Shown here: positions 1 to 64,000 of the stretch, piece by piece | Layout of the letters: the number at the start of each line of letters is the position of its first letter | Position numbering within the stretch: position 1 is the stretch's first letter | NCBI GenBank assembly: GCA_000002435.2 | Contig: CM018790.1 | Direction: 5' to 3' (one strand) | DNA from: Giardia intestinalis | Lineage: Eukaryota | Length of the DNA: 64,000 nt | Translations under genes and position numbers: made by a program | Notes under the pieces: model-generated | The model's database searches: none | The model's input: only the letters and a program-made list of their open reading frames with translations | What the model was told of the DNA's origin: nothing

Positions 1-3000
1 GCAATAGCAATAGCATACGCACAATTATAGTGTTTCAGCTCCAAGGCGCGCTGATAGGCCGTCTTACCCTCGTTAGTCTTCAGGTCCTGTTCCTTGATAA
101 GCAGACGGACACAATGGACATGATTCTTTTCAACCGCTAAATACAGCGCAAATGTGCCGTCGGTGTTTTGAAGTCTTCGTTGTGACCGCAAGCATCTAAC
201 CGCTCCGATATCATCATTCTCTGCTGCAACCATGAGCTCTGTCTTTCTGTTGCCTAAGCTGGAATACTGAGATTGATCAATGGATTCCCACTTGAGTAGA
301 AGTCTAACAGCCTCCTCGTTTTCGCAGATGCATGCATAAGACAAGGCAGTGTAGTTTCTATTGCAGCGCATATTCGCCTCCAGTTCTGCTAGAAACTCTA
401 TGCATCTACACTTGTTGAGAATAGCTGCATGCATGAGGGCTGTGCGGCCTTTAGAGTCGGTGATTCGTGCTTGAGTTTGCAACAGACAGTAAACCTTGAA
501 CAGATTGTCCTCGTGAACCGCCTTAATAAGAGGTGGAAAGTCCTCGTCCTCTGCCACTTCATACTCACGAATGAAGCTAATGCTCTTACTCAATGATCTG
601 CTAAGGTCGCTGTCGAGACTACGTGTCGGGGTATCCCTAAGAGATTTTGCCATGCTCCGACTGTAAGACAGTGGGTCTGATATGCGCTGAGACTCCGTGG
701 AGGTGAGGCCTATCGTCCTAGCCCCGTACATGCTGGCGCATGCAGTTTCTCCCAGTGTCGTATTGTGCGGGTGCGCTGGATATATACGCAAAGAATTGTA
801 ACCGTCGTTGACACTGCTTGCCATGCTGTTGCCACCTAGATGTCTTCCAGCTTCTTCGCTAATGTTAACGCCTTCGTAAGGCATAAGCACGTTGACAATT
901 TCCAGGTGGAGCATTTCAAAGGCGATCTCAATGGCCAGTTTCGAGTCATTGGAAAGGATGCCTGTCTCCTTTCCCAGGAAAAAGGGAACCAGATCAGCGT
1001 AGTCGTGAAGACATGCGTATTGCAGGGCCGTTATTCCGTCGCCATTCTTGAAGCCCGCCTCATAGTTAACAAGGAGCTTGACAAGCTTAGGTAGGTGTAA
1101 CCGCGTGGCAATATGGAGTGCTGTTTCTCCACGGATATTGCGCATGGTCTTCTCCCTATCTAGCAAGAGCTCCACCATTGCTAAGTCACCCTTTTCAACG
1201 CTGATGTGTAAGGCTGTGGCCCGCATGCTGTCAATCATGCCGGCCTCCTGCGTCACGAGCAGCTGAGCGACATTGTAGTTGCCATGCTCAATAGCGCGCA
1301 TCAGTGCTGTTTTCCCTACCTTGTCCTGCAGCCCTGCTTCTTGCTCAATTAACAGAAGAGCTGTCTCTGGGAAGTTGCGATCGATGGCCATCATCAGGGC
1401 TGAGGTCTGATGCACATCCACAAACCCAACTTCGTGGGCGACGAGCATGCGGGCAATACTATCATGCTTGTTCATAATAGCTAGCATGAGGGCTGTCTGA
1501 CCATAAAGATCCTGGGCGCCAGCCTCTAGACCCATAAGAGCTTGAACCATGTGTGAGTCCCCTGCTATTGCGGCACGCATGAGAACGGTCTTCCCATATT
1601 CTGTGGTGAGATAGCGTTCTGCAGCAGCAATGGCTGCAGCAGTATCGATCTTGCCCTCGTTAAATGCAACGCCGAGCGCTGTCTCTCCGTAACGAGTGCA
1701 GCGTCCATACTCCGTGGCAGCTATTTTATCAAGAAGAGTACTATCTGTGCGTAGGGTAGCAAAGTCTGCGGTAGCACCCTTAACCCCACCGGTCAGTTCA
1801 AGGATATGCGCGTTAAGAAGCGTATTGTACTCAGTGATACCTGCAGCAGAAATAGCTCCGGAAGGACACGCCTCTGATTGAAGCACCATTCGAAGACCAG
1901 CCTCGCGAGGAAGAAGGGCCTCGGCAATATCTGTCAGCCCTGTTTGCGCACAGTACATGAGAGCAGACATGCCTGTAGAGGTAACAACACCGACATCAGC
2001 AGAAGATAACAGCTTCTTAGCTGTATTCCGGTCTCCCTTAATGCAAGCCTTCATTAATCCCGTAGGACTGGAGACGATCTTGGCTGGTATGTTAGGTGGT
2101 AGCACGGGCGGGAGAGCCATCACCCGTGCAACTGCCGCAGGCCGTGGCTCTACGGCATCAACAGTGCTTGGGCGTTGGCAGTGACTGCATCGGCATTTCA
2201 TGGGTCCAGGTGAGCCTGGAGTCCCTGGGGCTGATCCATGGTGTCCGCTGCCTGTGAATGTGCGCGTTGGACTTGCACCGAACTGCAATCCAAGACGAGA
2301 ACTACACCGCGAGCAGTAGTAGGACTCAGCGTGAAGTCCACCCAGACGCTCAGCAGCTTCCCGGGGGCCATCAAGCTCCAAGAGCAACGAAGGAGACTTG
2401 CGCGTGGCGGGGTTCCAGCGCAGTGTCTTGGACAAGAACGTGATAACATCGTTTGTGTATCCTTTACAGAGCTTTATCCCAACATTCTTCCGGAAAAACT
2501 CCTTCATATCTCTGTTCTCTGTTACAAACTTTGGCTTGCACAAGTTACAGAGCTCAAGCAGCAAGCATGCAAGGCTCCACGTGTCTGCAGATGGTCCATC
2601 ATAGCTTACGTCTATGCGAGGGATAAAATCATTGGGCTGAACACTCGTAGTGCTCAGAGCTGGGCTAGTAAACCCAGGGTCACTCTCCACGGGAGTCTCC
2701 CTCCCCTTCGACTGTTGAGCCATGACTTCTTTGTATATGCGAGAAATCTCTAGCAGTTCGGGAGGATGGTGGGCCATTTGATAAAGGCAATATGAAAGAT
2801 CATGAGAATACACGTCTGCTGGGAAGCGCAAAAAGCCGTAGTCCGAGAGTTTGATGCAACGAATCACGTGGTCGGCTGGGCGCTCGTCTTGGCCTGCATC
2901 AACCCTACTCATCAAGAGGATATTGCTCGACTTTATATTCTGGAATATAGCTCCCACGTTCATCGCGCGTCTGTTCTGCCTGCTGGTCATGTTTTGAAGA

Positions 3001-3386
3001 TAGATGACGGCGTCGATAACCTGAACCATAACGTCCCAGATGAGAGACTCAGAATAGTGGTCTTTGTAGTCCCGTCGGAAATTGATTTCATCGCGCAAAG
3101 AACCGCCCGTAATGTACTCCATCACAAGGAAGACGCAATTCTGGTCCGCATCGTGAATAACGTCGTAATACTTGATAAGGTTGGGGTGATCATAGTCCGG
3201 CAAGTGAGAGAGATCGTCTAGCAACGTGGCGCGGACTTCGTCGTTGGAAATATGTGTGAGTGGAAATTCTTTCACGGCCACCACTTGCCCGTCAGACTTG
3301 CGAGACGCCAGGTAGACCTCGCCATGGGGCCACTTTGCAATGGACTTAATCCAAGTGTAAGCCTCAGGGAGGCGATAATTGGGCAT
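1..3386 (-). CDS. NEK-family kinase-like protein with C-terminal ankyrin repeats (likely pseudokinase); 3' end runs off window start
   Basis: I translated the minus strand manually from the ATG at 3386 (context aaaaATGccc, TAA two codons upstream) down to position 3 and found no stop in that frame. The N-terminal ~300 aa have a kinase fold (VAVKEF lysine, DYGF in place of DFG, IFQNIKSSNILL replacing the HRD loop, no GxGxxG), so the kinase is probably inactive. From ~2120 downward there are ankyrin repeats (TALMYCAQTG, GETALGVAFNEGK...). The gene is absent from the ORF track because the stop lies outside the window. Confidence 0.75.
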   Translation of the reverse strand, partial: MPNYRLPEAYTWIKSIAKWPHGEVYLASRKSDGQVVAVKEFPLTHISNDEVRATLLDDLSHLPDYDHPNLIKYYDVIHDADQNCVFLVMEYITGGSLRDEINFRRDYKDHYSESLIWDVMVQVIDAVIYLQNMTSRQNRRAMNVGAIFQNIKSSNILLMSRVDAGQDERPADHVIRCIKLSDYGFLRFPADVYSHDLSYCLYQMAHHPPELLEISRIYKEVMAQQSKGRETPVESDPGFTSPALSTTSVQPNDFIPRIDVSYDGPSADTWSLACLLLELCNLCKPKFVTENRDMKEFFRKNVGIKLCKGYTNDVITFLSKTLRWNPATRKSPSLLLELDGPREAAERLGGLHAESYYCSRCSSRLGLQFGASPTRTFTGSGHHGSAPGTPGSPGPMKCRCSHCQRPSTVDAVEPRPAAVARVMALPPVLPPNIPAKIVSSPTGLMKACIKGDRNTAKKLLSSADVGVVTSTGMSALMYCAQTGLTDIAEALLPREAGLRMVLQSEACPSGAISAAGITEYNTLLNAHILELTGGVKGATADFATLRTDSTLLDKIAATEYGRCTRYGETALGVAFNEGKIDTAAAIAAAERYLTTEYGKTVLMRAAIAGDSHMVQALMGLEAGAQDLYGQTALMLAIMNKHDSIARMLVAHEVGFVDVHQTSALMMAIDRNFPETALLLIEQEAGLQDKVGKTALMRAIEHGNYNVAQLLVTQEAGMIDSMRATALHISVEKGDLAMVELLLDREKTMRNIRGETALHIATRLHLPKLVKLLVNYEAGFKNGDGITALQYACLHDYADLVPFFLGKETGILSNDSKLAIEIAFEMLHLEIVNVLMPYEGVNISEEAGRHLGGNSMASSVNDGYNSLRIYPAHPHNTTLGETACASMYGARTIGLTSTESQRISDPLSYSRSMAKSLRDTPTRSLDSDLSRSLSKSISFIREYEVAEDEDFPPLIKAVHEDNLFKVYCLLQTQARITDSKGRTALMHAAILNKCRCIEFLAELEANMRCNRNYTALSYACICENEEAVRLLLKWESIDQSQYSSLGNRKTELMVAAENDDIGAVRCLRSQRRLQNTDGTFALYLAVEKNHVHCVRLLIKEQDLKTNEGKTAYQRALELKHYNCAYAIAI

Positions 3387-3422
3387 TTTTTACTCTCGCT
3401 TGGATTTTGATTTGCACAACGT

Positions 3423-4178
3423 TTAATTACATATTCTATTGAACGTGAGGCCATAGTTAACCTTATTCGGATATGAGACGCGCTTCATGCAGCCCGGGTC
3501 TCCATGGACAGAAGATCCGCAACAAGACCATTGTTGTTCGCTTGTTACAGGATTACACTTAAATACGCCAGTATGGAAGCGCTCTACTTCCGTTTTCTCG
3601 CGAAAAGCATGGACATACGTTTTCTCCGTCCCTGGAGATATGTAGGATGGCTTGCTGGAGACATAAGGTTTTCTTGCAAATCCCGGGAGTTCAACCATTT
3701 GGGAACTTTGTCCCGTAGAACTGGATCTCAGTTGTGAGCGTGTCTTCGTGCAACTTGGTTGTTCTCGGACGCTGGGGCCTTTGTAGCCTTCCGCTCCTAT
3801 GTATGCCAGAGTGTCCATGCGATCTACAAGCATCTCGGCAAGCTCTTCATTATAGTATCCACGTCTGTAATACGACGGTCCATAATGAGAGCGTACGTTC
3901 CTGTTGCGTCTGCTTGTATTCGCAAGGCTATTCCGGAGGGTTTCGTGATAGATTACCTTGTTAAGCTCCTCATCTGGGGTCATTGAAAGATTCATGAGAT
4001 CCGTGCGATAGGTGTCTGTGCTCTTAGTGGTGGGGAATCCATCCTTAGTTAGAGGAAGGGGAGAGCGATAGTCGAAATCTGCCAAGCTGTCTATAGTAGT
4101 ATGCCGCTGGAGAGACCGCTCGCGCCTATCGAAGCACGGGGCCTCCCGTATCCCCTGAGGGTTGAAGATGCTGTTCAT
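3423..4178 (-). CDS. hypothetical protein (251 aa) with Cys-rich C-terminal segment
   Basis: Intact ORF on the ORF track with an AT-rich start context. The C-terminus carries WSCCGSSVHGDPGC. No family recognised. Confidence 0.5.
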   Translation of the reverse strand: MNSIFNPQGIREAPCFDRRERSLQRHTTIDSLADFDYRSPLPLTKDGFPTTKSTDTYRTDLMNLSMTPDEELNKVIYHETLRNSLANTSRRNRNVRSHYGPSYYRRGYYNEELAEMLVDRMDTLAYIGAEGYKGPSVREQPSCTKTRSQLRSSSTGQSSQMVELPGFARKPYVSSKPSYISPGTEKTYVHAFREKTEVERFHTGVFKCNPVTSEQQWSCCGSSVHGDPGCMKRVSYPNKVNYGLTFNRICN

Positions 4179-4260
4179 GGCACAGGATTATAAAATCAGG
4201 GTAAATTTTCAGGTCTTGCTCCTGTTTTAGCTAAGATAAAGCTCTGGGTGTGGCCCGCAT

Positions 4261-6024
4261 ATGAGCATCCAGGACATGGCGCACGGCATCATACGGGAGT
4301 ATCTGAAGCTCCATGACTACACGGAGGCCTACGAAGCCTTTGAACGCGAAGCTATACATCGCGGAATCCCAAAGCTCTTCAGTAAGCGACTGGAGATACT
4401 CGAGGCTGTTGGGATCACTTCACAGTTCAGAGAGGAATTTGAGAAGAAGAAAAGGGGCGTCCCACATCTAGAAACCTCTTTGGAAGTGCTCATAAAGAGT
4501 TACAAAGAGGCGTCTGCAAGTGAAGAAAAGGAAGTGGCGCAAGCTCGCCGCGTCCGCCGTAAGCGGCCGCAAGGCATACATCGCACGATAGAAGAGACAG
4601 CAACGTCACAGCCAGAGGCACCACAGTTAGAAACTTTACTTTCCAAATATCAACCTTCTGAGGAGCCCGGTGAGCTCATCTCTCCACATCCTATTGTCTC
4701 AGTTAAGGATCACATTGCCGCTAATGGTGGCTTCCCGCTTTTCAAATCAGTCCTTTTCGGGGCCAAAAGACAAGCTACTATTCCAGATACTTGGTATCAA
4801 TCGCTCTTTTGTCTTTCGCTCTCACCAAAAACAAAGCCAAAGAAGACGAGCTTTTCTGTTTTGCATCCAAAGTCGTGGGCCATTCACCAGCGTGAGGGAG
4901 GTCCGTGCGGAGTCATTGCAGTTATTCAAGCGCGTGCGGCTAAATACCTATTTCATGGCGCAAAACCACGTGTTTTGGCCTCTGCTACCTTGATTCAAGC
5001 CCTAACCATTGGATTGCAAAACTTAGCAGCCGAGGATGTACCGGTCCCGTTTATCGAAGCAGTTCTGTCTGCCATTTATGACACTTTAGAACTGGTCCTG
5101 AAGCAGAGCCCTACAGGTCGTGCGTACTTAGTTGTTCCAGCTACTCACAGGGCATTTGCTAGAGATCTTCTGCAGCAGCTTTCGAGCGTAGCACCCTCAG
5201 ACACAGTTGCGCGGCAACAGTTACTGGGAGACATTCATGGTCGGCTAGGCCTGGCGCGAATAGTTGAAGAGATGGATGACTTTGAAGTCATTACAGCATC
5301 TTCCCCGGCGGAAATCCATGGTATTCTCTCTTCTCTCTTCTACCAGTTCTATGCAATTACAGCTTTCCCGTCTTCCTTTATCCCAGCCCTCGTTGTTTCG
5401 GTGATACTCACGAGAACGCTTCGTGAAATCGCAGTCACAGACTTTGATTCTTCAAATAATGGCAGCCATGGGCCTAGTACTGGGCTATCATCGGACAGCC
5501 TATTCACAAACATGAACAATGCGTCCATGGAATTGGTGAATCTTTTCATCCACGGGAAGGCAGTGGCTGGCACCCACGATGGGGTCGTTACCTGCGATGG
5601 TTTTACTCTAAAGGGCATTGACACACCAACAGATGTAGGCTTGCTTAGCATCTATGAATATTACAACTACCTCACGATAGGCGACAATCTGAAGTGGGGG
5701 GTTCTCTGTCCATGCTTTGTTTTATTCAACGAAGCACACTATACATCCCTCTTTCCTATTGACAAAGCAGCCATGGATACTATCTCTACTGGACTAGCAG
5801 ATCGCATGTTTGGTTCCAGAAAAGAGGTAGATGTGATTTATTCCGACTCCTTGGACGACCAATCGGAAGCTGTACGGCTTACGTTAACACTAGAGGGCCC
5901 TGTAACGTGCAAGAGAGAGGAGGACGGCATCAGGGACAAAAGCTTTGTCAACCAACTAATATACACGTTATTCGGCACGTCTATAGTCTCTATATCGTGG
6001 AACGGGGCAGAACCATACCTTTAA
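4261..6024 (+). CDS. LisH-motif protein with probable MINDY-3/4 (DUF4205)-like cysteine peptidase domain
   Basis: 587-aa ORF. The N-terminal IIREYLKLHDYTEAYEAFEREA resembles a LisH motif. The internal HQREGGPCGVIAVIQA resembles the Q-x-EGGPCG catalytic-Cys motif of the FAM188/MINDY-3/4 family. The family call is from memory of the motif and was not searched. Confidence 0.55.
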   Translation: MSIQDMAHGIIREYLKLHDYTEAYEAFEREAIHRGIPKLFSKRLEILEAVGITSQFREEFEKKKRGVPHLETSLEVLIKSYKEASASEEKEVAQARRVRRKRPQGIHRTIEETATSQPEAPQLETLLSKYQPSEEPGELISPHPIVSVKDHIAANGGFPLFKSVLFGAKRQATIPDTWYQSLFCLSLSPKTKPKKTSFSVLHPKSWAIHQREGGPCGVIAVIQARAAKYLFHGAKPRVLASATLIQALTIGLQNLAAEDVPVPFIEAVLSAIYDTLELVLKQSPTGRAYLVVPATHRAFARDLLQQLSSVAPSDTVARQQLLGDIHGRLGLARIVEEMDDFEVITASSPAEIHGILSSLFYQFYAITAFPSSFIPALVVSVILTRTLREIAVTDFDSSNNGSHGPSTGLSSDSLFTNMNNASMELVNLFIHGKAVAGTHDGVVTCDGFTLKGIDTPTDVGLLSIYEYYNYLTIGDNLKWGVLCPCFVLFNEAHYTSLFPIDKAAMDTISTGLADRMFGSRKEVDVIYSDSLDDQSEAVRLTLTLEGPVTCKREEDGIRDKSFVNQLIYTLFGTSIVSISWNGAEPYL

Positions 6025-6045
6025 TGGCACTGTGATTAGCAAGGC

Positions 6046-9000
6046 TTAGGAAACACACAAAGCAGGAATTCCAAAGCAATATGCTGTGTATATTTGCTCA
6101 CAGATAAGATCGGTTATCTCTAGCCTCTTGAAGTACTCGTACAATCTCAGTCGGCGGAGAACGCCGGACGACGGGCGCTCTTTATCTACACCAGAAAACG
6201 CTTCAACATGCTTGTGGACAAAGTACTTCAATATGCACATGATAGCTTCCATCGTCTCATACTGGTCAAAGTATTTTCGCTCGCACATGTCGATGATGTC
6301 CTTCATAAATATGCGGGACTTATAAAAGTAAATATTGAGTGTTTCGGTCGTTGGTTTCAATAGTTTTGGCAATTCCAGTGGCGTATACGCAAGCAGGCTT
6401 GGATCTTTTATAGTTTTGATGGAGTTAGAATGAGTCGAGGACACTTCCGATGAGCACAATAGAGGAGAAGAAACCCTGGAGGAGACCTTAGAGGACGTTA
6501 TGACAAGGCGCTTTCGTTCAAAGAAGGTCTTGAGCCCGCTGTCTATTCCCCCCACGCCCAGCATGCTACTCCTTCTGCTGTGGACGACAGACGCAGGAGC
6601 GGACAGGGATGTATCATCAAAGGATTCCAGATGATGCTCTGTGTACGCGTTACCCTCACGTGCGTCGTGTTTAGGGTGATGCACCTCTATGGAAGTAAGA
6701 TCCTCTAGAACATACCGGTCAACTTGCGAGTATAGATTGTCTCCTAGCGCGTGCGACAAGAACCTGTCGATCACCATCTGATACTTTCTCAGGTGAACGT
6801 GAATAGTGTTATAGATAATCACAGAAGCGTTGTGTGCAAGAACTTTGAGCTCCACTGTAGTAAAGTCCTTGTTATAAGGTTTTAGCTTCATGGGAAGCAG
6901 AAACCGGCCTAGAGAACAGATGGCAAGCACGTGTTTAAAGTAAAATGAGAGGTGAATGGCAAGCGTCACCAATTTAATGGAGAGGGAGTGCTGGATGTTC
7001 GTCTTGATTATGTGCAACAGGACTAAGATGAAGGGCTCAAAACGTGTCTTAAAGGCTGCGGTAGCTAGCTTTTCAATCCGTGCCCGCGACTTGACGTCCA
7101 CCTGGTACGACTTGCGCGAAAAACCCCCGACAGCCCTGATCACGAGGCTTTCAAATGCCAGATCAGACGGAAGCTTCTCGTTCCAATCAAACCCGTCCTC
7201 CTTCTTAAACAGGACAGTGGTTCCTTTGTGATAAGGAGTGAATTTGACCAGTGGGGCCATGTACGAGCTTTGAGAAAAGGGCAGAAGCTTTTCTATGATG
7301 GGAGTGGTTTTAGAAAGCTTCTCTGACCTCATAGACATCTCCTCCATATCCAGGGCAGACAACATATTGATGTACGTAAAACTTATCTTTATAGGAGAAG
7401 GCAAACTAATCAGCGTGCGCTCGTTAAGTGAAAACTTCGATTTAATGAGATGGTTCGGTCGAACAAAGGGCGATATGAGGTCGCCTGCCGTACAGAGGAC
7501 GGTCACATCAGTGACTGAATCGCAAATGGCACCGCCAGCATAATGCGCGAAATGGGACGCGGCAGAGTGGATGACATTCGAGTTAGACTTCGTTAATAGT
7601 TCATCGTTCAAGTGCGCAACAAGCCTGGCATAGTGTGCATTGATATCTATCAACGGAGTTGGGGCGGGAAAGTCAGCACTCGGGCCCGTTATCATTAGTC
7701 CGTGCGGCGTCTCGTGTAAGATGAGCCCCTTCAGCATCTTTCTGTTGGCAAACCAATAGTGGGAGATCTCGTTGAGTCGCTCAATGACCAAGTCGAGCTG
7801 ATGAAAACGGTTCTTGAAGCGGATCGCAGCACTTAACAACGTCAGGTAGATGTTATCTGACAAAAGAAGTGGACTGATCTCCCTGGCGTACAAGACCCCG
7901 TCCATGAGGATGAGAAAGACATAGAGGGCCTCTGGATCTTTGATTATAGTCATAAGTATTTCATAGGCCTCGTTATACACCACGCTCCTGGGTTTCACCA
8001 AGTACACCTTGTTATGAGTCTTTAGAAGCTGACGGAGTTTGTGGGGAGCAGAATCCGCCTCGCCCAGATCTGGGGAAAGGCTGGAGAGAAGCTGATCTTC
8101 TGTGATAACTGTGAAGTTGTTAGATTCAATATATTCCTCCAGTGACTGAACCGCATGGCTTACTGATAACTCTCCGCTTCCACCACAGGGCGCTTTATTC
8201 GAAAGGGTAGGGCAAACATGAGACCCCAGCATTACTATTTCCGAACCGCTGCTGCGGAAAGATGTCAAGGAAAAGTGGCGTAGCAGGCGCTGCAGCGTAT
8301 CGGAAATGTTCGTCATGTCCATGTAAATGCTCGTCCTGAAGTCGCCGGGCTCGGAAGCTGTAAAGATATAAAGTAGATTGACCAGTAGGGAGGACAGCGA
8401 AGCTATCAGTATCTTTTGTGCGTGGGGGTAGTAATATGAAAACATAGGATTGGATTCTAGGGACGATAGCAGGGAATATGCAAGCTGGGTGGTGTACGAG
8501 TCCTCCGAGTCCTCGATGAGACTGAGCTGCTCCTTTAAGAACTGAAGAAGATATATGCTTGTAATGATGCACGGATGGTAGATCGACTCATTGGCAAACG
8601 CCTCATCTAAGCGGTGTCTCTGTGTCTCGGGCGGGGGGATATACGAAGAGAGGAAGACGTCTTTGGTATCTGTAGAAGCTATGGAGTTGTAGGCTTCAAT
8701 TAGTCCCATAATGTGTTTGTAGTATCTCAATACAAGATCGTTGTAAGAAACAAACTTCAGCACATTCGAGGACGTAATAGCATCTGCACCGTCAAAGGAC
8801 GACCGAGTCCAGTCACACTCGACCATGATCGCTCGTTCAACGAAGACTTGGAGCACCTCGACAAGCTTCTTGAAGGCCTTGGTCTTCAGGAGAGCCACAA
8901 ATTGAGAACGATCGTTTTCAGTCTCCGTAGTGTACGAGTAACCATTTGCAATGAATGTCTCGGGCTTCTGAAGAAGGTATCCATACTTGTTGAGGCTCTG

Positions 9001-10665
9001 CTTAAAGTGGACCCCGATAAGCTGAATAAAAGAAAGGCACTGATTGTCACCATAGATTGCCCTGCCGGTCCTCGCGCGGGCGACCTTATCACGGAAGTCG
9101 CTGATACGGCTGGGCGTCTGCTGTATCTGCTTTATATGAATGTTAGAAAGGACGTCACCGATGAGCGCAGAAGTGAAGGATATCCGCCGTGAGTTGACAT
9201 AATTCTCGTAAATAGTTTGTGAGAAGAATGGAGATATCAAGTCGTCCAGATCTACGTCGTACAAATGATAAGGATAGGTCAAGTTTCCTGTGTAGTGAGC
9301 GGCAAACTGCTTCGTAAGTTGGCAGTGCAATCGAAAGTTGTGTATTTCCTGATTATAGGACCCGTCTGGATTGTAAATCTTCAGTGCCTTAAAGAACCGG
9401 AGGGGATCGATACTGCAGCACTTTATGAGAAAAGACCGAAGCTTACTGTATGGCTTGGCGAGCGCACGGATGCATTCACCAATAGGTACTAACTCCAAAA
9501 CAATCTCGTGAGGAAACCGGCCATTAGGATGAACTGTGGGTTGATATCGCGAATCCATGTCGGCGTAGTCACACTGGAAAAGCTCTCCTAACGTGTCTAT
9601 GCCTGAAAGCCCTGCAGACTGGTTGTTGTTCTCACCAGGCGCAATGTTTCCGCTGTTTGGCAGGGCAGATGTAAGTGGGTTGTCTGGTGCGGTAGGAGTA
9701 TTCATTGAAGGAGCTCCTGGAGTGCCCTCAGGCCAATAAACGTGATCGAGCGCTTCGATAGACATATCCTCCATAGGAGTTATAGAATCCATCTTGGACT
9801 CTAAAGCTAGCTCACGCAGGTCGGGGGTTGGCGGAGCAACAGTGACAGGAGTTGCGAGCCGAACCCCGATATCTTGAAGGCTCACTGAGAGTGACAGATG
9901 TGGGGACCCTTTCGAGGCGCCCATAGTTGTCCCTATAAGTGTGGCTTTGGCCTTAGATTGCAATATAGTAGACTGAGAGGGTCTGTCAAAAGACGTTTTC
10001 ATGCGATAAATTCTCAAACGCACGGAAGAATACAGCTTGATATAATATTCTAATATCCTCTGGTAGTGGCTTCGTGCAACTTTTTGTTCGCCTGATTCAT
10101 CCTTCTCCAGCCTGCAGCAATAGCCGGAAGAAAACTCAAGCAGCTCCTCCACAAGCTTCTCACAGAGGAAGCGCTGCATTTGGCGCGAGTAGCAGTGGAG
10201 AAACTCAATGAAAACGTAAGGACTGTTGTGCTCAAAGAAGAGCATAGAGATCTGGTGGCAGGGCATAGACCCGTGATTACGAAGGTAGATCCTGATAGAG
10301 TCGTTAAACCGCGGAAGATCCAGAGGAGGAATCGGCTTGACGAAGATACCGTCCACAGCGGGTGGCATAAATGTCTCAATGGGGAACACGTACGACTTTC
10401 TTTTGCTCTTCCCATGTATAACCTTGTAGAGACGATTAGTGCGCAGGTAGTGACGCGCAGTTTTTGAGACGAGGGGATTGTCCGATGTGACAAGGGCAGA
10501 AAGACCCTCGATGTCTCTCGCATCAGACATACACTTCAGAACGCGCTGGATCAGTGCGGGTTCAGCATCACCTGTCTGCACGAGCAGCAAATCGTCAATG
10601 TTGTAGGGCGCTGGTCGACTCATGAGCAAAATAGTTTTTTCGTTCGCTTCGGCCACTTTCACCAT
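6046..10665 (-). CDS. large hypothetical protein (1539 aa)
   Basis: Single uninterrupted 4.6 kb ORF with an ATG at 10663-10665 and an A/T-rich upstream region. It is convergent with the 4261..6024 gene across a 22 nt gap. No recognisable domain by eye. Confidence 0.65.
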   Translation of the reverse strand: MVKVAEANEKTILLMSRPAPYNIDDLLLVQTGDAEPALIQRVLKCMSDARDIEGLSALVTSDNPLVSKTARHYLRTNRLYKVIHGKSKRKSYVFPIETFMPPAVDGIFVKPIPPLDLPRFNDSIRIYLRNHGSMPCHQISMLFFEHNSPYVFIEFLHCYSRQMQRFLCEKLVEELLEFSSGYCCRLEKDESGEQKVARSHYQRILEYYIKLYSSVRLRIYRMKTSFDRPSQSTILQSKAKATLIGTTMGASKGSPHLSLSVSLQDIGVRLATPVTVAPPTPDLRELALESKMDSITPMEDMSIEALDHVYWPEGTPGAPSMNTPTAPDNPLTSALPNSGNIAPGENNNQSAGLSGIDTLGELFQCDYADMDSRYQPTVHPNGRFPHEIVLELVPIGECIRALAKPYSKLRSFLIKCCSIDPLRFFKALKIYNPDGSYNQEIHNFRLHCQLTKQFAAHYTGNLTYPYHLYDVDLDDLISPFFSQTIYENYVNSRRISFTSALIGDVLSNIHIKQIQQTPSRISDFRDKVARARTGRAIYGDNQCLSFIQLIGVHFKQSLNKYGYLLQKPETFIANGYSYTTETENDRSQFVALLKTKAFKKLVEVLQVFVERAIMVECDWTRSSFDGADAITSSNVLKFVSYNDLVLRYYKHIMGLIEAYNSIASTDTKDVFLSSYIPPPETQRHRLDEAFANESIYHPCIITSIYLLQFLKEQLSLIEDSEDSYTTQLAYSLLSSLESNPMFSYYYPHAQKILIASLSSLLVNLLYIFTASEPGDFRTSIYMDMTNISDTLQRLLRHFSLTSFRSSGSEIVMLGSHVCPTLSNKAPCGGSGELSVSHAVQSLEEYIESNNFTVITEDQLLSSLSPDLGEADSAPHKLRQLLKTHNKVYLVKPRSVVYNEAYEILMTIIKDPEALYVFLILMDGVLYAREISPLLLSDNIYLTLLSAAIRFKNRFHQLDLVIERLNEISHYWFANRKMLKGLILHETPHGLMITGPSADFPAPTPLIDINAHYARLVAHLNDELLTKSNSNVIHSAASHFAHYAGGAICDSVTDVTVLCTAGDLISPFVRPNHLIKSKFSLNERTLISLPSPIKISFTYINMLSALDMEEMSMRSEKLSKTTPIIEKLLPFSQSSYMAPLVKFTPYHKGTTVLFKKEDGFDWNEKLPSDLAFESLVIRAVGGFSRKSYQVDVKSRARIEKLATAAFKTRFEPFILVLLHIIKTNIQHSLSIKLVTLAIHLSFYFKHVLAICSLGRFLLPMKLKPYNKDFTTVELKVLAHNASVIIYNTIHVHLRKYQMVIDRFLSHALGDNLYSQVDRYVLEDLTSIEVHHPKHDAREGNAYTEHHLESFDDTSLSAPASVVHSRRSSMLGVGGIDSGLKTFFERKRLVITSSKVSSRVSSPLLCSSEVSSTHSNSIKTIKDPSLLAYTPLELPKLLKPTTETLNIYFYKSRIFMKDIIDMCERKYFDQYETMEAIMCILKYFVHKHVEAFSGVDKERPSSGVLRRLRLYEYFKRLEITDLICEQIYTAYCFGIPALCVS

Positions 10666-10710
10666 TCCTGTCCTGCTATTTTTAATAAAGATACGCTAAA
10701 GCAAAATTTA

Positions 10711-10899
10711 ATGTCTACTCCGGAGAACCCGGAACAGCTTGCCGAGTCGATCCAGACGCTGCTACTAAACATAAAGCACCAGCAGGAGCAGGCTACAGTT
10801 CGCGTGAGCTCCGCTTTGGACGACATTTTGAGTCGTATTGACGCTCTCGATCAAAATATATCCCATCTTCTTGAAACAGTGAGCGCAGATGGAAAGTAA
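10711..10899 (+). CDS. short ORF (62 aa), possibly the 5' part of the downstream gene separated by a frameshift
   Basis: ATG preceded by an AT-rich promoter-like tract (aataaagatacgctaaagcaaaatttaATG). The ORF overlaps the next ORF by 11 nt in a different frame. Confidence 0.25.
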   Translation: MSTPENPEQLAESIQTLLLNIKHQQEQATVRVSSALDDILSRIDALDQNISHLLETVSADGK

Positions 10900-11665
10900 A
10901 TGCCGGCAGGCACTTCTTGACGGCGTATACAACGTGGGGTACGCAACACCTGCCAGTATAGCCACGGCGACGGGGTCCACAGAGGCTGCTGCGTATGCGG
11001 TTCTCTCTGCAGCCACTTCTCCCAAGGAATATTCCCTGCTGATAATTTCGTCGGAGTGCGGGGAGCATGGGATGGTGCTTCGACTTTCGCTTTATCCTTC
11101 AATGAAGGACTCGGGGATCTCAGAGGAAGCCGCCCCCCGTGCTCTTGCGGCAGTGTCTCACTCGTTCATAAGACTTTACGATGAGGAACCGTCAAATGTA
11201 TGGAGCGCAATTGTGACGAAAGAGTGCGGAGAAATGATGACAGATCCTACCTATGGGATGCTGTATGCGAGAATCACAACAGACGAAATAAGAAGCGCCA
11301 TGGAGGCCCGCAATGAACGGCTCCAGCTGACAGATAACGATCTTGTTCGCTACTCTCGTGAGCTTTTCTATGCAGTGGTCAACTCGGATGCACGTCGCGA
11401 AGCACACGCTGAAGAAGCACAGCCTCACTTTTGTTCGTCTACAGAGCCCCTTACATCGATAGATGAACCGCTAATCAAGAAGACGGCCTTGCAGGGAATC
11501 TCACCTACTGTAGTTTCAAGCTTGGCTATTACTGAAGATGGGTCATTGGAAACTGTGCACAAAGAGGTGGTTGTATCTCACTGTGCTAAGCCAAAGGTGA
11601 AGGCAAAGCAAAAGCCCGCTGCGTGCGACATAATGTCATTTGTGAAGAGGCGAGATCCCAACTGA
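10889..11665 (+). CDS. hypothetical protein (258 aa)
   Basis: Intact ORF with an AGTPuAA-like signal nearby. No family recognised. Confidence 0.45.
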   Translation: MESKCRQALLDGVYNVGYATPASIATATGSTEAAAYAVLSAATSPKEYSLLIISSECGEHGMVLRLSLYPSMKDSGISEEAAPRALAAVSHSFIRLYDEEPSNVWSAIVTKECGEMMTDPTYGMLYARITTDEIRSAMEARNERLQLTDNDLVRYSRELFYAVVNSDARREAHAEEAQPHFCSSTEPLTSIDEPLIKKTALQGISPTVVSSLAITEDGSLETVHKEVVVSHCAKPKVKAKQKPAACDIMSFVKRRDPN

Positions 11666-11708
11666 TGACCTTATTAAGACTGTAAATAGGCAATCTAGTG
11701 ATTTATCG

Positions 11709-12311
11709 ATGAGCCTTGCACGTCAGATCACAGAGATAAAGCGCGAGGGCCAGTTTCTTATGCAGCTCTCGAGCCACTATGAACACATCGTTGCCCATAT
11801 GACATACGAATGCATCTTCTTCATGGCTTTACTGTTTGACGCATATATCGTCATTACGGAATCAAAGCTAATAACGACCGCCGTGCGTTACTATTTCCCG
11901 ATCCACATTCTCATATTCAACGCTCTGATTTCATTTTCCTCAGGGGTCTACCTTAGCTTTTCGTCCATGCTGATTATTCGAGCCAAAGGTCCCGAGGAGA
12001 TGATTCTCTCACTCAGGAACTACATTATCACCACTGTCCTGCTTCAGCACACAAAGTATCCACTCGTGCTCCTTGCAGGAAGCATGCTGTGGGGGTTTGT
12101 TACATGGAAATATCTACACGTAGCACTCGGACTCAGCCTTATAATTGCCATTGTGATCACCCTGTGCTCTTACGCCTTGGGAGTTCTCTGTGCGCTCTTG
12201 TTTGTTATTCCAGGTGACCAATGGGAAGAGTATACAAAAAGCATCGTAACTTTCTTGAAGCAGGTGTGGAAGAAGATCAGAAGACGGTGTAGAAGGTGCA
12301 CAAGGCGCTGA
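11709..12311 (+). CDS. hypothetical multi-pass membrane protein (200 aa)
   Basis: Several hydrophobic ~20-aa segments (FFMALLFDAYIVI, IHILIFNALISF, LIIAIVITLCSYALGVLCALLFVI) and a basic C-terminal tail. Confidence 0.45.
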   Translation: MSLARQITEIKREGQFLMQLSSHYEHIVAHMTYECIFFMALLFDAYIVITESKLITTAVRYYFPIHILIFNALISFSSGVYLSFSSMLIIRAKGPEEMILSLRNYIITTVLLQHTKYPLVLLAGSMLWGFVTWKYLHVALGLSLIIAIVITLCSYALGVLCALLFVIPGDQWEEYTKSIVTFLKQVWKKIRRRCRRCTRR

Positions 12312-12351
12312 GCTGTTGTGGAATAATCGCGGAACAGAACGTAAACTAAAA

Positions 12352-14325
12352 ATGGATAGAGACGCAATAGAGTGGTTTAAGGCAGTAAAGTACAGCAACA
12401 TAAACTATATAACGAAGCACCTAAATGAAATGTACGATGTGCGGGATGAAAATGGCAACACAGGCCTTATGCACGCAGCCTTCTATGGTAATGTGGCCGT
12501 GGTTCAGCTCTTGGTAGAGAAGAGTGCTAGGCTGCTTAATCTCGCCAGAAAGACGGCCCTGATGCAATGCGTGTGCTCCGATTACAGCTTAGGCAGAGCT
12601 TCAATCCCTGACATCGTGAACATCCTTCGGAGACTGGAAGCCGGCATTTCCGATGAACGTGGGTGCACGGCATTAATGATGGCTGCAGAACGTGGCGACG
12701 TGAGATCTGTCGCCGCTCTGGTCGAGTATGAGCATGGCCAGAAGGACTCCCGAGGTCGCACGGCGTTGATGTACGCAGCATCTTTTGGAAAGGCAGAGTG
12801 CATCCCAGCTCTTTTGGTTGAAACAGCAGAAATAGATAATAAAGGCATGACAGCTTTGATGTTTGCTGCCTATGGAAATAGTGTCCCGATAATCCGGCAA
12901 CTGATTCGGTACGAAGCGCGAAGAAAAAACAAGAATAACGAGACTGCCCTTATAATCGCCATTCGCCAAGGACGTGAAGAAGCGGTCTCAGAGCTTGCTG
13001 CGCATGAAAAGGACATTTACTACGGCTCGATATCTCCGTACCAATTTGCCGTTAATTCCCAACAACTTGCGTCTGCAGATATTCTTAGGCCCCACAACGT
13101 GCCCGTTCCAACCTTTATGTCAACTACTAGGCCTCTCCAGGGATCGACAGTGACCGAGAAAACAAGTGTGGGGGAAGGTGCTTTAGAATTGACGACTCGT
13201 CCCAACCTACAGCAATCAGATCAAACCGAAGCCTTAGAGAACCTCCAGCTCCATATTAATACGCTGCGGCAAAAGGTTGATGCAATAATAATAGAAATGA
13301 CTCGGTCCACACCCCCTTCTGCAAACACTGACAGTTCTCAGAAAGGTATCTTCCTTCAGCGACAGTTATCGGAACAAGATAGAGACATCGGGCAACTTAA
13401 GGCGGCTTTAGAGCGCTCTCAAATGGAGATACAGGCTTTAACAGACTCCCATGCAACTCTCATGAAACGGATAGCAGAGGCAGAAAAGAGCGCAGCAGGT
13501 GCACAGATCCAACTCGCACTCGGCGCGGCTGGAGAGCAAACAAACAGCAATCTCATAGGTCATCTAGGGGTACTTAGCGAATCTATAAGTAGCATGGACA
13601 CTAAAAATAGAGAAGAGCACAGAGACTTTGCAGCAAAATTGGGTTCACTCCACGCAAGCCTGACTCAGGCTGTGCAAGTATCATCGAGTCAGGCCGAAGA
13701 AATAGCGTCTCTGCGAGACCGTCTCACCTGTCTTCAGGAGGAAGTGCTTAAGCTATCCATTAATACGCACGATGCTGCAACGAAGATCTCAGGCTATTCG
13801 AAGGCTCTGGAAATGAAGATTCTCAATTTGGAGGCACGACTGGGTCAGAGCAATGTGTCCTCTTTTTCCACAGCCCACTTACATACAGAGTCATCTATAA
13901 GCAGGGCCATCAACCATTTGCATGAAGAGCTTCAGGTAATCAAAAGATCCATAGAGAATGTCTCACAGACCCTTATTACATCCCATGGGATCACCATACA
14001 AAACTTAGATACCTTGTCGTCAACGCATTCTATGTTTGTTGCTAACTATCCAATCCACAAAAGCATGCAGAATGAGGCAAAGCTATTTGAAGAGTTGCAG
14101 AACAAGATTGTGCGAATTGAGCATTATATGGAGGACATGATGCGTGAGGACAGACTATCGGCCATTATGACGGGCTTTATAGAGCTCAACAGCCGGGTCG
14201 ATCAACTTGTCATAGACCAGGCCAAGAGCCACTCTGCAAATTTGCCCGGAAGGGTAGACGAGGTAGAGCGTACGCTGGATGCCATCTTAACCGTGTTGAA
14301 TCTTGCTCCTGAAGAGGCGTCCTAG
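12352..14325 (+). CDS. ankyrin-repeat protein (protein 21.1-like) with C-terminal coiled coil
   Basis: N-terminal ankyrin repeats (GNTGLMHAAFYGNVAVVQLLV, GCTALMMAAERGD, GRTALMYAASFGK, GMTALMFAAYGN) followed by a long heptad-rich region. The track start at 12316 is a TTG, so I take the first ATG at 12352 (aaaaATGgat context). Confidence 0.7.
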   Translation: MDRDAIEWFKAVKYSNINYITKHLNEMYDVRDENGNTGLMHAAFYGNVAVVQLLVEKSARLLNLARKTALMQCVCSDYSLGRASIPDIVNILRRLEAGISDERGCTALMMAAERGDVRSVAALVEYEHGQKDSRGRTALMYAASFGKAECIPALLVETAEIDNKGMTALMFAAYGNSVPIIRQLIRYEARRKNKNNETALIIAIRQGREEAVSELAAHEKDIYYGSISPYQFAVNSQQLASADILRPHNVPVPTFMSTTRPLQGSTVTEKTSVGEGALELTTRPNLQQSDQTEALENLQLHINTLRQKVDAIIIEMTRSTPPSANTDSSQKGIFLQRQLSEQDRDIGQLKAALERSQMEIQALTDSHATLMKRIAEAEKSAAGAQIQLALGAAGEQTNSNLIGHLGVLSESISSMDTKNREEHRDFAAKLGSLHASLTQAVQVSSSQAEEIASLRDRLTCLQEEVLKLSINTHDAATKISGYSKALEMKILNLEARLGQSNVSSFSTAHLHTESSISRAINHLHEELQVIKRSIENVSQTLITSHGITIQNLDTLSSTHSMFVANYPIHKSMQNEAKLFEELQNKIVRIEHYMEDMMREDRLSAIMTGFIELNSRVDQLVIDQAKSHSANLPGRVDEVERTLDAILTVLNLAPEEAS

Positions 14326-14362
14326 CGTCTTGGGGACTCGGCGGAAAAACAAAAAAAGACAG

Positions 14363-15721
14363 ATGGGCACAACAGAGCTGATGATGGCCCTCAAAGCGGA
14401 GGATTTCGACCGCGCCCGCCGTCTTCTAAGCACGGCTATGGGGCAACAAGATGACGAGGGCTTTACGGCGCTTATGTACGCGCTACGCGCCCATGCTCCG
14501 GAGCTAGCCGAACAGCTTGTCGAGGCTGAAAAGGGGAAGATTACGCGACGGGGTATCACAGCATTGATGCTAGCCGCTGAGCATGGCTACAAGGATGTTG
14601 CTGCGCGACTTATCGAAGCTGAGGCAGGCAACATGGACCTGCAAGGCTGGACAGCCCTGATGTACGCATCCAAAAATGGACACAAGGAGGTCGCTTCCAT
14701 GCTGATCGATAAAGAGGCCGGCATGTGCAATATAGATGGCTCTGCAGCCATTCACTGGGCTGCTGAGCAAGGCCACCTCTGTATTGTCGAAGAGCTGGTA
14801 AACGCAGAGGTTAACCTAACCAACAAGGACGGCTGGACAGCGCTAATGAGTGCCGCCCACAATGGGAGCGAAGAAATCGTTAGGTATCTTGTCAAAGCGC
14901 TTGCAGGAAAACAGACGAAAACAGGGTGGACAGCGCTCATGGCTGCTGCTGCACGTGGTCACTATCGCATTGCAGAGATCCTGCTCAGTAAGGAGGCCGG
15001 CAAACGTACCCATGATAGCTGGTCTGCGCTCATGTCGGCCGCGCAAAACGGATTCGTGAACATTGTGAAGCTTCTTTGCCCATTCGAGGAGAAGATTATT
15101 ACAGATAAGGGTGTGACAGCGCTAATGCTTGCAGCCCAAAGAGGTCGCACAGAGGTGGCACCCATTCTCATACCAAAGCAGAGCTGCTTGCAGGATGCTC
15201 AGGGCTTGACTGCGCTGATGTATGCAGCTGACCAAGGCCACTACGAGATAGCAGAACTGCTGGCTAAATATGAATTCGGGATGCGCGATAACGAGGGTCG
15301 TAGTGCATACATATACGCGTCGACTGGCGATCACGTGCGCATCATGGAGCTCCTTCAGGAGGAGGAGATTTACTCTATGCGATCAGCAATAGAGAAGACT
15401 GTCTCCATGCGTTTGCAGCACAACTCCCCAGACAGTCCTGATATGCGCTCGGCCATAAATAGGCTCGAGCTTAAGATAGATTCATTGATGAGGGATAACG
15501 CAGGCATCCGTTCCATGCTTCATACAGGTGGAAGCTCTCCCCAGTCTAAGCTACCTGACCTAGGCAGCGGTGCAAACGAGCTTATCATTGGAAGCGCCCA
15601 ACACGCCTATTTCCTGCTTCCCTGTCGCCATGTAGTATACTCTGATAAGGAGGACTTCACATTTGATGTTTGTACCAGGTGTGGTGGCCTAGTATCTGAA
15701 TTCTATAAGATTGAGCTGTAG
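14363..15721 (+). CDS. ankyrin-repeat protein (protein 21.1-like) with C-terminal Cys4 zinc-ribbon-like motif
   Basis: More than 8 ankyrin repeats (GFTALMYALRAH, GITALMLAAEHGY, GWTALMYASKNGH ...). The C-terminus has CRHVVYS...CTRCGGL. The true ATG is at 14363 after aaaaacaaaaaaagacagATG, and the track start at 14303 is a TTG. It lies 37 nt after the previous gene. Confidence 0.7.
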   Translation: MGTTELMMALKAEDFDRARRLLSTAMGQQDDEGFTALMYALRAHAPELAEQLVEAEKGKITRRGITALMLAAEHGYKDVAARLIEAEAGNMDLQGWTALMYASKNGHKEVASMLIDKEAGMCNIDGSAAIHWAAEQGHLCIVEELVNAEVNLTNKDGWTALMSAAHNGSEEIVRYLVKALAGKQTKTGWTALMAAAARGHYRIAEILLSKEAGKRTHDSWSALMSAAQNGFVNIVKLLCPFEEKIITDKGVTALMLAAQRGRTEVAPILIPKQSCLQDAQGLTALMYAADQGHYEIAELLAKYEFGMRDNEGRSAYIYASTGDHVRIMELLQEEEIYSMRSAIEKTVSMRLQHNSPDSPDMRSAINRLELKIDSLMRDNAGIRSMLHTGGSSPQSKLPDLGSGANELIIGSAQHAYFLLPCRHVVYSDKEDFTFDVCTRCGGLVSEFYKIEL

Positions 15722-15825
15722 TAAATGGGAATTTTAGAACAGTGCATTATTCAGCGGAGGCAGTTTCTACTTGCAGGCTGTGATTGTGTGTGATTGTGTC
15801 CTGACGGTTTGAGATTAATTAAGAA

Positions 15826-17439
15826 ATGTTGCCAGAACAGTATAGTAGCAGTGACGCAATCTCTAATGCTATAGACCAACACCTCTCTTCATTCAAGTAT
15901 CTGTCTCTCTATACTCTCAAGGGAACGGACAAGTTCATGGCCGAGGAGATTGATGCCGAGATACAGGGTGAAGGTGAGCGTGCCACGCTGGATATGCTGT
16001 ACGCAGAGTACGCCTCTGCACAGCTTCTGGCACACTCCAACATTATCAGGTATCATGGTCTCTTTGTACACGCATATTACGTCTATAATGTCACTCAGTT
16101 CTGTGCCACCCCGCTGAGTGCCGTGAAATTTTACAATAAAGATTGCGGCTTGTCCGTCAGCGATGTACTTAAGTTCACAGCCCAGACGGCACTTGCCCTA
16201 GCCTACCTCCACAGTCCATATAAGGTCGGTCCGCAACACATAAGCACGTTTTGTCTTCCACGGGTGCATGGATGGATGTCCTTAGACTCCGTAGTTATTG
16301 ACGCCGCCTCCTCCAGATATGTGGTCATGGACCTGGTACCTACTTTGAGGAGACTTCGGGTAAAGTCGAAGAGAACCCCCATGTCGAGACGGTATTTTTC
16401 GCCCGAAAAGCTCTTGCGTGGGGACGACTCTCCTGGATTCCCTCAGGATGATGCCTGGAGTCTTGGCATCATTCTGTATGAGTGTATCACAAATCAGAAA
16501 TTTAACTGCCCCGATAAAGAACACTATGCTACAGAAGAGCAGTGGACTGAATTCATGGGGAAACATATTGACTTAATTCAAGACGTTTGGCTCCGAAATC
16601 TTGTTATGCAGCTTCTTGCCTTCAATCCAGCTGAGCGTTTGACAGTGGAGGAGCTTCTGATGGACCCACGGATTGCTCAGGCAGCAGCAGACAACGAGGC
16701 GAGGCTTGTGTCTCACATGGAGCTTTCTTTCCTAGGAGACAAGAGAATGCAGTGCCTATACCCAGAGATCGTTCAAGCAAACAAGGATCTGCACTCTAAC
16801 CTGGATCAGTTACTCTCGGAAATAAGTGGTGAAGAAAGGAGAAGCTTTGAGTTGAAGGAGCAATGCGAAGATCTAACGACTCAGCAAGAAAGCCTCCTCT
16901 CTGAGATAGCTATGCAACAAGCAGCCGTCAGCTCTATGAAAGATCTTGCAAATGATATCAATCCAAACTATGACCAGCTTAAGGCCGAACTTGAGGAACT
17001 CGCTAGGTATCTAGACATCGATATTAATCAGGAAAACACACTTTCCATGCTAAATGGTGCAGATCAGGCAATCCAAGACATGATGAATGCGATACAACAA
17101 CTACAAGAGCTAGTCTCGATATATAATGACCACAAGGAGCGCATTAGAGATCCAAATCAATTGAATAGAGAAGCTGATGCAATGTTAGTAGATCTAAAGA
17201 GCACTATCTATTCTACTGCGCAGTTCATTGCTCGCTTAAGTAAGGATGCTTGCGTTGATCTTCTGGACAGTGACATTCCCACGTGCTCTGTATGCCTAGG
17301 AAGTTTATCTAATATAGTATTTTATCGGTGCAACCATATTGCGTGCTGTAATGTCTGTTTGGAGCACATATTAAATAGTACGCGCACGTGTCCCATCTGC
17401 AGGACAGAGATAACTCAGTACAAGGAGGTAACTTGGTAA
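15826..17439 (+). CDS. kinase-like (pseudokinase) protein with coiled coil and C-terminal C3HC4 RING finger
   Basis: The N-terminal kinase-like fold lacks the glycine loop, HRD and DFG motifs. The central region is coiled coil. The C-terminus reads CSVCLGSLSNIVFYRCNHIACCNVCLEHILNSTRTCPICR, a RING consensus. Start context is aagaaATGttg. Confidence 0.7.
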   Translation: MLPEQYSSSDAISNAIDQHLSSFKYLSLYTLKGTDKFMAEEIDAEIQGEGERATLDMLYAEYASAQLLAHSNIIRYHGLFVHAYYVYNVTQFCATPLSAVKFYNKDCGLSVSDVLKFTAQTALALAYLHSPYKVGPQHISTFCLPRVHGWMSLDSVVIDAASSRYVVMDLVPTLRRLRVKSKRTPMSRRYFSPEKLLRGDDSPGFPQDDAWSLGIILYECITNQKFNCPDKEHYATEEQWTEFMGKHIDLIQDVWLRNLVMQLLAFNPAERLTVEELLMDPRIAQAAADNEARLVSHMELSFLGDKRMQCLYPEIVQANKDLHSNLDQLLSEISGEERRSFELKEQCEDLTTQQESLLSEIAMQQAAVSSMKDLANDINPNYDQLKAELEELARYLDIDINQENTLSMLNGADQAIQDMMNAIQQLQELVSIYNDHKERIRDPNQLNREADAMLVDLKSTIYSTAQFIARLSKDACVDLLDSDIPTCSVCLGSLSNIVFYRCNHIACCNVCLEHILNSTRTCPICRTEITQYKEVTW

Positions 17440-17524
17440 GTTGCCAGTTGTAAATAATTATATCTTTCACGTGATGGGCAGCGCGCTGATCTAAAGCTTG
17501 ATCTAAAGGGGTCAAAAAATAAAA

Positions 17525-18910
17525 ATGTCTCAGCAGTTCATTCTCGTGGTGGGGGACATCAACATCCCGACAAAAGCCTTCCAAATCCCCATTCAGTTCC
17601 GGGAAATCTTCCACCCCAGGCGCATATCCCATGTGATTCTGACCGGGAACGTTACATCAGCAGGCACTGTCTCGTTTCTCAAGACTATCAAGTCTGATCT
17701 ACACGCAGTTCGAGGACCTTACGATGAGACAAGCTACCCCGACGTGGACACGCGCAACTACTGCGGCTACAACATCTCTGTAATGAATGGAAGCCAATGC
17801 ATGCCGATGGGGGACTCAGCACAGCTTTCTAAGTTTGCAAAGGTATACGACAGCGAGATCATTTGTTCCGGATGTGGCTGGCGCCCGTTCGTTGGAATGG
17901 TTGATAACGTTCTGGTGGTTAAGCCCGGGAGCCTGACTGGCAGTATTAAGGAACATGAGCCCGGTTACGCCGATGACTCATCTTACTGCTTTAGCCAGAG
18001 CTCACAACCAGGAGAGGATGCAAGCTCTCTTACGGACTCTGATGGAATGAAGACATATGTGCCTAACCCATCGAAGGTTTATCCATATGTTCGCTATACC
18101 AGCGAACCGTCGTTTGTCCTACTGGGAGTATCGAAGGGTTCACCACTTGTTAATGTCTTCACATACATCATCCGTGATACCCAGCTGGTTGTCTCATCAT
18201 CGAAGTTTATGGTTCCTAAACTTCATGAACTACCAGAGCCTCAAGTAGAGATGTTTATGCATCACAGATCCTCACAAGAGCAACAGTCACAAGAACCTGT
18301 CGCTTTTGGAGGCCTAGGTAATCCGCCGCAAACAGCACTGCCTCCGTCATCACAGCAGTTTAACCCCTATTCACCTTCTACAATTAATGCACAGATAGGA
18401 GCGCCGTCTCAGGCGTGGCAGGTACCACCGTCCTTCCAAGGTGGAGAGGGTCTGCCGGGCCAGCAGTTTTCTAGTCAGTCATCATGGGCCTCTCAGCAGG
18501 TATCTGCCCCTGCCCCTACCCTAGTGCAGCCTACCCCCATTGCTGCCCCAGTGCAGCCTACCCCCATTGCTGCCCCAGTGCAGCCTACCCCCATTGCTGC
18601 CCCAGTGCAGCCTACCCCCATTGCTGCCCCAGTGCAGCCTGTTGAAGACTCTGCTTCTTCTGTTACTACGTCAGCTGTGTCAGCAGCTCCACCGGCGCCC
18701 ACTAAAGCGAATCCTTATTTGCAAGCTAAGGCGTCTCCTGGCACAAATCCTTACCTTGCTAGCTCTGCTACTAAGCCTGCTAACCCCTATCTTAAGGCAA
18801 CGAATCCTGGCACCTCTCCGACCAGTCCCCCAACAACAAATCCATACCTCAAAATGGCGGGAGGAACGAGTGAAACGTCCCCATATCTTAAGAAGTTTGA
18901 AGATTCTTAG
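17525..18910 (+). CDS. VPS29: VPS29-like (retromer metallophosphoesterase-fold) protein with long low-complexity C-terminal extension
   Basis: The N-terminal ~190 aa align by eye to VPS29 (MSQQFILVVGDINIPTKAF, HVILTGNV, VRGPYDE, IICSGCGWRPF, VVKPGSLTG). After ~aa 240 comes a Q/P/S-rich extension with 4x QPTPIAAPV and several NPYL motifs. Confidence 0.75.
   Translation: MSQQFILVVGDINIPTKAFQIPIQFREIFHPRRISHVILTGNVTSAGTVSFLKTIKSDLHAVRGPYDETSYPDVDTRNYCGYNISVMNGSQCMPMGDSAQLSKFAKVYDSEIICSGCGWRPFVGMVDNVLVVKPGSLTGSIKEHEPGYADDSSYCFSQSSQPGEDASSLTDSDGMKTYVPNPSKVYPYVRYTSEPSFVLLGVSKGSPLVNVFTYIIRDTQLVVSSSKFMVPKLHELPEPQVEMFMHHRSSQEQQSQEPVAFGGLGNPPQTALPPSSQQFNPYSPSTINAQIGAPSQAWQVPPSFQGGEGLPGQQFSSQSSWASQQVSAPAPTLVQPTPIAAPVQPTPIAAPVQPTPIAAPVQPTPIAAPVQPVEDSASSVTTSAVSAAPPAPTKANPYLQAKASPGTNPYLASSATKPANPYLKATNPGTSPTSPPTTNPYLKMAGGTSETSPYLKKFEDS
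18524..18640 (+). repeat. perfect tandem repeat, 27-nt unit x ~4.3 (gtgcagcctacccccattgctgcccca), encoding QPTPIAAPV repeats
   Basis: Four full identical units at 18524-18550, 18551-18577, 18578-18604 and 18605-18631, then a partial unit 18632-18640. The repeat lies in frame inside the VPS29-like CDS. Confidence 0.9.
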
Positions 18911-18960
18911 TAATGTTGGCTCATTCAGTGCGACTGTAAATAATGCTGCTTCTAGACTGT

Positions 18961-21150
18961 TTACTGCACACTAGACCTGTCATTTAGGGCTTTCAGCAAC
19001 GGATCTTGCAAAGATGTTGCAGATAGAAGCAGTGTTTCCCGGTCGTGAGAAAGCTTTGTAAGACAGAGGCGCTTTATAAAGCTGTCACAGAAATCGTTTC
19101 CTAGTGCAGAAAATTCAGAAACTAGCTGCTCCACGCTTTCTACCTGGTGAGAGGCTGCGACAGTCCTCAACGTCGCAATTAAAATATCCACACTGTTCTT
19201 TTGGCTTCTGGACAGAGTGGCGCTAATTGTGCTATATGTTTTCGAGGCTTCTAGCTTGCTGCTGGTAATAAAGGAAGGTGGAGGAGGCGTCTTGTAACCT
19301 GGCGGATCGCTTGAGTTGAAGCTCAATTTTCGAAGTTCGCTACGTGAGGAGGGTCCGGGACTGGTTAAGCTGTACTTATCTGTGCGATGCCTGGCAGAGA
19401 GGCTTACACTATCTGAAAAAGCGGGAGCGGGAGGAATGGCGGGGATCTGTGGGACCTGAGGAACCTTAAGTGCATCGGTGATTTGCGCACCAGGTATGTG
19501 AATTTGGGTTTTCTGACTGGGATCCTGTGAGAGGACTGAGTGTAGTTTAACGGCGGTAGTCGGTCTATTAACGGTATCCTTCAATGGGGTAGCATTAGAT
19601 AGATCTTTGTGAACTAGCTCTGACGGATGTATAGTCGGCGATGGCTCATTTGACTCATCAGTAGAAACTCGGGCACATCCACCCCCTTGCAAAGAGTCAG
19701 TGAAGCCATCAGCAACGCTTTGCAGGGGTAGGATAACATCTTGGCCGTTTATATCTTCTCCTGTAGCGCTTAGCTGGCCGACATTCTGCTCTAGGTGAGG
19801 TGGTGGTGGTGATGTTAATTTGGAATGTTGGGGAGAGTTCTCGGATGTGTCACTAGAAAAGCTCCAATCTTCTTGTTTCTTGGTCGGCTGAATCTTCTCG
19901 TGGTCTAATTGATTTAAATAGGGATCTTCTGGAGAGAATGTGACATTTATCTCGGAGCCCGCATTGGCTCTTGCCCGGGAAGCAGCAGCTTGTTTAACTG
20001 GAACAAATTCTTCCTCGGCAGAACCCTGTTCTTCGGGAAGCCAAATATAGCCCAGATCATCTTGTTTTGTTTGTATGGCAAAGGGGTCGTGTAAGCGATC
20101 CTGCTCTCGTCTATTGAAGTCACGAAAGTATTTCTCCATAATGGGGGCTAGAACATCGCGTGCAGAGACCTTCTGGATGGTTTTGAACCACTTGTGGGTC
20201 AAGAGCTTACTTGCAGGCCATCGATTAGTCTTGTCTCTGTCCAAACAGCAGGCAGCAAAGTCTCTGCACGTCTTGGAGATCTCAACCTTGTCATCAAACA
20301 GTGATGTGCTGGACGAATTTCTCGCTATTTCAATCATGGCCTTCGTGGGAGAGAGTTTGTGGTGAGGTGGGTGGCCAAAAATAAGCTCATAGAGGCAGAT
20401 TCCAACTGCCCAGATATCAGAAAAAGAATCGCACTCATTTTTGGTAATAGCCTCTGGGGAAAGCCAATAAGGTGTGCCAACAAACGAGCATCTTTTGGAC
20501 ATGGTCGAAGAAATTGTCGTCGAGACACCAAAATCGCAGAGCTTGATTCCCAATGATAAGGCAGCTGCAGAGTCAGAATTTGGCCGAGGAGAAAAAGAGC
20601 GAGCAATAGTCGAGATGTAACTTCCATGAGAGCTCCTCGGCCTGGAGGTTTCAGAAAAGAGACCTGGAGAAACAGGTTTGCCCAGTATTAAGTCAATTAG
20701 CCGCTTTGCCAAGCCATCAGGCTGCTGTGCCACGGTTGAAGACGTGCTGTCATCGGTCACAAGGATATTGGCACACTTTAAATCTCTGTGTATGACCTTG
20801 GATTCATGAAGATACGCAACCCCCTTAACCAAGTGGTACATAATGAAGCACGCAGTAGCTTCGTTGAGGGGTCCGACTATGCTCAGTATATCTGCCACAG
20901 AGCAGAGGCCAGCCTCCATGGCTATGTTCAAGGTGCTCTCTGTGCACCACGACCTATAGTAACGGATAGTGTAGTTAGACATCAACCTAGTCATGAGGGT
21001 AACCTCTTTCTGGACCACATCCAGCTCTGAAAGTGACTGCTCTAAATCTACTGTCTTGATAGCCACGTAGGTCATTGTCTTTTCATCTAGCGCCAAGTAC
21101 ACTGAACCGAAGCCACCGGAACCCAGTATCTTTAGTAGCTTGTATCCCAT
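18961..21150 (-). CDS. STE20-like serine/threonine protein kinase (active)
   Basis: GSGGFGSVYLA glycine loop, VAIK lysine, HRDLKCANIL catalytic loop, DFG, and the STE20-type GTPYWLSPE activation segment. The ORF-track start at 21384 adds 78 implausible hydrophobic residues and overlaps the divergent RanBP1 gene. The first ATG, in the context ttgttaacaacccgATGgga, is at 21150. Confidence 0.8.
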   Translation of the reverse strand: MGYKLLKILGSGGFGSVYLALDEKTMTYVAIKTVDLEQSLSELDVVQKEVTLMTRLMSNYTIRYYRSWCTESTLNIAMEAGLCSVADILSIVGPLNEATACFIMYHLVKGVAYLHESKVIHRDLKCANILVTDDSTSSTVAQQPDGLAKRLIDLILGKPVSPGLFSETSRPRSSHGSYISTIARSFSPRPNSDSAAALSLGIKLCDFGVSTTISSTMSKRCSFVGTPYWLSPEAITKNECDSFSDIWAVGICLYELIFGHPPHHKLSPTKAMIEIARNSSSTSLFDDKVEISKTCRDFAACCLDRDKTNRWPASKLLTHKWFKTIQKVSARDVLAPIMEKYFRDFNRREQDRLHDPFAIQTKQDDLGYIWLPEEQGSAEEEFVPVKQAAASRARANAGSEINVTFSPEDPYLNQLDHEKIQPTKKQEDWSFSSDTSENSPQHSKLTSPPPPHLEQNVGQLSATGEDINGQDVILPLQSVADGFTDSLQGGGCARVSTDESNEPSPTIHPSELVHKDLSNATPLKDTVNRPTTAVKLHSVLSQDPSQKTQIHIPGAQITDALKVPQVPQIPAIPPAPAFSDSVSLSARHRTDKYSLTSPGPSSRSELRKLSFNSSDPPGYKTPPPPSFITSSKLEASKTYSTISATLSRSQKNSVDILIATLRTVAASHQVESVEQLVSEFSALGNDFCDSFIKRLCLTKLSHDRETLLLSATSLQDPLLKALNDRSSVQ

Positions 21151-21210
21151 CGGGTTGTTAACAAATTTTGCCAGCAGAGTGAAATTGGATAACGAAAAAA
21201 CTCGCAATTG

Positions 21211-21711
21211 ATGACAAGCGAACCTACCCAGGAAGTAACCAAATGTGGTCCAAATGAAAAGGACTACTTCCGCATCAGAGCAAAGGTATACCGTTTTGCA
21301 GATGACGAATGGAAGGAGCGTGGTCAAGGTGAGGTCTTGATCGCGGAGGATCCCAAAGAGAAGAAATACAGGCTTCTTCTCCATCGAGATCAGACCCTAA
21401 AGTGCGCAGTGAACCTCCCCTTGATTGAGGGCGTGGCAGTGAAGCCGCTCGGAAACTCTGACAAAGCTGTTACTGTTGCCGGTCTCGACTTTTCAGACAA
21501 CGAGAAGAAACAAACCGTTTTTGCAGTCAAGTTTACCGAGGCATGGATGTGCAAGAACTTTCAAACTGCTGTAGAGCATGCCCTGGCGGGGAAAGAGTTG
21601 ACCGAGGCCGATCTGATCAAAAAGCCTGACTCCGAAGAACCCAAGAATGATAAACCTGCTGAGGCGAAAGCTTCTGAAAAAGATGTTGAAGAAGTGGGTG
21701 ACAAAAAGTGA
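21211..21711 (+). CDS. RANBP1: Ran-binding protein 1 (RanBD domain) homolog
   Basis: FRIRAKVYRF...EWKERGQGEVLI...YRLLLHRDQTLKCAVN...FAVKFTEAWMCKNFQTAVEHA matches the RanBD signature. The ATG is at 21211 after aacgaaaaaactcgcaattg. The stop is embedded in AGTGAAC (21707-21713). Confidence 0.8.
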   Translation: MTSEPTQEVTKCGPNEKDYFRIRAKVYRFADDEWKERGQGEVLIAEDPKEKKYRLLLHRDQTLKCAVNLPLIEGVAVKPLGNSDKAVTVAGLDFSDNEKKQTVFAVKFTEAWMCKNFQTAVEHALAGKELTEADLIKKPDSEEPKNDKPAEAKASEKDVEEVGDKK

Positions 21712-21713
21712 AC
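21707..21713 (+). promoter_or_regulatory. Giardia-type polyadenylation signal AGTGAAC overlapping the RanBP1 stop codon
   Basis: AGTPuAAPy consensus, with the TGA stop at 21709-21711 inside it. Confidence 0.55.
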
Positions 21714-21922
21714 CTAAAGGCTACTGTTTTGAGGGTTTACCCAGGCACTTATTCGCGTCCAGAGCGCAGAGTAGCTCCAGCCACGTTTCCTGTTCAGGGA
21801 CCCAGAGTTTCTAAAGTCATCAAGGTGCTCGTAGACGTGTTGCTCTGTCAGACGAAGAACGAGGAGTGCTTCCTCATACTGGTGGACCAGCGTATCTGCA
21901 AGTTGACGGTGCCGGGGGTGTA

Positions 21923-22908
21923 CTGCGGCATAGAGCTCTGCGAGGCGGGGCGCCAGGGGGACGCGCGGCCGAGGCATGTATCTCGACAAATTTACTGCCC
22001 GGGCCTACTTGACCTTGGTGTACTCCCCCTTGTAGTAATACTGGCAGATGCACCGGACGGCCAGAAGATTCTGCTGTCTATTAAACGACGCATCGAATTG
22101 CCGGTCAGAGTAGATGTATAGCTTTTAGCTTGCACCCACGCGAGAGCTCATCCCAAGGACGCCAAGCGCAGTGCCTGCACCAGTCGAAAGACCATTATAA
22201 CTAGGACAGGATCGTAGCAGCAACCTTTCAGGGACGCGCTGATTGCAAACGGATCGGTAGCGTCGAGATTCCGAAGCTTTGAGAGAATGACATGAAGTGC
22301 AGTGGAGTGGCTCTCACAGCCAAAGCAGCTTGCTGGGCAGAATTGTTCTCCCTTCCGACCTTCAGTGTCGGGGGAAAACGGAACGGCACACGCACGAGTG
22401 GTGAAGTTTCCTGCTCCGAGCATGCCTTCTGTTATGCAAAACGTTCGCAGTGAAAGACCGTTGTTCTGGAGAGCAGAGTAAAAGTCGCACGTGACTGTAT
22501 CGTACGGCTTCGTCTGAGTCACCCGAGGTTCCAGGAAGTAGTTCTGCTCTTCAGCCTGATCATCTTCTTCTACCACCTTCTTAGAGCGTTTTCCTTTCTT
22601 TCCTTTTTTGTGCTTCGCGTTGTACTTTTCGATGTCTTCCACTGCTTTAGTATATTCGGGCGGGTGAGGCTTTGGCGCCGGCTCCTTGATCAGGCCGTAG
22701 ATGGTCTTCGAAAACTCGTGGAGGGTCATGCCCTTGGAAATGAGATTTGTCAGGGCTTGGTCCCGGACGTCGCTTGTCTGTGAGAGTAACTCGGCACGCT
22801 CGTCGCTGGTCATGTAGGCTGTAGAAACAGGCCTTACGGCAAACACCGACGAAACGTCGATCATGCCGCCTTGGCCGTCGTCCACGAGCACGGGGGGCGC
22901 GGGCTTTC
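21923..22908. repeat. IR2 left arm (~986 bp): inverted-repeat copy covering the last 247 codons and ~225 bp 3' flank of the 2423-aa gene
   Basis: The reverse complement matches 31519..32504 through both edges as far as I read. Encoded amino acids are identical over 247 residues. Boundaries found by where the reverse complement stops matching (ctgcggca... / ...gggctttc). Confidence 0.85.
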
Positions 22909-25900
22909 CACGAGCGCTGGCAGCAGATTTTGGAGTGGTGAGAGATAGAACGCTTCCTGCTGAAGAAGTCTGCCTGTCGTTCAAAGAATTAGTAGAGGAC
23001 GACGGGGGTAAAGTCATGTCCACGGCAGAAACACTGCATCCCACTACAAAGCATGCAGAATGGTCATATGAAACAGCCTGAATCGGAAAAATGCTCTTCA
23101 AGTATTCGCTCATATATACCTTCAAGTCCGCTACTGCGTTTGCACGGATGTCTACAGTAAGCTTGGTAAACCCGTAGGTGCCTGGGCCGAGAGGTTCCGG
23201 CATTCCCTTTTCAATCTTCTGTTCAACCTTCTTCGGGGGAGGAACAGTTGATCCAGGCTTTTTAGCTTCTTGTTCTAGTCTTTTCTTCTCAGCACGTTCT
23301 CTCTTCCTCTCAGCCTTCTCGTGCTCACGAAGCTCTAGTTCTGAAAGCCAGCCCCTGCTCCTCTTCAGTGACTCGACAAACTTCTCCTCTGTGATCTGGA
23401 ACTGGTTTTGCGGTGGAGGAAGAATTGGCTCATTGGGGAGGCGTCTGTTCCAGGGGCTCGCTCCTATAACCTGAACCAGAGGCATAGTTGAGGCAGAAAG
23501 GTTAACGCATGATAAGACAGCGAGTTGCCGCGCCATCTCTACATCGATATTTCGGTTCTTTGGGCGTAGATTTGCCTGTAGAATATCATGGTCCGATGTG
23601 TGCGAAAGGAAGATTCCAGATCGCGTCAAGGCCGAGAATAGCTCTGTTGTGGAGGGGAAGATCACGTTTCTAAACGCACGCGGGCATCGTATGTGCGCAT
23701 GTGCTTCAAACGTCGACTTGGCCACGGCCAGCTCTGCTGCCTGCCGGGCACGTGCAGCTGCTCCCTTGGTGCGGCTGATATTGCCTAATGATTGCGACAT
23801 TGTCTGAGTAGTTGTAAGGTGGGATATGTTCAGTACGGAGCATAGCTGTTGCTGGGGCAAGTAGTCATTGGCTCGTAAGTTATCGACAAAGTTTGTAAAC
23901 CCTGGGATCTCGGTAAATCCTACTATCTCGTAGCCCTCCGGTAGAATACGTAGATAAAGCAGGATACCGGATGGTAGTGCCAACTTCATCAGCACCGAGT
24001 GCACTACAACACCCGATTGCTTATAAAGGCGGATAGAACGTTCTGTCAATTTTGGCACTGGAATCTTATTGCCAGTTGCTCCCTGGTGGTAGTACGTAAC
24101 CCTTCCTCTGCTGGCAACGTTACTGATGGATGTTAACTGAGCATTCTTGGAGTTCTGTCCATTTTGAGAGGTGATCGAGGCCATAGGACCACGTGCATTC
24201 GATTTTCTGGTATCCATTAAGTCATCACAGTATGAATTACTCAGTCCTGTTTTTGTCAGACTGGCACCGCTTTCAAGCATGCCCGTGGTCGGGTCGTAAA
24301 TATAATTTCCAAGCAAGTCAGCGCATTCATCTATGTTAAGATTGTCCCCTCGGTCTAAGCACGGAGTGAGGCTCCAAGCACGATAGGGAAGTGATGAATA
24401 TTTCAGGGCAACGATTGAAAGGGGGCCTGTTTTCAGCAACTTCACAACAACAGTCCTCTTCTCGGGCTTATAGACGACAGACTGTATGCCATCGACATCC
24501 CATGAATTAATAGCGATATTCCATATGCCAACAAAATACACCCCAAGTAAAGAAGTCTGATCATGTGACAGCATAGCTTTCTGAAGGCTATAGACTGCCT
24601 CTTCTGCAGTAAGAATGCGCGCAACATACAGCTCCGGAGGGAGAACAAACTCAAGTGTTATGGGCTCTATTTGCTCCTTTTGTGGTTCGGGACCACCTGG
24701 TAAAGCCCCTGGAAGTGCATTTGCTGGTGCAGGATCCGACTGTGCTTGGTCGCCTTCTTCCGGTTTGGGGTCCTGGGGCTGTCTATCCCCTTGCTGATCA
24801 TCTCCTGGAGCACTTGGATCTGGATGTTCATCGTCTACATTAAGCGTCTCTTCTAGCTCACCATTTTCATCCAACAGTTCCTTAGTGAGCGTTGACTGAG
24901 TATAGTTAAAGATGTTTGGTATCCAGCTCCATAGAGTCACAGAATCAAATGCCAGGAGAGCAGCTCGCTCTTTAGCAATCTCAGAGCAGCGGAGGATGGT
25001 GCATCCAGGATAAATAGGAATAATTTGCGTGGTTATTGGGTATGGAAGATGCTCGACGTACGTCAGAGTAAAGATCAGATCGCGAGTGTTTGTCTGCCGC
25101 TTTTTGTTGCGCGGCTTCTTCTGCCCGTCCCGCACAGGTGAAGAGGCGTCGTCATCCACCTCGCCGATTGAGTCATCAAATCGAAAATGTGTATCAGCAT
25201 AATCACGATCAACTGTGTTAGAGACAAGGCGTCTTTCAAGAGAGATAGGCTGGTAGCGCTCTGCATGTGTGGCAACAAACTGTGTGTCATTCTCAGGCAT
25301 GGCCTTGTAGTTTAAGTTTTGTGCTACGTCTGTAAGAAAATCGTGATCTAAGCCGTCTGTCAGCTTAGCTTGATGAGCCTCTTCAACGCTCGTGTGAGTT
25401 AGTGGTAGAACTAGCCAATTATTCGCTTCTGTCAACTGGGGCGGAATACGAATGATGTTAAGGAAGTACATCTCTCCGACAGGAAGTAACTCTGGAATAA
25501 GAGGAGTGTCAGGGGGATCTTCAAAAGCAGCGTCATAGTCGTCCTGAATCCTGTCAGAGGACATTTGGCGTACAATCCTCTCCTTCTTCTTTAGTTCTTC
25601 CTCCGAGAGTTCGTCCTCTTCCAATATGTGCTGCCTGGTAGTAGAGTGATGGACGTTCCGCGACTGGGCCCTGGACTTCTTAAGTACTATCTCAGCACAT
25701 TCAGAGTCGGTGAGATCGGTTTCACTAGATGACATGTCATCTGGGGATGTTATTTTTGCCAGCATGTCCTTCACTGTTTCATCCATGGTTGGAAATGCCG
25801 TTTTGTCTAGCTTGGGACCCTTCTTTGAAGCGGTGTTCGGTCTTGATCCTTCGGCCTCGGGGACAAAAACGGCTGGAAGCAGGCTATTGTTCTTCTCCCA

Positions 25901-28900
25901 ATGCAAAATGTCATCTCGTGTGACCATTTCTATTAGAGACGGCCGCTCATCGGCCTTTCCCTTGTCCTTCTTTCCCTTCTTTCCTCGCTTCTTAGCTGCT
26001 TCTGAGATAAGGATCTCTTCTTCGACTATCTTAACGATAAGGTGCCGCATAAGGCAGTTATTTCGCTCATCCTCTGAGATGAGGAGCTCTAACATGCAGA
26101 TATTACGGACGATGAGGTTGATGCAATTTATCTTGAAGAGGTAGGCGATGTTAGTGAGACACATGTCTTTGAGTGTTTCAAGTAGGTTAGTGTGGATGAT
26201 CTTATATAGAGCATGAAGCTTCTGTTTGTGTCCAACTAATGTGCGTATATTAATATGCGTGATTGCTTTCTCTAGCAGTTCCGGGGGGATTGCTAGGTTG
26301 TAGACAGCCAGTGCTTTGTTGAGATCGAACCCCAGCTCTGTAAGCATGGAAAGAGTGTCGGTCATCCACAGATCACTAGAAGCCGTCTCGGTTTCAATGT
26401 AATTGAGCTGACTCTGCTGTGGAACAATTATTTTCGAGATGTACGTGTCAATACAGAATGAAACAATATCTGGATACGCAACGTGTGCAAGAGATGACAT
26501 TGCAGGTCGGTTTTTGTTTAGCTTGGCAGTTTTGGAAAATTCGTACATTCTAAGATTGCGATTGTCAACATACTTCTGAAGCGACATGTATGAGAGCCCC
26601 TCTGCTTTATATCCAACTAGATCAATAGGTGTTACACAAAGCCGCACAGCGACATTGGAGAGGCAGAGACTGTTAGGAAGAACCAGCTTCAAAGCAGGTG
26701 TAAAGCGGACGTTCCTAAAGCGAGGATTCTTTGCTGTATTAATCCAGACATGAAGGGCATGATTCAGGGGCTTCTTCTCCATAAAATTCAGCCTCTTGCC
26801 AAAGTAATAAAGGTACTTATTCACGAGTTCGACAGTTAGCATATTACTACTGAGTGGCTCTAACGCATGCCTAGTAGAACCATGAGACATCGCTTGTAGA
26901 CTTGGGGTAACATTCTTCCTCGTCGTTGACTGGGATTCCTTGTCACCTCTTTCTGTGCTGCTCAGTTGGGCTGCTCTAAACCCACCATCACGAGATTTAG
27001 AAAGCTTGTCCCTAGCAGCAATGCTCTCCCGTGAAACAACCCTACTATTGGGAGTAGAAGTCTCACCAGCCTGCTCTTTCGGAGCTGTCAGATTACTTGC
27101 AACATTCTTCTGAGATGTGCTACTCGTAGGACGGCTTGATGATTTAAGACTTCCGGCAATAGTCGGTCCCAGCTTGATATCGCACGGAGATGCGTTGTCT
27201 GATGCTCTTGTCGGCTCCGCGTCTATCATAGTGCTGCGACAGCCGATATACCTAGTATTGGACGGATCTAAAACGGAAAGGGGTATCGTGCTAATAAACG
27301 TTTCGTCATGCTTAATATCACGCTTTGAGATCTGGGAGAGAATCAGAGGAACATATGGCCCGTGTGCGTTTGCTCTGTTTTGATGGATAATGTCAGTGTT
27401 GGTTATCTTCTTGACAACACCGTCAAAATTAAGCGTCATCTGGTCTTTTGTCCTTGTTGAAGCCTTGCTTCCAGGATGCATCTGGAGAGGAGAATCACTT
27501 GGCGCATTCTCCTGCTCCTGAAGCTTGGCGGCTATGGCGGCGTTATGCGCTTCCAATGCAGAGAGTGAGATCCCACCCTTCGCCTTACTCGGCTTTGGAG
27601 CAGCTTCCTTTATATCGGGATCAAGAATATTATCCCGGTCAGACACGTTGGAGTCCAGATCTTCTGACGCCTTATCTGTTCTGGTATCCGACGACTCTGA
27701 CTCTCCTATATCATCGTACTCCTCGAGAGAGAAGAGATCAGCAGGAGCAGACAGCTTGATCGGCTCAGCTGTCGGCGGGAGGTAGTCATCAGAGTGATCA
27801 AGAAGATACTTGGAGCACATATCGTGCAGTGTAAAGAGAATTGAGCGAAGCTGAACACGCTGGGCTTGAAGCGTAGCTATGTGCGCCAGTTTCTCAAGCT
27901 GGCTTCTTGGGATATATTGCTGATTTTGCATAGTTCGTAAGAGGAGCGTGGGCGTGGTTATGTATGTCATATATTGATCATATTTTGTCGCGTTTTTAAT
28001 ATCTATACCCTTGTCTAGCTGTGCATCAAACTGGACACCGCCCTGGGAAATTTGACCTCCCGGCAAGGGTGAAGTAGACCCAGAAGACGAGCTTCTAATA
28101 CGAGCTGCAGATGTATCAGTCGTTGTTATTGTCCCACTCTTCATACGGGAAAATCCTCTCTTCTCTTTTTCTGTGAGATTCGGCGGAACGCTGGCCGGAG
28201 TCGGATTAGGAGGCAGAACCCCACAGCTAATCGAGTCAAAATTATAGATTCTGTTATCGCTATACATGATGAAGGACTTGACTTGCTCGTCTGGAAACTC
28301 CTGCTCAGCAACAGCTTCTTGGGTTTTGCCCTTCTTCTTTCCTTTTCCTTGCTTGCCAGCCTCATCACTAGGAGACGCTGTGCGTGTCTTATCCCCGCCT
28401 GGAGATTTCTCCGCCGCCTGTTGTATCTTCTTGGCTGACTGGGCGCGACTTAAATCACCTTGAGCACGTCGTCCCACTGTTATGGGCCTTATGTATGTCT
28501 TTCTGAGGGTAGCATCAACGATATCTGGGAGCGATTGCTTTGGCTGAAAAATAGGTCTAGCAATCAGAGGATTTTGAGGATCATAAAGAGTCGGATCGCA
28601 CAGCTCTTGCTGGGCAGTTTGATCTGTTCCACGATTGCCAGGTACATCTGTCAAAATCAAAGGAATGTCACTCTCATTCGCAGCGTGTTCCTCCTGAGAC
28701 AGTAAAGAGGTGGGGATCAAAGATGGGCTGTCTTGGTGAGCAAGATGGGGCCCAGGACCATCGTGGTCTGGCCTATGGTCCCCATCTTCCAGGGTGCGTG
28801 CCGGCTGATGTTCGCCTAGGTCGTGTGCTGCGTCTTCCTTTCGAAGTTGAGACATTCCAAAATCAGGACTATGTCTAATAGTCTTCTCTAGAGAGGCCAG

Positions 28901-29419
28901 GACATTAGAAACTTCACAGGCGATTGCAACGTAGATGTCAAAAAGTGTCGCTTTGTCCTCGATAAAGCGACGTACTGATGAAATGCCGGAGAGGTTTTGC
29001 CGGAGCGAGTGCGTCGTACTATCGGGGTGTATGTGCTTCAAAAGCAGCTCGACCTCTGCGATCAGTATCTCTGTTTGGGCCAGCACGCTTTTCTCAGTGG
29101 AGTTTTTCCCAAGATAAATTTGCCAATTGCGTTCTTGCTCTATTTCTAGCATGTCATCTGCGGCCTGCATCCCACAGGTCTGTAGAAGGTTGAGCATTTC
29201 ATGAGACTCGGCAGCTATCCGCTCCTTTTCCAGGTTATCTGCTTTTTGGATGAAAAGACACACATGATTCCAATATTCAAGAAGCATGTCGCGAATTACC
29301 TGATATCGCTTGAACTCTTCCCGATATATAATCATTTCTTGGCGTTGCTTTTCCTCAAGCGCCTTATTGTACGCCTTTAGCTCTTGCTCCTCGGCAGGGT
29401 CCTTGGGCGGCATTGCCAA
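22148..29419 (-). CDS. very large hypothetical protein (2423 aa), acidic/low-complexity regions, Cys-rich C-terminal module
   Basis: Uninterrupted 7.3 kb ORF. The C-terminal module (CPASCFGCESH...CCYDP) is the part duplicated in IR2. No confident family assignment. Confidence 0.7.
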   Translation of the reverse strand: MAMPPKDPAEEQELKAYNKALEEKQRQEMIIYREEFKRYQVIRDMLLEYWNHVCLFIQKADNLEKERIAAESHEMLNLLQTCGMQAADDMLEIEQERNWQIYLGKNSTEKSVLAQTEILIAEVELLLKHIHPDSTTHSLRQNLSGISSVRRFIEDKATLFDIYVAIACEVSNVLASLEKTIRHSPDFGMSQLRKEDAAHDLGEHQPARTLEDGDHRPDHDGPGPHLAHQDSPSLIPTSLLSQEEHAANESDIPLILTDVPGNRGTDQTAQQELCDPTLYDPQNPLIARPIFQPKQSLPDIVDATLRKTYIRPITVGRRAQGDLSRAQSAKKIQQAAEKSPGGDKTRTASPSDEAGKQGKGKKKGKTQEAVAEQEFPDEQVKSFIMYSDNRIYNFDSISCGVLPPNPTPASVPPNLTEKEKRGFSRMKSGTITTTDTSAARIRSSSSGSTSPLPGGQISQGGVQFDAQLDKGIDIKNATKYDQYMTYITTPTLLLRTMQNQQYIPRSQLEKLAHIATLQAQRVQLRSILFTLHDMCSKYLLDHSDDYLPPTAEPIKLSAPADLFSLEEYDDIGESESSDTRTDKASEDLDSNVSDRDNILDPDIKEAAPKPSKAKGGISLSALEAHNAAIAAKLQEQENAPSDSPLQMHPGSKASTRTKDQMTLNFDGVVKKITNTDIIHQNRANAHGPYVPLILSQISKRDIKHDETFISTIPLSVLDPSNTRYIGCRSTMIDAEPTRASDNASPCDIKLGPTIAGSLKSSSRPTSSTSQKNVASNLTAPKEQAGETSTPNSRVVSRESIAARDKLSKSRDGGFRAAQLSSTERGDKESQSTTRKNVTPSLQAMSHGSTRHALEPLSSNMLTVELVNKYLYYFGKRLNFMEKKPLNHALHVWINTAKNPRFRNVRFTPALKLVLPNSLCLSNVAVRLCVTPIDLVGYKAEGLSYMSLQKYVDNRNLRMYEFSKTAKLNKNRPAMSSLAHVAYPDIVSFCIDTYISKIIVPQQSQLNYIETETASSDLWMTDTLSMLTELGFDLNKALAVYNLAIPPELLEKAITHINIRTLVGHKQKLHALYKIIHTNLLETLKDMCLTNIAYLFKINCINLIVRNICMLELLISEDERNNCLMRHLIVKIVEEEILISEAAKKRGKKGKKDKGKADERPSLIEMVTRDDILHWEKNNSLLPAVFVPEAEGSRPNTASKKGPKLDKTAFPTMDETVKDMLAKITSPDDMSSSETDLTDSECAEIVLKKSRAQSRNVHHSTTRQHILEEDELSEEELKKKERIVRQMSSDRIQDDYDAAFEDPPDTPLIPELLPVGEMYFLNIIRIPPQLTEANNWLVLPLTHTSVEEAHQAKLTDGLDHDFLTDVAQNLNYKAMPENDTQFVATHAERYQPISLERRLVSNTVDRDYADTHFRFDDSIGEVDDDASSPVRDGQKKPRNKKRQTNTRDLIFTLTYVEHLPYPITTQIIPIYPGCTILRCSEIAKERAALLAFDSVTLWSWIPNIFNYTQSTLTKELLDENGELEETLNVDDEHPDPSAPGDDQQGDRQPQDPKPEEGDQAQSDPAPANALPGALPGGPEPQKEQIEPITLEFVLPPELYVARILTAEEAVYSLQKAMLSHDQTSLLGVYFVGIWNIAINSWDVDGIQSVVYKPEKRTVVVKLLKTGPLSIVALKYSSLPYRAWSLTPCLDRGDNLNIDECADLLGNYIYDPTTGMLESGASLTKTGLSNSYCDDLMDTRKSNARGPMASITSQNGQNSKNAQLTSISNVASRGRVTYYHQGATGNKIPVPKLTERSIRLYKQSGVVVHSVLMKLALPSGILLYLRILPEGYEIVGFTEIPGFTNFVDNLRANDYLPQQQLCSVLNISHLTTTQTMSQSLGNISRTKGAAARARQAAELAVAKSTFEAHAHIRCPRAFRNVIFPSTTELFSALTRSGIFLSHTSDHDILQANLRPKNRNIDVEMARQLAVLSCVNLSASTMPLVQVIGASPWNRRLPNEPILPPPQNQFQITEEKFVESLKRSRGWLSELELREHEKAERKRERAEKKRLEQEAKKPGSTVPPPKKVEQKIEKGMPEPLGPGTYGFTKLTVDIRANAVADLKVYMSEYLKSIFPIQAVSYDHSACFVVGCSVSAVDMTLPPSSSTNSLNDRQTSSAGSVLSLTTPKSAASARGKPAPPVLVDDGQGGMIDVSSVFAVRPVSTAYMTSDERAELLSQTSDVRDQALTNLISKGMTLHEFSKTIYGLIKEPAPKPHPPEYTKAVEDIEKYNAKHKKGKKGKRSKKVVEEDDQAEEQNYFLEPRVTQTKPYDTVTCDFYSALQNNGLSLRTFCITEGMLGAGNFTTRACAVPFSPDTEGRKGEQFCPASCFGCESHSTALHVILSKLRNLDATDPFAISASLKGCCYDPVLVIMVFRLVQALRLASLG

Positions 29420-29505
29420 TCAGATTTTGTTTTTTGATGGATCTTAAGAAAACCCAGGCGCTAACGTTTACAGATGGGTAAAACGAAGACAACTAGCTAA
29501 CTTAA

Positions 29506-31332
29506 TCACTCAGAGGTACCGAAAGATCCCCTCAACTTAGCGTAGGCAAAGTTACAATAGTCGTGGAGGAAAATGAATTGATCTACCGTCTGAACGCAAA
29601 GCGGATTACGCTGTACGCGAAGTATCTCAGTCATTTCAAGAATAGATGGCTTAAAGCTTCGCCAGACCTTTCCTTCTCTTACGTCCTCCTTCTTCACGAA
29701 TTCTTGCCCGGGCTTGAAGTTATTGATGAGCATGTTCGTAATAACGATGCAGATAGCGAAGGTTGAGGAGCGCCCCACGCCAGCGCTACAGTGGATACAC
29801 AAAGGACCCCGATTCTTGTAGCGTAGAGCCTCGACGGAGAACAGAAAGATGATCTCGAAATTATCTGGAATAGAATAGTCTGTCCACAGTCCGTAGTAGT
29901 ATAACTTGCTGTAGTGTACTTCCTTGCTACACTTAATACCTACTTTATATCCGATAAATTGATCTCTGTAGCGCTTCATCGCAACGCAGCCCAGAGTGAT
30001 TTGCTGGTTAATCGTAGTAGTCCGCGAAGCCCCGTCGGGCTGGCTATTTCCTTTCTCTGAAGAGGCAAGCTTTGTACTCCCGGCACGTAGAGGCGAAGAG
30101 AGCAAGTTCACATTTCCGCCGGACAAATTGGTAGAAAGAGGGTCGTCCCCTTCGTCGTCTTCGACCTCTGCAGCATCTATCGGTTCGCTAGAAAATCCTA
30201 TTGCGTCTGATTTTGCTATTGCATCCTCGCTTATAACAGCGTTGATGTGAAGCTTCATTCGCGTGCAGTTCCAGAATAGAGAGTCCTCCGGAATTTCTTC
30301 TTGGACGGTCTTTATATATGCGATGAATTGCTTGAACATTTGCCCAGCACGGGGGTTGTTTGTATCCTGCGCTTTCTGGTACGCATAATGCATATATGAC
30401 CCTGTGACAGAGTCGGTATAAATCGGGTCGTGCTCCTTGCTCTTGTATAACGGCCAGTAGCGGATGGCCTTGGGTCGCTCATCATCAATGAACCTAGTGA
30501 GGTTGGCAATAAAGACCACCTTTAGACGGAATACTACATACCAGAAGTCAGCCATGGACGCGATTGTGGGCGCCTGAGTGATTAGAAATGTGAAGTTGTT
30601 CAGAGAGACAATGTTCCCATTAAAGTAGCGGATCATTAAGTTGGTTCTTGAAAGCCGTAGGTAGATCTGCTCTGTTTCTTGCTCCTCGGGAGAAAGGGCC
30701 TTTGCTGTGCATGGAGTCGGAGGGATAAGTGACATGTCTTCTGGTTGGCGGGGGCTTCCCAACTGGTTTTGCTTTGGCACCACCATGGGAAAGCCACACG
30801 TACGCAATATTGAAGTGCCGGCGGAAGGGCTCTTGGACTCAGTGTTTGCCTCATTGTCGTTGATGTAGCTAATTGACTGTCGATAAGATGACATGTTTGT
30901 AAAGCTGTTACTATCATCTAAAAACGTCCCATTGCTAGCCAAGGAACTATCCGTGCTTTCGTTGGAGACCGTCGAGCTGTTTATCATAAACTTATCCGTA
31001 TAGAGCGCAATTGGCTGGGTGCGCAGATATGGAAAGATGTTGGTGTAGCGGTTTTTAAGGGGAAACCGCGTTGCTAAAACATTATCATAGCGCTGCTTCA
31101 GTGCTCCGAGTCGCACGTTGGTAAGGGTCGCCATGGATGACTCGTAATATTTGTGGGCGTCTTCTAAGTTGTCATATGGAAGCTTTACAAATGCTTCCGC
31201 CCTAAATAGGCTGGATCTAGAGCGTACCGGTTCAGTGTGTTTTGATGGTTCGGGTACAGATATTGAAAGGGGTTTCATAACCCGGCTGAGTCTTCTGCCT
31301 TTTCCCGAGTCCTGAGTCGCTAGCTCAGTCAT
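29506..31332 (-). CDS. classical-type protein tyrosine phosphatase domain protein (608 aa)
   Basis: The C-terminal catalytic region has IHCSAGVGRSSTF (CX5R P-loop) followed by the VQTVDQFIFLH Q-loop. The N-terminal ~350 aa are low complexity. Start context is caaaaaaagctATGact. Confidence 0.75.
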   Translation of the reverse strand: MTELATQDSGKGRRLSRVMKPLSISVPEPSKHTEPVRSRSSLFRAEAFVKLPYDNLEDAHKYYESSMATLTNVRLGALKQRYDNVLATRFPLKNRYTNIFPYLRTQPIALYTDKFMINSSTVSNESTDSSLASNGTFLDDSNSFTNMSSYRQSISYINDNEANTESKSPSAGTSILRTCGFPMVVPKQNQLGSPRQPEDMSLIPPTPCTAKALSPEEQETEQIYLRLSRTNLMIRYFNGNIVSLNNFTFLITQAPTIASMADFWYVVFRLKVVFIANLTRFIDDERPKAIRYWPLYKSKEHDPIYTDSVTGSYMHYAYQKAQDTNNPRAGQMFKQFIAYIKTVQEEIPEDSLFWNCTRMKLHINAVISEDAIAKSDAIGFSSEPIDAAEVEDDEGDDPLSTNLSGGNVNLLSSPLRAGSTKLASSEKGNSQPDGASRTTTINQQITLGCVAMKRYRDQFIGYKVGIKCSKEVHYSKLYYYGLWTDYSIPDNFEIIFLFSVEALRYKNRGPLCIHCSAGVGRSSTFAICIVITNMLINNFKPGQEFVKKEDVREGKVWRSFKPSILEMTEILRVQRNPLCVQTVDQFIFLHDYCNFAYAKLRGSFGTSE

Positions 31333-31518
31333 AGCTTTTTTTGACTATTGCTAAACATTTTTTGGGAAATACGGTTATAAAAACACCATGATAGTAGGCA
31401 GATAGGGCTAGAAATTCTCGTGTTCTTGGCTACGGTGTTCTTAGAATCGTTGTGGAACTCGCTATATGTAAACTAAACCTTAACAAGGTATTCTATTCAA
31501 AAAAGTACAAACTAATTT

Positions 31519-32504
31519 GAAAGCCCGCGCCCCCCGTGCTCGTGGACGACGGCCAAGGCGGCATGATCGACGTTTCGTCGGTGTTTGCCGTAAGGCCTGT
31601 TTCTACAGCCTACATGACCAGCGACGAGCGCGCCGAGTTACTCTCACAGACAAGCGACGTCCGGGACCAAGCCCTGACAAATCTCATTTCCAAGGGCATG
31701 ACCCTCCACGAGTTTTCGAAGACCATCTACGGCCTGATCAAGGAGCCGGCGCCAAAGCCTCACCCGCCCGAATATACTAAAGCAGTGGAAGACATCGAAA
31801 AGTACAACGCGAAGCACAAAAAAGGAAAGAAAGGAAAACGCTCTAAGAAGGTGGTAGAAGAAGATGATCAGGCTGAAGAGCAGAACTACTTCCTGGAACC
31901 TCGGGTGACTCAGACGAAGCCGTACGATACAGTCACGTGCGACTTTTACTCTGCTCTCCAGAACAACGGTCTTTCACTGCGAACGTTTTGCATAACAGAA
32001 GGCATGCTCGGAGCAGGAAACTTCACCACTCGTGCGTGTGCCGTTCCGTTTTCCCCCGACACTGAAGGTCGGAAGGGAGAACAATTCTGCCCAGCAAGCT
32101 GCTTTGGCTGTGAGAGCCACTCCACTGCACTTCATGTCATTCTCTCAAAGCTTCGGAATCTCGACGCTACCGATCCGTTTGCAATCAGCGCGTCCCTGAA
32201 AGGTTGCTGCTACGATCCTGTCCTAGTTATAATGGTCTTTCGACTGGTGCAGGCACTGCGCTTGGCGTCCTTGGGATGAGCTCTCGCGTGGGTGCAAGCT
32301 AAAAGCTATACATCTACTCTGACCGGCAATTCGATGCGTCGTTTAATAGACAGCAGAATCTTCTGGCCGTCCGGTGCATCTGCCAGTATTACTACAAGGG
32401 GGAGTACACCAAGGTCAAGTAGGCCCGGGCAGTAAATTTGTCGAGATACATGCCTCGGCCGCGCGTCCCCCTGGCGCCCCGCCTCGCAGAGCTCTATGCC
32501 GCAG
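31519..32504. repeat. IR2 right arm (~986 bp), inverted copy of 21923..22908
   Basis: See the left arm. It is inserted immediately after an A-rich tract (caaaaaagtacaaactaatttga) and ends 50 bp from the HCMP stop. Confidence 0.85.
31536..32279 (+). pseudogene. duplicated 3' fragment (C-terminal 247 aa) of the 2423-aa gene; truncated copy, possibly expressible as a stand-alone C-terminal domain
   Basis: 100% amino-acid identity to the C-terminus of 22148..29419. In-frame TGA just upstream, a GTG track start, and the first ATG at MIDVSS. An A-rich promoter-like tract lies directly upstream. Confidence 0.5.
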
Positions 32505-32554
32505 GGACTTCTCGCGTAGGGAAGTGGTGGAAAACCATGGACCATGTTCACATA

Positions 32555-34978
32555 TTAAACCGCGGCACTACCATCGGATCCTTCCTCTAGCTCTGCCAGT
32601 CCCATGGCCTCGTTTGCGTTACGACCGCGGAAGTTTGCATAAGATATGAGTGCTATGGCAGACCTTTCCCGCCTGCCTCGTCGCTTCGTGGGTATATCGA
32701 GAGGATGCTTGGGCTTCTTGTTCTTACAACAGAACCGCCACGAGAGGAACCCAATGAGACCTGCAAGCACGCTGAGGACAAGAACTCCGACGACAATTGG
32801 AACGTAGGGTTGAATGGCTGTTCTTGCTACGTCGGCCTCGCATGCAAAACTGTCCTTTAGTGTGTAACCTGGATAGCATCTACAGACAGGTACTCTCCCA
32901 TTATCCGAGAGACAACGGCCATGTCCACTGCAGACCAGGTTAACGCCACCCGTAGTGGATATGCAGTCTTTGTGGACGCATATGCTATCAACGGTGCTCT
33001 GATAGTTGTCATTGCATGTACAAACGCCCCCTTTGACCACCGTACATCGGCCGTTACCGTTGCACACCGTCCCAAGAGTAAGGCACCCTAGGGGGTAGCA
33101 TACCGTGCCTGACGGCCCCCAGTAGGAATCGCAGATGCAGTAACCCTTATCTCCTTCCTCTTCAACACACCTGCCAGCCCCGTTGCAAACAACGTCTTCA
33201 AAGCCCGGCTCGGAACTGAAGCAATCTTTGACATAGCAGGTTCTGGAGCTTCTGTCCCTTGTGTACCCACTCGAACAATTCTCACACTTTTCCCCGTAGT
33301 GGCCATTCTTACAGACACACTTCTTCTCTGCAGAACATACCCCTCCGCTGTGACAAACAGTTTCTGCCCCGTCCGATTCTTGCGTAATGCACTCCGTTGC
33401 CACACACGGATACACGACGCCTCGGAAGGTGATTGTCTTATATCCAGACTTGCATGTGCAGAAATAGCTATCGCCAGACCTTGTACAGCTTCCGTTGCCT
33501 CCGCATTCCTCGTACTTATTAAAGTCAATGAGGCCAGCACACTCCTTAGGAATGCATCTTCCGGTAAAGAGCTGGACAGCAACATCTTTATCACAAGAGC
33601 AATAAGACTTATTGCCCACTAGATCCATAACGCATGTACCAAACTCATGTCCTCCGCAAACAGTGTCGACGTCGTGACCATTGGCAGACCTTGGGAAGAC
33701 GCACTCCTGTGGAGCACACTGTCTGCCGATTTGCCTGTACTTATTGTCTGTCGTATTTATACATTTGCATATATATCCATTCAGCGCAGTGTTTGGAAGC
33801 TCAGAAACTACACAGGAGGCAACAGTCGGGCCTCCACACACAGACTGGACTGTATGCAAACCGCTTGCTACAGGGACAATGCAGCGCGGGCTGGCACACG
33901 TTCCATTGACTGCAGAGTAGCCAATATCACAAACACACTTTCCATGCACGCATTCACCGACACCACCACAGATCAGAGGATTCTGATCAACGTAATTGAT
34001 GCAGCCTTCTTGGACGCACGTACTCTTAAGGACCCCTGTGATGTCGCGAAGCGTTACTTCGGTAGTGTTGTCTGTGCAGCTACACCTCTTTTCAGAAAGG
34101 GGGGTTCCAGCCTGGCCAAAGCAAGTGCCGAATCCTCCGCACACCTTTGGCTCAGCGAGAGTCGAGTGCACATAGATGCACTTCCTCGGGACACATTGCT
34201 CTCCTGTGCTCACAGCGAGAAAGCCTTCGGAACAAGCACATCCAAACCTCTGCTGCTCCGGTTTGTACACGCAGCCGGCCAGAGCGTCTCCTCCGCAGTA
34301 CACGTTGTCGCGAAGACAATCTTGGTGGATGCATCTCTTATTGAGCAGCGTGAATGGCCCTGAGCAGGCGCATTCGTGGCCACCACCGGCACTCTTCATG
34401 CGACACTCGACGAACGGCGAAAGAGCCCCGCACTCAGAGTATTGCAATTTGCCTCCAACGTACGTCAGAACAGCGCACCCTGTGTGGGTGCAGTAGCCTC
34501 CGTAGCTTTCGGTTTCGTCGGGACACTTACAGCCATAAGAGTTAGTGGTCTCAGTGTATATGCACGACCCTATTCCAGAACATACGTGGCTCAGTCTGTA
34601 TTCCCCAGGAATATGATTGCTTGGCAGGCAATTCACGCTATAGCAGAAACCGCCTATCTTCACAAAGTTCTTGGAACATATGCACGCGTTTGTTGTAGCA
34701 TCCAAAGCGCCAGCTCCTGGGCCACCACAAAATCCTATTGATCTGTGTGCACTTTCATCGGCATACGCAGTCGATAGGACACATGTAGAGACGTAGGTTG
34801 TGAGCAGGCCGCTGCATTGGCAACTCCAGTCGCCGCTTTCCCTCAACAAGCAGCTTTCGCTTCTATTTGTAGCCACATCGTTTGTGACACAATACGTATT
34901 GGGCACTATGCTAGGGCCAGCTAATAAAAATGACGTTACGCTGCATTTACTTCTCCGACGGCGAAAACCCCATTCCAA
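32555..34978 (-). CDS. high-cysteine membrane protein (HCMP; VSP-like EGF/CXXC-rich ectodomain, single TM, cytoplasmic tail)
   Basis: 807 aa. The N-terminus has a basic n-region plus hydrophobic h-region (RRRRSKCSVTSFLLAGPSIV). Dozens of CXXC/CXC motifs and GxC EGF-like spacing. TM helix IVVGVLVLSVLAGLIGFLSW followed by a ~60 aa tail that is not CRGKA. Confidence 0.8.
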   Translation of the reverse strand: MEWGFRRRRSKCSVTSFLLAGPSIVPNTYCVTNDVATNRSESCLLRESGDWSCQCSGLLTTYVSTCVLSTAYADESAHRSIGFCGGPGAGALDATTNACICSKNFVKIGGFCYSVNCLPSNHIPGEYRLSHVCSGIGSCIYTETTNSYGCKCPDETESYGGYCTHTGCAVLTYVGGKLQYSECGALSPFVECRMKSAGGGHECACSGPFTLLNKRCIHQDCLRDNVYCGGDALAGCVYKPEQQRFGCACSEGFLAVSTGEQCVPRKCIYVHSTLAEPKVCGGFGTCFGQAGTPLSEKRCSCTDNTTEVTLRDITGVLKSTCVQEGCINYVDQNPLICGGVGECVHGKCVCDIGYSAVNGTCASPRCIVPVASGLHTVQSVCGGPTVASCVVSELPNTALNGYICKCINTTDNKYRQIGRQCAPQECVFPRSANGHDVDTVCGGHEFGTCVMDLVGNKSYCSCDKDVAVQLFTGRCIPKECAGLIDFNKYEECGGNGSCTRSGDSYFCTCKSGYKTITFRGVVYPCVATECITQESDGAETVCHSGGVCSAEKKCVCKNGHYGEKCENCSSGYTRDRSSRTCYVKDCFSSEPGFEDVVCNGAGRCVEEEGDKGYCICDSYWGPSGTVCYPLGCLTLGTVCNGNGRCTVVKGGVCTCNDNYQSTVDSICVHKDCISTTGGVNLVCSGHGRCLSDNGRVPVCRCYPGYTLKDSFACEADVARTAIQPYVPIVVGVLVLSVLAGLIGFLSWRFCCKNKKPKHPLDIPTKRRGRRERSAIALISYANFRGRNANEAMGLAELEEGSDGSAAV

Positions 34979-35346
34979 GCCGAATTATAATCGAACCGCC
35001 GCTTAAAAGACGTGGAGAACTGCCCACCACATTTCAATGTAGCCTACAAGAACAGACAGGAGGCGACCTCGTTGTTCCTAAATCCTCCGTCACGATGGAC
35101 GGAGATACACTGCTCATCAATGCTCGGGAAAATACCACTCCCGTTGCTTACACCGTGGAGCACATTGGATGGCTAACTCAGGACGCATACGAAGAGCTTC
35201 AGCAAACCGCAGGCCACTGGGACCAGCTTGCCGAGTATAGCAGCGACACGGTCGATCCTGAGGATTCCAACTGTGAAGGAGCACGGGGGAACGACTACCC
35301 TAGCACTCCAACTGATCAAGAAAGTGATATAGAAGAGTGGAGTTAA
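34930..35346 (+). CDS. small acidic hypothetical protein (138 aa), 5' end overlapping HCMP 5' end on opposite strand
   Basis: Genuine ATG in an ideal Giardia context (gctaataaaaATGacg). Acidic protein-like composition. Overlaps 32555..34978 by 49 nt. Confidence 0.3.
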   Translation: MTLRCIYFSDGENPIPSRIIIEPPLKRRGELPTTFQCSLQEQTGGDLVVPKSSVTMDGDTLLINARENTTPVAYTVEHIGWLTQDAYEELQQTAGHWDQLAEYSSDTVDPEDSNCEGARGNDYPSTPTDQESDIEEWS

Positions 35347-35482
35347 AATTATACATTGATATAAAATTATACGTGTGATATTCTGTATGGCGCTCCACTT
35401 ACCTTTCGTCATACGCCGGCCTATACGTTCATTCGCCTCTGTGCGTCTCGCTTAGCTTGCAAGAGATTTTGGATGATAAAAA

Positions 35483-38215
35483 ATGCCAGTGTCGGCTTCT
35501 GTAGCCGGTAGATGTTTGTCTCTTTACGGCGCTCTGATGGACCACCGAGTAGCGTTTAAGGTCCCTCGGCTGCTATACAAGGATTTTCTCTGCGCCCTTT
35601 TGGGTGAACGCCACCAGGACCAGATACTACTCTCTGTCATCGTCTTCCGTGTTCTGCGTAAGGCTGCAATAAAAACTGGCGTCATTGGTGCTCTGACTAC
35701 TTTAGTGCGCTATTATGCCAATACAAACTCACGTGTGATAGCCAATCAGAAGGTTCTGACCAGACTTGAGAAAGCTGACTGGCAGTTTTACAAGCTCCCA
35801 TTTACGGATAGAGCCGAAATACTTGACGCGGTTTTTTCTGCAACACTCGTGATGTGCCGTTCTGGAGACACCGTGGACGCCCAAGGTGCTCTGATTTCCA
35901 GGCAGCCTGCAGGGATTAAGATTTCAAACATGAAGTGCATTGGATACGACGCTCTGTCTGCAGAATACTACATTCTTGGAGGCACAAATTACATCATAAA
36001 AGTCGACTTCACGGATACGAGCCCAAGTGAAGATCTGCCCTCTTCAGATCCCGTAATACACAGGCTTTCTGTCTCTGACACGACTACAACCGCACCACGT
36101 AGCTTTGAGCGTGCAGTCCTTATTGAGCCAATCTCATTTGTTTTGGATGCGCCTCTCCTCCTTTGCGATCCTGACTTCAACATTTCCTTAAAGCACTATA
36201 GGGTGCTAGACGAATCTGTTGATGCATATATCGACCCGCTAACCAACGAAAAGGAGGAGCCAGCGAATAGTGCAGAGGATCCTATTGAGCCCCAATCGCC
36301 TTCTCATGTATCCGAAGGGGCTATAGATTCAGTAAGTCTGCGGTCCAGCGCGTCGAGTGACGACTCCTACTATTCATCAGAAGGAGACGACGATTATCAC
36401 ACAACTGACAGTAGTAGATGGGGCAACTCTGACCCTACTGCTCAGAGGAGCCTTATTTCCAAAATTCCCGGTCAGTACAATCTTGTGTTTAGTAAGTTCC
36501 GTCGGAAACTACTTACCGATCGCTTCTTTTCGTATTATGGACATATTCAAGGAAGATATGTGGAGATCTCCAATAGCACATCACTCCACGGCTTTCTTCT
36601 AAACTTTTATGATTCCATGATTACTAAGGAGCAAATTGAAACATTGGTTACATCTTTTGTTGCCGCGCCTACTGACAATCCTCCCTCGGATATCCCTTGG
36701 GCTCCGTTGGCTCTACGCACTAGCAAATCCATTGCTGACACTTCCGTGGATACTGCTTCCATGCTGCTTGAAGCCTTTGTCCCCCACTCGAGTTCAGCTT
36801 ATCTCGGGCTGATTCAGACTGCCGGCCTCCGTCTTCTTGACCTGGCTGTATCCCCTTTTGCCTCTCATCTCAATGTATTGTCACAGGCCCTGTTCACCTC
36901 AAGTACTATGGAAAGTCTTCTACCAATGCAAGAGGAAAGAGAGTTTTATGCAGAGCTCCGAAACACACAGATGCAAAGCGAGCCTGTGGCCTCTCGCTTT
37001 GCTTACATGGCGCAGTTACCACTCTCATCGCTCTCTGCCACTTGTAGCGCAAAGCAAATATCCACTGCCCATCGGCTAACATCGTTACTATTTGTGGACG
37101 CATTTCCTGAGGAAAGCAACCACTTTGTTCACTATTTGGGTAAAACTCATGAGCACTTGGACGACGAGCAACCAAAGGACCGAAAGCGAAGTGCTGCCTT
37201 AAATTTGGGTCCGGCAGCAAAGATGCGCGAAACTGAACGAATAGAAAGTAGACGTGCATTACTCGAACAACTGAAACACGAATTAAACCCTGAAAGTAGC
37301 AACCTGATATTAAAAATGCTTTCGGAGGTACGCGGCGGTTGGTTCCAGAAAGAGTGCATAGCTGAGGGGAAGGATAAAGATAGTGAGCCAACGCGCAAGC
37401 GCAAGTTGTCGATGGACCAAGGTGCAACTTGCCACTTAGCAGGAGACAAGGAGCCCAATGCTGTCAGCGCCAAGAATCGCATTCCGTCCATTACAGTGTT
37501 TTCGTTTACAAACGAGGCTGAGCTAGATAACTACATTCGCTTTTTAGAAGTTCAAACGTTTCACCACATCCTCTCAGAAATTGTCGCATTTTATGTTTCT
37601 ACGGCAGACAATGACAACATTTATGTACACAGGTCCTTTAGCCAACAGCGTGAAAAGTTTCTCTCTCGCTATAACCCCGTCCTCAACTTGCTAGTTGCGC
37701 TAAACACGGAGTACCGCATGTGTCTGCGAGAGGTGCGCCAGGATTTCACTGCTGCTAAGCAGTCTATGGGCATCCGATTTATGCCAGAGCATGTCGGGTT
37801 TCTCCACAAGTTTCCATACTATTATTGGAACATGCAAACGCTCCCATTACAAGACATTACGTTAGCAAGCTTGTGGTCGTTTATGCGAATATGGGGAATT
37901 TTAGATCCCGCTACTTCAGAGGCCGGGGATAACTTTCTAGATAGTCCAGACGGTCAGCATTGCAACGCCATAATCACGTCTCTCATTCAGGAGCTTGGAA
38001 TTGAAAACCCAGAGTTTCTCAACTCGGCTGAGTCAGACACGTTAGACAGCGAAGAGACGCACAATAGTAATAGTAATGGTGACGAAAGTAGCAAGGAGTC
38101 AGAATACATCCCGACAGACGCCACCAAGCGTCAGCTTAAACGGCTAGCAAAGTCGCAGAAGAAAATGGTCAGCGATAGCAGCTACATGAGTTATGATGGC
38201 GAGTCCAGCTCGTAA
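35483..38215 (+). CDS. hypothetical protein (910 aa)
   Basis: Intact ORF with the start context gatgataaaaaATGcca. No family recognised. Confidence 0.65.
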   Translation: MPVSASVAGRCLSLYGALMDHRVAFKVPRLLYKDFLCALLGERHQDQILLSVIVFRVLRKAAIKTGVIGALTTLVRYYANTNSRVIANQKVLTRLEKADWQFYKLPFTDRAEILDAVFSATLVMCRSGDTVDAQGALISRQPAGIKISNMKCIGYDALSAEYYILGGTNYIIKVDFTDTSPSEDLPSSDPVIHRLSVSDTTTTAPRSFERAVLIEPISFVLDAPLLLCDPDFNISLKHYRVLDESVDAYIDPLTNEKEEPANSAEDPIEPQSPSHVSEGAIDSVSLRSSASSDDSYYSSEGDDDYHTTDSSRWGNSDPTAQRSLISKIPGQYNLVFSKFRRKLLTDRFFSYYGHIQGRYVEISNSTSLHGFLLNFYDSMITKEQIETLVTSFVAAPTDNPPSDIPWAPLALRTSKSIADTSVDTASMLLEAFVPHSSSAYLGLIQTAGLRLLDLAVSPFASHLNVLSQALFTSSTMESLLPMQEEREFYAELRNTQMQSEPVASRFAYMAQLPLSSLSATCSAKQISTAHRLTSLLFVDAFPEESNHFVHYLGKTHEHLDDEQPKDRKRSAALNLGPAAKMRETERIESRRALLEQLKHELNPESSNLILKMLSEVRGGWFQKECIAEGKDKDSEPTRKRKLSMDQGATCHLAGDKEPNAVSAKNRIPSITVFSFTNEAELDNYIRFLEVQTFHHILSEIVAFYVSTADNDNIYVHRSFSQQREKFLSRYNPVLNLLVALNTEYRMCLREVRQDFTAAKQSMGIRFMPEHVGFLHKFPYYYWNMQTLPLQDITLASLWSFMRIWGILDPATSEAGDNFLDSPDGQHCNAIITSLIQELGIENPEFLNSAESDTLDSEETHNSNSNGDESSKESEYIPTDATKRQLKRLAKSQKKMVSDSSYMSYDGESSS

Positions 38216-40047
38216 CGTGCTAAAGACTCAGCAAGACAAAACAGCTCGTTGTGCTGCAAACACGCTAGGTCCACCCAACCTTGACGAGGGCCGGTGTCAA
38301 CGAGAGCCCACTTCCCTTCTGTTCGCACTAAAGCGACTATCTCGTTTTGCCGTATCTTGATGCAGCTAATGGAATTGGATATTCCAATGTAATCTGCCGG
38401 ATCGAAAGTGGCTAGGACATAAACCAATATGCCCTGCATACTAGTATGTTTGGCCCTGTGCATCCGTTTGCATCTGGGCAAGGGGATTGCGGGATCAAAG
38501 AATGGGATCCCAATGGCGTTGTAATATTTTTCGAAGAGCGGCCAGTTTGTAAACAAAAACTCAGTTACCTTTTGGCTCACGCTTATTGAAAAGTTGTTGT
38601 TGGGGTCATTCAAGATGCACATGTAAAAGACCTGTTTAAAGCTTTGCGGAGTCATTTTGGTAACATCGATGGCGTCCATTATGTGGCAGCAGAGTATCAT
38701 TATGCTCCGAAGCAAAATGAAACGAGACAAGGGCAGAACCCTGAAGATGAACTCTGCAGCTATTTCTCCCTTGTTCTCGCGAGTGCATGGATTTCCAGAT
38801 ACAAACGATCTTGCAGAGGAACTGCTGTGTTGGATGTGGTTTATGGGCATGACTGAGGAGGGGCTTCCTTTGCAATCTTCCAAGAGGAGCTCAGTGCTAT
38901 TGTCTGTTGAACCACAACCTTCGTCGGTCCCCGTTATATCATCCACCATCTGCTGTGTGTGATAGTATGGGCCAACGCCGTAAGATCCCAGTGGGTTGTA
39001 TTCATAGGACTGATACGTATCATCTTCTTGTGCAACATCCACATGGGAAGAATTTGTATCCAGTTCTTTGCTCATGCTATCGTTGGCAGCATTGGAAGTC
39101 GTTGAGAAACCAAGTGATGTTCTATCACACACAACCTGATCGGTAACAATCTTCGTTTGCTCAGATAGAGCTGAGTCTAGCATAGGTGATGGCTGAAGAC
39201 TAAACGTCTCCGGTTCCTCGGCGAGCTCCTCGTGTGTGCCTTCAGAACTAAATAAAGAGCTTGCTGCTGAAGATTCCACAGAGTCCTCACCAAAGAGAAA
39301 TGCGTATTTCTCCTGAGCACCTAGGTCCATGCCTGCAGTTTTGGAGAGAACTCCGTCAACTAATAAATTCAAACTTCCAACATCTCGTCGACAAACGGTA
39401 TAGTCAAAACCCTGGCTAAAAACCTGTGAATGCACGTCAGGGAAATCCGTGGCCTGGAGAACAGTGCTATCCTTGTACTTAAGAAGAAGTCCGTTAAACT
39501 GAGTCCAAAGCCTAGGCGGAATAATGGACTCGGGAAGCTTTTTAAGGTAGAACTTGATGGCATCCGCAACGGAGTGTGCAGTAATGCCAGGGACATGTTC
39601 AAAATTGATAGACCCAGCTCGAGCAACATGCGCCATTATCCAGCTTTCCATACGCTTATCTCCACTACATCGGAAAATTCCCTCAACTGCGTATCGACGA
39701 TCCCTAAGCAGGTAATTGATGGCGTTTTCAACAAAACGCGTGAGGCATCTGTTTTCTAGCCATAGCTGATCTTCGTAAGATAGCTCATAGAGAGGCCTAG
39801 TTCCCCGGCTCAACATAACAGTATATGTGGATGGTAGCCACCCGCAGTCACCTGCTTCTCTCTTGCGCCCATATATCCACGTCCTCTGAGGACTCACGCA
39901 ATTCTCCGGTTCATATATAACATCAATTACGTCTCCGACGACGGCTGTTAGATACTGTGCACTGTCTATCATGGACGGAAGATGCTCTTTTAAAAAATCC
40001 CGGACCACGACAACGCTGTGCGATGTGTGGACAGAGTTCTGAGACAT
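38191..40047 (-). CDS. SH3 domain - RhoGAP domain protein
   Basis: The N-terminus is SH3-like (VVVVRDFLKEHLPSMIDSAQYLTAVVGDVIDVIYEPEN...GWLPSTYTV). The RhoGAP region has an EGIFRCSG arginine-finger motif and a downstream helical block. I take the ATG at 40047 (ctgcaaaataaaATGtct). The track start at 40107 is upstream and lacks that context. Confidence 0.7.
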   Translation of the reverse strand: MSQNSVHTSHSVVVVRDFLKEHLPSMIDSAQYLTAVVGDVIDVIYEPENCVSPQRTWIYGRKREAGDCGWLPSTYTVMLSRGTRPLYELSYEDQLWLENRCLTRFVENAINYLLRDRRYAVEGIFRCSGDKRMESWIMAHVARAGSINFEHVPGITAHSVADAIKFYLKKLPESIIPPRLWTQFNGLLLKYKDSTVLQATDFPDVHSQVFSQGFDYTVCRRDVGSLNLLVDGVLSKTAGMDLGAQEKYAFLFGEDSVESSAASSLFSSEGTHEELAEEPETFSLQPSPMLDSALSEQTKIVTDQVVCDRTSLGFSTTSNAANDSMSKELDTNSSHVDVAQEDDTYQSYEYNPLGSYGVGPYYHTQQMVDDITGTDEGCGSTDNSTELLLEDCKGSPSSVMPINHIQHSSSSARSFVSGNPCTRENKGEIAAEFIFRVLPLSRFILLRSIMILCCHIMDAIDVTKMTPQSFKQVFYMCILNDPNNNFSISVSQKVTEFLFTNWPLFEKYYNAIGIPFFDPAIPLPRCKRMHRAKHTSMQGILVYVLATFDPADYIGISNSISCIKIRQNEIVALVRTEGKWALVDTGPRQGWVDLACLQHNELFCLAESLARYELDSPS

Positions 40048-40061
40048 TTTATTTTGCAGAA

Positions 40062-42578
40062 TTAGGAATGTCTGCCTAAGGCCAATACCTGCTTGCAGCT
40101 CATACAATGGGTAGCTTCATCGACATCGCTGGAAACGCTGTACTCGACCTTTCCACAAAGAGCGCACTTGATGGGTCTGCTTGCTGACTTAGCTTTAGAG
40201 AGTATGTCGAAGTAATTAACCACATCCTTGTAGTTAGCTGGCGTCTTATTACGTAGGAAGTTGGCCTGGTTCTGCTCCAGAAACCCGGAATCGGTGCTTG
40301 GGTGCCTGTACAGTACTTCTAGGTTCCCGTCCAATACATGTCTTCGAGTGACGGGCTTGGTCTGTTGTGAGCATGGAAGTTCATTCTCTCTAGCAATGTG
40401 TTTCTCAGTGAGGCATTGCTTTGTGAGTTCTTGCTCTCGAATATGGGCTTCGACTTCGTCTTGCGTAACAACGATAGGCTTGTAACGGTAGGGCTTTCCT
40501 TCCTCCTTTATTGGAGCATCGACGTCATAATGCCCAGAGCTAGTCATGAGATAGTGATCACCTGCCGATCTGAACGTCTTCCTTAACTCACAACACTCGC
40601 TACTAGATTCAGATGAGATCGAAGGTGTAACCTCTTTCAGCTGAGCTACTTCATTGGAGACCTCTTTCTCAGCCTTAGAGTTTGTTACTTGGGGAATTGC
40701 TGCCACGATCCGTGATGGAATGCTAGGCTGTTTTTCTGTATGTATTATAGAGGCAGAACTCAACACCATGCTATCTGGCAATTTCTTCATTGCCTGCACA
40801 GATCGAATAGACATCAGTGGCTTCGACTGTACTAATCGCCCAGACTCGTCTATCCTTTCTATATTTCCTAGCTCCGCTAGCTGCTCGTCAATTAGGCTTT
40901 TAATGTAGAGCTTATTGAGGTAGAGATCTGACTGGACTCTATTGTACTCTTCCTGCTTCCTTTCGACGTGCTGAATCAAAGCTGGATCGAATCTTATGTT
41001 GCGCTGTTTCCCTGTGGTGCTTTGTGTCTTTGCCTTGACTGTTTTTGAATGAGGTTGCGTCTGGTTATATTGGTACGGCGAATGTTTGAGAAGCGCGTTT
41101 GTTTGCTGTTCATAAATTAGGCTTCTCATGTCATTCGTAGAAAGACCAACGGAATTTGCCGAGTTTGGTCGCATCTTTGGAATCTCCACGTCTTTGCCTA
41201 GTTGTTTGAGATCTGCCTGGATCTTTTCATGGTTAAGTTGTCGCTCTCCTGAGAATAGTCCATTATTTCGGAGATTGACTAGTTCTTTCTCAAATTCTGT
41301 CTCTATATTTGTGAGTTCTTTAGTGCTCATAGTTAGGAGTTTCTTGCAAAAAGTAGAAACATCGTATCCCATGTTCTTCAGTCGCTGCATGTCTTCATGA
41401 GTAAGGTTGAGATCTGGATAGTCGTCTTGATTGTCTGTCTTGCTAGTTAACCCCTGCTTTAGTTTCTGCTGCTCTGCAGCAAGAATGACCAACTGCTTGC
41501 AAAATTTCCGATACGCCTTGATATCCAGCTGCATCTCTCTATCGTTTTGTGCACTGTTGATTAGAAATCCCTTAGAATTAAACTGACTTTTCTGCTGAGA
41601 AGTTATATGCAAAAGCCCCTGGGTATAGCGGCTTCTGGGTAGTTTTTGCTGCTGTAAATTCGTGGAGTAGAGGGGGCGCATGCAGCGATCTTTTGTGCCA
41701 GTGCAATCTCTGCTGTTTGCTGGAACAGGGATGGTATTACAATGAGAGGTGTCCTGGCCTTTACTTGCCGGTGTCTTTGCGCTTGATCTATCGGGATGGT
41801 TACGACTATCTTTGATGGAACTAGCAAATGAAATATCGGTAGTTTCAGAACATTCCTTCTCAGAAGTATCAGAAGCATCCATTTTCAAAGGCCGAATTCT
41901 CTTGTTTCTTTGCTGGGGCATTATGGTCTCTGACTGATCCTCCGGTCTCGGGAATGTGGGTAAGTCGGCACCTGGAGCAGGCGAGTACGGAACTAGGCTA
42001 GGTGAAAGGGCTAGAGAATCCCTGCGGTCTAGAGACTCACGAGAATCAGGCGCTTGCAGTGCCAAGGGTTCAGTGGGTAATATCGCAACTGGAGCCATTG
42101 CAGGCCTATCTGGGTCGACATAAACAGTTAACTCTTTGGAATCACCCTTCCTAAGCGAGGAAGCCGTTACCTTTGAATGCTCGGCAGCGCAAGGCGCCCT
42201 TCTGCCTCTGACAGTCAGGTCTATCGCTTCTGGCCCAAAAGAGCGAGAAGTTTGGAGGGAATCTTTTGCCATGTGCTTATCTGAACTGAATATAAGCGCA
42301 GCGCTTTGAAACTGCTTAGACTGTGCTGCACTGAGCGGCCGTACAGATGACTGTCCAGCCACTCTACTAGGCTGAACCGTTATCTTTGCAGATTTTCCAC
42401 TACGTGGTTGGCGTGCAGGAAAGATATTGGTCATTACACTGCCGCTTGTCCCCGGACGATAGGACGAAGTTCCCCCCAGCGAATCGCGTCGATTTGCATA
42501 TCTCTGCCGCCGCGCCTCTGCCTTCTCGTAAAGTATTTCTCCTATGCGTTGCGGCGCTACAAAATAGGAGCTAGCCAT
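40062..42578 (-). CDS. hypothetical coiled-coil protein with C-terminal CxxC...CxxC zinc-ribbon-like motif
   Basis: ORF of ~838 aa. The C-terminus has CALCGKVEYSV...HCMSCKQVL. The track start at 42602 is a TTG, so I take the first ATG at 42578. It lies 14 nt upstream of the RhoGAP gene start. Confidence 0.6.
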   Translation of the reverse strand: MASSYFVAPQRIGEILYEKAEARRQRYANRRDSLGGTSSYRPGTSGSVMTNIFPARQPRSGKSAKITVQPSRVAGQSSVRPLSAAQSKQFQSAALIFSSDKHMAKDSLQTSRSFGPEAIDLTVRGRRAPCAAEHSKVTASSLRKGDSKELTVYVDPDRPAMAPVAILPTEPLALQAPDSRESLDRRDSLALSPSLVPYSPAPGADLPTFPRPEDQSETIMPQQRNKRIRPLKMDASDTSEKECSETTDISFASSIKDSRNHPDRSSAKTPASKGQDTSHCNTIPVPANSRDCTGTKDRCMRPLYSTNLQQQKLPRSRYTQGLLHITSQQKSQFNSKGFLINSAQNDREMQLDIKAYRKFCKQLVILAAEQQKLKQGLTSKTDNQDDYPDLNLTHEDMQRLKNMGYDVSTFCKKLLTMSTKELTNIETEFEKELVNLRNNGLFSGERQLNHEKIQADLKQLGKDVEIPKMRPNSANSVGLSTNDMRSLIYEQQTNALLKHSPYQYNQTQPHSKTVKAKTQSTTGKQRNIRFDPALIQHVERKQEEYNRVQSDLYLNKLYIKSLIDEQLAELGNIERIDESGRLVQSKPLMSIRSVQAMKKLPDSMVLSSASIIHTEKQPSIPSRIVAAIPQVTNSKAEKEVSNEVAQLKEVTPSISSESSSECCELRKTFRSAGDHYLMTSSGHYDVDAPIKEEGKPYRYKPIVVTQDEVEAHIREQELTKQCLTEKHIARENELPCSQQTKPVTRRHVLDGNLEVLYRHPSTDSGFLEQNQANFLRNKTPANYKDVVNYFDILSKAKSASRPIKCALCGKVEYSVSSDVDEATHCMSCKQVLALGRHS

Positions 42579-42881
42579 CAACGCAACGACAAGAGCTTTC
42601 AAAGCGAAAATTTATCGCATAGGAGCACAAAGAAGACCGTTTACATAGTCTAAAGGGAGCTTCTTTTACCAGCAGAGAAATAGATTCTGCTGCCAGCGTT
42701 ACGATTACTTGAAAATCCCGGCCTGTGCTAAGTCGTAAAAAGCGTGATAAACAATAGCTCCATCTGCTAACTCCATCGTGACACTCCCACCAAAATCCCC
42801 TACAACGGAAAATACAGACTCGATATCGATTAGCTGCTCTTCCTCTGTCATGGGTCTTTTTGTTTAGAAGGCATGCTCTTC

Positions 42882-43382
42882 TCAGCAAGCAAAGCTCTCT
42901 GTGATTTCATTTTGAAGCTCAACGCGAAGGTGTAAGGGGTGGACCATTGCGTTGTGAGCAGGAATGAGCTCAACTGTGACATTATATCCAATCAAAGACA
43001 GGGCCCCACGAATTGCCCCGCAAACTATTTGCGAATAAACTAAACGGTCCAGCTGAGCAGGGAGCTTCACATATTTCTCGAGCGGATTGTTTTCAACGAA
43101 AATGGTGTAGGCACTACATTCGGGCTCACAGCCTGTAATGGTACCGGAGGCGCAGCCCAGAAACATTTTTAGACCACCTAGCACACCAGTGGCTGTGTGG
43201 TGGAACTTTGTGCAGATAGAAGATGAGTTTGCCAAGTACTCGTCGACACACCGTTGTCCGATGTTGAAGCCCATCCTGTCCAGCTCCTTTGTGACCATTC
43301 CTGGGTCATGAAGTTCCTCTAAGAGAGATGTGACAATAGCCCCATAGGTTACGGCAAAGAACTCAGCGTTGAAACCAACCAT
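42882..43382 (-). CDS. BET3: TRAPP complex subunit Bet3 (TRAPPC3)
   Basis: FAVTYGAIVTSLLEE...ELDRMGFNIGQRCVDEYLA...IFVENNPL...LVYSQIVCGAIRGAL aligns by eye to Bet3/TRAPPC3. Confidence 0.8.
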   Translation of the reverse strand: MVGFNAEFFAVTYGAIVTSLLEELHDPGMVTKELDRMGFNIGQRCVDEYLANSSSICTKFHHTATGVLGGLKMFLGCASGTITGCEPECSAYTIFVENNPLEKYVKLPAQLDRLVYSQIVCGAIRGALSLIGYNVTVELIPAHNAMVHPLHLRVELQNEITESFAC

Positions 43383-43455
43383 TTTAAAGTGAGCTCGTCA
43401 AGAACGCTATTGTAGGTCCTGCAACTCCCCATGTATCTTGTTTACTATCTAGAGC

Positions 43456-44169
43456 TTAGCTTGCCATGCGCTCCAAGAGTCGTGCTTGATAGATGGCCTC
43501 ATCAACGCTCATCTGCTGCGTCTTGTGGGCCCATTCGTGTTTCAACTGAGTAACACGTAGCTGACTTGGGGAGGTCTTCGCATCCATAAGTGCATCAATA
43601 TTGACGAGGGTATCTGCGTCGGTGTTGCTCTCCAAGGCTTTCGTTATGGACTCAACGTGCGTTCGCAAACAAGGCTTAACTTGATAGCCCTTTTTATAGT
43701 CATTATACCGCGCAAATAGCTGCCTAACTTCGCCTTCCGAGTGCTGCAGATCGTTGAGTTCGATGTCTCTTGCAATTGCAGCGTAGTCTTCGCCATACTT
43801 GGCCATAGCCGCCTCCACAAATTCTCTGTAAGGCCGAAACATGGCCACACGCTTGACCTCCTCGTATATTGAGCAACGTATCCCCTTGTTTTCTATAGTT
43901 CCAACTTTCTCCTGCTTCTCTTCGGGTAGTGGCGCTGCACATCGGGCAGGATTCATCCTGTCCTGATACATGGCAGACCTACTGTCAACAAAGTGATCTG
44001 TCACTTTTGTTGTTCGCTGGCACGCCTTCTTGGGGTTGACCATTGCGAGAAGGCCGTTCGCCTTGTAGAATTCATGAACAGAAAGCCCTTGCTTCTTAAG
44101 GCGCTTGGGCTCTTTCCCACGGTAGATCTTCCGCGCACGCATGCGCTTCTGACCAACACGCAGAGGCAT
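43456..44169 (-). CDS. hypothetical basic protein (237 aa), possibly nucleolar/ribosome-biogenesis related
   Basis: Intact ORF with a Lys/Arg-rich N-terminus. No confident family. Confidence 0.5.
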   Translation of the reverse strand: MPLRVGQKRMRARKIYRGKEPKRLKKQGLSVHEFYKANGLLAMVNPKKACQRTTKVTDHFVDSRSAMYQDRMNPARCAAPLPEEKQEKVGTIENKGIRCSIYEEVKRVAMFRPYREFVEAAMAKYGEDYAAIARDIELNDLQHSEGEVRQLFARYNDYKKGYQVKPCLRTHVESITKALESNTDADTLVNIDALMDAKTSPSQLRVTQLKHEWAHKTQQMSVDEAIYQARLLERMAS

Positions 44170-44255
44170 TGCTCGCCGACAGCACGAGGGTTGTTTAAAA
44201 TTACAACAATTTAAAATTCACTTCATAGGATCATTTTTTACCCGGCCTGAATTCG

Positions 44256-44870
44256 ATGGGTGCCTACAAGTACGTTCAGGAGCTCTGGCGCAAGAAGCAA
44301 TCCGAGGCCCTCCACTACCTCTTCCGTCTCCGCACATGGGAGTACCGCCAGCTGAACGCGATCAAGCGCTGCAGCCACCCGACTCGCCCTGAGAAGGCTC
44401 GCCGTCTGGGCTACAAGGCCAAGCGGGGCTATGTTGTCTATCGTGTGCGTGTGCGCCGCGGCGGACGTAAACGCCAATGCGTCCACGGCATCTCGTATGG
44501 TAAGCCGAGGAACATTGGTATCGTCGGCCTGAAGCCTAGCCGCTCGCTACGCGCGCTTGCCGAGCAAAAGGTCGGGCGTCGTCTTCCGTCTCTCCGCGTC
44601 TTGAATTCCTACTGGGTTGCCCAGGACGGGTCCTACAAGTGGTACGAGGTCATTCTCATCGATCCGTTCCACCCGTGGATCCGCAACGATCCAAAGATTA
44701 ATTGGATCTGCAACCCGGTCATGAAGCGCCGCGAGTGTCGCGGTCTCACCTCTGCCGGTCGCAAGGCCCGCGGTCTCCACAACAAGGGTATCGGTGCGAT
44801 GAAGCTGAGGCCGTCGAAGAGAGCCGCGTGGAAGCGCAACCACACCCGCTCCCTCCGCCGCTACAGATAG
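44256..44870 (+). CDS. RPL15: 60S ribosomal protein L15e
   Basis: [17 protein letters not shown]...[24 protein letters not shown]...LRVLNSYWV...VILIDPFH...RGLTSAGRK matches L15e almost residue for residue. AGTAAAC lies 14 nt after the stop (44884-44890). Confidence 0.9.
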
Positions 44871-44905
44871 CCTTGCTGCTGCGAGTAAACATCCCGTCAT
44901 TTACA

Positions 44906-45646
44906 CTAGAGGAAGTTCTCCACGAGAGCTTGGTGCATGTCGGCCAGGATGTTCTTCGATGTGAGCTGTCTGATCTTGAAGATAGACTCTATCACTGAGA
45001 TCTCTGTCGCCGACGTGTCCCTGCCAACAAACCCACACCAGTCATTAACCACAACACCAGAGCCTATGGTCGGCGAGCCCCGGTTGACGGTCCCGGCGCA
45101 GACGGGGACTGTTAGCAGCGACGCCAGCTCGTCCTGCTCTTGCCGGCTTGTCATAGGATGGACGAGGCACCCACTATTATTAAATTTGGAGTACGTCCCT
45201 ACAAGGGCCTGCCCTGCGATGGTTTGTCGGAAAACCTCAACTCCGAGGACGTCTGAGATAATCTCCTCTGTCTCTCTGTCCAAGTCAGGATGAATCAGCG
45301 CTACGTGGTCGTTGCATGCTATCACATTTCCAAGAGCCGAGAGCCTCTCGTCGACGCGCTGAACGATAATATCATCTGGAAGGCTATTCCGTATGTGAAG
45401 CATCTCCTGGTCCTGAACATTGTTAGGAAGGAGCAGCCCCTTTCGGTTCCCAACAGTGGTGCGCCCGACGACGATGCTTGAATTGATTGTTGTGCGAATG
45501 ACCGGCAGACCGTGAGGAACGAGGATAGACTCTATGGCCGAGTAGTAGTTCATGGCCCCTGACGGCGCGACAAGCGCATACCTATTTGTGAGAAGGGTGA
45601 AGACGCCGATGTCGCTGGAGGACTCGTACGTGACACGATGGGTCAT
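44906..45646 (-). CDS. EIF6: eukaryotic translation initiation factor 6 (eIF6)
   Basis: [67 protein letters not shown] is near-identical to conserved eIF6 blocks. The ATG is at 45646, and the track start at 45649 is a TTG. Confidence 0.9.
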
Positions 45647-45771
45647 CAATTATTATTCCTAAGAAAAATAGACATGGAAACTATAAGTTCATGCGCAATA
45701 CTCAGAAAAATAAAAAAATGTTTTCATTTTGAAATGAGATTGCTTCCTTATTTTGGCCGGACCGCGACAGC

Positions 45772-46425
45772 ATGCCCAGGATCGTTAGGCGCGACGAGGA
45801 GAACGTCTACTACTCGAAGTATCTCAACGACTGCATCATGGAGGCAGAACTTCACGAGTTCTTTTCGCGTGAGCTGGTCGACGCCGGCTATGCCTCCTGC
45901 TCTCTCTGTCGTACCATCGACTCGATCTGCGTGATAATCCAGTGTGCCGAGCCAGAGGTGGTTATGGGCGACAACCACTACCGTCTTCATAAGATCGAGT
46001 ATCTCCTCGCTGGCAGGTTCATGTGCGATCCCAAGAACTTCAACATTTGGGTCGACAAGATAATTAAGCGCGGGCTTAGCGCCGAGATCATGGTTGATAA
46101 CCTTCGTGCAAAGCTCGAGGAGGCGATGCCGATCCGCAGAGCAGCCTACTCAATCATCAGAACCGCGATGCGTGCCGGGGCTGCAGGCTGCGAGGTCATT
46201 GTTGCCGGTAAGCTCCGCGCTCAGCGTGCCCGTGCAAACAAGTTTAAAGAGGGCTGCTTGATCTCGACGGGCCACCCGAAGCGTATCTTCCTGGCAGAGG
46301 CGACGCGCCACATAAAGATGAGGCAGGGTGTTATTGGCGTCAAGGTCCGCATCTATAACCCGAACATCCGTGGTGCGGTCATGCCGGATAAGATTGAGAT
46401 AGGAGCGTTCTCCCGCCAAAAGTAA
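45772..46425 (+). CDS. RPS3: 40S ribosomal protein S3
   Basis: KH-domain region and the C-terminal block AGCEVIVAGKLRAQRARANKFKEGCLISTGHP...RQGVIGVKVRI match RPS3. It shares a 122-bp AT-rich divergent promoter with eIF6. Confidence 0.85.
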   Translation: MPRIVRRDEENVYYSKYLNDCIMEAELHEFFSRELVDAGYASCSLCRTIDSICVIIQCAEPEVVMGDNHYRLHKIEYLLAGRFMCDPKNFNIWVDKIIKRGLSAEIMVDNLRAKLEEAMPIRRAAYSIIRTAMRAGAAGCEVIVAGKLRAQRARANKFKEGCLISTGHPKRIFLAEATRHIKMRQGVIGVKVRIYNPNIRGAVMPDKIEIGAFSRQK

Positions 46426-46635
46426 ATACGCTCCCACAACGCTTTCCCTTCTGCGTCAAAGTGTGGTTGCGGCCTCGTCTCTCCCATAGTATCACGGTTC
46501 GTGATGCGTGGCCATACAATCGTACACAGATCCAGTATCTTCTCGCCTAGCAGCTTGTTTGTAGGATGATACCGGAGAACCGCCCGGCGGGTCTCTTCCT
46601 CAATACTCTCGTCAGGATACCTCTGGGCCAGCACT

Positions 46636-48291
46636 AGGCGCGGGCCACGCGGAGAGACTCGGGGAACCGGACGAGAGGCGCCCTGCGTCGGACTGGGGCA
46701 GCGGGTGAGCGGGGGCCAGGGCCGCGAGGGATTGCTTCCGGGCCTCTGCCTCACGCCGACCCTCGCCGCCTGCTCAGATATCTGCACGGAGCCGCGTGGA
46801 GCAGCTGGAAACGCATTTACTACCTAAGTCACATCTAAGTCTACGCTTTGCCTCTACAGAGGAACCACCAGCAGAGGAAGCCGACGAGGCCCCCGACGAC
46901 GATGACAGCGGCCACAGCGATGCCAGCGATGGCGCCAGTGGAGAGGCCGCTCTTGTTGGCGCTAGAAGGCACGCACTTTTTATCATCACCTAGAACAAAT
47001 CCATCGTTACACTCTGTGCACGTGCCGTCGGGACATGATTTGCAGTTAGGAAGATCGCAGCCAGCAGGCGCGTCCGCGCAGGTGTTCGGAGCCGATCCGT
47101 CGCCGTACGGGCAGTTATCGTAGCACCCGCCCTTGTAGAGCTTCTGCGTCTGGGTACACGCCGTGCAGGTTCCATCTGTGCTTCCCGACCCAGGCGTGCA
47201 CATGTTTGCCTGGGCCTGCTGCGTGCAGGCGCCGTTGACCGGGACATACCCGCTCTTGCATTTGGAGCAGTACGTTTTGCCATTGATCGTCACGTCGCAC
47301 TTGCCGGCGGCGCAGTTTGTCGCGCCGGGGTCTGCGGCGTCGCACGGCGTTGGGGCAGAGACCGCTGCTTTTGCTTCTTCTACTACTTGGACCGCCTGGG
47401 CTAATTGCAGAATAAAGCTCACAAAAAGAAGCTTACTCAACATTGATTCTGTGGCTATGTATTGGTATTTGTAAAAAGACTTGCTGTGTGAACTATCAAC
47501 TAGATTGTCAGTTGATAAAGCTGATGCAAACGCGGACTCATAGGAGAAAGAATCCTCCTAGCTTACAAAGTGCTAAGCAATGCGTACTAGATAATAACAG
47601 CTGAATAAGAATAGAACATTCAAGTGCCTCGGTATGAAAACTGAAAGTGAACTGAACTTTGATTACACGGAGAGCCACTTGCTGTTATGCTGGAGCTTTA
47701 CCAGTGCAGAATCATGTAATCGAACGCACATTTAGGTAGTAGACGCATCCACATGCTGCGTCGCACAAAAAGGCCTTATAGGCTGCCCAGTGGACCCACG
47801 CTCGTTGTCTTAGTGGTCGGAACAAAGTTTGGGGATGTTACGGCTGGGTTATCGCTTGCGGGCATGGTTTAGTAATCCCACGAGTAAATTTTCGCTTAAT
47901 TCCTAGCCAGACCGGACGAGAGTTGGTCATGGATAGCATAACGAGAGAGTCCTCTCCAGTGATATATTCAAAGTCTGGGCATTCCTCGGCCGCTCCATGA
48001 GGATATGCTCTGTCTGGATATCCATGCCGATCTGCCTTGAATTCAAGCCTTCTCGCAGGCTCTCTGCTCTACCCGTGGCGCCTCTCCTTGGTCTTCCTTC
48101 GTGGCTGGTGAGGCTCCGGTCGCTGTCCTTTTTTAGATGCCCCGTCTGTCAGGAGCTGCCATCGGGCTCTCCACTGGCTGGGCCCTCGGTGTCCGGTCAG
48201 CTGTGGCTCGGGCAGTGCTCCTACAGTCGTAGTCACCTGGGTCCCGGTGGGTCCGGCTGGTGGGGAGGCAGGGGTATGGGGCGGTGGGGGC
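46636..48291. repeat. IR1 left arm (~1.65 kb) carrying VSP copy 1 plus ~850 bp non-coding DNA
   Basis: The reverse complement matches 49697..51352 wherever I compared (VSP ORF, 5' flank, GC-rich inner end). Mirror relation: left = 97988 - right. Boundaries set by loss of identity (cgcgggccac / caccgcccc). Confidence 0.85.
46841..47443 (-). CDS. variant-specific surface protein (VSP), 200 aa, copy 1
   Basis: Signal peptide MLSKLLFVSFILQLAQA, CXXC motifs (CAAGKC, CSKCKS, CTACTQ, CKSCPDGTCTEC), a GGCY motif, a TM helix, and the invariant C-terminal CRGKA. AGTAAAT polyA signal ~20 nt after the stop. Confidence 0.85.
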   Translation of the reverse strand: MLSKLLFVSFILQLAQAVQVVEEAKAAVSAPTPCDAADPGATNCAAGKCDVTINGKTYCSKCKSGYVPVNGACTQQAQANMCTPGSGSTDGTCTACTQTQKLYKGGCYDNCPYGDGSAPNTCADAPAGCDLPNCKSCPDGTCTECNDGFVLGDDKKCVPSSANKSGLSTGAIAGIAVAAVIVVGGLVGFLCWWFLCRGKA

Positions 48292-48492
48292 CGGTCAGCA
48301 GGCATCGGCGAGAGGCGGCCTGACTGCGCATGCAGATGCGAGTGTTGGATGGGACGCCATGGGCTGGATGAAGCAGCCCCGTGCAAGGGCCAAAGCCCTG
48401 CCTGCAGAGTCATGCTCTAAGACAGTCATTTTAAAACAAAAACAATAAGGAGACACACTTAAAACGGCCGTTCCCAAAATAATAAATCCACG

Positions 48493-49350
48493 ATGCGCGC
48501 TGCTCCGCCTGGGGCTGCACCAACAGCTCCTAGGGTGTCTGAGTTTACCTTCGAGCAGCTTCGTGGACTACTGGGTAACGTGCTGGGCAGAGGTGCCATG
48601 GGTACAGTCTACGCTCTCAGGGGCTATCAGGGCCTCGCCGTGAAGGAGATCCGGCTCGACAGCCTGAACGAGAAGGCTATCGACGCCCTCATGCTTGAAC
48701 TAGATGTTCTCCCTGGCCTTCACCACCCAGGGGTTCTCAGATACCACCAAGTGATCAAAGGCAACGACCTCGTCTACATCGTCATGGATCGCCACAGCAG
48801 GACTCTTAATGACCTCGTTATCGAGTGCAAGCAGGGGGACAGACCTATCTCTGTTACTATGATCCTCTCAAGTGTGAGGCAGCTCGTCGCCGCCCTCGCC
48901 TACCTCCACAGCGTCAGCGGAGTGGGTGCCGACGGCCACCCCTACCAGGGCCTCGTCCACCGCGACCTCAAGCCTGCCAACGTCCTCATCAGTAAAAAGG
49001 GAAAGCGCTTCATCATCGCCGACTTCGGCCTCTGCAAGGACGCCCTGAGATGCGGGAGCACCTATGCAGGGACGCCACTATACATGGCCCCCGAGACCCT
49101 TATCCGCAACAAGACCAGTCCCGCCTCCGACGTGTGGAGCCTCGGGGTCATCCTCTACGAGCTTACTACTCTGAGGAGACCGGACTTCTTGGGGGGCAAG
49201 GAGCCAGCAGAGGTCTTCATCGATGGGTGGAGGCCGGACCTGAGCGGTGTCACTGATGGCTTCATAAAGAGTGTTCTGGAGCGGATATTCGTGCTGGAGC
49301 CAGAGAGGAGGCCGACGGCCAGGGAGCTGTGCGAGATGCTCAGACAGTAA
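48493..49350 (+). CDS. NEK-family serine/threonine kinase, catalytically competent (285 aa), in IR1 spacer
   Basis: GRGAMGTVYA loop, AVKEI lysine, HRDLKPANVL, DFG, PLYMAPE. Start context aaaataataaatccacgATGcgc. AGTAAAC (49346-49352) overlaps the TAA stop. Confidence 0.8.
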   Translation: MRAAPPGAAPTAPRVSEFTFEQLRGLLGNVLGRGAMGTVYALRGYQGLAVKEIRLDSLNEKAIDALMLELDVLPGLHHPGVLRYHQVIKGNDLVYIVMDRHSRTLNDLVIECKQGDRPISVTMILSSVRQLVAALAYLHSVSGVGADGHPYQGLVHRDLKPANVLISKKGKRFIIADFGLCKDALRCGSTYAGTPLYMAPETLIRNKTSPASDVWSLGVILYELTTLRRPDFLGGKEPAEVFIDGWRPDLSGVTDGFIKSVLERIFVLEPERRPTARELCEMLRQ

Positions 49351-49371
49351 ACAGCGACCTGTCCTCTCTGC

Positions 49372-49483
49372 CACAGCTTTTATGATAGCGGCCTCCCATG
49401 GCCACGCAGACCGTGTCAAGGTGCTCCTAGAGAAGGAAGGGAGGATGCAGGATAGCTATGGACAGACAGCCCTCATGGTCTGA
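49372..49483 (+). pseudogene. out-of-frame single ankyrin-repeat remnant downstream of the NEK kinase
   Basis: TAFMIAASHGHADRVKVLLEKEGRMQDSYGQTALMV is an ankyrin-repeat-like sequence in a different frame, directly 3' of the kinase stop and ending before the IR1 right arm. Confidence 0.35.
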
Positions 49484-49696
49484 GGGCGAGGATGAATGTA
49501 GGCAGCAGGCAGAGGCTCCCCTCTACTCCTGCAAAGGGACGACCAGGAGCCCAGTGTGATCGTCGGTGCCTGGCTTATATCTCGTGCAGCGCGGGCTGGA
49601 GATCAGACACAATCACCCTAGCAAACAGAGTAGGGATCACTCACCACTCCGCTGGCCCACCGGACCCAGGGGCGCATACAACCATCACCAACCTCA

Positions 49697-51352
49697 GCCC
49701 TCACCGCCCCATACCCCTGCCTCCCCACCAGCCGGACCCACCGGGACCCAGGTGACTACGACTGTAGGAGCACTGCCCGAGCCACAGCTGACCGGACACC
49801 GAGGGCCCAGCCAGTGGAGAGCCCGATGGCAGCTCCTGACAGACGGGGCATCTAAAAAAGGACAGCGACCGGAGCCTCACCAGCCACGAAGGAAGACCAA
49901 GGAGAGGCGCCACGGGTAGAGCAGAGAGCCTGCGAGAAGGCTTGAATTCAAGGCAGATCGGCATGGATATCCAGACAGAGCATATCCTCATGGAGCGGCC
50001 GAGGAATGCCCAGACTTTGAATATATCACTGGAGAGGACTCTCTCGTTATGCTATCCATGACCAACTCTCGTCCGGTCTGGCTAGGAATTAAGCGAAAAT
50101 TTACTCGTGGGATTACTAAACCATGCCCGCAAGCGATAACCCAGCCGTAACATCCCCAAACTTTGTTCCGACCACTAAGACAACGAGCGTGGGTCCACTG
50201 GGCAGCCTATAAGGCCTTTTTGTGCGACGCAGCATGTGGATGCGTCTACTACCTAAATGTGCGTTCGATTACATGATTCTGCACTGGTAAAGCTCCAGCA
50301 TAACAGCAAGTGGCTCTCCGTGTAATCAAAGTTCAGTTCACTTTCAGTTTTCATACCGAGGCACTTGAATGTTCTATTCTTATTCAGCTGTTATTATCTA
50401 GTACGCATTGCTTAGCACTTTGTAAGCTAGGAGGATTCTTTCTCCTATGAGTCCGCGTTTGCATCAGCTTTATCAACTGACAATCTAGTTGATAGTTCAC
50501 ACAGCAAGTCTTTTTACAAATACCAATACATAGCCACAGAATCAATGTTGAGTAAGCTTCTTTTTGTGAGCTTTATTCTGCAATTAGCCCAGGCGGTCCA
50601 AGTAGTAGAAGAAGCAAAAGCAGCGGTCTCTGCCCCAACGCCGTGCGACGCCGCAGACCCCGGCGCGACAAACTGCGCCGCCGGCAAGTGCGACGTGACG
50701 ATCAATGGCAAAACGTACTGCTCCAAATGCAAGAGCGGGTATGTCCCGGTCAACGGCGCCTGCACGCAGCAGGCCCAGGCAAACATGTGCACGCCTGGGT
50801 CGGGAAGCACAGATGGAACCTGCACGGCGTGTACCCAGACGCAGAAGCTCTACAAGGGCGGGTGCTACGATAACTGCCCGTACGGCGACGGATCGGCTCC
50901 GAACACCTGCGCGGACGCGCCTGCTGGCTGCGATCTTCCTAACTGCAAATCATGTCCCGACGGCACGTGCACAGAGTGTAACGATGGATTTGTTCTAGGT
51001 GATGATAAAAAGTGCGTGCCTTCTAGCGCCAACAAGAGCGGCCTCTCCACTGGCGCCATCGCTGGCATCGCTGTGGCCGCTGTCATCGTCGTCGGGGGCC
51101 TCGTCGGCTTCCTCTGCTGGTGGTTCCTCTGTAGAGGCAAAGCGTAGACTTAGATGTGACTTAGGTAGTAAATGCGTTTCCAGCTGCTCCACGCGGCTCC
51201 GTGCAGATATCTGAGCAGGCGGCGAGGGTCGGCGTGAGGCAGAGGCCCGGAAGCAATCCCTCGCGGCCCTGGCCCCCGCTCACCCGCTGCCCCAGTCCGA
51301 CGCAGGGCGCCTCTCGTCCGGTTCCCCGAGTCTCTCCGCGTGGCCCGCGCTG
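49697..51352. repeat. IR1 right arm (~1.65 kb) carrying VSP copy 2
   Basis: Mirror image of 46636..48291. Confidence 0.85.
50545..51147 (+). CDS. variant-specific surface protein (VSP), 200 aa, copy 2 (identical to copy 1)
   Basis: Identical translation to 46841..47443. AGTAAAT at 51167-51173. Confidence 0.85.
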   Translation: MLSKLLFVSFILQLAQAVQVVEEAKAAVSAPTPCDAADPGATNCAAGKCDVTINGKTYCSKCKSGYVPVNGACTQQAQANMCTPGSGSTDGTCTACTQTQKLYKGGCYDNCPYGDGSAPNTCADAPAGCDLPNCKSCPDGTCTECNDGFVLGDDKKCVPSSANKSGLSTGAIAGIAVAAVIVVGGLVGFLCWWFLCRGKA

Positions 51353-51458
51353 CGCCGTGCATCCCGGCGGCGCTGGGCCGTCCAAGAGTCCCCGTGACAC
51401 TTTTGCATCCATCCATCGTAGAATTTTATGCGCGACTGTAGCTGTTTAGTCCCTGCGC

Positions 51459-51531
51459 GGGCGGTTAGCTCAGTTGGTAGAGCGCGTGCTTCGCAAGCAC
51501 GAGGCCGGGGGTTCGACTCCCCCATCGTCCA
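51459..51531 (+). tRNA. tRNA-Ala (anticodon CGC)
   Basis: Cloverleaf folded by hand. Acceptor GGGCGGT/ATCGTCC with a G3:U70 pair (the Ala identity element). D-arm GCTC-AGTTGGTA-GAGC. Anticodon stem CGTGC/GCACG with loop TTCGCAA. T-arm GGGGG-TTCGACT-CCCCC. Discriminator A. CCA is not encoded. Confidence 0.9.
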
Positions 51532-51539
51532 CTTTTCAA

Positions 51540-52481
51540 ATGTCTGCGACGACGACGCTCTTCGAGGGCGATCTCCACTTCGCCCTTGCTCCAGACCTCG
51601 AGGCTCCAGAGTCGTGCGTCTACGCCGTGCAGGTTGGGGACCCCCGCCTTATCTCCATTATTCGGCCTCGGACCACAAATCTTCGCTCCGTCATTGATCC
51701 GCGAAGCATTGAGTTGACTGAGAATCCCATCGTCCTAGAGTTTCTCACAAATAAGGAACGAGAACCCTACACTGTTCGTGGGAAACAAGCTGCGCTAACA
51801 GGCGATATGATACAAGCCCCAGCTTTCGGGCTCGAAACCACAAAGCAACACGTCCTTTCTTTCGTTTTGACAGATTGTACGACAAATATCCGATTCAATG
51901 TCATCTCCAGGCCTGAAAGCACCCTCCGCGGACTGTGCCTCAGTGTACCAAACAACTTCCTTGACAGTCTTCGGGCACAAGAACGACAAGAGTCCGGTTC
52001 ACTCCACATCTTATCGGGCAACGCGGTATGGTTGATGCGCTTACTCAAGGCGAGTTGTGAAAGCGATGGGCGTAGAGATAAACCTGACGAGGATGTTCTC
52101 ACGTCGGATAGAGGTGCACTCTCTCAAATGCTCTTCACAAGTCTCCAGACCACTAGGAATGTAATCTCAACAACTAAGAGTTGGACGCAATCGGACAATG
52201 TTGACAACGAAGAGAGTAAAAGCTCTTCTACGAAAAAGGATGAGGAAAGCGTGCTTAGCATAGACGAATCCAAAGAAGCTAGCGATGATGATGTTGATGA
52301 CACAGAGAACAGAAAGGAGCAGAGGCAGCAACGTCAACGCGAAAAAAAGCGCGGGGCCCTTCAGGGAAATGACGAAGAAAGCGACAACAGCGACCCTCTA
52401 GATGGTGATGGCGTCTCGGCATCCTCCAGGCAGACCACGCGGCCAACTTATGAGGGGTATCCCAGTCGACAGCGGTTATAA
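51540..52481 (+). CDS. hypothetical protein (313 aa) with highly acidic/basic C-terminal tail
   Basis: The first ATG is at 51540, 9 nt after the tRNA 3' end. The track ORF began inside the tRNA via an alternative start. The C-terminus reads DDDVDDTENRKEQRQQRQREKKR. Confidence 0.55.
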   Translation: MSATTTLFEGDLHFALAPDLEAPESCVYAVQVGDPRLISIIRPRTTNLRSVIDPRSIELTENPIVLEFLTNKEREPYTVRGKQAALTGDMIQAPAFGLETTKQHVLSFVLTDCTTNIRFNVISRPESTLRGLCLSVPNNFLDSLRAQERQESGSLHILSGNAVWLMRLLKASCESDGRRDKPDEDVLTSDRGALSQMLFTSLQTTRNVISTTKSWTQSDNVDNEESKSSSTKKDEESVLSIDESKEASDDDVDDTENRKEQRQQRQREKKRGALQGNDEESDNSDPLDGDGVSASSRQTTRPTYEGYPSRQRL

Positions 52482-52512
52482 TTATACATAGAGTTATGAA
52501 TATAACTACAAA

Positions 52513-52758
52513 ATGCGTAATAAATTTGAAATGAAGCTTCACTTTGTCATGTGCTTGCAGTGCGGTTCCAGGCCGAGGTACGACGGGATGCGCCAGTACT
52601 TCAAGCAGAAGAACGTGGACGCGGAATTTTCGTTCGAGGCGGGCCCCGATGGCTCCTTTGAGGTGTCGATGGACGGCACCCAGATTTACAGCAAGTTAGA
52701 GACAGGCAAGTACCCGACCCCTCCTGAGCTTCTTGCTATCATTGAGTCCAAGAAGTAG
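52513..52758 (+). CDS. Rdx-family (SelW/SelT-like) thioredoxin-fold protein with CxxC (Cys, not Sec)
   Basis: VMCLQCGSRPRY ... GSFEVSMDGTQIYSKLETGKYPTPPELLAIIE matches the SelW/Rdx pattern (CxxC/U then GxFEV...G..I.SKL..G.FP). The true start may be the second ATG at 52531. AGTAAAT at 52774-52780. Confidence 0.55.
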   Translation: MRNKFEMKLHFVMCLQCGSRPRYDGMRQYFKQKNVDAEFSFEAGPDGSFEVSMDGTQIYSKLETGKYPTPPELLAIIESKK

Positions 52759-52811
52759 CTCCTCAAGTGTTTGAGTAAATTGATCCCGTTTAAATTTTCT
52801 ATCTCTTCCAA

Positions 52812-54851
52812 ATGGCCGAATTGCACTTCTCGGCTCAGGCACGTCCCGAGAGTGGTCTAGAGTCAACAACCGAGTCAGAAGGGGACACAAATACCAATAC
52901 AGAGGAAAAATTGACCAAAACGCCAGGGCGCGGAGTTGACCTCCTTGAGCCATTTCAAGTCAAAGCAACAGCTGACCTGAATATCTTTGAGTCAGATGAC
53001 GAGAGCCAGGAGCAGCCGAAGGCCTGTGTGCCTAGCAACGGCGCCTCTGGAGGTAATACAAACGAGGCCGTCAAAGGTGCGCAAAACGGTAATCCTCCGG
53101 ACGAGAGGCAGCGGCGCGCACACGGATTACACATTGACATAAAGGCATGTCTCAAGACTCTGTGTCACGGCAGAGTGCCGATACAATACGTCTCTGATGG
53201 CACAGAGGCATCCGATTGCGCAACACACCTGTTAGTTTCGTACAAGTCAGTGCGCAATCTCACCCCTCAGCAACACTGGCATACCTTTTCAAGAAATGAA
53301 GACTGTGCGCTGAGTGCAACACCAGAGATTGGTCTAGGCCTTGCCGCAGCTTGTAAAGAGGGGAAAAAAGCATTCGATGAAACGCAAGACAAGTCTGCCA
53401 ATAAACAAGAGAATGACTTCATGCTTCACTTTGCATCAGCTGAAGCCGTCATTCCTCATCCATCCCCACGCACAGAAGTCGCTGACAACAGTGACGTGGA
53501 TCGACATCCAGGTATAACAGGGAACCAGGAGCTTCTGGTTCCTGCGGTAGCTCATTTTATTTCGCATCCAGGTCAAGGTATTGATAAGATGCCTAGCATG
53601 CAGAATCTTACCAGCTACGCGTACTGTGCACAAATGGTCGATGGCGTGCCACTTCCCCCGCCTCTAGAGAACGCTTGGTATTTTCGATTCACCAGCGCTG
53701 GGGACCTTAAGACACCAATGGACTATGCCATAGACAAGCTGGCTCTACGAACCTGCTCCTATACCTACTCTGCCATGTGCGGTACTAAATCGCTGTTGTT
53801 CAACTACTATGTAGCCGGTGATACCAGCTATGACCCTGTGCTCATCATCCCAGACTTCTATCAAACCCCTCTCTGTGTCGCACCTCTCATCAACCTGCTA
53901 GTCCGAAAAAAGAAGTGTGTGTACATACTAGACATTTCCACAATAGCTACTCGCCTCATGACGCATGAAATTATTGTTTGTTACACAGAGTTTATACTCA
54001 ATGTTTGTCTTCATTTTAGAACCGCGGGAAGAAGGCGATCCAGCACGGTCGGGATGGGCATACAGGAGACGGCGAGAAAGATCAGCCTCATCGGCCAAGG
54101 ATCCGGTGCAAACGTTGCCCTCAAGCTTGCAATCGCGGTCACGATACTTAGTGATGGCTTGGACACCCTTTACACCTATGACTTCGCCAGGCTAGTAACT
54201 GCCCGGCTTATGCGCGATGGTATGAGTAGCGTCAATCTTACGACGATGCTATCTATCCGGTCTGTTATTCTTTGCAATCCGCATATGCCCACCTTTGAGA
54301 CCGTTCTGAAAAATAAAAACGCCCTCATGAGCAAATTAATCAAGCAACCAAGAACCGTTAATTCTAACCGATCAGCCCTACTCTATGCCCTTGGATATGA
54401 TACGGGGATGGTTGCAAGCAGTAAGATGCCAATCGGGGCATTTCCCAATCCTAGCGTGTCAACCAGCCAAACGCCGGCGTCAATAAAGCCAAACTACTTA
54501 AGTTTCTGCCCGCAAGAGCTTCTTGACTTTTATAAGACGCAAATAACCACCTATAACAAGGCGATGTTCCTTTCGATGTCTATCTTGGGGAAAATAGGTG
54601 CACCTGTGGAGGACGAAGATGGCCCTGCTCTCAGCGTATTTGAGATGTACACAAGCTTGACTCCTCTGCATCGGAGCAGCTTTCCACTGAATATTTTCCT
54701 GGGCAGTGACTATAACCTCTTTAGCGGAGAGGATCTGAACCTGCTCTCATCTCTTGGGGATGATAACACCACTGTCTTGCTGCGGACCGTACCAGGATGT
54801 GGTGTAGACATGCTCAATACATGCAAGGACATTCTATGCCACATGCTTTAG
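52812..54851 (+). CDS. hypothetical protein (679 aa), possible NDRG/alpha-beta-hydrolase-like C-terminal region
   Basis: Acidic N-terminal ~200 aa. The block IGQGSGANVALKLAIAV resembles the NDRG (I/V)G(M/V)GAGAYIL nucleophile-elbow region. The family call is low confidence. Confidence 0.5.
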   Translation: MAELHFSAQARPESGLESTTESEGDTNTNTEEKLTKTPGRGVDLLEPFQVKATADLNIFESDDESQEQPKACVPSNGASGGNTNEAVKGAQNGNPPDERQRRAHGLHIDIKACLKTLCHGRVPIQYVSDGTEASDCATHLLVSYKSVRNLTPQQHWHTFSRNEDCALSATPEIGLGLAAACKEGKKAFDETQDKSANKQENDFMLHFASAEAVIPHPSPRTEVADNSDVDRHPGITGNQELLVPAVAHFISHPGQGIDKMPSMQNLTSYAYCAQMVDGVPLPPPLENAWYFRFTSAGDLKTPMDYAIDKLALRTCSYTYSAMCGTKSLLFNYYVAGDTSYDPVLIIPDFYQTPLCVAPLINLLVRKKKCVYILDISTIATRLMTHEIIVCYTEFILNVCLHFRTAGRRRSSTVGMGIQETARKISLIGQGSGANVALKLAIAVTILSDGLDTLYTYDFARLVTARLMRDGMSSVNLTTMLSIRSVILCNPHMPTFETVLKNKNALMSKLIKQPRTVNSNRSALLYALGYDTGMVASSKMPIGAFPNPSVSTSQTPASIKPNYLSFCPQELLDFYKTQITTYNKAMFLSMSILGKIGAPVEDEDGPALSVFEMYTSLTPLHRSSFPLNIFLGSDYNLFSGEDLNLLSSLGDDNTTVLLRTVPGCGVDMLNTCKDILCHML

Positions 54852-56134
54852 TTAACTTGACTCGGGGCTATCGTCACCCTTATAGCGTGCCCCCACACTA
54901 CGAGTTCTGGGGCTTCCACTAATATGTTAACTGCACTATCGAAGCCTGCCAACTCTGCACTGGTATCCATGCTCTTTACGTCTATGCATAGTTTCAACGA
55001 AGCAGTGTATGTCTGTGTGTTAGACATTGCATAACCAAAGGCGGTAATAGACAGCGGTGAATCTACTAGAAAGTGTTTAGTAAATCTATCATAGAACTCC
55101 TCCTTTGTCATGAAGTGCGGTATGTTTTCGCAGTAAACCGTGCTAGTGGGTGGCTCCCCGGCGGCTCTAGCGAAGGACGGCAGAAGTAGTTTATTTGAAT
55201 CGGCACGTGTGATTGCAGAAACTACAGTTGGTGTGTATCTAAATCTATTAAAGGACTCTTGAAAGTGAGATACAGCATAGCATGGCTGTGTAAAGGGGAG
55301 CTGACCAGACGCTGGAAAGCTGCAAAGGGAAAGATCCAACTTAAGTGCCTCACTCTTACACGAGGCCATTGCCGAATGAATTGCCCTTCGCAATATCTTG
55401 ATTAGCTTCTTTCGTCTTCTGGAGCAAAGTAAGCTGCTTTTAACGGGTATTGCCGTGATAAACCTGGCCATACTTCTTGCTAGGCTAGAGCAGCACAAGG
55501 ATGGTTGAATGGCGGCCAGTAGCTCCCCAATGTACAACAATCTATCACCACTAACAATCCTGTACCTGAGGAAGAGTTTTGAAGCTGAAAGAAGCATCAA
55601 AATCCATGCTTTTGATTGATCCCCCGAGACTGTGCCGGAGAGCTTATCTGAGGGTGGCTGCATATCTAGATAGCAAGCTAGAAGCTTATCAACCAGAAGC
55701 GCGGTTCGTTGCGGTGCGTGCAGGTGAGCGTCTTGCAATTCTATGAGAAAATAACGGATCAATTGCTTAAAACAGTCGCTTTTGGGATCTATGTATACTA
55801 TGGGAGATGATAGGTACCTGTCTGCTGCCTCTAAACACTCCTCCAGTATCTTGCTGTCAAAGTAGGCTGATTGCTTCATCCTGCTCGTCAAGATCTCCAA
55901 TCCCTGGACAAAGTGAAGTGTGTTGCAGTCTGTTCGAGGTGCGCTTGCAGTAAAGTCTACCACAAGGCACAGCGAAAGGCCTTGGAGATACTGAGCTGTG
56001 GTTGTGTTAGATGCCTTCAACATTGCATTGCATAATAAGCTGATAGCAGATAAGAAGAATCTCCCGCCCTGAAGCCTAGCCATATTGACCATTGTGTGGC
56101 TAAGGTTCGTACCTTGCCAGAGCTGCGGGCCCAT
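54848..56134 (-). CDS. hypothetical protein (~428 aa)
   Basis: Intact ORF. The track start at 56191 overlaps the divergent AAA-ATPase gene, and the ATG at 56134 (tttttatcgtttATGggc) leaves an 11-bp bidirectional promoter. Its TAA stop overlaps the TAG stop of the convergent gene (ttag). Confidence 0.5.
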   Translation of the reverse strand: MGPQLWQGTNLSHTMVNMARLQGGRFFLSAISLLCNAMLKASNTTTAQYLQGLSLCLVVDFTASAPRTDCNTLHFVQGLEILTSRMKQSAYFDSKILEECLEAADRYLSSPIVYIDPKSDCFKQLIRYFLIELQDAHLHAPQRTALLVDKLLACYLDMQPPSDKLSGTVSGDQSKAWILMLLSASKLFLRYRIVSGDRLLYIGELLAAIQPSLCCSSLARSMARFITAIPVKSSLLCSRRRKKLIKILRRAIHSAMASCKSEALKLDLSLCSFPASGQLPFTQPCYAVSHFQESFNRFRYTPTVVSAITRADSNKLLLPSFARAAGEPPTSTVYCENIPHFMTKEEFYDRFTKHFLVDSPLSITAFGYAMSNTQTYTASLKLCIDVKSMDTSAELAGFDSAVNILVEAPELVVWGHAIRVTIAPSQVN

Positions 56135-56145
56135 AAACGATAAAA

Positions 56146-57651
56146 ATGAATAATACCTATCAGGGCGTACAGCTGCAACTTGAGAATGCACGCTCTCTTG
56201 TGGCCATGAAAATGGAGCAAATAGGTCTAGGGATATATACTGATATTATAGTTCGGGTTTCAGAGGCCCTTGAGCAGGCTGAAAAAGGTGACCCAGATCT
56301 CTCCAATCTTTTGCTTTTAGCGAAATATGAACTCGTTGATCAAGTAAGAAAAAATCCACAGTACTTCTACTTCATAGAAGCGCTAGGAGAGCTTATTCAT
56401 GATCAGGCTGTATCACTAGGTCCAATTCAAATTGTACAATCTTCTGCACCTATTTCATCAAAGCCGCCACCAGTAAGATCTTCCAGGCCTATGCCTCATC
56501 GAAAGGGGATGCGTAAGCATTCATCCTTGCAGGCATCCAAGGCGGGCTCTTCAAAGACCGATGGCCCTCGCCCACCAGATGTCAGGCAAAAAGCACCTAT
56601 ACCGAGCACGCGAGCAAAAAATCACATGCCTCTGCGACAGCAATCTGTTGCACCGGCTTCTACACCTACGTTGAAGACACCAGACCGGCGATTTGACGCA
56701 CTTTCGGCTACCAGTTTGGGGCTTTCACAGGAACACTTCAGTAAGATGGCCTCGACACGAGTATGTTTACTTGCTGCCAACCGAATTCGCGTTGCTGGCA
56801 TGAACGGAGTTAAGCGAGAGCTGAGGAGAGTGATAGAATACCCTATTAAGATCCCAAAAATCTTCCGCCACAACGTCTGGCCCACAACAGGGCTACTTCT
56901 TTACGGACCAGCAGGTACTGGCAAAACCTTAATAGCATCATCCGTGGCTACCCAAGCAGGGTACAACTTCTTCAATGTGGCTATCTCTGATATCGTAAGC
57001 AAGTGGAAGGGAGAGGCCGTACTATGTGTTCGTGCACTCTATACGATTGCACGGGCATGCGCACCAAGTGTGGTATTCATAGATGAGATCGATGCTCTTG
57101 TGTGTGGCGATAGTAGGACAACCGATGAGACCTCTGTTCAGATACGAACAGAACTTCAGACCCAACTGGATGGGTTTCAGCACAAGATATCCGACTCCAT
57201 AGAAGGTGATTTGTCTTTCAATCCAGAATCCCTGGTTATTACTATTGGAGCCACAAATTTCCCGTGGAAGCTAGATGGTCCTATTCTTCGAAGATTTACC
57301 AACCGGGTATACATTGGTTTGCCCGATGAAGCAACCGTTAAAGAGCTACTAACTATGTGTGTTGACTTTGATCGTCAAGATCCAGACGTAACGATTGACT
57401 GGCTTATACCCAGATTGGCTGGCTTCAGTAGCGCTGAAATTAGTGCCATTGCCAGCCGTGCCCAGCTATTGTCATATGAAGAAGCGTTTTCAGAGGTAGC
57501 ATCTACCATAGAGCTAGTCGAGAATAATCAAACAATAGTGTTAAAAAACATACTAACCACTCAAAAGCACTGGGACCTAGTCATATCAGACACCAAGCGA
57601 GTGGTCTCTCTAAATGACATTAAGAGGTATGAAGACTGGCAGGCTGAATAG
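56146..57651 (+). CDS. AAA ATPase of the meiotic clade (katanin p60-like / Vps4-like), N-terminal MIT-like helices
   Basis: Walker A LLYGPAGTGKT, Walker B VVFIDEIDAL, second region of homology and arginine fingers (RFTNRVYIGLPD). The N-terminus resembles the katanin p60 N-domain. Start context gataaaaATGaat. Confidence 0.8.
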   Translation: MNNTYQGVQLQLENARSLVAMKMEQIGLGIYTDIIVRVSEALEQAEKGDPDLSNLLLLAKYELVDQVRKNPQYFYFIEALGELIHDQAVSLGPIQIVQSSAPISSKPPPVRSSRPMPHRKGMRKHSSLQASKAGSSKTDGPRPPDVRQKAPIPSTRAKNHMPLRQQSVAPASTPTLKTPDRRFDALSATSLGLSQEHFSKMASTRVCLLAANRIRVAGMNGVKRELRRVIEYPIKIPKIFRHNVWPTTGLLLYGPAGTGKTLIASSVATQAGYNFFNVAISDIVSKWKGEAVLCVRALYTIARACAPSVVFIDEIDALVCGDSRTTDETSVQIRTELQTQLDGFQHKISDSIEGDLSFNPESLVITIGATNFPWKLDGPILRRFTNRVYIGLPDEATVKELLTMCVDFDRQDPDVTIDWLIPRLAGFSSAEISAIASRAQLLSYEEAFSEVASTIELVENNQTIVLKNILTTQKHWDLVISDTKRVVSLNDIKRYEDWQAE

Positions 57652-57659
57652 TAGCATCT

Positions 57660-59066
57660 TCAATGAAGTGTGGTGGTGTTCTCAGTGACAGATTCGTCAA
57701 TTACGTCGGTGGCGTCTGTGAGGTCTGTTCCATGGGTGTCCATCGCATGGTGACGCCGATTCATTCTGCTCATCTTGCTGTTATAATTGTATACGCTATC
57801 GTTGGCAAAAGTCTGCATGTTAGTACTTTCCTTCTGGAACACCACGTCGTTTCGTGTGCAGCTGCCGAGCATGCTCTCCACAGTTCCGCTCTGGCTTACA
57901 TATTCATCAACAGTAAGCTCGAGTAGCTCCTCAACGCTCTTACTGAGAAACCCGGAGATCAGCCGCCGTTTTCTCTGCATCTCTTCCAAAGTATCGCTAT
58001 TATACAGTGAAAATGTATGTGCTTCTATGGAGGAAAGAGTGTCGTTAAGGGTTTGCTCATCTCTCAGCCTCCTGAGAGCTTGTTGTTTGCAGTACAGTAT
58101 CCAGGCTCCCCGGGGAATATTCGACTCTAATACCTTCGTAGGGAAGAGAGCGGGGTCATAGGGGTCTCCAGACGCTTCCATGGGAGCATGCTCTGTGTTA
58201 CCGCCAAGCATGTCCATTTGCAGATCTTGAAGATAATCGTTAACCAGCTTAAACTCCACCATTTTGATCCCTTTGGAGAGTTGGGTCTGCAGCCGTGTGT
58301 TGCGCTCTTTTGTGCTGATAACCGCATTAACGGTTTCATACTCATCGTCATCCAGATATTCAATGGGCTGTTTGCTGTCTTGCTGGGAGATCTGATCGTC
58401 TGTCTGTAGCTGCACGGCAGGTTGGATCATCGTTAGGCTTGGTGATACCACAGGGGTATACGTCGCCACAGGCTCTGCTTGAAGCGTCACAGCCACAAAC
58501 TTTCCGCTTAATTGCCACTTGTTCTCGTGGGAGTTGAGAAGATCAATTGCATAGGTGTCTTGTGTGGCATTAGCGATGTCTCGAGCCTGAGTCAGTTCGT
58601 CGAGTGAGATATATAGTAAGTTATTCTCTTGGAGAAAGAAGCGCACCATATCATAGCACTTGAGGAAGATTGCTAGAGCAAGTGGTCTGAGCCCTCGGTA
58701 GGTATCGGTGAAGAGATGGGGCAAGAGAAGTTTCACGCATTCGGGCTTGTTAAACTCTATAGCGTAGTAGAGGGCACTCTTCTGGTCTCCCGTTTTTATC
58801 AGGTACTCATAAGGTAAAAGAAGCTCCACGACTTCTGGGTGGCCAGCGCTTGCGGCGTACATCAGGGCAGTCTGGTACTGCATATCGTGCATCCCGTGCT
58901 CTTTATTCAAGAGTATCTTCACGACAGAAATGCGATTGTGAGAAGATGCGAGCATGAGCGCTGTTCGACCATAGCAGTCAGATGTGCTCACATATGTAGA
59001 AGAAAGGGTCTGGATAGTTTTGGCGTCCCCCTTAATGGCGGCTTCGAACCATTGAGAGGTTAGCAT
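57660..59066 (-). CDS. ankyrin-repeat protein (protein 21.1-like)
   Basis: Repeats GRTALMLASSHNRISVVKILL, YQTALMYAASAGHPEVVELLL, QKSALYYAIEFNKPECVKLLL. I take the ATG at 59066 (tacaaaaaaATGcta). The track's upstream extension to 59249 lacks that context. Confidence 0.7.
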   Translation of the reverse strand: MLTSQWFEAAIKGDAKTIQTLSSTYVSTSDCYGRTALMLASSHNRISVVKILLNKEHGMHDMQYQTALMYAASAGHPEVVELLLPYEYLIKTGDQKSALYYAIEFNKPECVKLLLPHLFTDTYRGLRPLALAIFLKCYDMVRFFLQENNLLYISLDELTQARDIANATQDTYAIDLLNSHENKWQLSGKFVAVTLQAEPVATYTPVVSPSLTMIQPAVQLQTDDQISQQDSKQPIEYLDDDEYETVNAVISTKERNTRLQTQLSKGIKMVEFKLVNDYLQDLQMDMLGGNTEHAPMEASGDPYDPALFPTKVLESNIPRGAWILYCKQQALRRLRDEQTLNDTLSSIEAHTFSLYNSDTLEEMQRKRRLISGFLSKSVEELLELTVDEYVSQSGTVESMLGSCTRNDVVFQKESTNMQTFANDSVYNYNSKMSRMNRRHHAMDTHGTDLTDATDVIDESVTENTTTLH

Positions 59067-59671
59067 TTTTTTGTAGTTTGATGTTTTGCAGGATTTATTT
59101 ACGACCACGATTTGTGCTACAGATCCACTGCAATGCACATAGGCTCGCATGCTCCTCTGCTTGATCTCCCCATGCAGTTTTATATAAGCAACGTTGCACT
59201 GTGTGACTCCAAAAACAAAGTTTGTGATGCATCCATCTACAGAGTGCACGATATTAGGAGGTTGGTGTGATATTCCAGTTAAGAACTTAGAACGGAGGAT
59301 TCTCAGAGCCCTTAAGCACTATCTAAAAGAACACAAACAACCGGGGGTAAAGAAGGTTTTTGCGTGCAGCTCAAAGTGTGTTTGCGGACAACTGATACGC
59401 GTACTTTATGCATCATCCAATGGGACCTGCCATCAGGCTGTCATTCACGATGATATTGATCGGCTTTATGTAAGATCTATTGAGGAGCATAGTCCTGCAT
59501 GAATTATCCTGCAGACACACTGATTGGGTGGAGCCCTCCACAAGCGTTTCCTATAGCCTCCTTCTTTGCTGTATACCCACTTCTGCTGCCATGCCAGCAG
59601 AAGCCCTAGTAAACTCTGGTAAACATAGCTTATAAAATTCTCACTGTCCGCTGATCTAGAAAGCCCTTATA

Positions 59672-62600
59672 ATGTACATACAGGAGATAATCCTCGATGG
59701 ATTCAAGTCCTATGCCACCCAAACGCGCATCGGACCCTTTGATCCATCGTTTACTGCGATAACCGGGCTGAATGGAACGGGGAAGTCCAATGTCCTGGAC
59801 GCTATTTGCTTTGTTCTAGGCATTTCATCCTTGTCGAGAATACGAGTCACTAGCCTTACGGAGCTTATTTACAAGCAGGGACAGGCGGGGATTACAAAGG
59901 CAAGTGCCACCCTCGTCCTAAACAACGAGGATCCAGCACAATCTCCGCCTGGATACGAGTCATATCCAGTCCTGGAAATATCACGACAGATCTTCAAGAA
60001 CGGTACCACAAAGTACTTGCTTAACGGAACGGTCTCTAAGCTGAGGGTAATCAAGCATCTATTTAGGTCTGCAGGACTCAACGTCGACAATCCAACCTTC
60101 CTAGTCTTGCAGGGAAGAATTACTACAATTCTTTCGATGAAGCCCATGGAGCTGCTGGGGCTCATTGAGGAGTGCGCAGGAACTACCATATATGACAATA
60201 ACAGAAGCGAAGCAGTCAAGATTTTCTCCGCAAAGGAGTCTAAGTTGCAAGAGGTTTCAGACACGCTATCTTTAGATATCTTTCCACGACTACAAAAGTT
60301 AGATTCGGAGAGGCAAGCAGCTGTGGAGCTGGGAAGGTTAGAAAGCGCCATGAAGACCATGGGACTTCTTGCAGACGCACATAAACTGCATGCTATGGCT
60401 GTCCAGTTTTTATCCATTTGCCAAGCAAAGCGGGCACAGCAGGCACATATTCAAGAAATTGTTCAAGAGAGCAAGATGATTGAGGAGCACACACGGGAGC
60501 TCGTGGAAGCTATACGAGCTCTTGACATCGAGGCACAGGGATTTGAGGCAAACACACAACTTGAAAGGCTGACTTCAGAATATAGCGGCGCAAAATCTGA
60601 AATGGAAGTGCTTGCAGAGCGTGTACGCGCCATGCAATCGCAGAAAGTTACGCTGCGGAAGGTCATCTGTGACACTGAAGGCTCATATAAAGCAATCAAA
60701 GAGAAAATCTCCAGATTTCAGCAAGATCTTAAAAAGGTGGACAATGACCCCAAGGTGCGGTGCCTTGCCGAAAAACTCGACCAAATCTTGACAGAGCAAA
60801 AGCTTACTGAGGCGCGGCTCATGCTAACCACTAGCGGCAGCCTCTTGAAAGCTAATGTCAAGAAGGATTTCTTGAGAATATCTGTCCCCCTCACTATAGA
60901 TGACGGTCTCGCTTCACCAGGTCCTGCCCTAGTGGAGTTCCAGAGTGGCATCCGGTCGCTCCTTTCTTCTTGTCCTCATCCAAGCAATTCTATGGATATT
61001 TATAGCACTCTTTGGGCAAAGATGCCACAGATTCTTCACAGCGAGGGTCATGTCATGCTGGAGCGCTTTATTGGAGACTCTGCCGATTGGGTGTTTTCCC
61101 TACGAGGAGCAGATGCACTCACTCCATCAGAAATCCTTTCTAACCTTTCGCTTCTCTTCTCCAAGATATCTGTGGACATAGAGTCTCCGTTGGGTGCTTT
61201 TGTTTCTACGCACGCAAAGATTGCATTTTCATCTACAAATGGCTTGAAGGTAGCGGCCGAAACAGACGAGGCCAATGCAGGGACGTTGGGACAAAAGATT
61301 CAGGGGCTCTTCGGGCATCTAGGAAAATTATTGGCGCAAATTACGGAGCTTTCTGCTCTCTTTGTCTCCATTGGGCACCCCGAAGCTGCGCAACATGGAC
61401 CAGCGGTCCTGCAGCCCAAGCAAACTGAACTATACACCCTAATAGTCAATCCGAAGACAGGCTTCATGGATACAGACCAGTTTCAGGCCATGGACACTCT
61501 GAAGGATGAATTAACTAAACTGTTGCAGATGGACCACCAAGCTCTATTCTCAGAGATGAACAATACTGCTGGTGTCCTGTTTGGCATGCTTTGTGCCCAC
61601 ATACTACAGGGTCACGATATGAGTATGAAGGCGCTTAACCTGTCTTCTCTTCGGTACATAGACATGTTGGAGGGGTCAATTCGGCCCTTGCGGCTACTAG
61701 CAATCAAGTTTTTTGACACTCTTGCCCAGCGAGTAACAGCATTTGCATCACGTGTGGATACAGCACTTATGGATGTGTCTCCTAATGCATGCCTCGCCAC
61801 GGTATTGAAAGCATGTTCAGCCAATGCCTCCTTTTCTGCTGTTGCATATATGATTGCATCTCTTCCTTTGGATACCAGACTAGCATATGACCTCATAGGT
61901 CCGACCTTGGGATTCTTTACCATAAACACAAAGCGAATAGAAGAGTATTGCCAGGAGACCTGTGGATTCGTTGATGAGCGCCGCTATTGTCAGGTCATAC
62001 GCATCTTAGAAATGGTCGCTTTGCCAAAGTTATTTCATGTCGTCTTTACTTCAGCGGAGAAGGCCATGAAGTTCATAAGAAGTAAGGCCGTCTGCACAGA
62101 ACGAATCACCGCCGTTCCTCTTGATAAGATTAGCAGGAAAGGAATACGAAACTGCCGCGATGTGCAGGACGCTCTTGTTAAAGAGAGGGCGTTCTTCCTT
62201 ACTGATTTCGTTAGCAGCATTAACTCCACGGTCTCTGATTATGTCTTTGGAAAAGCTGTACTATGTGAGAGTACAGCCTCAGCACGTCGGATCGCATATT
62301 CCTCATCCCTCGGGTTCAAGTGCATAACACTTGACGGAGATGTCGTGAGTCCAAGCGGAAATGTCTCCGGAGGAAGCCGGAGTTTCAATTTATCCAGTCC
62401 AGCCAGTGTATTTAGTGCTGCGGATACATACCGGCGGAACGGGGGTGCTCAGGTCCTCCTGACCCCGGTGAAGGGAACAGAAGCGGAATTCGTTGACAAT
62501 ACTGCTAGCAGCCTTTACTATGAATTCGTCAAGATGGAGGCGCCGACTTCCAGCCAAGCAAGAAACATACATGTTGCAGTGAGCAAGGTTGTTGATGCTG

Positions 62601-64000
62601 CCAAGTTGTCTCTGTACGCTGCTCACAAGTGCGAAGATGAAATATTATCGCTCATAGCTGCATACAATCTTCAGCACTTTCAAGCAAGACTACCATTGTC
62701 TGTATCCAATGTGTTTTCGGAAGAGAGAGTGACGCACATCTCCATTCCGTGCCAGCTCGCTGCTCTGCTGGAACTTCAAGAGGACCACAAGAAGTGTGAT
62801 GCATCTATACTGAAAATAGCCGAATCCACAGGAAAGGTTATCTTATTAGATAGGCTAATGGCTGAAATGAAAACGCTGGTATCTGATATGAACGAGACTG
62901 AAAATCCAGCCAGTCTAAAGGATAAGTTGAAGTCTTGCACCAAGCAAGCTGCTCTGTTGGAGGCTCAGCTATCGGAACTCACAGACCAGCATAACAAGAA
63001 GGCTCTTGAAGAAGGCCTCGTAATCAGCGAGGAGGAAGAGCGGTCCCTCCAGGTGATAATAATAGAGAACACAAAAGAACTAAAGGATATAGAAGATGCG
63101 CTAAGTGCCGCAACCAAGAGCTTAGATAAACACACTGAGCGAGTGGAGGCAGCACATATGCGATTTAAAGAACAGAGCAAGCACTTGGAGGGCCTTATAG
63201 ACGACAAGCTAAGCAAGGAAGCTGAGTACAAGACGTTGCAGGGTCGCTTGAAGGAGATTGACAAACAGATTAGCACAGAAACAGAGACACTCGATGCGCT
63301 AAAGGAAACCTCTCTAAGGATGTGCCGAGAACACGAGTCCTTAATTAGTAGACTAGATGCCGCTCTCGGCTCTATCTGTACTTTATTGTCCACTGGAACA
63401 AACTACTTGCAGTGCATCACAGAGCTCCAGAACTACGGCACTGTGCAGATAGATATGTCAGAGGGACCAAGACACGCAACAAGCAAAGGCCACAAGGGAC
63501 ACAAAGGTCAAAAGAGGGGAGAGGGTGACGGAGATCTTGCTTTTTTGCAGCCAAAACTACTCCAGGCCTTAAATGAGTTGCAAAGTGGCCACGATTCTGC
63601 GCAATCTAGAGCAAGGTATGATGAATTAACAAACTTAATAGCGAACTGTGCGATTATTATGGAGACTGTGGCCGCAAGAATGCAATCTCTGAACAACCAA
63701 GATAACGGTAGCGATCCTGTGCAGTTCCTCTTGGCTAATCCTGACGCCTTCGAGGAGCTACAAGCAAAGCTGAAGACTGTGCACTCTAAACTCGTACTCA
63801 GCGCAGGGGTGTCGGCAGGGGCACAGGGCACCTATGAGGAGCTGCGGAGTAATGCTATGGAGCTCCAGAGATTAAGAGACAAAATTCTGAACGACAAGGA
63901 GAAGATCCTGGCGTTCATCTCTCAAATAGATGACAAGAAGATGGATGCCCTAAGAGCATCATATGAGAGGATCAATAGCGATCTCAACAAGGTCTTTGCT
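59672..64000 (+). CDS. SMC2: SMC2 (condensin structural maintenance of chromosomes protein 2), 5' partial (runs off window end)
   Basis: MYIQEIILDGFKSYATQTRIGPFDPSFTAITGLNGTGKSNVLDAICFVLGISSL...LVLQGRITTILSMKP is a near-canonical SMC2 N-terminal head, followed by long coiled coil. The frame stays open over 1443 codons to position 64000. The minus-strand ORFs over this span are antisense artefacts. Confidence 0.85.
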   Translation, partial: MYIQEIILDGFKSYATQTRIGPFDPSFTAITGLNGTGKSNVLDAICFVLGISSLSRIRVTSLTELIYKQGQAGITKASATLVLNNEDPAQSPPGYESYPVLEISRQIFKNGTTKYLLNGTVSKLRVIKHLFRSAGLNVDNPTFLVLQGRITTILSMKPMELLGLIEECAGTTIYDNNRSEAVKIFSAKESKLQEVSDTLSLDIFPRLQKLDSERQAAVELGRLESAMKTMGLLADAHKLHAMAVQFLSICQAKRAQQAHIQEIVQESKMIEEHTRELVEAIRALDIEAQGFEANTQLERLTSEYSGAKSEMEVLAERVRAMQSQKVTLRKVICDTEGSYKAIKEKISRFQQDLKKVDNDPKVRCLAEKLDQILTEQKLTEARLMLTTSGSLLKANVKKDFLRISVPLTIDDGLASPGPALVEFQSGIRSLLSSCPHPSNSMDIYSTLWAKMPQILHSEGHVMLERFIGDSADWVFSLRGADALTPSEILSNLSLLFSKISVDIESPLGAFVSTHAKIAFSSTNGLKVAAETDEANAGTLGQKIQGLFGHLGKLLAQITELSALFVSIGHPEAAQHGPAVLQPKQTELYTLIVNPKTGFMDTDQFQAMDTLKDELTKLLQMDHQALFSEMNNTAGVLFGMLCAHILQGHDMSMKALNLSSLRYIDMLEGSIRPLRLLAIKFFDTLAQRVTAFASRVDTALMDVSPNACLATVLKACSANASFSAVAYMIASLPLDTRLAYDLIGPTLGFFTINTKRIEEYCQETCGFVDERRYCQVIRILEMVALPKLFHVVFTSAEKAMKFIRSKAVCTERITAVPLDKISRKGIRNCRDVQDALVKERAFFLTDFVSSINSTVSDYVFGKAVLCESTASARRIAYSSSLGFKCITLDGDVVSPSGNVSGGSRSFNLSSPASVFSAADTYRRNGGAQVLLTPVKGTEAEFVDNTASSLYYEFVKMEAPTSSQARNIHVAVSKVVDAAKLSLYAAHKCEDEILSLIAAYNLQHFQARLPLSVSNVFSEERVTHISIPCQLAALLELQEDHKKCDASILKIAESTGKVILLDRLMAEMKTLVSDMNETENPASLKDKLKSCTKQAALLEAQLSELTDQHNKKALEEGLVISEEEERSLQVIIIENTKELKDIEDALSAATKSLDKHTERVEAAHMRFKEQSKHLEGLIDDKLSKEAEYKTLQGRLKEIDKQISTETETLDALKETSLRMCREHESLISRLDAALGSICTLLSTGTNYLQCITELQNYGTVQIDMSEGPRHATSKGHKGHKGQKRGEGDGDLAFLQPKLLQALNELQSGHDSAQSRARYDELTNLIANCAIIMETVAARMQSLNNQDNGSDPVQFLLANPDAFEELQAKLKTVHSKLVLSAGVSAGAQGTYEELRSNAMELQRLRDKILNDKEKILAFISQIDDKKMDALRASYERINSDLNKVFA

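What the first reader, a model, noticed from the sequence alone, without database searches (positions are those of the whole stretch)
18200..18910. VPS29-like retromer subunit fused to a repetitive Pro/Gln-rich tail with NPYL motifs and a perfect 27-nt tandem array
The first ~230 aa match the VPS29 metallophosphoesterase-like fold. The protein then continues for ~230 aa of low-complexity sequence containing 4 identical QPTPIAAPV units and four to five NPYL/SPYL motifs (ANPYLQAK, TNPYLASS, ANPYLKAT, TNPYLKMA, SPYLKKF). NPxY-type motifs are cargo sorting signals read by FERM/PTB domains (SNX17/SNX27, retriever/retromer-associated). The motifs are seen directly, but their functioning as sorting signals here is speculation. 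Perfect nucleotide identity of the 27-nt units implies recent expansion and likely length polymorphism between isolates.
Basis: partly seen in the sequence, partly recalled or inferred. Interest (0 to 1): 0.55.

Follow-up and report, generated by a model that had tools for sequence, protein, structure and literature searches.

The report
Giardia VPS29 with conserved disordered tail
This is the already annotated Giardia retromer subunit VPS29, which carries a real, selectively maintained, disordered C-terminal tail with five invariant "PYL" motifs and a length-variable 27-base repeat; the tail looks like a docking arm for an unknown partner, not a set of NPxY sorting signals.

Summary
Window 17525-18910 (+) is one 461-aa ORF, identical to the annotated VPS29 of Giardia intestinalis WB (GL50803_103855).

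- **Core:** residues 1-235 are a VPS29 fold. The metal-binding histidines are lost, and a ~50-aa loop is inserted.
- **Tail:** residues 236-461 are predicted disordered.
- **Repeat:** the tail holds four perfect in-frame 27-nt units (QPTPIAAPV).
- **Motifs:** it also holds four NPYL motifs plus a terminal SPYLKKF.

The tail is real coding sequence. It is an uninterrupted ORF in six independent assemblies. dN/dS is 0.06-0.27 at dS above 1. All 23 motif residues are invariant although 17 of their codons vary synonymously. Published C-terminal fluorescent fusions are expressed.

A profile of the tail finds nothing else among 1.84 billion representative proteins, and Giardia muris VPS29 lacks it.

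The NPxY/SNX17-SNX27 interpretation fails. The motif is N-P-Y-L, the protein contains no NPxY, and Giardia is reported to lack retromer sorting nexins and ERM-domain proteins.

My best reading is a lineage-specific multivalent short-motif arm on a sorting-nexin-less retromer. The partner is unidentified; published work shows that VPS29 co-purifies with Giardia actin.

The gene is known, and I found no description of the tail. Interest is modest.

The parts
17525..18910 (+). Complete CDS of Giardia intestinalis WB VPS29 (GL50803_103855; XP_001708741.2 / KAE8302349.1), 461 aa plus stop
   Evidence: ORF list. Exact-sequence look-up finds the identical protein under those NCBI accessions.
17525..17956 (+). 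VPS29 core, N-terminal part (aa 1-144)
   Evidence: Pfam Metallophos_2 aa 6-149. phmmer against PDB VPS29, aa 2-144, E 1.6e-22. AF2 pLDDT is mostly 60-87. dN/dS is about 0.006. The metal ligands are replaced: H10N, D62P, H86N, H115C, H117W.
17957..18106 (+). Giardia-specific loop insertion in the core (aa ~145-194), absent from human VPS29 and shared with G. muris
   Evidence: The alignment with human VPS29 shows a 45-residue gap in the human row. AF2 pLDDT is below 50 for aa 139-192. dN/dS is 0.02-0.06.
18107..18229 (+). VPS29 core, C-terminal beta-strands (aa 195-235), including L199, the equivalent of human L152 in the Pro-Leu ligand pocket
   Evidence: Alignment. AF2 strands E196-202, E208-217 and E220-229 with pLDDT 69-87. 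Foldseek target TM-scores to VPS29 structures are 0.69-0.79.
18230..18907 (+). C-terminal tail (aa 236-461). Composition: Pro 19%, Ala 13%, Ser 12%, Gln 10%. Predicted disordered and restricted to the G. duodenalis complex.
   Evidence: AF2 pLDDT is about 30 throughout. No Pfam domain. dN/dS is 0.16-0.35 for aa 236-389 (0.16-0.27 between lineages with dS above 1) and 0.06-0.24 for aa 390-461 (0.06-0.13 at dS above 1). A tail profile finds only Giardia VPS29 among 1.84 billion representatives. Absent from G. muris.
18296..18322 (+). Invariant island PVAFGGLGN (aa 258-266) in the proximal tail
   Evidence: Invariant in all six tail sequences. Function untested.
18519..18640 (+). 27-nt coding minisatellite: four perfect in-frame units (18527-18634) encoding QPTPIAAPV, plus partial copies at both ends
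   Evidence: TRF. Unit-by-unit read-out and comparison with five other assemblies. Copy-number differences between protein models.
18710..18721 (+). NPYL motif 1 (aa 396-399, context TKANPYLQAK)
   Evidence: Invariant with synonymous codon variation.
18746..18757 (+). NPYL motif 2 (aa 408-411, context PGTNPYLASS)
18782..18793 (+). NPYL motif 3 (aa 420-423, context KPANPYLKAT)
18839..18850 (+). NPYL motif 4 (aa 439-442, context PTTNPYLKMAGG)
18878..18898 (+). Terminal SPYLKKF motif (aa 452-458), 3 residues from the C-terminus

Best explanation
What it is (shown): the gene is the annotated Giardia intestinalis (assemblage A, WB) retromer subunit VPS29. It has three parts.
- A catalytically dead VPS29 scaffold (aa 1-235).
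- A Giardia-specific disordered loop inserted in that scaffold.
- A 226-aa disordered C-terminal tail, found only in the G. duodenalis species complex.

The tail has its own layout. A proximal part has conserved aromatic/Gln islands. The middle is a Pro-rich spacer whose length drifts through slippage of a 27-nt coding repeat. The distal part is a cluster of four invariant NPYL motifs, 12-19 residues apart, followed by an invariant SPYLKKF at the very C-terminus.

How it most likely works (inferred): the tail is a flexible, multivalent short-linear-motif arm on VPS29. In other eukaryotes VPS29 sits at the membrane-distal end of retromer and recruits accessory proteins. Here the arm would recruit a lineage-specific partner in cis. 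That would replace what disordered tails of other proteins do in trans elsewhere (FAM21, the Vps5 N-terminus, TBC1D5), and Giardia is reported to lack those proteins.

The partner is unknown. The only experimental lead is the cortical, actin-associated machinery, because VPS29 co-precipitates with Giardia actin.

Status of each step: identity, fold, continuity of the ORF, purifying selection on the motifs, lineage restriction and repeat variability are shown. Disorder is predicted. Partner binding is inferred.
For: - Identity: the sequence is an exact match to XP_001708741.2.
- Fold: phmmer against PDB gives only VPS29. An AF2 model built on a 52-sequence alignment matches 34 VPS29 structures first, with target TM-scores of 0.69-0.79.
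- Dead enzyme, pocket kept: the metal ligands are replaced, while L199 (= human L152) and neighbouring hydrophobic residues remain.
- The tail is coding and constrained: it is an uninterrupted ORF in six assemblies from at least four lineages. Between lineages with dS of 1.0-1.8 in the tail, dN/dS is 0.06-0.13 in the motif region and 0.16-0.27 in the proximal tail, against about 0.006 in the core.
- Motif-level selection: 23 of 23 motif residues are invariant against 21 of 49 neighbouring residues (Fisher p = 8e-7). Seventeen of the 23 motif codons vary synonymously and none varies non-synonymously. This excludes a DNA-level constraint.
- Aromatic residues are preferentially kept: 12 of 14 are invariant against 86 of 212 other residues (p = 0.0013).
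- Disorder: AF2 pLDDT is about 30 for aa 236-461.
- Translated in vivo: the published localisation and actin co-immunoprecipitation used C-terminal mNeonGreen fusions (PMC8552679).
- Context: Giardia is reported to lack retromer sorting nexins and FAM21/WASH.
- Precedents for disordered motif-bearing regions acting on or with VPS29: the Vps5 N-terminus (PMC12000511) and the VPS29C extension (PMC12260524).
Against: - No partner is identified, and NPYL matches no motif class I could test (not NPxY, not NPF, not Pro-Leu).
- G. muris VPS29 lacks the motif cluster, so the arm is not needed for retromer function in the genus.
- Conserved aromatic residues in a disordered region also fit non-specific self-association.
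- AF2 gave no confident structure or docking for any motif, but it was a single-chain run with only six tail sequences.
- The actin link is a co-precipitation of the whole protein. It has not been mapped to the tail.
Confidence: 0.5

Rival explanations
1. Self-association. The tail is a 'sticker and spacer' disordered region. Its regularly spaced, conserved aromatic residues (including the Tyr of each NPYL) would drive weak multivalent self-association or condensation of retromer on peripheral-vacuole or ER membranes, with no dedicated reader domain.
For: Twelve of 14 aromatic residues in the tail are invariant against 86 of 212 others. The composition is rich in Pro, Gln, Ser and Ala. The spacer length is free to vary. 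The localisation is punctate and cortical.
Against: Conservation extends beyond the aromatic residue to Asn, Pro, Leu and the flanking Lys (NPYLQAK, NPYLKM, SPYLKKF are invariant). That is typical of a specifically read motif, not a generic sticker.
Confidence: 0.15
2. Self-pocket binding. The P-Y-L motifs bind the conserved hydrophobic (Pro-Leu ligand) pocket of VPS29 itself. In cis this would be autoinhibition, as in the human VPS29C isoform. In trans it would cross-link retromers into a lattice in the absence of SNX-BAR proteins.
For: The pocket residues are retained: L199 = L152, and I28, F29, R33, I34. The pocket binds Pro-Leu turns in disordered regions of many partners, and an appended extension autoinhibits it in VPS29C.
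Against: Known ligands have adjacent Pro-Leu; here a Tyr lies between them. AF2 of the full-length protein gives pLDDT of about 30 at all motifs with no sign of docking, whereas docking was predicted for VPS29C.
Confidence: 0.12
3. Neutral low complexity. The tail is low-complexity sequence produced by repeat slippage and merely tolerated, as in many G. duodenalis proteins compared with the compact G. muris genome. It would have no specific function.
For: G. muris lacks it. An active minisatellite is present. The neighbouring kinase gene is also far longer in G. duodenalis than in G. muris. No homologues exist elsewhere.
Against: dN/dS is well below 1 over the whole tail between lineages at saturating dS. 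All motif residues are invariant despite abundant synonymous change.
Confidence: 0.07
4. The motifs are NPxY-type sorting signals read by FERM or PTB domains (SNX17/SNX27, retriever or retromer adaptors).
For: Only a superficial resemblance (Asn-Pro-Tyr), plus the retromer context.
Against: There is no N-P-x-Y in the protein. The protein is a soluble coat subunit, not membrane cargo. Giardia is reported to lack retromer sorting nexins and ERM-domain proteins.
Confidence: 0.03
5. Artefact. The extension would come from a frameshift, a misassembly or a separate downstream ORF fused by error.
For: The older WB gene model differs in length (452 against 461 aa). RNA-seq split reads once suggested an intron in this gene.
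Against: The same continuous ORF occurs in six independent assemblies, with codon-level purifying selection. The intron candidate was among 13 rejected by PCR. C-terminal fusions are expressed. The 9-aa length difference is exactly one repeat unit.
Confidence: 0.01

Closest known systems
Canonical VPS29 (for example human VPS29, 182 aa; PDB 1W24, 2R17)
   Same: It has the same metallophosphoesterase-like fold. All top sequence and structure matches are VPS29. The VPS35-facing QxxP segment and the L152-equivalent pocket leucine are retained.
   Different: It is 461 aa rather than about 182. It has a ~50-aa loop insertion and a 226-aa disordered C-terminal tail. All metal-coordinating His and Asp residues are replaced.
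Giardia muris VPS29 (282 aa)
   Same: It is the orthologue: about 55-60% identical in the core, with the same loop insertion and the same downstream synteny (kinase, RanBP1).
   Different: It has only a ~45-aa Gln/Pro/Tyr-rich tail (with PPY and QPY) and ends 17 nt before the next gene. It has no NPYL cluster and no 27-nt array.
Human VPS29C isoform (28-aa N-terminal autoinhibitory extension; PMC12260524)
   Same: It is a VPS29 with an appended flexible extension that changes partner binding.
   Different: The human extension is N-terminal, short, helical and made by alternative splicing. It is predicted to dock on the pocket. The Giardia tail is C-terminal, eight times longer and repetitive, and no docking is predicted.
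Disordered retromer-binding tails with repeated short motifs: the FAM21 tail (LFa repeats) and the Vps5 N-terminal region (Pro-Leu and [K/R]-hydrophobic motifs; PMC11331091, PMC12000511)
   Same: The logic is the same: a long unstructured region carries short conserved motifs that link retromer to other machinery (PDB 8TTD and 8FUD appear among the fold matches).
   Different: Those tails belong to partner proteins and bind retromer. Here the tail is part of the retromer subunit, and its motif (NPYL) differs from LFa and Pro-Leu. Giardia is reported to lack FAM21/WASH and the sorting nexins.
NPF-repeat tails of endocytic accessory proteins (epsin, synaptojanin and others) read by EH domains
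   Same: Several copies of an Asn-Pro-aromatic tripeptide are clustered in a disordered C-terminal region of a trafficking protein (the family description is from general knowledge and from abstracts listed).
   Different: The aromatic residue is Tyr, not Phe, and an invariant Leu follows it. I found no evidence for EH-domain proteins in Giardia, and I did not test for them.

Membership tests
VPS29 (retromer/retriever subunit) | Metallophosphoesterase-like alpha/beta sandwich fold | tested here: met
   Pfam PF12850, E 7.8e-9. The AF2 model has Foldseek target TM-scores of 0.69-0.79 to 34 VPS29 chains.
VPS29 (retromer/retriever subunit) | Closer to VPS29 than to any other phosphoesterase | tested here: met
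   All 18 PDB sequence hits are VPS29. The first non-VPS29 structure appears at rank 35. The profile search returns named VPS29 proteins.
VPS29 (retromer/retriever subunit) | Conserved hydrophobic patch that binds VPS35 (human V90/I91 region) | tested here: inconclusive
   The segment Q-C-M-P-M aligns with human Q-V-I-P-W. It is hydrophobic but substituted.
VPS29 (retromer/retriever subunit) | Physical assembly with VPS35 and VPS26 | not testable with these tools
   VPS35 and VPS29 were recovered together in the actin screen, and Miras et al. 2013 is cited for complex assembly. That paper was not available.
VPS29 (retromer/retriever subunit) | Solvent-exposed pocket around Leu152 that binds Pro-Leu ligands | tested here: met
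   L199 aligns with L152. I28, F29, R33 and I34 align with L25, L26, K30 and I31. Only residue conservation was tested, not binding.
NPxY sorting signal (PTB/FERM ligand, SNX17/SNX27/SNX31) | Asn-Pro-x-Tyr/Phe register | tested here: not met
   A regular-expression search for NP.Y in the 461-aa protein gives zero matches. All the motifs are N-P-Y-L.
NPxY sorting signal (PTB/FERM ligand, SNX17/SNX27/SNX31) | Located in the cytosolic tail of a transmembrane cargo | tested here: not met
   The protein is a VPS29 coat subunit. Its tail is Pro/Ala/Ser/Gln-rich and has no hydrophobic span.
NPxY sorting signal (PTB/FERM ligand, SNX17/SNX27/SNX31) | A FERM or PTB reader present in the organism | not tested
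   Literature only: Giardia is reported to lack the retromer sorting nexins and ERM-domain proteins.
EH-domain ligand (NPF motif) | Asn-Pro-Phe tripeptide | tested here: not met
   The motifs are NPY, never NPF.
EH-domain ligand (NPF motif) | Several copies in a disordered region of a trafficking protein | tested here: met
   There are four NPYL and one SPYL within 63 residues, where pLDDT is about 30.
EH-domain ligand (NPF motif) | EH-domain proteins present in Giardia | not tested
   The literature searches gave no Giardia EH-domain protein. The proteome could not be scanned with these tools.
VPS29-pocket Pro-Leu ligand | Adjacent Pro-Leu forming a turn | tested here: not met
   A Tyr separates Pro and Leu in all five motifs.
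VPS29-pocket Pro-Leu ligand | Predicted or measured docking on the pocket | tested here: inconclusive
   The single-chain AF2 run shows no rise in confidence at any motif. No multimer or peptide run was possible.
Coding minisatellite | Head-to-tail in-frame units with copy number differing between genomes | tested here: met
   TRF reports 4.5 copies at 98% matches. Assemblies carry 1 to 5 units. Caveat: short-read (Logan) assemblies may collapse the array.

The most novel reading that the evidence does not exclude
NPYL would be a new, Giardia-specific short linear motif class. Built into VPS29 itself, the tail would supply in cis the link between retromer and the actin-associated cortical or peripheral-vacuole machinery. 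Other eukaryotes make that link in trans through the FAM21/WASH tail or the disordered regions of sorting nexins. This would explain how a retromer without sorting nexins and without WASH is positioned and coupled to a highly divergent actin.
Probability: 0.2. Interest if true: 0.6.

Novelty: new variant of a known kind. Interest (0 to 1): 0.35.

Why it matters
Giardia keeps the VPS26-VPS29-VPS35 trimer. It is reported to lack the sorting nexins, WASH/FAM21 and a Golgi, so how its retromer is recruited and what it does remain open (PMC8552679).

A selectively maintained motif-bearing arm on VPS29 gives a concrete handle for testing. Deleting or mutating five short motifs, or using the tail as bait, could identify the missing partner. 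It could also test whether the reported actin association runs through the tail.

There are two practical points:
- The 27-nt array is a small length-polymorphic marker, and it is a source of gene-model and split-read artefacts.
- C-terminal tags used so far sit three residues from the invariant SPYLKKF motif and could mask it.

Tried and rejected
- **First AF2 run:** the 7-sequence alignment failed (mean pLDDT 31). The run was repeated with 52 sequences.
- **Core-only homologue search:** the word-index search with the core alone returned only G. muris. A mixed Giardia/human profile was needed to recover the family. No diplomonad outgroup (Spironucleus, Hexamita, Trepomonas) appeared in the listed hits, so the direction of tail gain or loss is unresolved.
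- **AlphaFold database fold search:** the afdb50 library was not installed.
- **Miras et al. 2013:** the paper (PMC3834080) is not held.
- **Literature on the tail:** searches for 'gVps29', the locus tag, and Giardia with EH domain/NPF/Eps15 found no description of the tail or of a candidate reader.
- **Exact look-up of encoding contigs:** the look-up for the window's own protein found no record, although the protein itself is in the collection.
- **WH2-like actin-binding reading of the terminal 'LKKF':** considered and set aside. The upstream amphipathic helix that defines WH2 is not predicted in the better model, and the actin-screen authors state that none of their hits carry known actin-binding motifs.
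- **Tyr-x-x-hydrophobic adaptor signals:** only one of the five motifs (YLKM) fits, judged by eye on the motif listing.
- **Constraint from an overlapping gene:** rejected. The overlapping ORFs at 18493-18702 (-) and 18540-18974 (+) are by-products of the repeat. The motif codons also vary freely at synonymous sites.
Full report
**Observation.** The window contains one uninterrupted ORF at 17525..18910 on the + strand, 461 aa. The finding's coordinates (18200-18910) cover the last ~10 residues of the folded domain and the whole tail.

- Pfam places a Metallophos_2 domain at aa 6-149 (E 7.8e-9).
- A sequence search of the PDB returns only VPS29 chains (18 of 18; best E 1.6e-22 over aa 2-144).
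- Tandem Repeats Finder reports a 27-nt array at 18519-18640 with 4.5 copies and 98% matches. It is the only array scoring 80 or more in the 64 kb.
- Read in frame, there are four identical units CAGCCTACCCCCATTGCTGCCCCAGTG (QPTPIAAPV) at 18527-18634.
NPYL starts at aa 396, 408, 420 and 439, and SPYLKKF starts at aa 452.
- The tail's composition predicts 0.0017 NPYL. None of 200,000 shuffles of the tail gave more than one. The six-frame translation of the whole window holds only one further NPYL.

**Identity.** The protein is identical, residue for residue, to XP_001708741.2 / KAE8302349.1, 'Vacuolar protein sorting 29' of Giardia intestinalis ATCC 50803 (WB, assemblage A), on a 1.54-Mb contig. 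This is locus GL50803_103855. The gene is therefore annotated and has been studied.

- In an F-actin interactor screen, VPS29 and VPS35 were both recovered.
- VPS29-mNeonGreen gave cortical puncta.
- Complex formation with Giardia actin was confirmed by co-immunoprecipitation (PMC8552679).
- All fusions in that study except two other genes were C-terminal. The tail is therefore translated through to its end in vivo.
- The same paper states that the retromer sorting nexins, FAM21/WASH and ERM-domain proteins are missing from Giardia, and that the role of its retromer trimer is unknown.
- None of the papers I could search describes the tail, the NPYL motifs or the repeat. The main Giardia retromer paper (Miras et al. 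2013) was not available.

**The core.** With a 52-sequence alignment, AlphaFold2 gives pLDDT mostly 60-87 for aa 1-138 and 193-235. Foldseek puts 34 VPS29 structures first, with target TM-scores of 0.69-0.79. The first non-VPS29 phosphoesterase is at rank 35.

Alignment with human VPS29 shows a 45-residue insertion between the PGSxTG strand and the PSFVL strand. AF2 gives it low confidence (aa 139-192). G. muris shares the insertion, and it is well conserved within the G. duodenalis complex (dN/dS 0.02-0.06).

The metal-coordinating residues of the phosphoesterase fold are all replaced: H10 to N13, D62 to P65, H86 to N88, H115 to C117 and H117 to W119. The leucine of the Pro-Leu ligand pocket (human L152) is kept as L199, with hydrophobic neighbours. 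The core is therefore a non-catalytic VPS29 scaffold whose accessory-protein pocket appears retained.

**The tail is real and constrained.** Homologues with the tail were found in assemblage E (P15, 461 aa) and in four other G. duodenalis-complex assemblies (429-446 aa). Some of these came from human gut metagenomes. Gene order is conserved: a kinase-RING gene upstream, then a kinase and RanBP1 downstream.

I made a codon alignment and computed Nei-Gojobori estimates.

| Region | dN/dS |
|---|---|
| Core | about 0.006 |
| Proximal tail (aa 236-389), lineages with dS above 1 | 0.16-0.27 |
| Distal motif region (aa 390-461), lineages with dS above 1 | 0.06-0.13 |
| Proximal tail, WB against P15 (tail dS 0.34-0.47) | 0.35 |
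| Distal motif region, WB against P15 | 0.24 |

- Tail dS between the diverged lineages ranged from 1.0 to 1.8.
- All 23 residues of the five motifs are invariant, against 21 of 49 neighbouring residues (Fisher p = 8e-7).
- Seventeen of the 23 motif codons show synonymous differences and none shows a non-synonymous one. The constraint therefore acts on the peptide, not on the DNA.
- Aromatic residues along the whole tail are preferentially conserved: 12 of 14 against 86 of 212 (p = 0.0013).
- Other invariant islands exist, notably PVAFGGLGN at aa 258-266.
- AF2 gives pLDDT of about 30 for the whole tail with essentially no secondary structure (a single three-residue helical turn) and no local rise at any motif. 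It is predicted to be disordered and not docked on the core.

**Lineage restriction.** A profile built from six tails and run with HMMER over 1.84 billion representative proteins found only Giardia VPS29 itself.

G. muris VPS29 is 282 aa. After the core it has only about 45 residues, rich in Gln, Pro and Tyr (with PPY and QPY). Its stop codon lies 17 nt from the next gene in a syntenic context, so the motif cluster is truly absent.

I could not obtain diplomonad outgroups. Gain in the G. duodenalis lineage is more likely than loss in G. muris, but this is not proven.

**The repeat.**

| Source | Copies of the 9-aa unit |
|---|---|
| WB, older RefSeq model (452 aa) | 3 |
| WB, current model (461 aa) | 4 perfect |
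| P15 (assemblage E) | 4 perfect plus 1 near-perfect |
| Two related lineages, probably assemblage B | 1 or 2 |
| A2-like isolates | 1, preceded by an (Ala-Pro)n run in place of the other copies |

Units are identical within a genome but differ between WB (ACC, Thr) and P15 (GCC, Ala). This indicates recent slippage or concerted evolution.

One caveat applies. Several of the short versions come from Logan short-read assemblies. As far as I know these use 31-mers and would collapse a perfect 27-nt array, so their copy numbers are not reliable. The comparisons between the two WB models and with P15 do not depend on them.

The gene was also one of 14 RNA-seq 'intron candidates' in a 2013 study. 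Thirteen of these, including this one, were rejected by PCR. I infer that split reads over the repeat are the likely cause.

- The register is N-P-Y-L, and NP.Y does not occur.
- The protein is a soluble coat subunit, not cargo.
- The proposed readers are reported absent.

The motif is also not NPF (the EH-domain ligand). Nor is it an adjacent Pro-Leu, the ligand of the VPS29 pocket.

What the evidence does show is the signature of functional short linear motifs in a disordered region. The islands are short and invariant, the spacers vary in sequence and length, and the five copies lie 12-19 residues apart.

VPS29 is the retromer subunit through which accessory proteins are normally recruited, and those partners use disordered, motif-bearing regions of their own. 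The most economical explanation is that G. duodenalis has built such an arm into VPS29 itself. The arm would recruit a lineage-specific partner to a retromer that lacks sorting nexins and WASH.

The only experimental lead to the partner is the co-precipitation with Giardia actin. It has not been mapped to the tail. I give this explanation about 0.5.

**Rivals.**

| Rival | Probability | Main point |
|---|---|---|
| Sticker-and-spacer self-association | 0.15 | Supported by aromatic conservation. Weakened because Asn, Pro, Leu and Lys are conserved too. |
| Binding to VPS29's own pocket, in cis or in trans | 0.12 | The pocket is retained and VPS29C is a precedent. The motif is not Pro-Leu and AF2 shows no docking. 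|
| Tolerated low complexity | 0.07 | Contradicted by the selection data. |
| NPxY reading | 0.03 | Fails the motif register. |
| Artefact | 0.01 | Contradicted by six assemblies, selection and expressed fusions. |

**Novelty and score.** The gene and its VPS29 identity are known. The long tail is visible in public gene models. I found no published description of its conserved motif architecture, its restriction to the G. duodenalis complex or its repeat behaviour.

I class it as a new variant of a known kind: a VPS29 with an appended motif-bearing disordered arm. It would not astonish a specialist, but it gives a direct experimental handle on an open question, namely what Giardia's minimal retromer binds. 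Interest is 0.35.

The most novel reading not excluded is that NPYL is a new motif class linking retromer in cis to the actin-associated cortex. I give that a probability of about 0.2, and an interest of about 0.6 if true.

Noticed in passing
window 46638-48291 and 49697-51350: A perfect (100%) 1654-nt inverted repeat with 1405 nt between the arms. Each arm carries an identical 200-aa Cys-rich ORF ending in CRGKA, which looks like a variant-specific surface protein (46841..47443 on the - strand, 50545..51147 on the + strand). The spacer holds a 285-aa kinase ORF (48493..49350). GC content is raised here to 0.55-0.60.
   Followed up: partly
window 51459-51531 (+): A tRNA gene (Rfam RF00005, 69 bits) lies just outside the right arm of the inverted repeat. 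It is the only Rfam match in the window.
   Followed up: no
window 18961-21384 (-); L006 3866-5152: The convergent downstream kinase gene is about 730-810 aa in G. duodenalis-complex genomes but 428 aa in G. muris at the syntenic position. Its extra part is Ser/Pro-rich. Long low-complexity extensions may therefore be a general difference between the two species, not something special to VPS29.
   Followed up: no
window 17957-18106 (aa 145-194): A ~50-aa insertion in the VPS29 core, next to the strand that carries the pocket leucine. It is predicted disordered yet well conserved. A [FY]VPxPxKVYP segment is shared with G. muris.
   Followed up: partly
window 18296-18322 (aa 258-266): An invariant PVAFGGLGN island in the proximal tail. 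From memory, F-G-G-L resembles the acidic-FGx-hydrophobic motifs that bind gamma-adaptin ear/GAE domains. This was not tested, and it is absent from G. muris.
   Followed up: no
window 17525-18229 (core): All metal-coordinating residues of the phosphoesterase fold are replaced (N13, P65, N88, C117, W119). Any residual phosphatase activity is unlikely.
   Followed up: yes
window 18519-18640: GL50803_103855 was listed as an RNA-seq 'cis-intron candidate' and was rejected by PCR (PMC3610916). Split-read mapping across the 27-nt array, whose copy number differed from the reference of the time, is the probable cause; this is my inference.
   Followed up: partly
window 15826-17439 (+): The upstream neighbour encodes a 537-aa protein with a weak, split kinase-domain match and a C-terminal RING finger (zf-C3HC4_3, E 1.6e-11). 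This is an unusual pairing of kinase-like and E3-ligase-like domains, and it is conserved in position in the other assemblages.
   Followed up: no
window 18493-18702 (-) and 18540-18974 (+, other frame): Two mechanical ORFs (69 and 144 aa) overlap the tail. They consist of repeat-derived peptide repeats and are by-products of the array, not genes.
   Followed up: yes

Follow-up and report, generated by a model that had tools for sequence, protein, structure and literature searches.

Organization of the Locus

The analysis covered a window of 64,000 nt from Giardia intestinalis (contig CM018790.1 of assembly GCA_000002435.2). The following features were located at the locus:

45772–46425, plus strand: ribosomal protein S3 (RPS3) gene in the single-copy left flank, ending 212 nt before the left arm
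46638–48291, minus strand: left arm of the inverted repeat (203 nt 3′ flank, vsp36 copy GL50803_117472/3, 848 nt 5′ flank)
46841–47443, minus strand: VSP gene, left copy; 200 aa with putative signal peptide, four CXXC motifs, GGCY, TM domain and CRGKA tail, matching vsp36 in Additional file 1 of Adam et al. (2010)
48292–49696, no strand: unique spacer, 1,405 nt
48493–49350, plus strand: NEK-family kinase ORF, 285 aa, kinase domain only
49349–49480, plus strand: ankyrin-repeat remnant, out of frame directly past the kinase stop codon (frame +1 translation, Pfam Ank_2), homologous to the ankyrin part of the NEK-Ank gene in P15
49697–51350, plus strand: right arm of the inverted repeat, delimited by repeat search and base-by-base check
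50545–51147, plus strand: right VSP gene copy, with the same nucleotide sequence as the left one; Inr CAATGTT at the ATG and poly(A) signal ACTTAGGTAGTAAAT past the stop codon
51459–51532, plus strand: tRNA-Ala(CGC), 108 nt beyond the right arm, where the single-copy right flank begins

A repeat search of the window identified the arms as inverted copies of 1,654 nt each, with a gap of 1,405 nt between them, and scored their complementarity as “100%”. A base-by-base check revealed a single mismatch (48287 C vs. 49701 T), located 5 nt from the inner edge, and an unbroken identical run of 1,649 nt (46638–48286 and 49702–51350). Identity drops abruptly to random levels outside the outer and inner boundaries alike, and a 1.65-kb repeat of this kind cannot have arisen by chance. 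The structure proposed in the initial annotation, inverted arms carrying a VSP gene pair around a spacer, was thus confirmed by both approaches, although its limits (given as 46636–51352, with arms of ~1,656 bp) are to be corrected to 46638–51350 and 1,654 nt. The same annotation saw no mismatch between the arms, which holds for the VSP ORFs but not for the arms as a whole; the substantial divergence that it had named as evidence against its reading was not found, only 1 of the 1,654 positions being different.

The two VSP ORFs are divergent, with their 5′ ends toward the spacer and 3,101 nt between them. Each encodes 200 amino acids with 20 cysteines (10%), and the cysteine-rich ectodomain contains four CXXC motifs and GGCY. 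The hydrophobic N-terminus (MLSKLLFVSFILQLAQA) is a putative signal peptide, and the C-terminal end (GGLVGFLCWWFLCRGKA, directly before the stop codon) consists of the TM domain followed by the invariant CRGKA tail. The ORFs match the Pfam family VSP (PF03302, E = 1.3e-28; best stretch, residues 161–200). The Inr at 50542–50548 fits the YAATGTT consensus, and the signal downstream of the stop codon corresponds to the extended VSP poly(A) signal. ORF comparison, motifs and the PF03302 match together bear out the initial description of two byte-identical 200-aa VSP genes. The identical flanks comprise 848 nt on the 5′ side of each gene (843 nt up to the mismatch) and 203 nt on the 3′ side, and each arm would accordingly form a self-contained expression unit of upstream DNA, Inr, ORF and VSP poly(A) signal, so that the pair may be regarded as two loci for one antigen.

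The Pair in the Published Record

This locus has been described before: it is vsp36.1/36.2 (GL50803_117473/117472), an identical inverted pair of G. intestinalis WB (assemblage A1) whose spacer carries a NEK gene. Adam et al. (2010, BMC Genomics 11:424; Table 5 and Additional file 1) list vsp36 as a head-to-head identical pair of clade III with 200 aa, 20 cysteines, four CXXC motifs, the Inr CAATGTT, a 3′ divergence point at 203 nt and an ORF distance of 3,102. In the WB reference-genome paper (Xu et al. 2020, Sci Data 7:38), Table 2 records 117472 and 117473 in the orientation <- ->, with 200 aa, 3,101 bp and the entry NEK, and Rodriguez-Walker et al. (2022, bioRxiv 10.1101/2022.03.07.483299) name the pair a confirmed duplicate. 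All parameters listed for 117472/117473 agree with the window (200 aa, 20 cysteines, four CXXC motifs, CAATGTT, 203 nt and 3,101 nt), and the properties of the published class of identical inverted VSP pairs are all present: identical inverted ORFs 2–4 kb apart, flanks whose identity ends at an abrupt divergence point (848 nt 5′ and 203 nt 3′) and gene identifiers in the published tables. The structure, kinase included, is therefore already published and nothing in the structure itself is new.

Two details differ. The 5′ identity is given as 729 nt in Adam et al. (2010) but extends over 848 nt in the window, and the DNA between the genes of VSP pairs is called “non-coding” in the abstract of that study, whereas Xu et al. 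(2020) record the NEK gene for this pair. The vsp1267 pair (GL50803_112208 and d112208) and other tail-to-tail pairs likewise consist of identical inverted ORFs, 2–4 kb apart, with an abrupt divergence point in their flanks. Tail-to-tail pairs, which represent the majority of identical VSP pairs (Adam et al. 2010; Xu et al. 2020), have pseudogenes or nothing between the genes, whereas the vsp36 pair is arranged head-to-head and is the only identical pair with a kinase gene in its spacer (Xu et al. 2020). Among the six other head-to-head pairs in WB, four have the remnant of a reverse transcriptase in their spacer, and none has a kinase there (Xu et al. 2020).

The Spacer Kinase

The kinase ORF matches the Pfam family Pkinase (2.3e-40), and its best match among solved structures is human NEK2 (3.7e-23), followed by NEK7 and NEK1. 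It shows 100% identity with the NCBI entry “Kinase, NEK [Giardia duodenalis]”. A database of 5.8 billion proteins yielded a nearest homologue with 68% identity, and homologues are labelled “Kinase, NEK” in their sources. The catalytic motifs are retained (GRGAMG at 32, VKE with the AVKE lysine at 50, HRD at 156, DFG at 177 and APE at 199), and judged by these residues the predicted protein is not a pseudokinase. An AT-rich stretch upstream of the ORF and an AGTAAA that overlaps its stop codon are plausible promoter and poly(A) signals.

The ORF ends directly past the kinase domain, at the point where paralogues extend into a coiled coil. The ankyrin stretch at 49349–49480 reaches 31.7 bits for Pfam Ank_2 (cutoff 27.3) and lies out of frame, and the ORF thus does not fit the definition by which Xu et al. 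(2020) assign the name NEK, namely a protein that combines a kinase domain with ankyrin repeats. The sequence identifies the kinase gene as a truncated form of a NEK-ankyrin gene, and the ankyrin stretch as a relic of the longer gene. The initial annotation had called it complete and apparently active; its NEK-like character and its intact catalytic motifs stand, and “complete” should give way to a truncated derivative.

Comparison with Assemblage E and Other Assemblage A Isolates

In assemblage E (P15), synteny stops 25 nt past the RPS3 stop codon. A single VSP ortholog (198 aa, 83% amino acid identity) follows RPS3 in this genome and there is no inverted repeat, which points to a single-copy ancestor.

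Logan contigs, whose assembly was presumed to use k = 31, were compared with the locus. Contigs from the left flank end at 46667–46669, 30 nt inside the arm, and contigs from the right flank begin at 51319–51321, 30–32 nt inside the arm; a contig with a MEGAHIT-style name (k141) ends 143 nt inside the arm. Against this pattern, one WB-identical contig (L002, SRR3596240) passes the left boundary by 245 nt without a break. Short-read assemblies made independently, from A1 as well as from A2-like isolates of ~1% divergence, break exactly at each of the two outer boundaries. Among the A2-like data, the left boundary is a break point in L004–L009 and the right one in DRR256933, L011 links the left flank to the arm and a contig of DH (A2) reaches 475 nt into the arm from the right flank; these outer junctions stem partly from different samples, none of the A2 contigs covers the entire structure, and the A2 inverted repeat is deduced from graph break points rather than read directly.

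These junctions bear on the question of whether one VSP copy was wrongly doubled during assembly. Identical pairs cut contigs short in the Sanger assembly (Adam et al. 2010) and were formerly suspected to be artefacts of the GL2.0 assembly (Rodriguez-Walker et al. 2022). However, the vsp36 pair is present in both the Sanger assembly (Adam et al. 2010) and the PacBio assembly (Xu et al. 2020), and two distinct outer junctions appear in independent short-read data sets, with breaks exactly k − 1 into the arm. An assembly artefact is effectively refuted by these data and its probability is negligible.

The center of the structure differs between the isolates. Five A2-like contigs pass the inner boundary and do not reach the kinase, and the A2-like contigs L010–L014 lack the spacer apart from ~140 nt at its right end. 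The annotation had left undecided whether the kinase was a hitch-hiker or part of the unit; because A2-like contigs cross the inner boundary without it, it looks like a passenger, and we infer that it is dispensable for the VSP unit. The truncation of the gene and the 68% identity of its nearest homologue agree with this reading; its plausible promoter and poly(A) signals count against it.

Age and Probable Homogenization of the Arms

The divergence between WB and the A2-like isolates is 0.5% in the arms and 1.1% in the flanks, and a stretch of 910 nt (49768–50677), which includes 777 nt of VSP upstream DNA, contains no difference between WB and the A2-like sequences. The A at 51141 is derived in WB (G in the A2-like sequences, P15 and L016) and is present in both WB arms. 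Independent evolution of the arms since the A1/A2 split would predict 8–18 differences between them, and one was observed (P about 2e-3 to 2e-7).

The reading favored here, with a probability of about 0.75, is a segmental inverted duplication of a once single-copy VSP locus by RPS3, kept identical by gene conversion, with the spacer kinase as a passenger. The VSP locus next to RPS3, at an inter-assemblage synteny breakpoint, would have been duplicated in inverted orientation. Since the same outer boundaries are found in A1 and A2-like isolates, the duplication probably predates the A1/A2 split, as judged from the contig comparison, and the identity of the arms would have been maintained by homologous recombination between them (gene conversion, concerted evolution), youth not being its sole cause. 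The center of the structure would be evolutionarily labile, the center in WB being occupied by a truncated NEK-ankyrin gene with an intact kinase domain. If the arms cross over with each other, the spacer may be flipped incidentally, with both VSP genes left unaltered; any such flipping is inferred, like the gene conversion between the arms.

A very recent inverted duplication in WB/A1, with too little time for divergence and without gene conversion, agrees with the single difference among the 1,654 arm positions and with the presence of only one copy in P15, and Adam et al. (2010) proposed duplication and transposition for the identical pairs, which might be evolutionarily recent. This alternative is nevertheless unlikely, as ~1%-divergent isolates branch at the same outer boundaries and have contigs that tie the arm to the left and right flanks, and the WB-derived substitution is found in both arms. 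For the same reasons conversion is the better of the two options in the earlier wording, “very recent duplication or ongoing gene conversion”. Recent exchange between lineages could also account for the low arm divergence between WB and the A2-like isolates, as an alternative to old age combined with conversion.

The comparison hints that concerted evolution, and not youth alone, keeps identical VSP pairs alike, a point that bears on the evolution of the VSP repertoire and on the homogeneity of repeated and allelic DNA in Giardia. From one sub-assemblage to another, the center of the pair seems to have been remodelled, with the VSP core and outer boundaries retained. The present analysis adds to the published record the single copy in P15, the outer boundaries shared among A isolates, the A2-like contigs that lack the kinase and the kinase truncation.

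Possible Transcription across the Repeat

RPS3 lies on the plus strand just before the left arm and the arms are complementary, so that read-through from RPS3 could produce a transcript with antisense vsp36, kinase and sense vsp36 that folds into a 1.65-kb double-stranded RNA and feeds an RNAi-type silencing of VSP genes. This proposal draws on the geometry alone and on abundant antisense transcripts in Giardia, as described in one report (PMC1885649). Read-through may end at the VSP poly(A) signal or at other terminators, however, and most identical pairs are tail-to-tail and have a different geometry. A role of the repeat as a source of hairpin RNA is very unlikely.

A broader scenario combines a repeat older than the A1/A2 split with recombination that both homogenizes the arms and flips the spacer, giving two isomers per clone, with hairpin transcripts that could feed VSP silencing. 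We regard this combination as improbable; if true, identical inverted pairs would be a functional class instead of duplication debris.

Proposed Spacer Inversion and Comparison with Known Systems

The initial annotation had treated the locus as an invertible VSP-kinase cassette. As a programmed switch, such a cassette would flip its spacer by recombination between the arms and thereby regulate VSP dosage, allele choice or kinase expression. A near-perfect inverted repeat of 1.65 kb is in principle a good substrate for homologous recombination, and nanopore-based calls predict 162 intra-isolate inversions in WB; the gene identifiers 117472 and 117473 were not found in the supplements of the nanopore structural-variant paper. 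The 848-nt upstream region of each VSP gene lies inside its arm, as do the Inr and the poly(A) signal, so that a flip changes neither gene: no promoter is re-joined, no coding sequence changes, and only the orientation of the kinase relative to the chromosome flanks would be altered. No recombinase was found among the genes called within ~10 kb to the left and ~7 kb to the right of the pair, where the precomputed Pfam families are TRAPP, Nop16, L15e, eIF6, S3, Rdx, AAA, Ank and RhoGAP. Moreover, the arm occurs in A2-like contigs without an adjoining kinase, the contents of the other head-to-head spacers (four of six with a reverse-transcriptase remnant, none with a kinase; Xu et al. 2020) argue in the same direction, and VSP switching is described as epigenetic in Adam et al. 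(2010). A functional cassette is therefore not supported, and a programmed switch of this kind appears extremely unlikely.

Bacterial invertons such as Hin and Fim use short repeats and a dedicated recombinase, and their inversion re-positions a promoter or a coding segment. The vsp36 pair shares with them the inverted repeats on either side of an invertible segment but differs in its 1.65-kb arms, in the lack of a recombinase among the flanking genes called and in VSP units that inversion would leave unaltered. Another likeness lies in the inverted repeat of the plastid genome and the palindromes of sex chromosomes, where large arms are kept identical by gene conversion and the spacer can flip. 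As in these systems, kilobase-scale, near-identical inverted arms surround a unique spacer, and arms that are identical within a lineage and different between lineages suggest concerted evolution. The vsp36 arms, whose flip isomers are hypothetical, are much shorter, and the locus is nuclear and belongs to an antigen gene family.

Structure of the vsp36 inverted repeat

A repeat search of the 44-54 kb region and of the whole window identified one inverted pair at the vsp36 locus, with arms of 1,654 nt each (46638-48291 and 49697-51350) separated by a gap of 1,405 nt. A base-by-base comparison showed that the only mismatch between the arms is located 5 nt from the inner, spacer-side edge and upstream of the VSP ORF (C at 48287 versus T at 49701), so that the perfectly identical run is 1,649 nt long, and that the match rate falls immediately to random past the outer and the inner arm boundaries. 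The repeat search and the nucleotide-identical, divergent ORFs agree with the head-to-head pair of identical VSP genes in inverted arms described in the initial annotation. Its placement at 46636-51352 with arms of ~1656 bp was right in position and structure but slightly off in coordinates (46638-51350), and the absence of mismatches it reported holds for the VSP ORFs but not for the entire arms.

Features of the vsp36 locus
46841-47443, minus strand: VSP ORF, left copy, 200 aa, inside the left arm
48493-49350, plus strand: kinase ORF, 285 aa, in the spacer (48292-49696), with a protein kinase domain (Pfam, 2.3e-40)
50545-51147, plus strand: VSP ORF, right copy, 200 aa, inside the right arm
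51459-51532, plus strand: tRNA-Ala(CGC) (Rfam), start of the right flank

The two VSP ORFs encode 20 cysteines, four CXXC motifs, a GGCY motif and a CRGKA end, and match the Pfam VSP family (PF03302, E = 1.3e-28). Their 5' ends point at the spacer, and in each arm the ORF is preceded by 848 nt and followed by 203 nt of arm sequence. The start context is the VSP initiator CAATGTT, and the extended VSP poly(A) signal ACTTAGGTAGTAAAT follows the stop codon. Residues 68-97 of the ectodomain also score above the threshold for Pfam BmKX (60 bits), as do the orthologues, which probably reflects a resemblance in cysteine spacing. The left flank carries the genes for ribosomal proteins L15e and S3 (RPS3, 45772-46425, plus strand), and on the right the tRNA-Ala(CGC) gene is located 108 nt outside the arm, with the next protein gene beginning 8 nt beyond it at 51540. 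The boundaries of the repeat are thus hemmed in by a ribosomal protein gene to the left and a tRNA gene to the right.

The inverted repeat is real and not an assembly artefact, because it is present in two independent assemblies and its boundaries are visible in short-read assemblies made by others. The window comes from Giardia intestinalis WB (assemblage A1). Contigs for comparison were gathered via RPS3, the gene in the right flank and the ENA VSP entry P0121; several independent ones among the short-read contigs match the window at 100% identity. Logan contigs (assumed to be built with k = 31) that contain RPS3 end at 46667-46669, 30 nt inside the left arm, a contig with a MEGAHIT-style k141 name ends 143 nt inside the left arm, and contigs with the right-flank gene begin 30-32 nt within the right arm (51319-51321). 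Such breaks arise where the first k-mer that is wholly within the arm has two predecessors, which means that each of these samples contains both junctions. A single contig (L002, SRR3596240), 100% identical to WB over 45772-46882, crosses the left boundary unbroken and ends after 245 nt of arm sequence, within the conserved 3' end of the VSP gene; all other left-flank contigs break 30-143 nt into the arm.

A second inverted repeat without a VSP gene was found in the window (21923-22908 and 31519-32504), with 986-nt arms that are 100% identical in the repeat search and 8,610 nt apart. It duplicates the last 247 codons and the downstream flank of a gene encoding 2,423 amino acids (22148-29419, minus strand), and the truncated copy (31536-32279, plus strand) adjoins a gene for a cysteine-rich membrane protein (32555-34978). 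At least 20 samples contain Logan contigs of 8,670 nt (8,610 + 30 + 30), so this repeat is also real, and some samples, represented by a contig of 9,466 nt (L029) that passes its left boundary, may lack it.

The spacer carries a truncated kinase gene

An NCBI entry, "Kinase, NEK [Giardia duodenalis]", has a protein sequence 100% identical to that of the spacer kinase, and the nearest other protein in a large database is only 68% identical. The best matches among solved structures are human NEK2, NEK7 and NEK1. AT-rich upstream regions are typical of Giardia promoters, and such a stretch precedes the kinase ORF, while an AGTAAA motif overlaps its stop codon. The gene had been described as complete and apparently active; the predicted catalytic motifs are indeed intact (glycine loop GRGAMG, catalytic lysine in AVKE, HRD, DFG and APE), but judged from its sequence the gene is truncated. 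Paralogues extend beyond the end of the kinase into a coiled-coil region, and directly after the stop codon approximately 1.3 ankyrin repeats are found in the +1 frame (49349-49480, Ank_2, 31.7 bits against a Pfam cutoff of 27.3), a stretch that is closed by stop codons. Compared with a NEK-ankyrin homologue in the assemblage E isolate P15, the WB (assemblage A1) sequence lacks ~480 nt from the stretch that connects the kinase part to the ankyrin part. This P15 gene, located ~6.4 kb from the P15 VSP gene, matches the C-terminal portion of the WB kinase gene at 75% nucleotide identity, but was rejected as its orthologue because the region is conserved in many paralogues.

Five contigs from A2-like genomes, defined as ~1% divergent from WB, pass the inner arm boundary into sequence that differs from the WB spacer, one of them for 1,266 nt; what they have in common with that spacer is confined to ~140 nt of homology with its right end. 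The centre therefore varies between sub-assemblages, whereas the VSP core and the outer boundaries are kept. The extensions fall into two types that are ~86% identical (X in L010, L012 and L014; Y in L011 and L013), which could be the two inner flanks of an A2 repeat or equally well strain alleles. The kinase looks like a passenger that was captured or left behind by a rearrangement.

Comparison with assemblage E and A2-like genomes

The P15 contig ACVC01000363 is syntenic with the window over 35762-46450 (88% identity), and the synteny stops 25 nt past RPS3. In P15, RPS3 is followed by a single VSP gene on the same strand, encoding 198 amino acids with 83% protein identity to the WB VSP, and nucleotide homology with the WB arm spans only 331 nt upstream to 33 nt downstream of the VSP ORF. 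Neither the inverted repeat nor the tRNA gene is present at the P15 VSP locus, whose right-hand sequence bears no relation to the window. The P15 comparison indicates that the VSP gene adjoining RPS3 is old and was probably single-copy originally, and the vsp36 locus is situated at a synteny breakpoint.

The P15 sequence after the single VSP gene (12500-16900) is gene-poor, with long ORFs (e.g., 14425-14847) that overlap one another in several frames. A YADD motif in one ORF hints at a degenerate reverse transcriptase, in line with published statements that retrotransposon relics surround VSP pairs. An ENA metagenome contig (L015, 925-1239) encodes exactly the same 200-aa VSP and departs from the WB arm 33 nt past the stop codon, indicating that this VSP also has another 3' context in some lineage. 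Homology of the WB arm with P15 and with a further relative (L016) stops at the same point, indicating that the ancient conserved unit ends just beyond the poly(A) signal.

The contig AHGT01000024 of isolate DH (A2), which is 98.86% identical over 7.6 kb, covers the right flank and the adjoining 475 nt of the arm, an ENA contig (L011) passes from the left flank across the arm, and further A2-like contigs break at the left (L004-L009) or the right boundary (DRR256933). Pieced together from several samples, with no single long A2 contig spanning the locus, these contigs place both outer junctions outside A1 at matching positions, which implies that the inverted duplication arose before A1 and A2 separated.

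Probable gene conversion between the arms

If the duplication predates the split and the arms evolved independently, ~8-18 arm-to-arm differences are expected in WB, compared with one observed (Poisson P about 2e-3 to 2e-7). Arm-to-arm recombination, i.e., gene conversion, would keep the arms identical and is the likely, although not proven, mechanism. The A at 51141, a WB-derived change according to the outgroups P15 and L016, is present in both WB arms, as arm-to-arm conversion predicts. Between WB and A2-like arms 31 alignment columns are variable: 20 are found in the innermost 70 nt, 4 are coding and must be synonymous because the protein is identical, and the remainder are in the 3' flank.

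The low divergence of the arms could also stem from a recent exchange between lineages or from strong constraint. WB and A2-like contigs differ less in the arms (0.5%) than in the flanks (1.1%), and none of the variable columns falls within 49768-50677 (left-arm equivalent 47311-48220), 910 nt that are wholly identical between them. Of these, 777 nt (49768-50544) are VSP upstream DNA, where ~9 differences would be expected from the flank divergence of 1.1% (P about 1e-4). A scan for structured RNA returned no Rfam family match in this highly conserved upstream region; the matches were the tRNA-Ala gene and a sub-threshold snoRNA-like match within the kinase ORF. Gene conversion remains the preferred reading.

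Homologous recombination between the 1.65-kb arms is plausible, and flipping of the spacer may well occur. In contig L011 the left flank and arm continue into sequence resembling the WB spacer's right end, which would fit a flipped spacer; since a short-read assembler is unable to phase across a 1.65-kb inverted repeat, either join is arbitrary and the contig was discounted on this point. A search of the supplements of a nanopore structural-variant paper for 117472 and 117473 gave no matches. The functional, invertible VSP-kinase cassette proposed in the initial annotation is unlikely as a switch. Each VSP unit is wholly within its arm, and no recombinase was found among the genes called within ~10 kb to the left and ~7 kb to the right of the repeat. 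Four of the six other head-to-head pairs have remnants of a reverse transcriptase where this pair has the kinase (Xu et al. 2020, PMC7000408), the majority of identical pairs are tail-to-tail (Adam et al. 2010, PMC2996952; Xu et al. 2020), and VSP switching is described as epigenetic (Adam et al. 2010). A hairpin RNA over the arms, produced by plus-strand read-through from RPS3, is speculative.

Relation to published VSP pairs

The vsp36 pair is real and was correctly described in the initial annotation. It is a known feature of the reference genome, listed in three publications (Adam et al. 2010; Xu et al. 2020; Rodriguez-Walker et al. 2022), with the kinase included in Xu et al. (2020). To these the present analysis adds the single-copy state in assemblage E, the sub-assemblage-specific spacer, the truncation of the NEK gene, and outer boundaries common to A2-like isolates, which point to concerted evolution.

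Identical VSP pairs were formerly suspected to be assembly artefacts, and GL50803_00117472/00117473 is among 20 confirmed identical pairs (Rodriguez-Walker et al. 2022, bioRxiv 10.1101/2022.03.07.483299). The PacBio reference genome lists the pair as "Chr 2, 117472, 117473, <- ->, 200, 3101, NEK" (Table 2 in Xu et al. 2020). Fourteen identical vsp gene pairs in WB were described as "inverted pairs", four head-to-head and ten tail-to-tail, with gene 36 head-to-head, a 3' divergence of 203 nt and an ORF distance of 3102 (Table 5 in Adam et al. 2010). The same study assigns vsp36.1/36.2 (GL50803_117473/117472) to HHIP and clade III, with 200 amino acids, 20 cysteines, four CXXC motifs and the Inr CAATGTT (Additional file 1 in Adam et al. 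2010). The locus in the window agrees with all of these values from Adam et al. (2010) except the 5' identity, which is 729 nt in that study and 848 nt in the window.

Follow-up and report, generated by a model that had tools for sequence, protein, structure and literature searches.

A lone ankyrin repeat behind a Giardia NEK kinase as the probable relic of a VSP-NEK-ankyrin unit

How a single ankyrin repeat came to lie directly behind a complete NEK kinase gene, in another reading frame and within the spacer of an inverted VSP gene pair, is the question raised by a locus of Giardia intestinalis (GenBank assembly GCA_000002435.2, contig CM018790.1). The stretch of DNA analysed here, referred to as the window, is 64,000 nt long, and its relevant features are collected in Table 1. 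The repeat is most likely an ordinary relic of gene decay in a known, fast-evolving VSP/NEK/ankyrin locus, and what is added to the published picture is modest: breakpoints at the level of single bases, a stop codon and poly(A) signal that would derive from a deletion junction, and a connection of an interstitial VSP pair with the telomere gene unit.

Table 1 Features of the inverted VSP pair and its spacer in window coordinates
Feature	Position	Strand	Description
Left inverted-repeat arm	46638-48291	.	1654 nt; bears the minus-strand VSP
Left VSP	46841-47443	-	200 aa, C-terminus CRGKA; Pfam VSP E 1e-28
NEK kinase GL50803_101534	48493-49350	+	285 aa; Pkinase E 2e-40
Left breakpoint	49342/49343	+	GL4-paralogue DNA homology stops after ...GAGATGCTCA
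Junction/filler	49343-49372	+	30 nt; last two codons, TAA 49348-49350, AGTAAAC 49346-49352
Ankyrin relic	49373-49479	+	full TALM-ankyrin repeat and TALMV of the next; Pfam Ank_2
33-codon ATG ORF	49382-49483	+	within relic region; formerly GL50803_23183
Unique non-coding tail	49480-49696	.	no ankyrin, kinase, rRNA or Pfam signal
Right inverted-repeat arm	49697-51350	.	1654 nt; bears the plus-strand VSP
Right VSP	50545-51147	+	200 aa, identical to left VSP

The locus and its published context

The arms of the inverted repeat enclose a spacer of 1405 nt, toward which the 5′ ends of both VSPs point, and the two VSP ORFs are 3101 bp apart in window coordinates. A VSP pair of chromosome 2, 117472/117473, is given in Table 2 of Xu 2020 (PMC7000408) as '<- ->', 200 aa, 3101 bp apart and with 'NEK' between, and since both the 200-aa size and the 3101-bp spacing match, the pair in the window is this divergent pair of Giardia WB and the locus is already published. 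It also fits the head-to-head pair 36 of Adam 2010 (PMC2996952), for which a 3′ divergence of 203 and an ORF distance of 3102 are given, although the 5′ divergence of pair 36 in Table 5 of that paper is 729 nt as against the 848 nt of arm that lie upstream of the VSP start here. The DNA between such pairs was called non-coding in the same work, whereas the spacer in the window bears an active NEK, and the label is thereby corrected. Among the identical inverted pairs of Xu 2020, four of the six other divergent ones hold a reverse-transcriptase remnant where a kinase is found here. When the inner ends of the spacer were compared with each other, no residual similarity that would extend the arms was found, and the divergence is abrupt. 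The single mismatch between the arms, otherwise reported as 100% complementary, is a G/A pair at 48287 versus 49701, 5 nt from the inner ends.

The kinase in the spacer consists of the kinase domain only and has the catalytic K, D and D residues all present. Its product is identical to KAE8302367.1 of the 2019 assembly and to XP_001708720.1 of the 2007 assembly. In the supplement of Manning 2011 (PMC3218828) it is classified as a Nek-GL4, 'Active (K,D,D present)', in orthology class C (strain-cluster). The epitope-tagged protein was localised there to the posterior-lateral paraflagellar rods, the perinuclear regions and the cytoplasm, and ankyrin repeats are absent from the four active Neks that were studied. 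The same paper describes a fast turnover in GL4 with rampant duplication and pseudogenisation, 29 GL4 pseudogenes in WB, and gains or losses of ankyrin repeats among related Neks. The sequence identities place the kinase domain in GL4 as well, since the nearest Giardia NEKs are mostly 57-68% identical to it in amino acids with most of the length aligned, the domain shares 61% of its residues with that of the WB paralogue P0223, and its DNA is 76-77% identical by blastn to three of the GL4 loci described below (L001, L011 and L013). In contrast to the Nek-GL4 pseudogenes, this is an intact, active kinase of which the tail alone has decayed; the relic downstream is not described in the searched text and supplements of that paper.

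With the kinase frame as reference, the relic is read in the +1 frame and its protein is TAFMIAASHGHADRVKVLLEKEGRMQDSYGQTALMV*. The frame is open from 49271, the repeat is intact across 35 codons, and an in-frame TGA at 49481-49483 closes it after the TALMV of the following repeat. It exceeds the Pfam cut-offs for Ank_2 (31.7 bits against 27.3, E 2e-7), Ank_4 (27.6 against 22.7) and Ank (22.9 against 21.1). By BLASTP it matches residues 873-908 of the intact P0223 with an E of 3e-13 and 67% identity, and its DNA is 73-75% identical over 80-97 nt to the ankyrin ORFs of the paralogous loci (blastn, E ~5e-9). The ankyrin similarity is therefore real. A sequence-only reading of the locus had noticed this out-of-frame repeat and had allowed that it might resemble ankyrin genes by chance; the paralogue alignments show a match beyond chance. 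Its repeat codons begin at 49373, 22 nt past the kinase stop codon and not 25 nt as that reading had it, and the fragment does not end just before the right arm, from which 213 nt separate the ORF stop at 49483. The stop of the kinase is embedded in AGTAAAC, as had been observed.

The repeat is of the TALM-ankyrin type, which is characterised by the four residues TALM at the start of the repeat and a conserved E near its end (Manning 2011, PMC3218828). It begins with TAFM, one substitution away, the next repeat begins with an exact TALM, and the conserved E is found in LLEKEG. What does not correspond to the type is the setting: instead of an array in an expressed protein there is a single repeat, out of frame and past a stop codon and a poly(A) signal. 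The 33-aa ORF within it is an exact match to XP_001708719.1, 'hypothetical protein GL50803_23183' of the 2007 annotation; in the current NCBI annotation the kinase is retained and the 33-aa ORF has been dropped.

Paralogue architecture and the breakpoints of homology

In the closest paralogues the kinase is followed by a coiled coil of ~100 aa and then by a long ankyrin array of ~600-670 aa, which is either fused to the kinase in a single ORF, as in the WB proteins P0223 and P0041, or forms an abutting ORF, as in the loci L011, L012 and L013. The sequence order is '…ERRPTARELxxML', a conserved linker '…DIPVSELG…', the coiled coil '…ALNGANARIALLEEDVK…' and the ankyrin repeats. P0223 (XP_001708993.1, 1114 aa) is an intact single ORF with kinase, coiled coil and ~18 repeats. 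At L011, in the last 6.9 kb of the P15 contig ACVC01000194 (977-6618), a VSP, a 422-aa NEK, a 610-aa ankyrin ORF and a truncated LSU rRNA are found together, the rRNA (Rfam model positions 1891-2388) lying ~160 nt past the ankyrin ORF at the contig end. The NEK and ankyrin ORFs of this locus overlap by 4 nt, and they suggest one gene split by a frameshift. L012 (GCA_000498735.1) has a VSP, a 435-aa NEK and a 674-aa ankyrin ORF, and from GCA_000498715.1 come both L013, with the order VSP(-), NEK(+), Ank(+), and L001, a NEK with a frameshifted ankyrin tail. The gene at 1..3386 of the window, which the sequence-only reading had cited as an example of the same architecture, is a NEK-ankyrin gene as stated, but it lies on the minus strand; it is cut off by the window's left edge, with a kinase-like N-terminus at 3386 followed by ankyrin repeats.

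Aligned to these paralogues, the kinase loses DNA homology 6 nt before its stop codon, as the blastn alignments end at 49342 with L001 and L011 and at 49336 with L013. Past GAGATGCTCA the paralogues run into the linker and coiled coil (CCGTACCCGACATCCCAGTTAGTGAGCT...), and this coiled-coil linker (…DIPVSELG…ALNSANARIA…) is missing from every frame downstream of 49342, where the contiguous or abutting array of a Nek-GL4 is represented solely by the one out-of-frame repeat. Searched against the paralogous loci and the rest of the window, the 30 nt at the junction gave no significant hit. Ankyrin homology is found from 49373 onward, with local DNA alignments that extend to 49477, 49479 or 49494 across L011, L012 and the P15 locus L002; the continuation to ~49494 is a weak and doubtful 15 nt that needs a 1-nt indel. 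In P0223 ~520 codons separate the equivalent positions, which are ELCKML at residue 353 and, for the best-matching repeat, residues 873-908. Compared with the family architecture, some 1.5-2 kb is therefore missing inside the gene, as is the remainder of the array after the repeat.

Beyond the relic, homology does not resume before the right arm. Alignment scores of 49484-49696 against the ankyrin regions of the paralogues equal those of shuffled sequence, a blastn-short search with 49480-49696 returned nothing significant from the fetched loci or from elsewhere in the window, and the ORFs of the same segment have no Pfam match and the segment no Rfam match. Truncation by the VSP arm, as proposed in the sequence-only reading, is not supported: more than 200 nt separate the end of the ankyrin homology from 49697, and most of what was lost lay inside the gene, between 49342/49343 and 49373.

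Origin of the repeat

The spacer is most likely a decayed VSP-NEK-ANK unit that has lost ~1.5-2 kb from its interior, and the relic would be the stump of its ankyrin tail. The paralogue architecture, the strand and order, and the matches to terminal repeats support the earlier proposal that this stump was left by a longer NEK-ankyrin gene. The ancestor would have encoded a kinase followed by a coiled coil and ~18 TALM-ankyrin repeats. Loss of ~1.5-2 kb by deletion or rearrangement would then have taken out the stretch from the last helix of the kinase domain (49342/49343) up to a terminal repeat (49373), and 30 unrelated bases would have stayed at the junction and by chance provided a TAA inside AGTAAAC. 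The kinase would have survived as the compact, active, expressed, kinase-only NEK GL50803_101534, with a single repeat left out of frame past the poly(A) signal, and a further event would have taken away the rest of the array. The events may well have followed one another in this order. One simple deletion does not explain all of it, as neither the 30-nt filler nor the 200-217-nt tail has an identifiable source.

The affinities of the repeat itself point in the same direction. Its 13 best tblastn matches all fall in ankyrin ORFs of GL4 units or in the P15 NEK-ankyrin gene (49-66% identity), and they cluster near the 3′ ends of these ORFs, while among the other ankyrin genes of the window the best of 45 repeat matches reaches 54% and most lie at 35-48% (tblastn). 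The identity to the terminal repeat of P0223 (67%) is near that of the kinase domains (61%), as shared ancestry would predict.

Against the repeat having been part of this gene stands the possibility that an unrelated ankyrin gene (Protein 21.1/ARP-1) supplied it as a captured or filler fragment, pasted in during the rearrangements from which the inverted VSP pair arose, which we consider unlikely though worth weighing. Unrelated ankyrin proteins among the representatives of a large protein library match the repeat about equally (60-69% identity, up to 68.6% for a single repeat), both flanks of the repeat are without a homologue, and the proximal tail repeats of GL4 fit it poorly, with 43% identity to residues 330-371 of P0041. 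The representative search ranks long arrays by their summed score and singles out no parent gene, and a word-index protein search with a 45-aa fragment has the old annotation entry (XP_001708719.1) as its sole match. However, in its strand and in its position after a GL4 kinase the repeat agrees exactly with the VSP-NEK-ANK unit, it is most similar to the terminal repeats of these units, and at the DNA level it is closer to the unit ankyrin ORFs from other assemblages than to the remaining ankyrin genes of the window, where only 30 nt match. Origin from the tail of this very gene is therefore favoured, because strand, order and terminal-repeat affinity fit the GL4 unit; this falls short of proof, because the repeat is near the general TALM consensus and unrelated proteins reach the same identity.

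That the 33-codon ORF, or an RNA across it, is a functional micro-gene or a regulatory element of the VSP pair appears very improbable. The ORF does have an ATG and a former annotation, and the repeat in it is undamaged. However, the 60 nt upstream of its ATG are 45% A+T, compared with 65% for the kinase, so that an AT-rich initiator is lacking, and no AGTRAAY follows the relic ORF within 60 nt downstream. The AGTAAAC of the kinase overlaps its stop codon at offset -2, a geometry identical to that of the neighbouring RPS3 gene. A lone ankyrin repeat is neither known nor expected to fold by itself. The Rfam search of the spacer matched no family, the ORF is absent from the current annotation, and the protein search found no homologous small ORF apart from the old annotation entry. 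Because the relic has neither an AT-rich initiator nor a poly(A) signal and lies beyond the poly(A) signal of the kinase, we conclude that it is, as judged by these signals, a non-functional pseudogene scrap past the kinase 3′ end, and it is presumably untranscribed. The dropped 'hypothetical protein' GL50803_23183 would be explained in this way.

An assembly or sequencing frameshift that separated a small NEK from its one ankyrin repeat is effectively refuted, a frameshift error having been the alternative offered by the sequence-only reading. While the ankyrin frame is open from 49271 and one indel in 49271-49347 would fuse both ORFs, the 285-aa product with the identical stop is found in the 2007 and the 2019 assemblies, the newer of which was Illumina-corrected (Xu 2020, PMC7000408), and the window agrees exactly with the 33-aa ORF annotated in 2007. 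The kinase stop lies within a canonical AGTAAAC, a specific localisation was obtained with the tagged 285-aa ORF (PMC3218828), the paralogue homology breaks ahead of the stop codon, and with ~1.5 kb missing no single indel restores the paralogue architecture.

If the decayed VSP-NEK-ANK unit is the right reading, the locus would provide a base-resolved case of a kinase-only, active Nek-GL4 protein derived from a kinase-coiled coil-ankyrin ancestor, in which a deletion junction gave the gene its new stop codon together with a poly(A) signal. The locus would also tie a published inverted VSP pair to the VSP-kinase-ankyrin unit of chromosome ends. These are details at the level of annotation, and the current view of Giardia biology is unchanged.

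The telomere gene unit and other isolates

The telomere gene unit of Giardia has been described as VSP or CRP (cysteine-rich protein), gPK, ANK, rDNA and telomere (PMC10999387, citing Upcroft 1997 and 2010), and the P15 locus L011 is a textbook example of it. The window shares with this unit the order and strand of three families, the VSP, the GL4-type kinase and the ankyrin, with the left VSP on the minus strand and the NEK and the relic on the plus strand in the same orientation as in L013. In addition, the nearest kinase relatives of the window NEK, P0002 and P0003, are the old 1997 GenBank entries AAB51602.1 and AAB51601.1, named 'protein kinase'. In contrast to the telomeric arrangement, the copy in the window is interstitial: the inverted repeat is flanked by housekeeping genes and a tRNA, with RPS3, eIF6 and tRNA-Ala as neighbours, and no rRNA match is present in 46000-52000, so that the rDNA, telomere and chromosome end of the unit have no counterpart here. 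The ANK is moreover cut down to one repeat, the coiled coil is gone, and the unit is bracketed by two identical divergent VSPs instead of being accompanied by one.

A further step would be to regard the pair and its NEK spacer as an internalised telomere gene unit that underwent inverted duplication, related to the '<- ->' pairs with reverse-transcriptase remnants; this we hold to be a rather improbable extension. If it were true, the reverse-transcriptase remnants might come from the telomere-associated retrotransposons of Giardia, interstitial VSP pairs would mark former chromosome ends or captured subtelomeric units, and the stump with its junction-born stop and poly(A) signal would record the birth of a kinase-only NEK from a NEK-ankyrin gene.

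The syntenic locus in P15 (assemblage E), L002 (ACVC01000363, 10001-20654), was inspected as an orthologous locus. There RPS3 is followed by one orthologous VSP of 198 aa, without an inverted pair and in the orientation opposite to the left copy of WB. Past this VSP lie ~4.5 kb of DNA that is rich in GC and matches RVT_1 weakly (E 3.7e-4, below cut-off; YADD motif), and then a 409-aa ORF without a Pfam match and a minus-strand NEK-ankyrin gene. The latter was considered as an orthologue and rejected, as its DNA aligns at the C-lobe only and its orientation and neighbours differ. The comparison of orthologous loci that the sequence-only reading had proposed could thus be made for the syntenic region, but the P15 locus is arranged differently and provides neither an orthologue of GL50803_101534 nor an orthologous spacer. 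The spacer was likewise not recovered from other isolates by product look-ups or metagenome scans: exact-product look-ups of the kinase, the WB paralogues P0041 and P0014 and a 117-aa spacer ORF gave no record, and of two metagenome scans with junction and repeat strings one gave none and the other a 23-nt chance match in an unrelated contig of 45% GC.

Other assemblage A isolates, represented by short-read assemblies, are 99.2-99.5% identical across RPS3. Most of their contigs stop 30-56 nt into the left arm, and the bases at these ends are likewise found, in reverse, at the right arm's outer edge; since assemblers stop at repeat edges, the inverted repeat is probably common to assemblage A.

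Three minor observations concern the surroundings of the pair. Both arms contain an element of ~235 nt upstream of the VSPs (47900-48133 and 49855-50088), which is 81% identical to positions 934-1170 of L013, beside the VSP on AHGT01000023 (GCA_000498715.1), and may be a VSP-associated intergenic repeat. Outside the right arm, 109 nt from its outer edge, a tRNA-Ala(CGC) is located at 51459-51532 (+) (Rfam 69 bits; ARAGORN), and the ORF-list translation across it is spurious. Finally, Logan/ENA contigs from several isolates (L003-L010) are ~11.8 kb long and have both ends in common, and their left ends near window position 34890 hint at another repeat boundary there.
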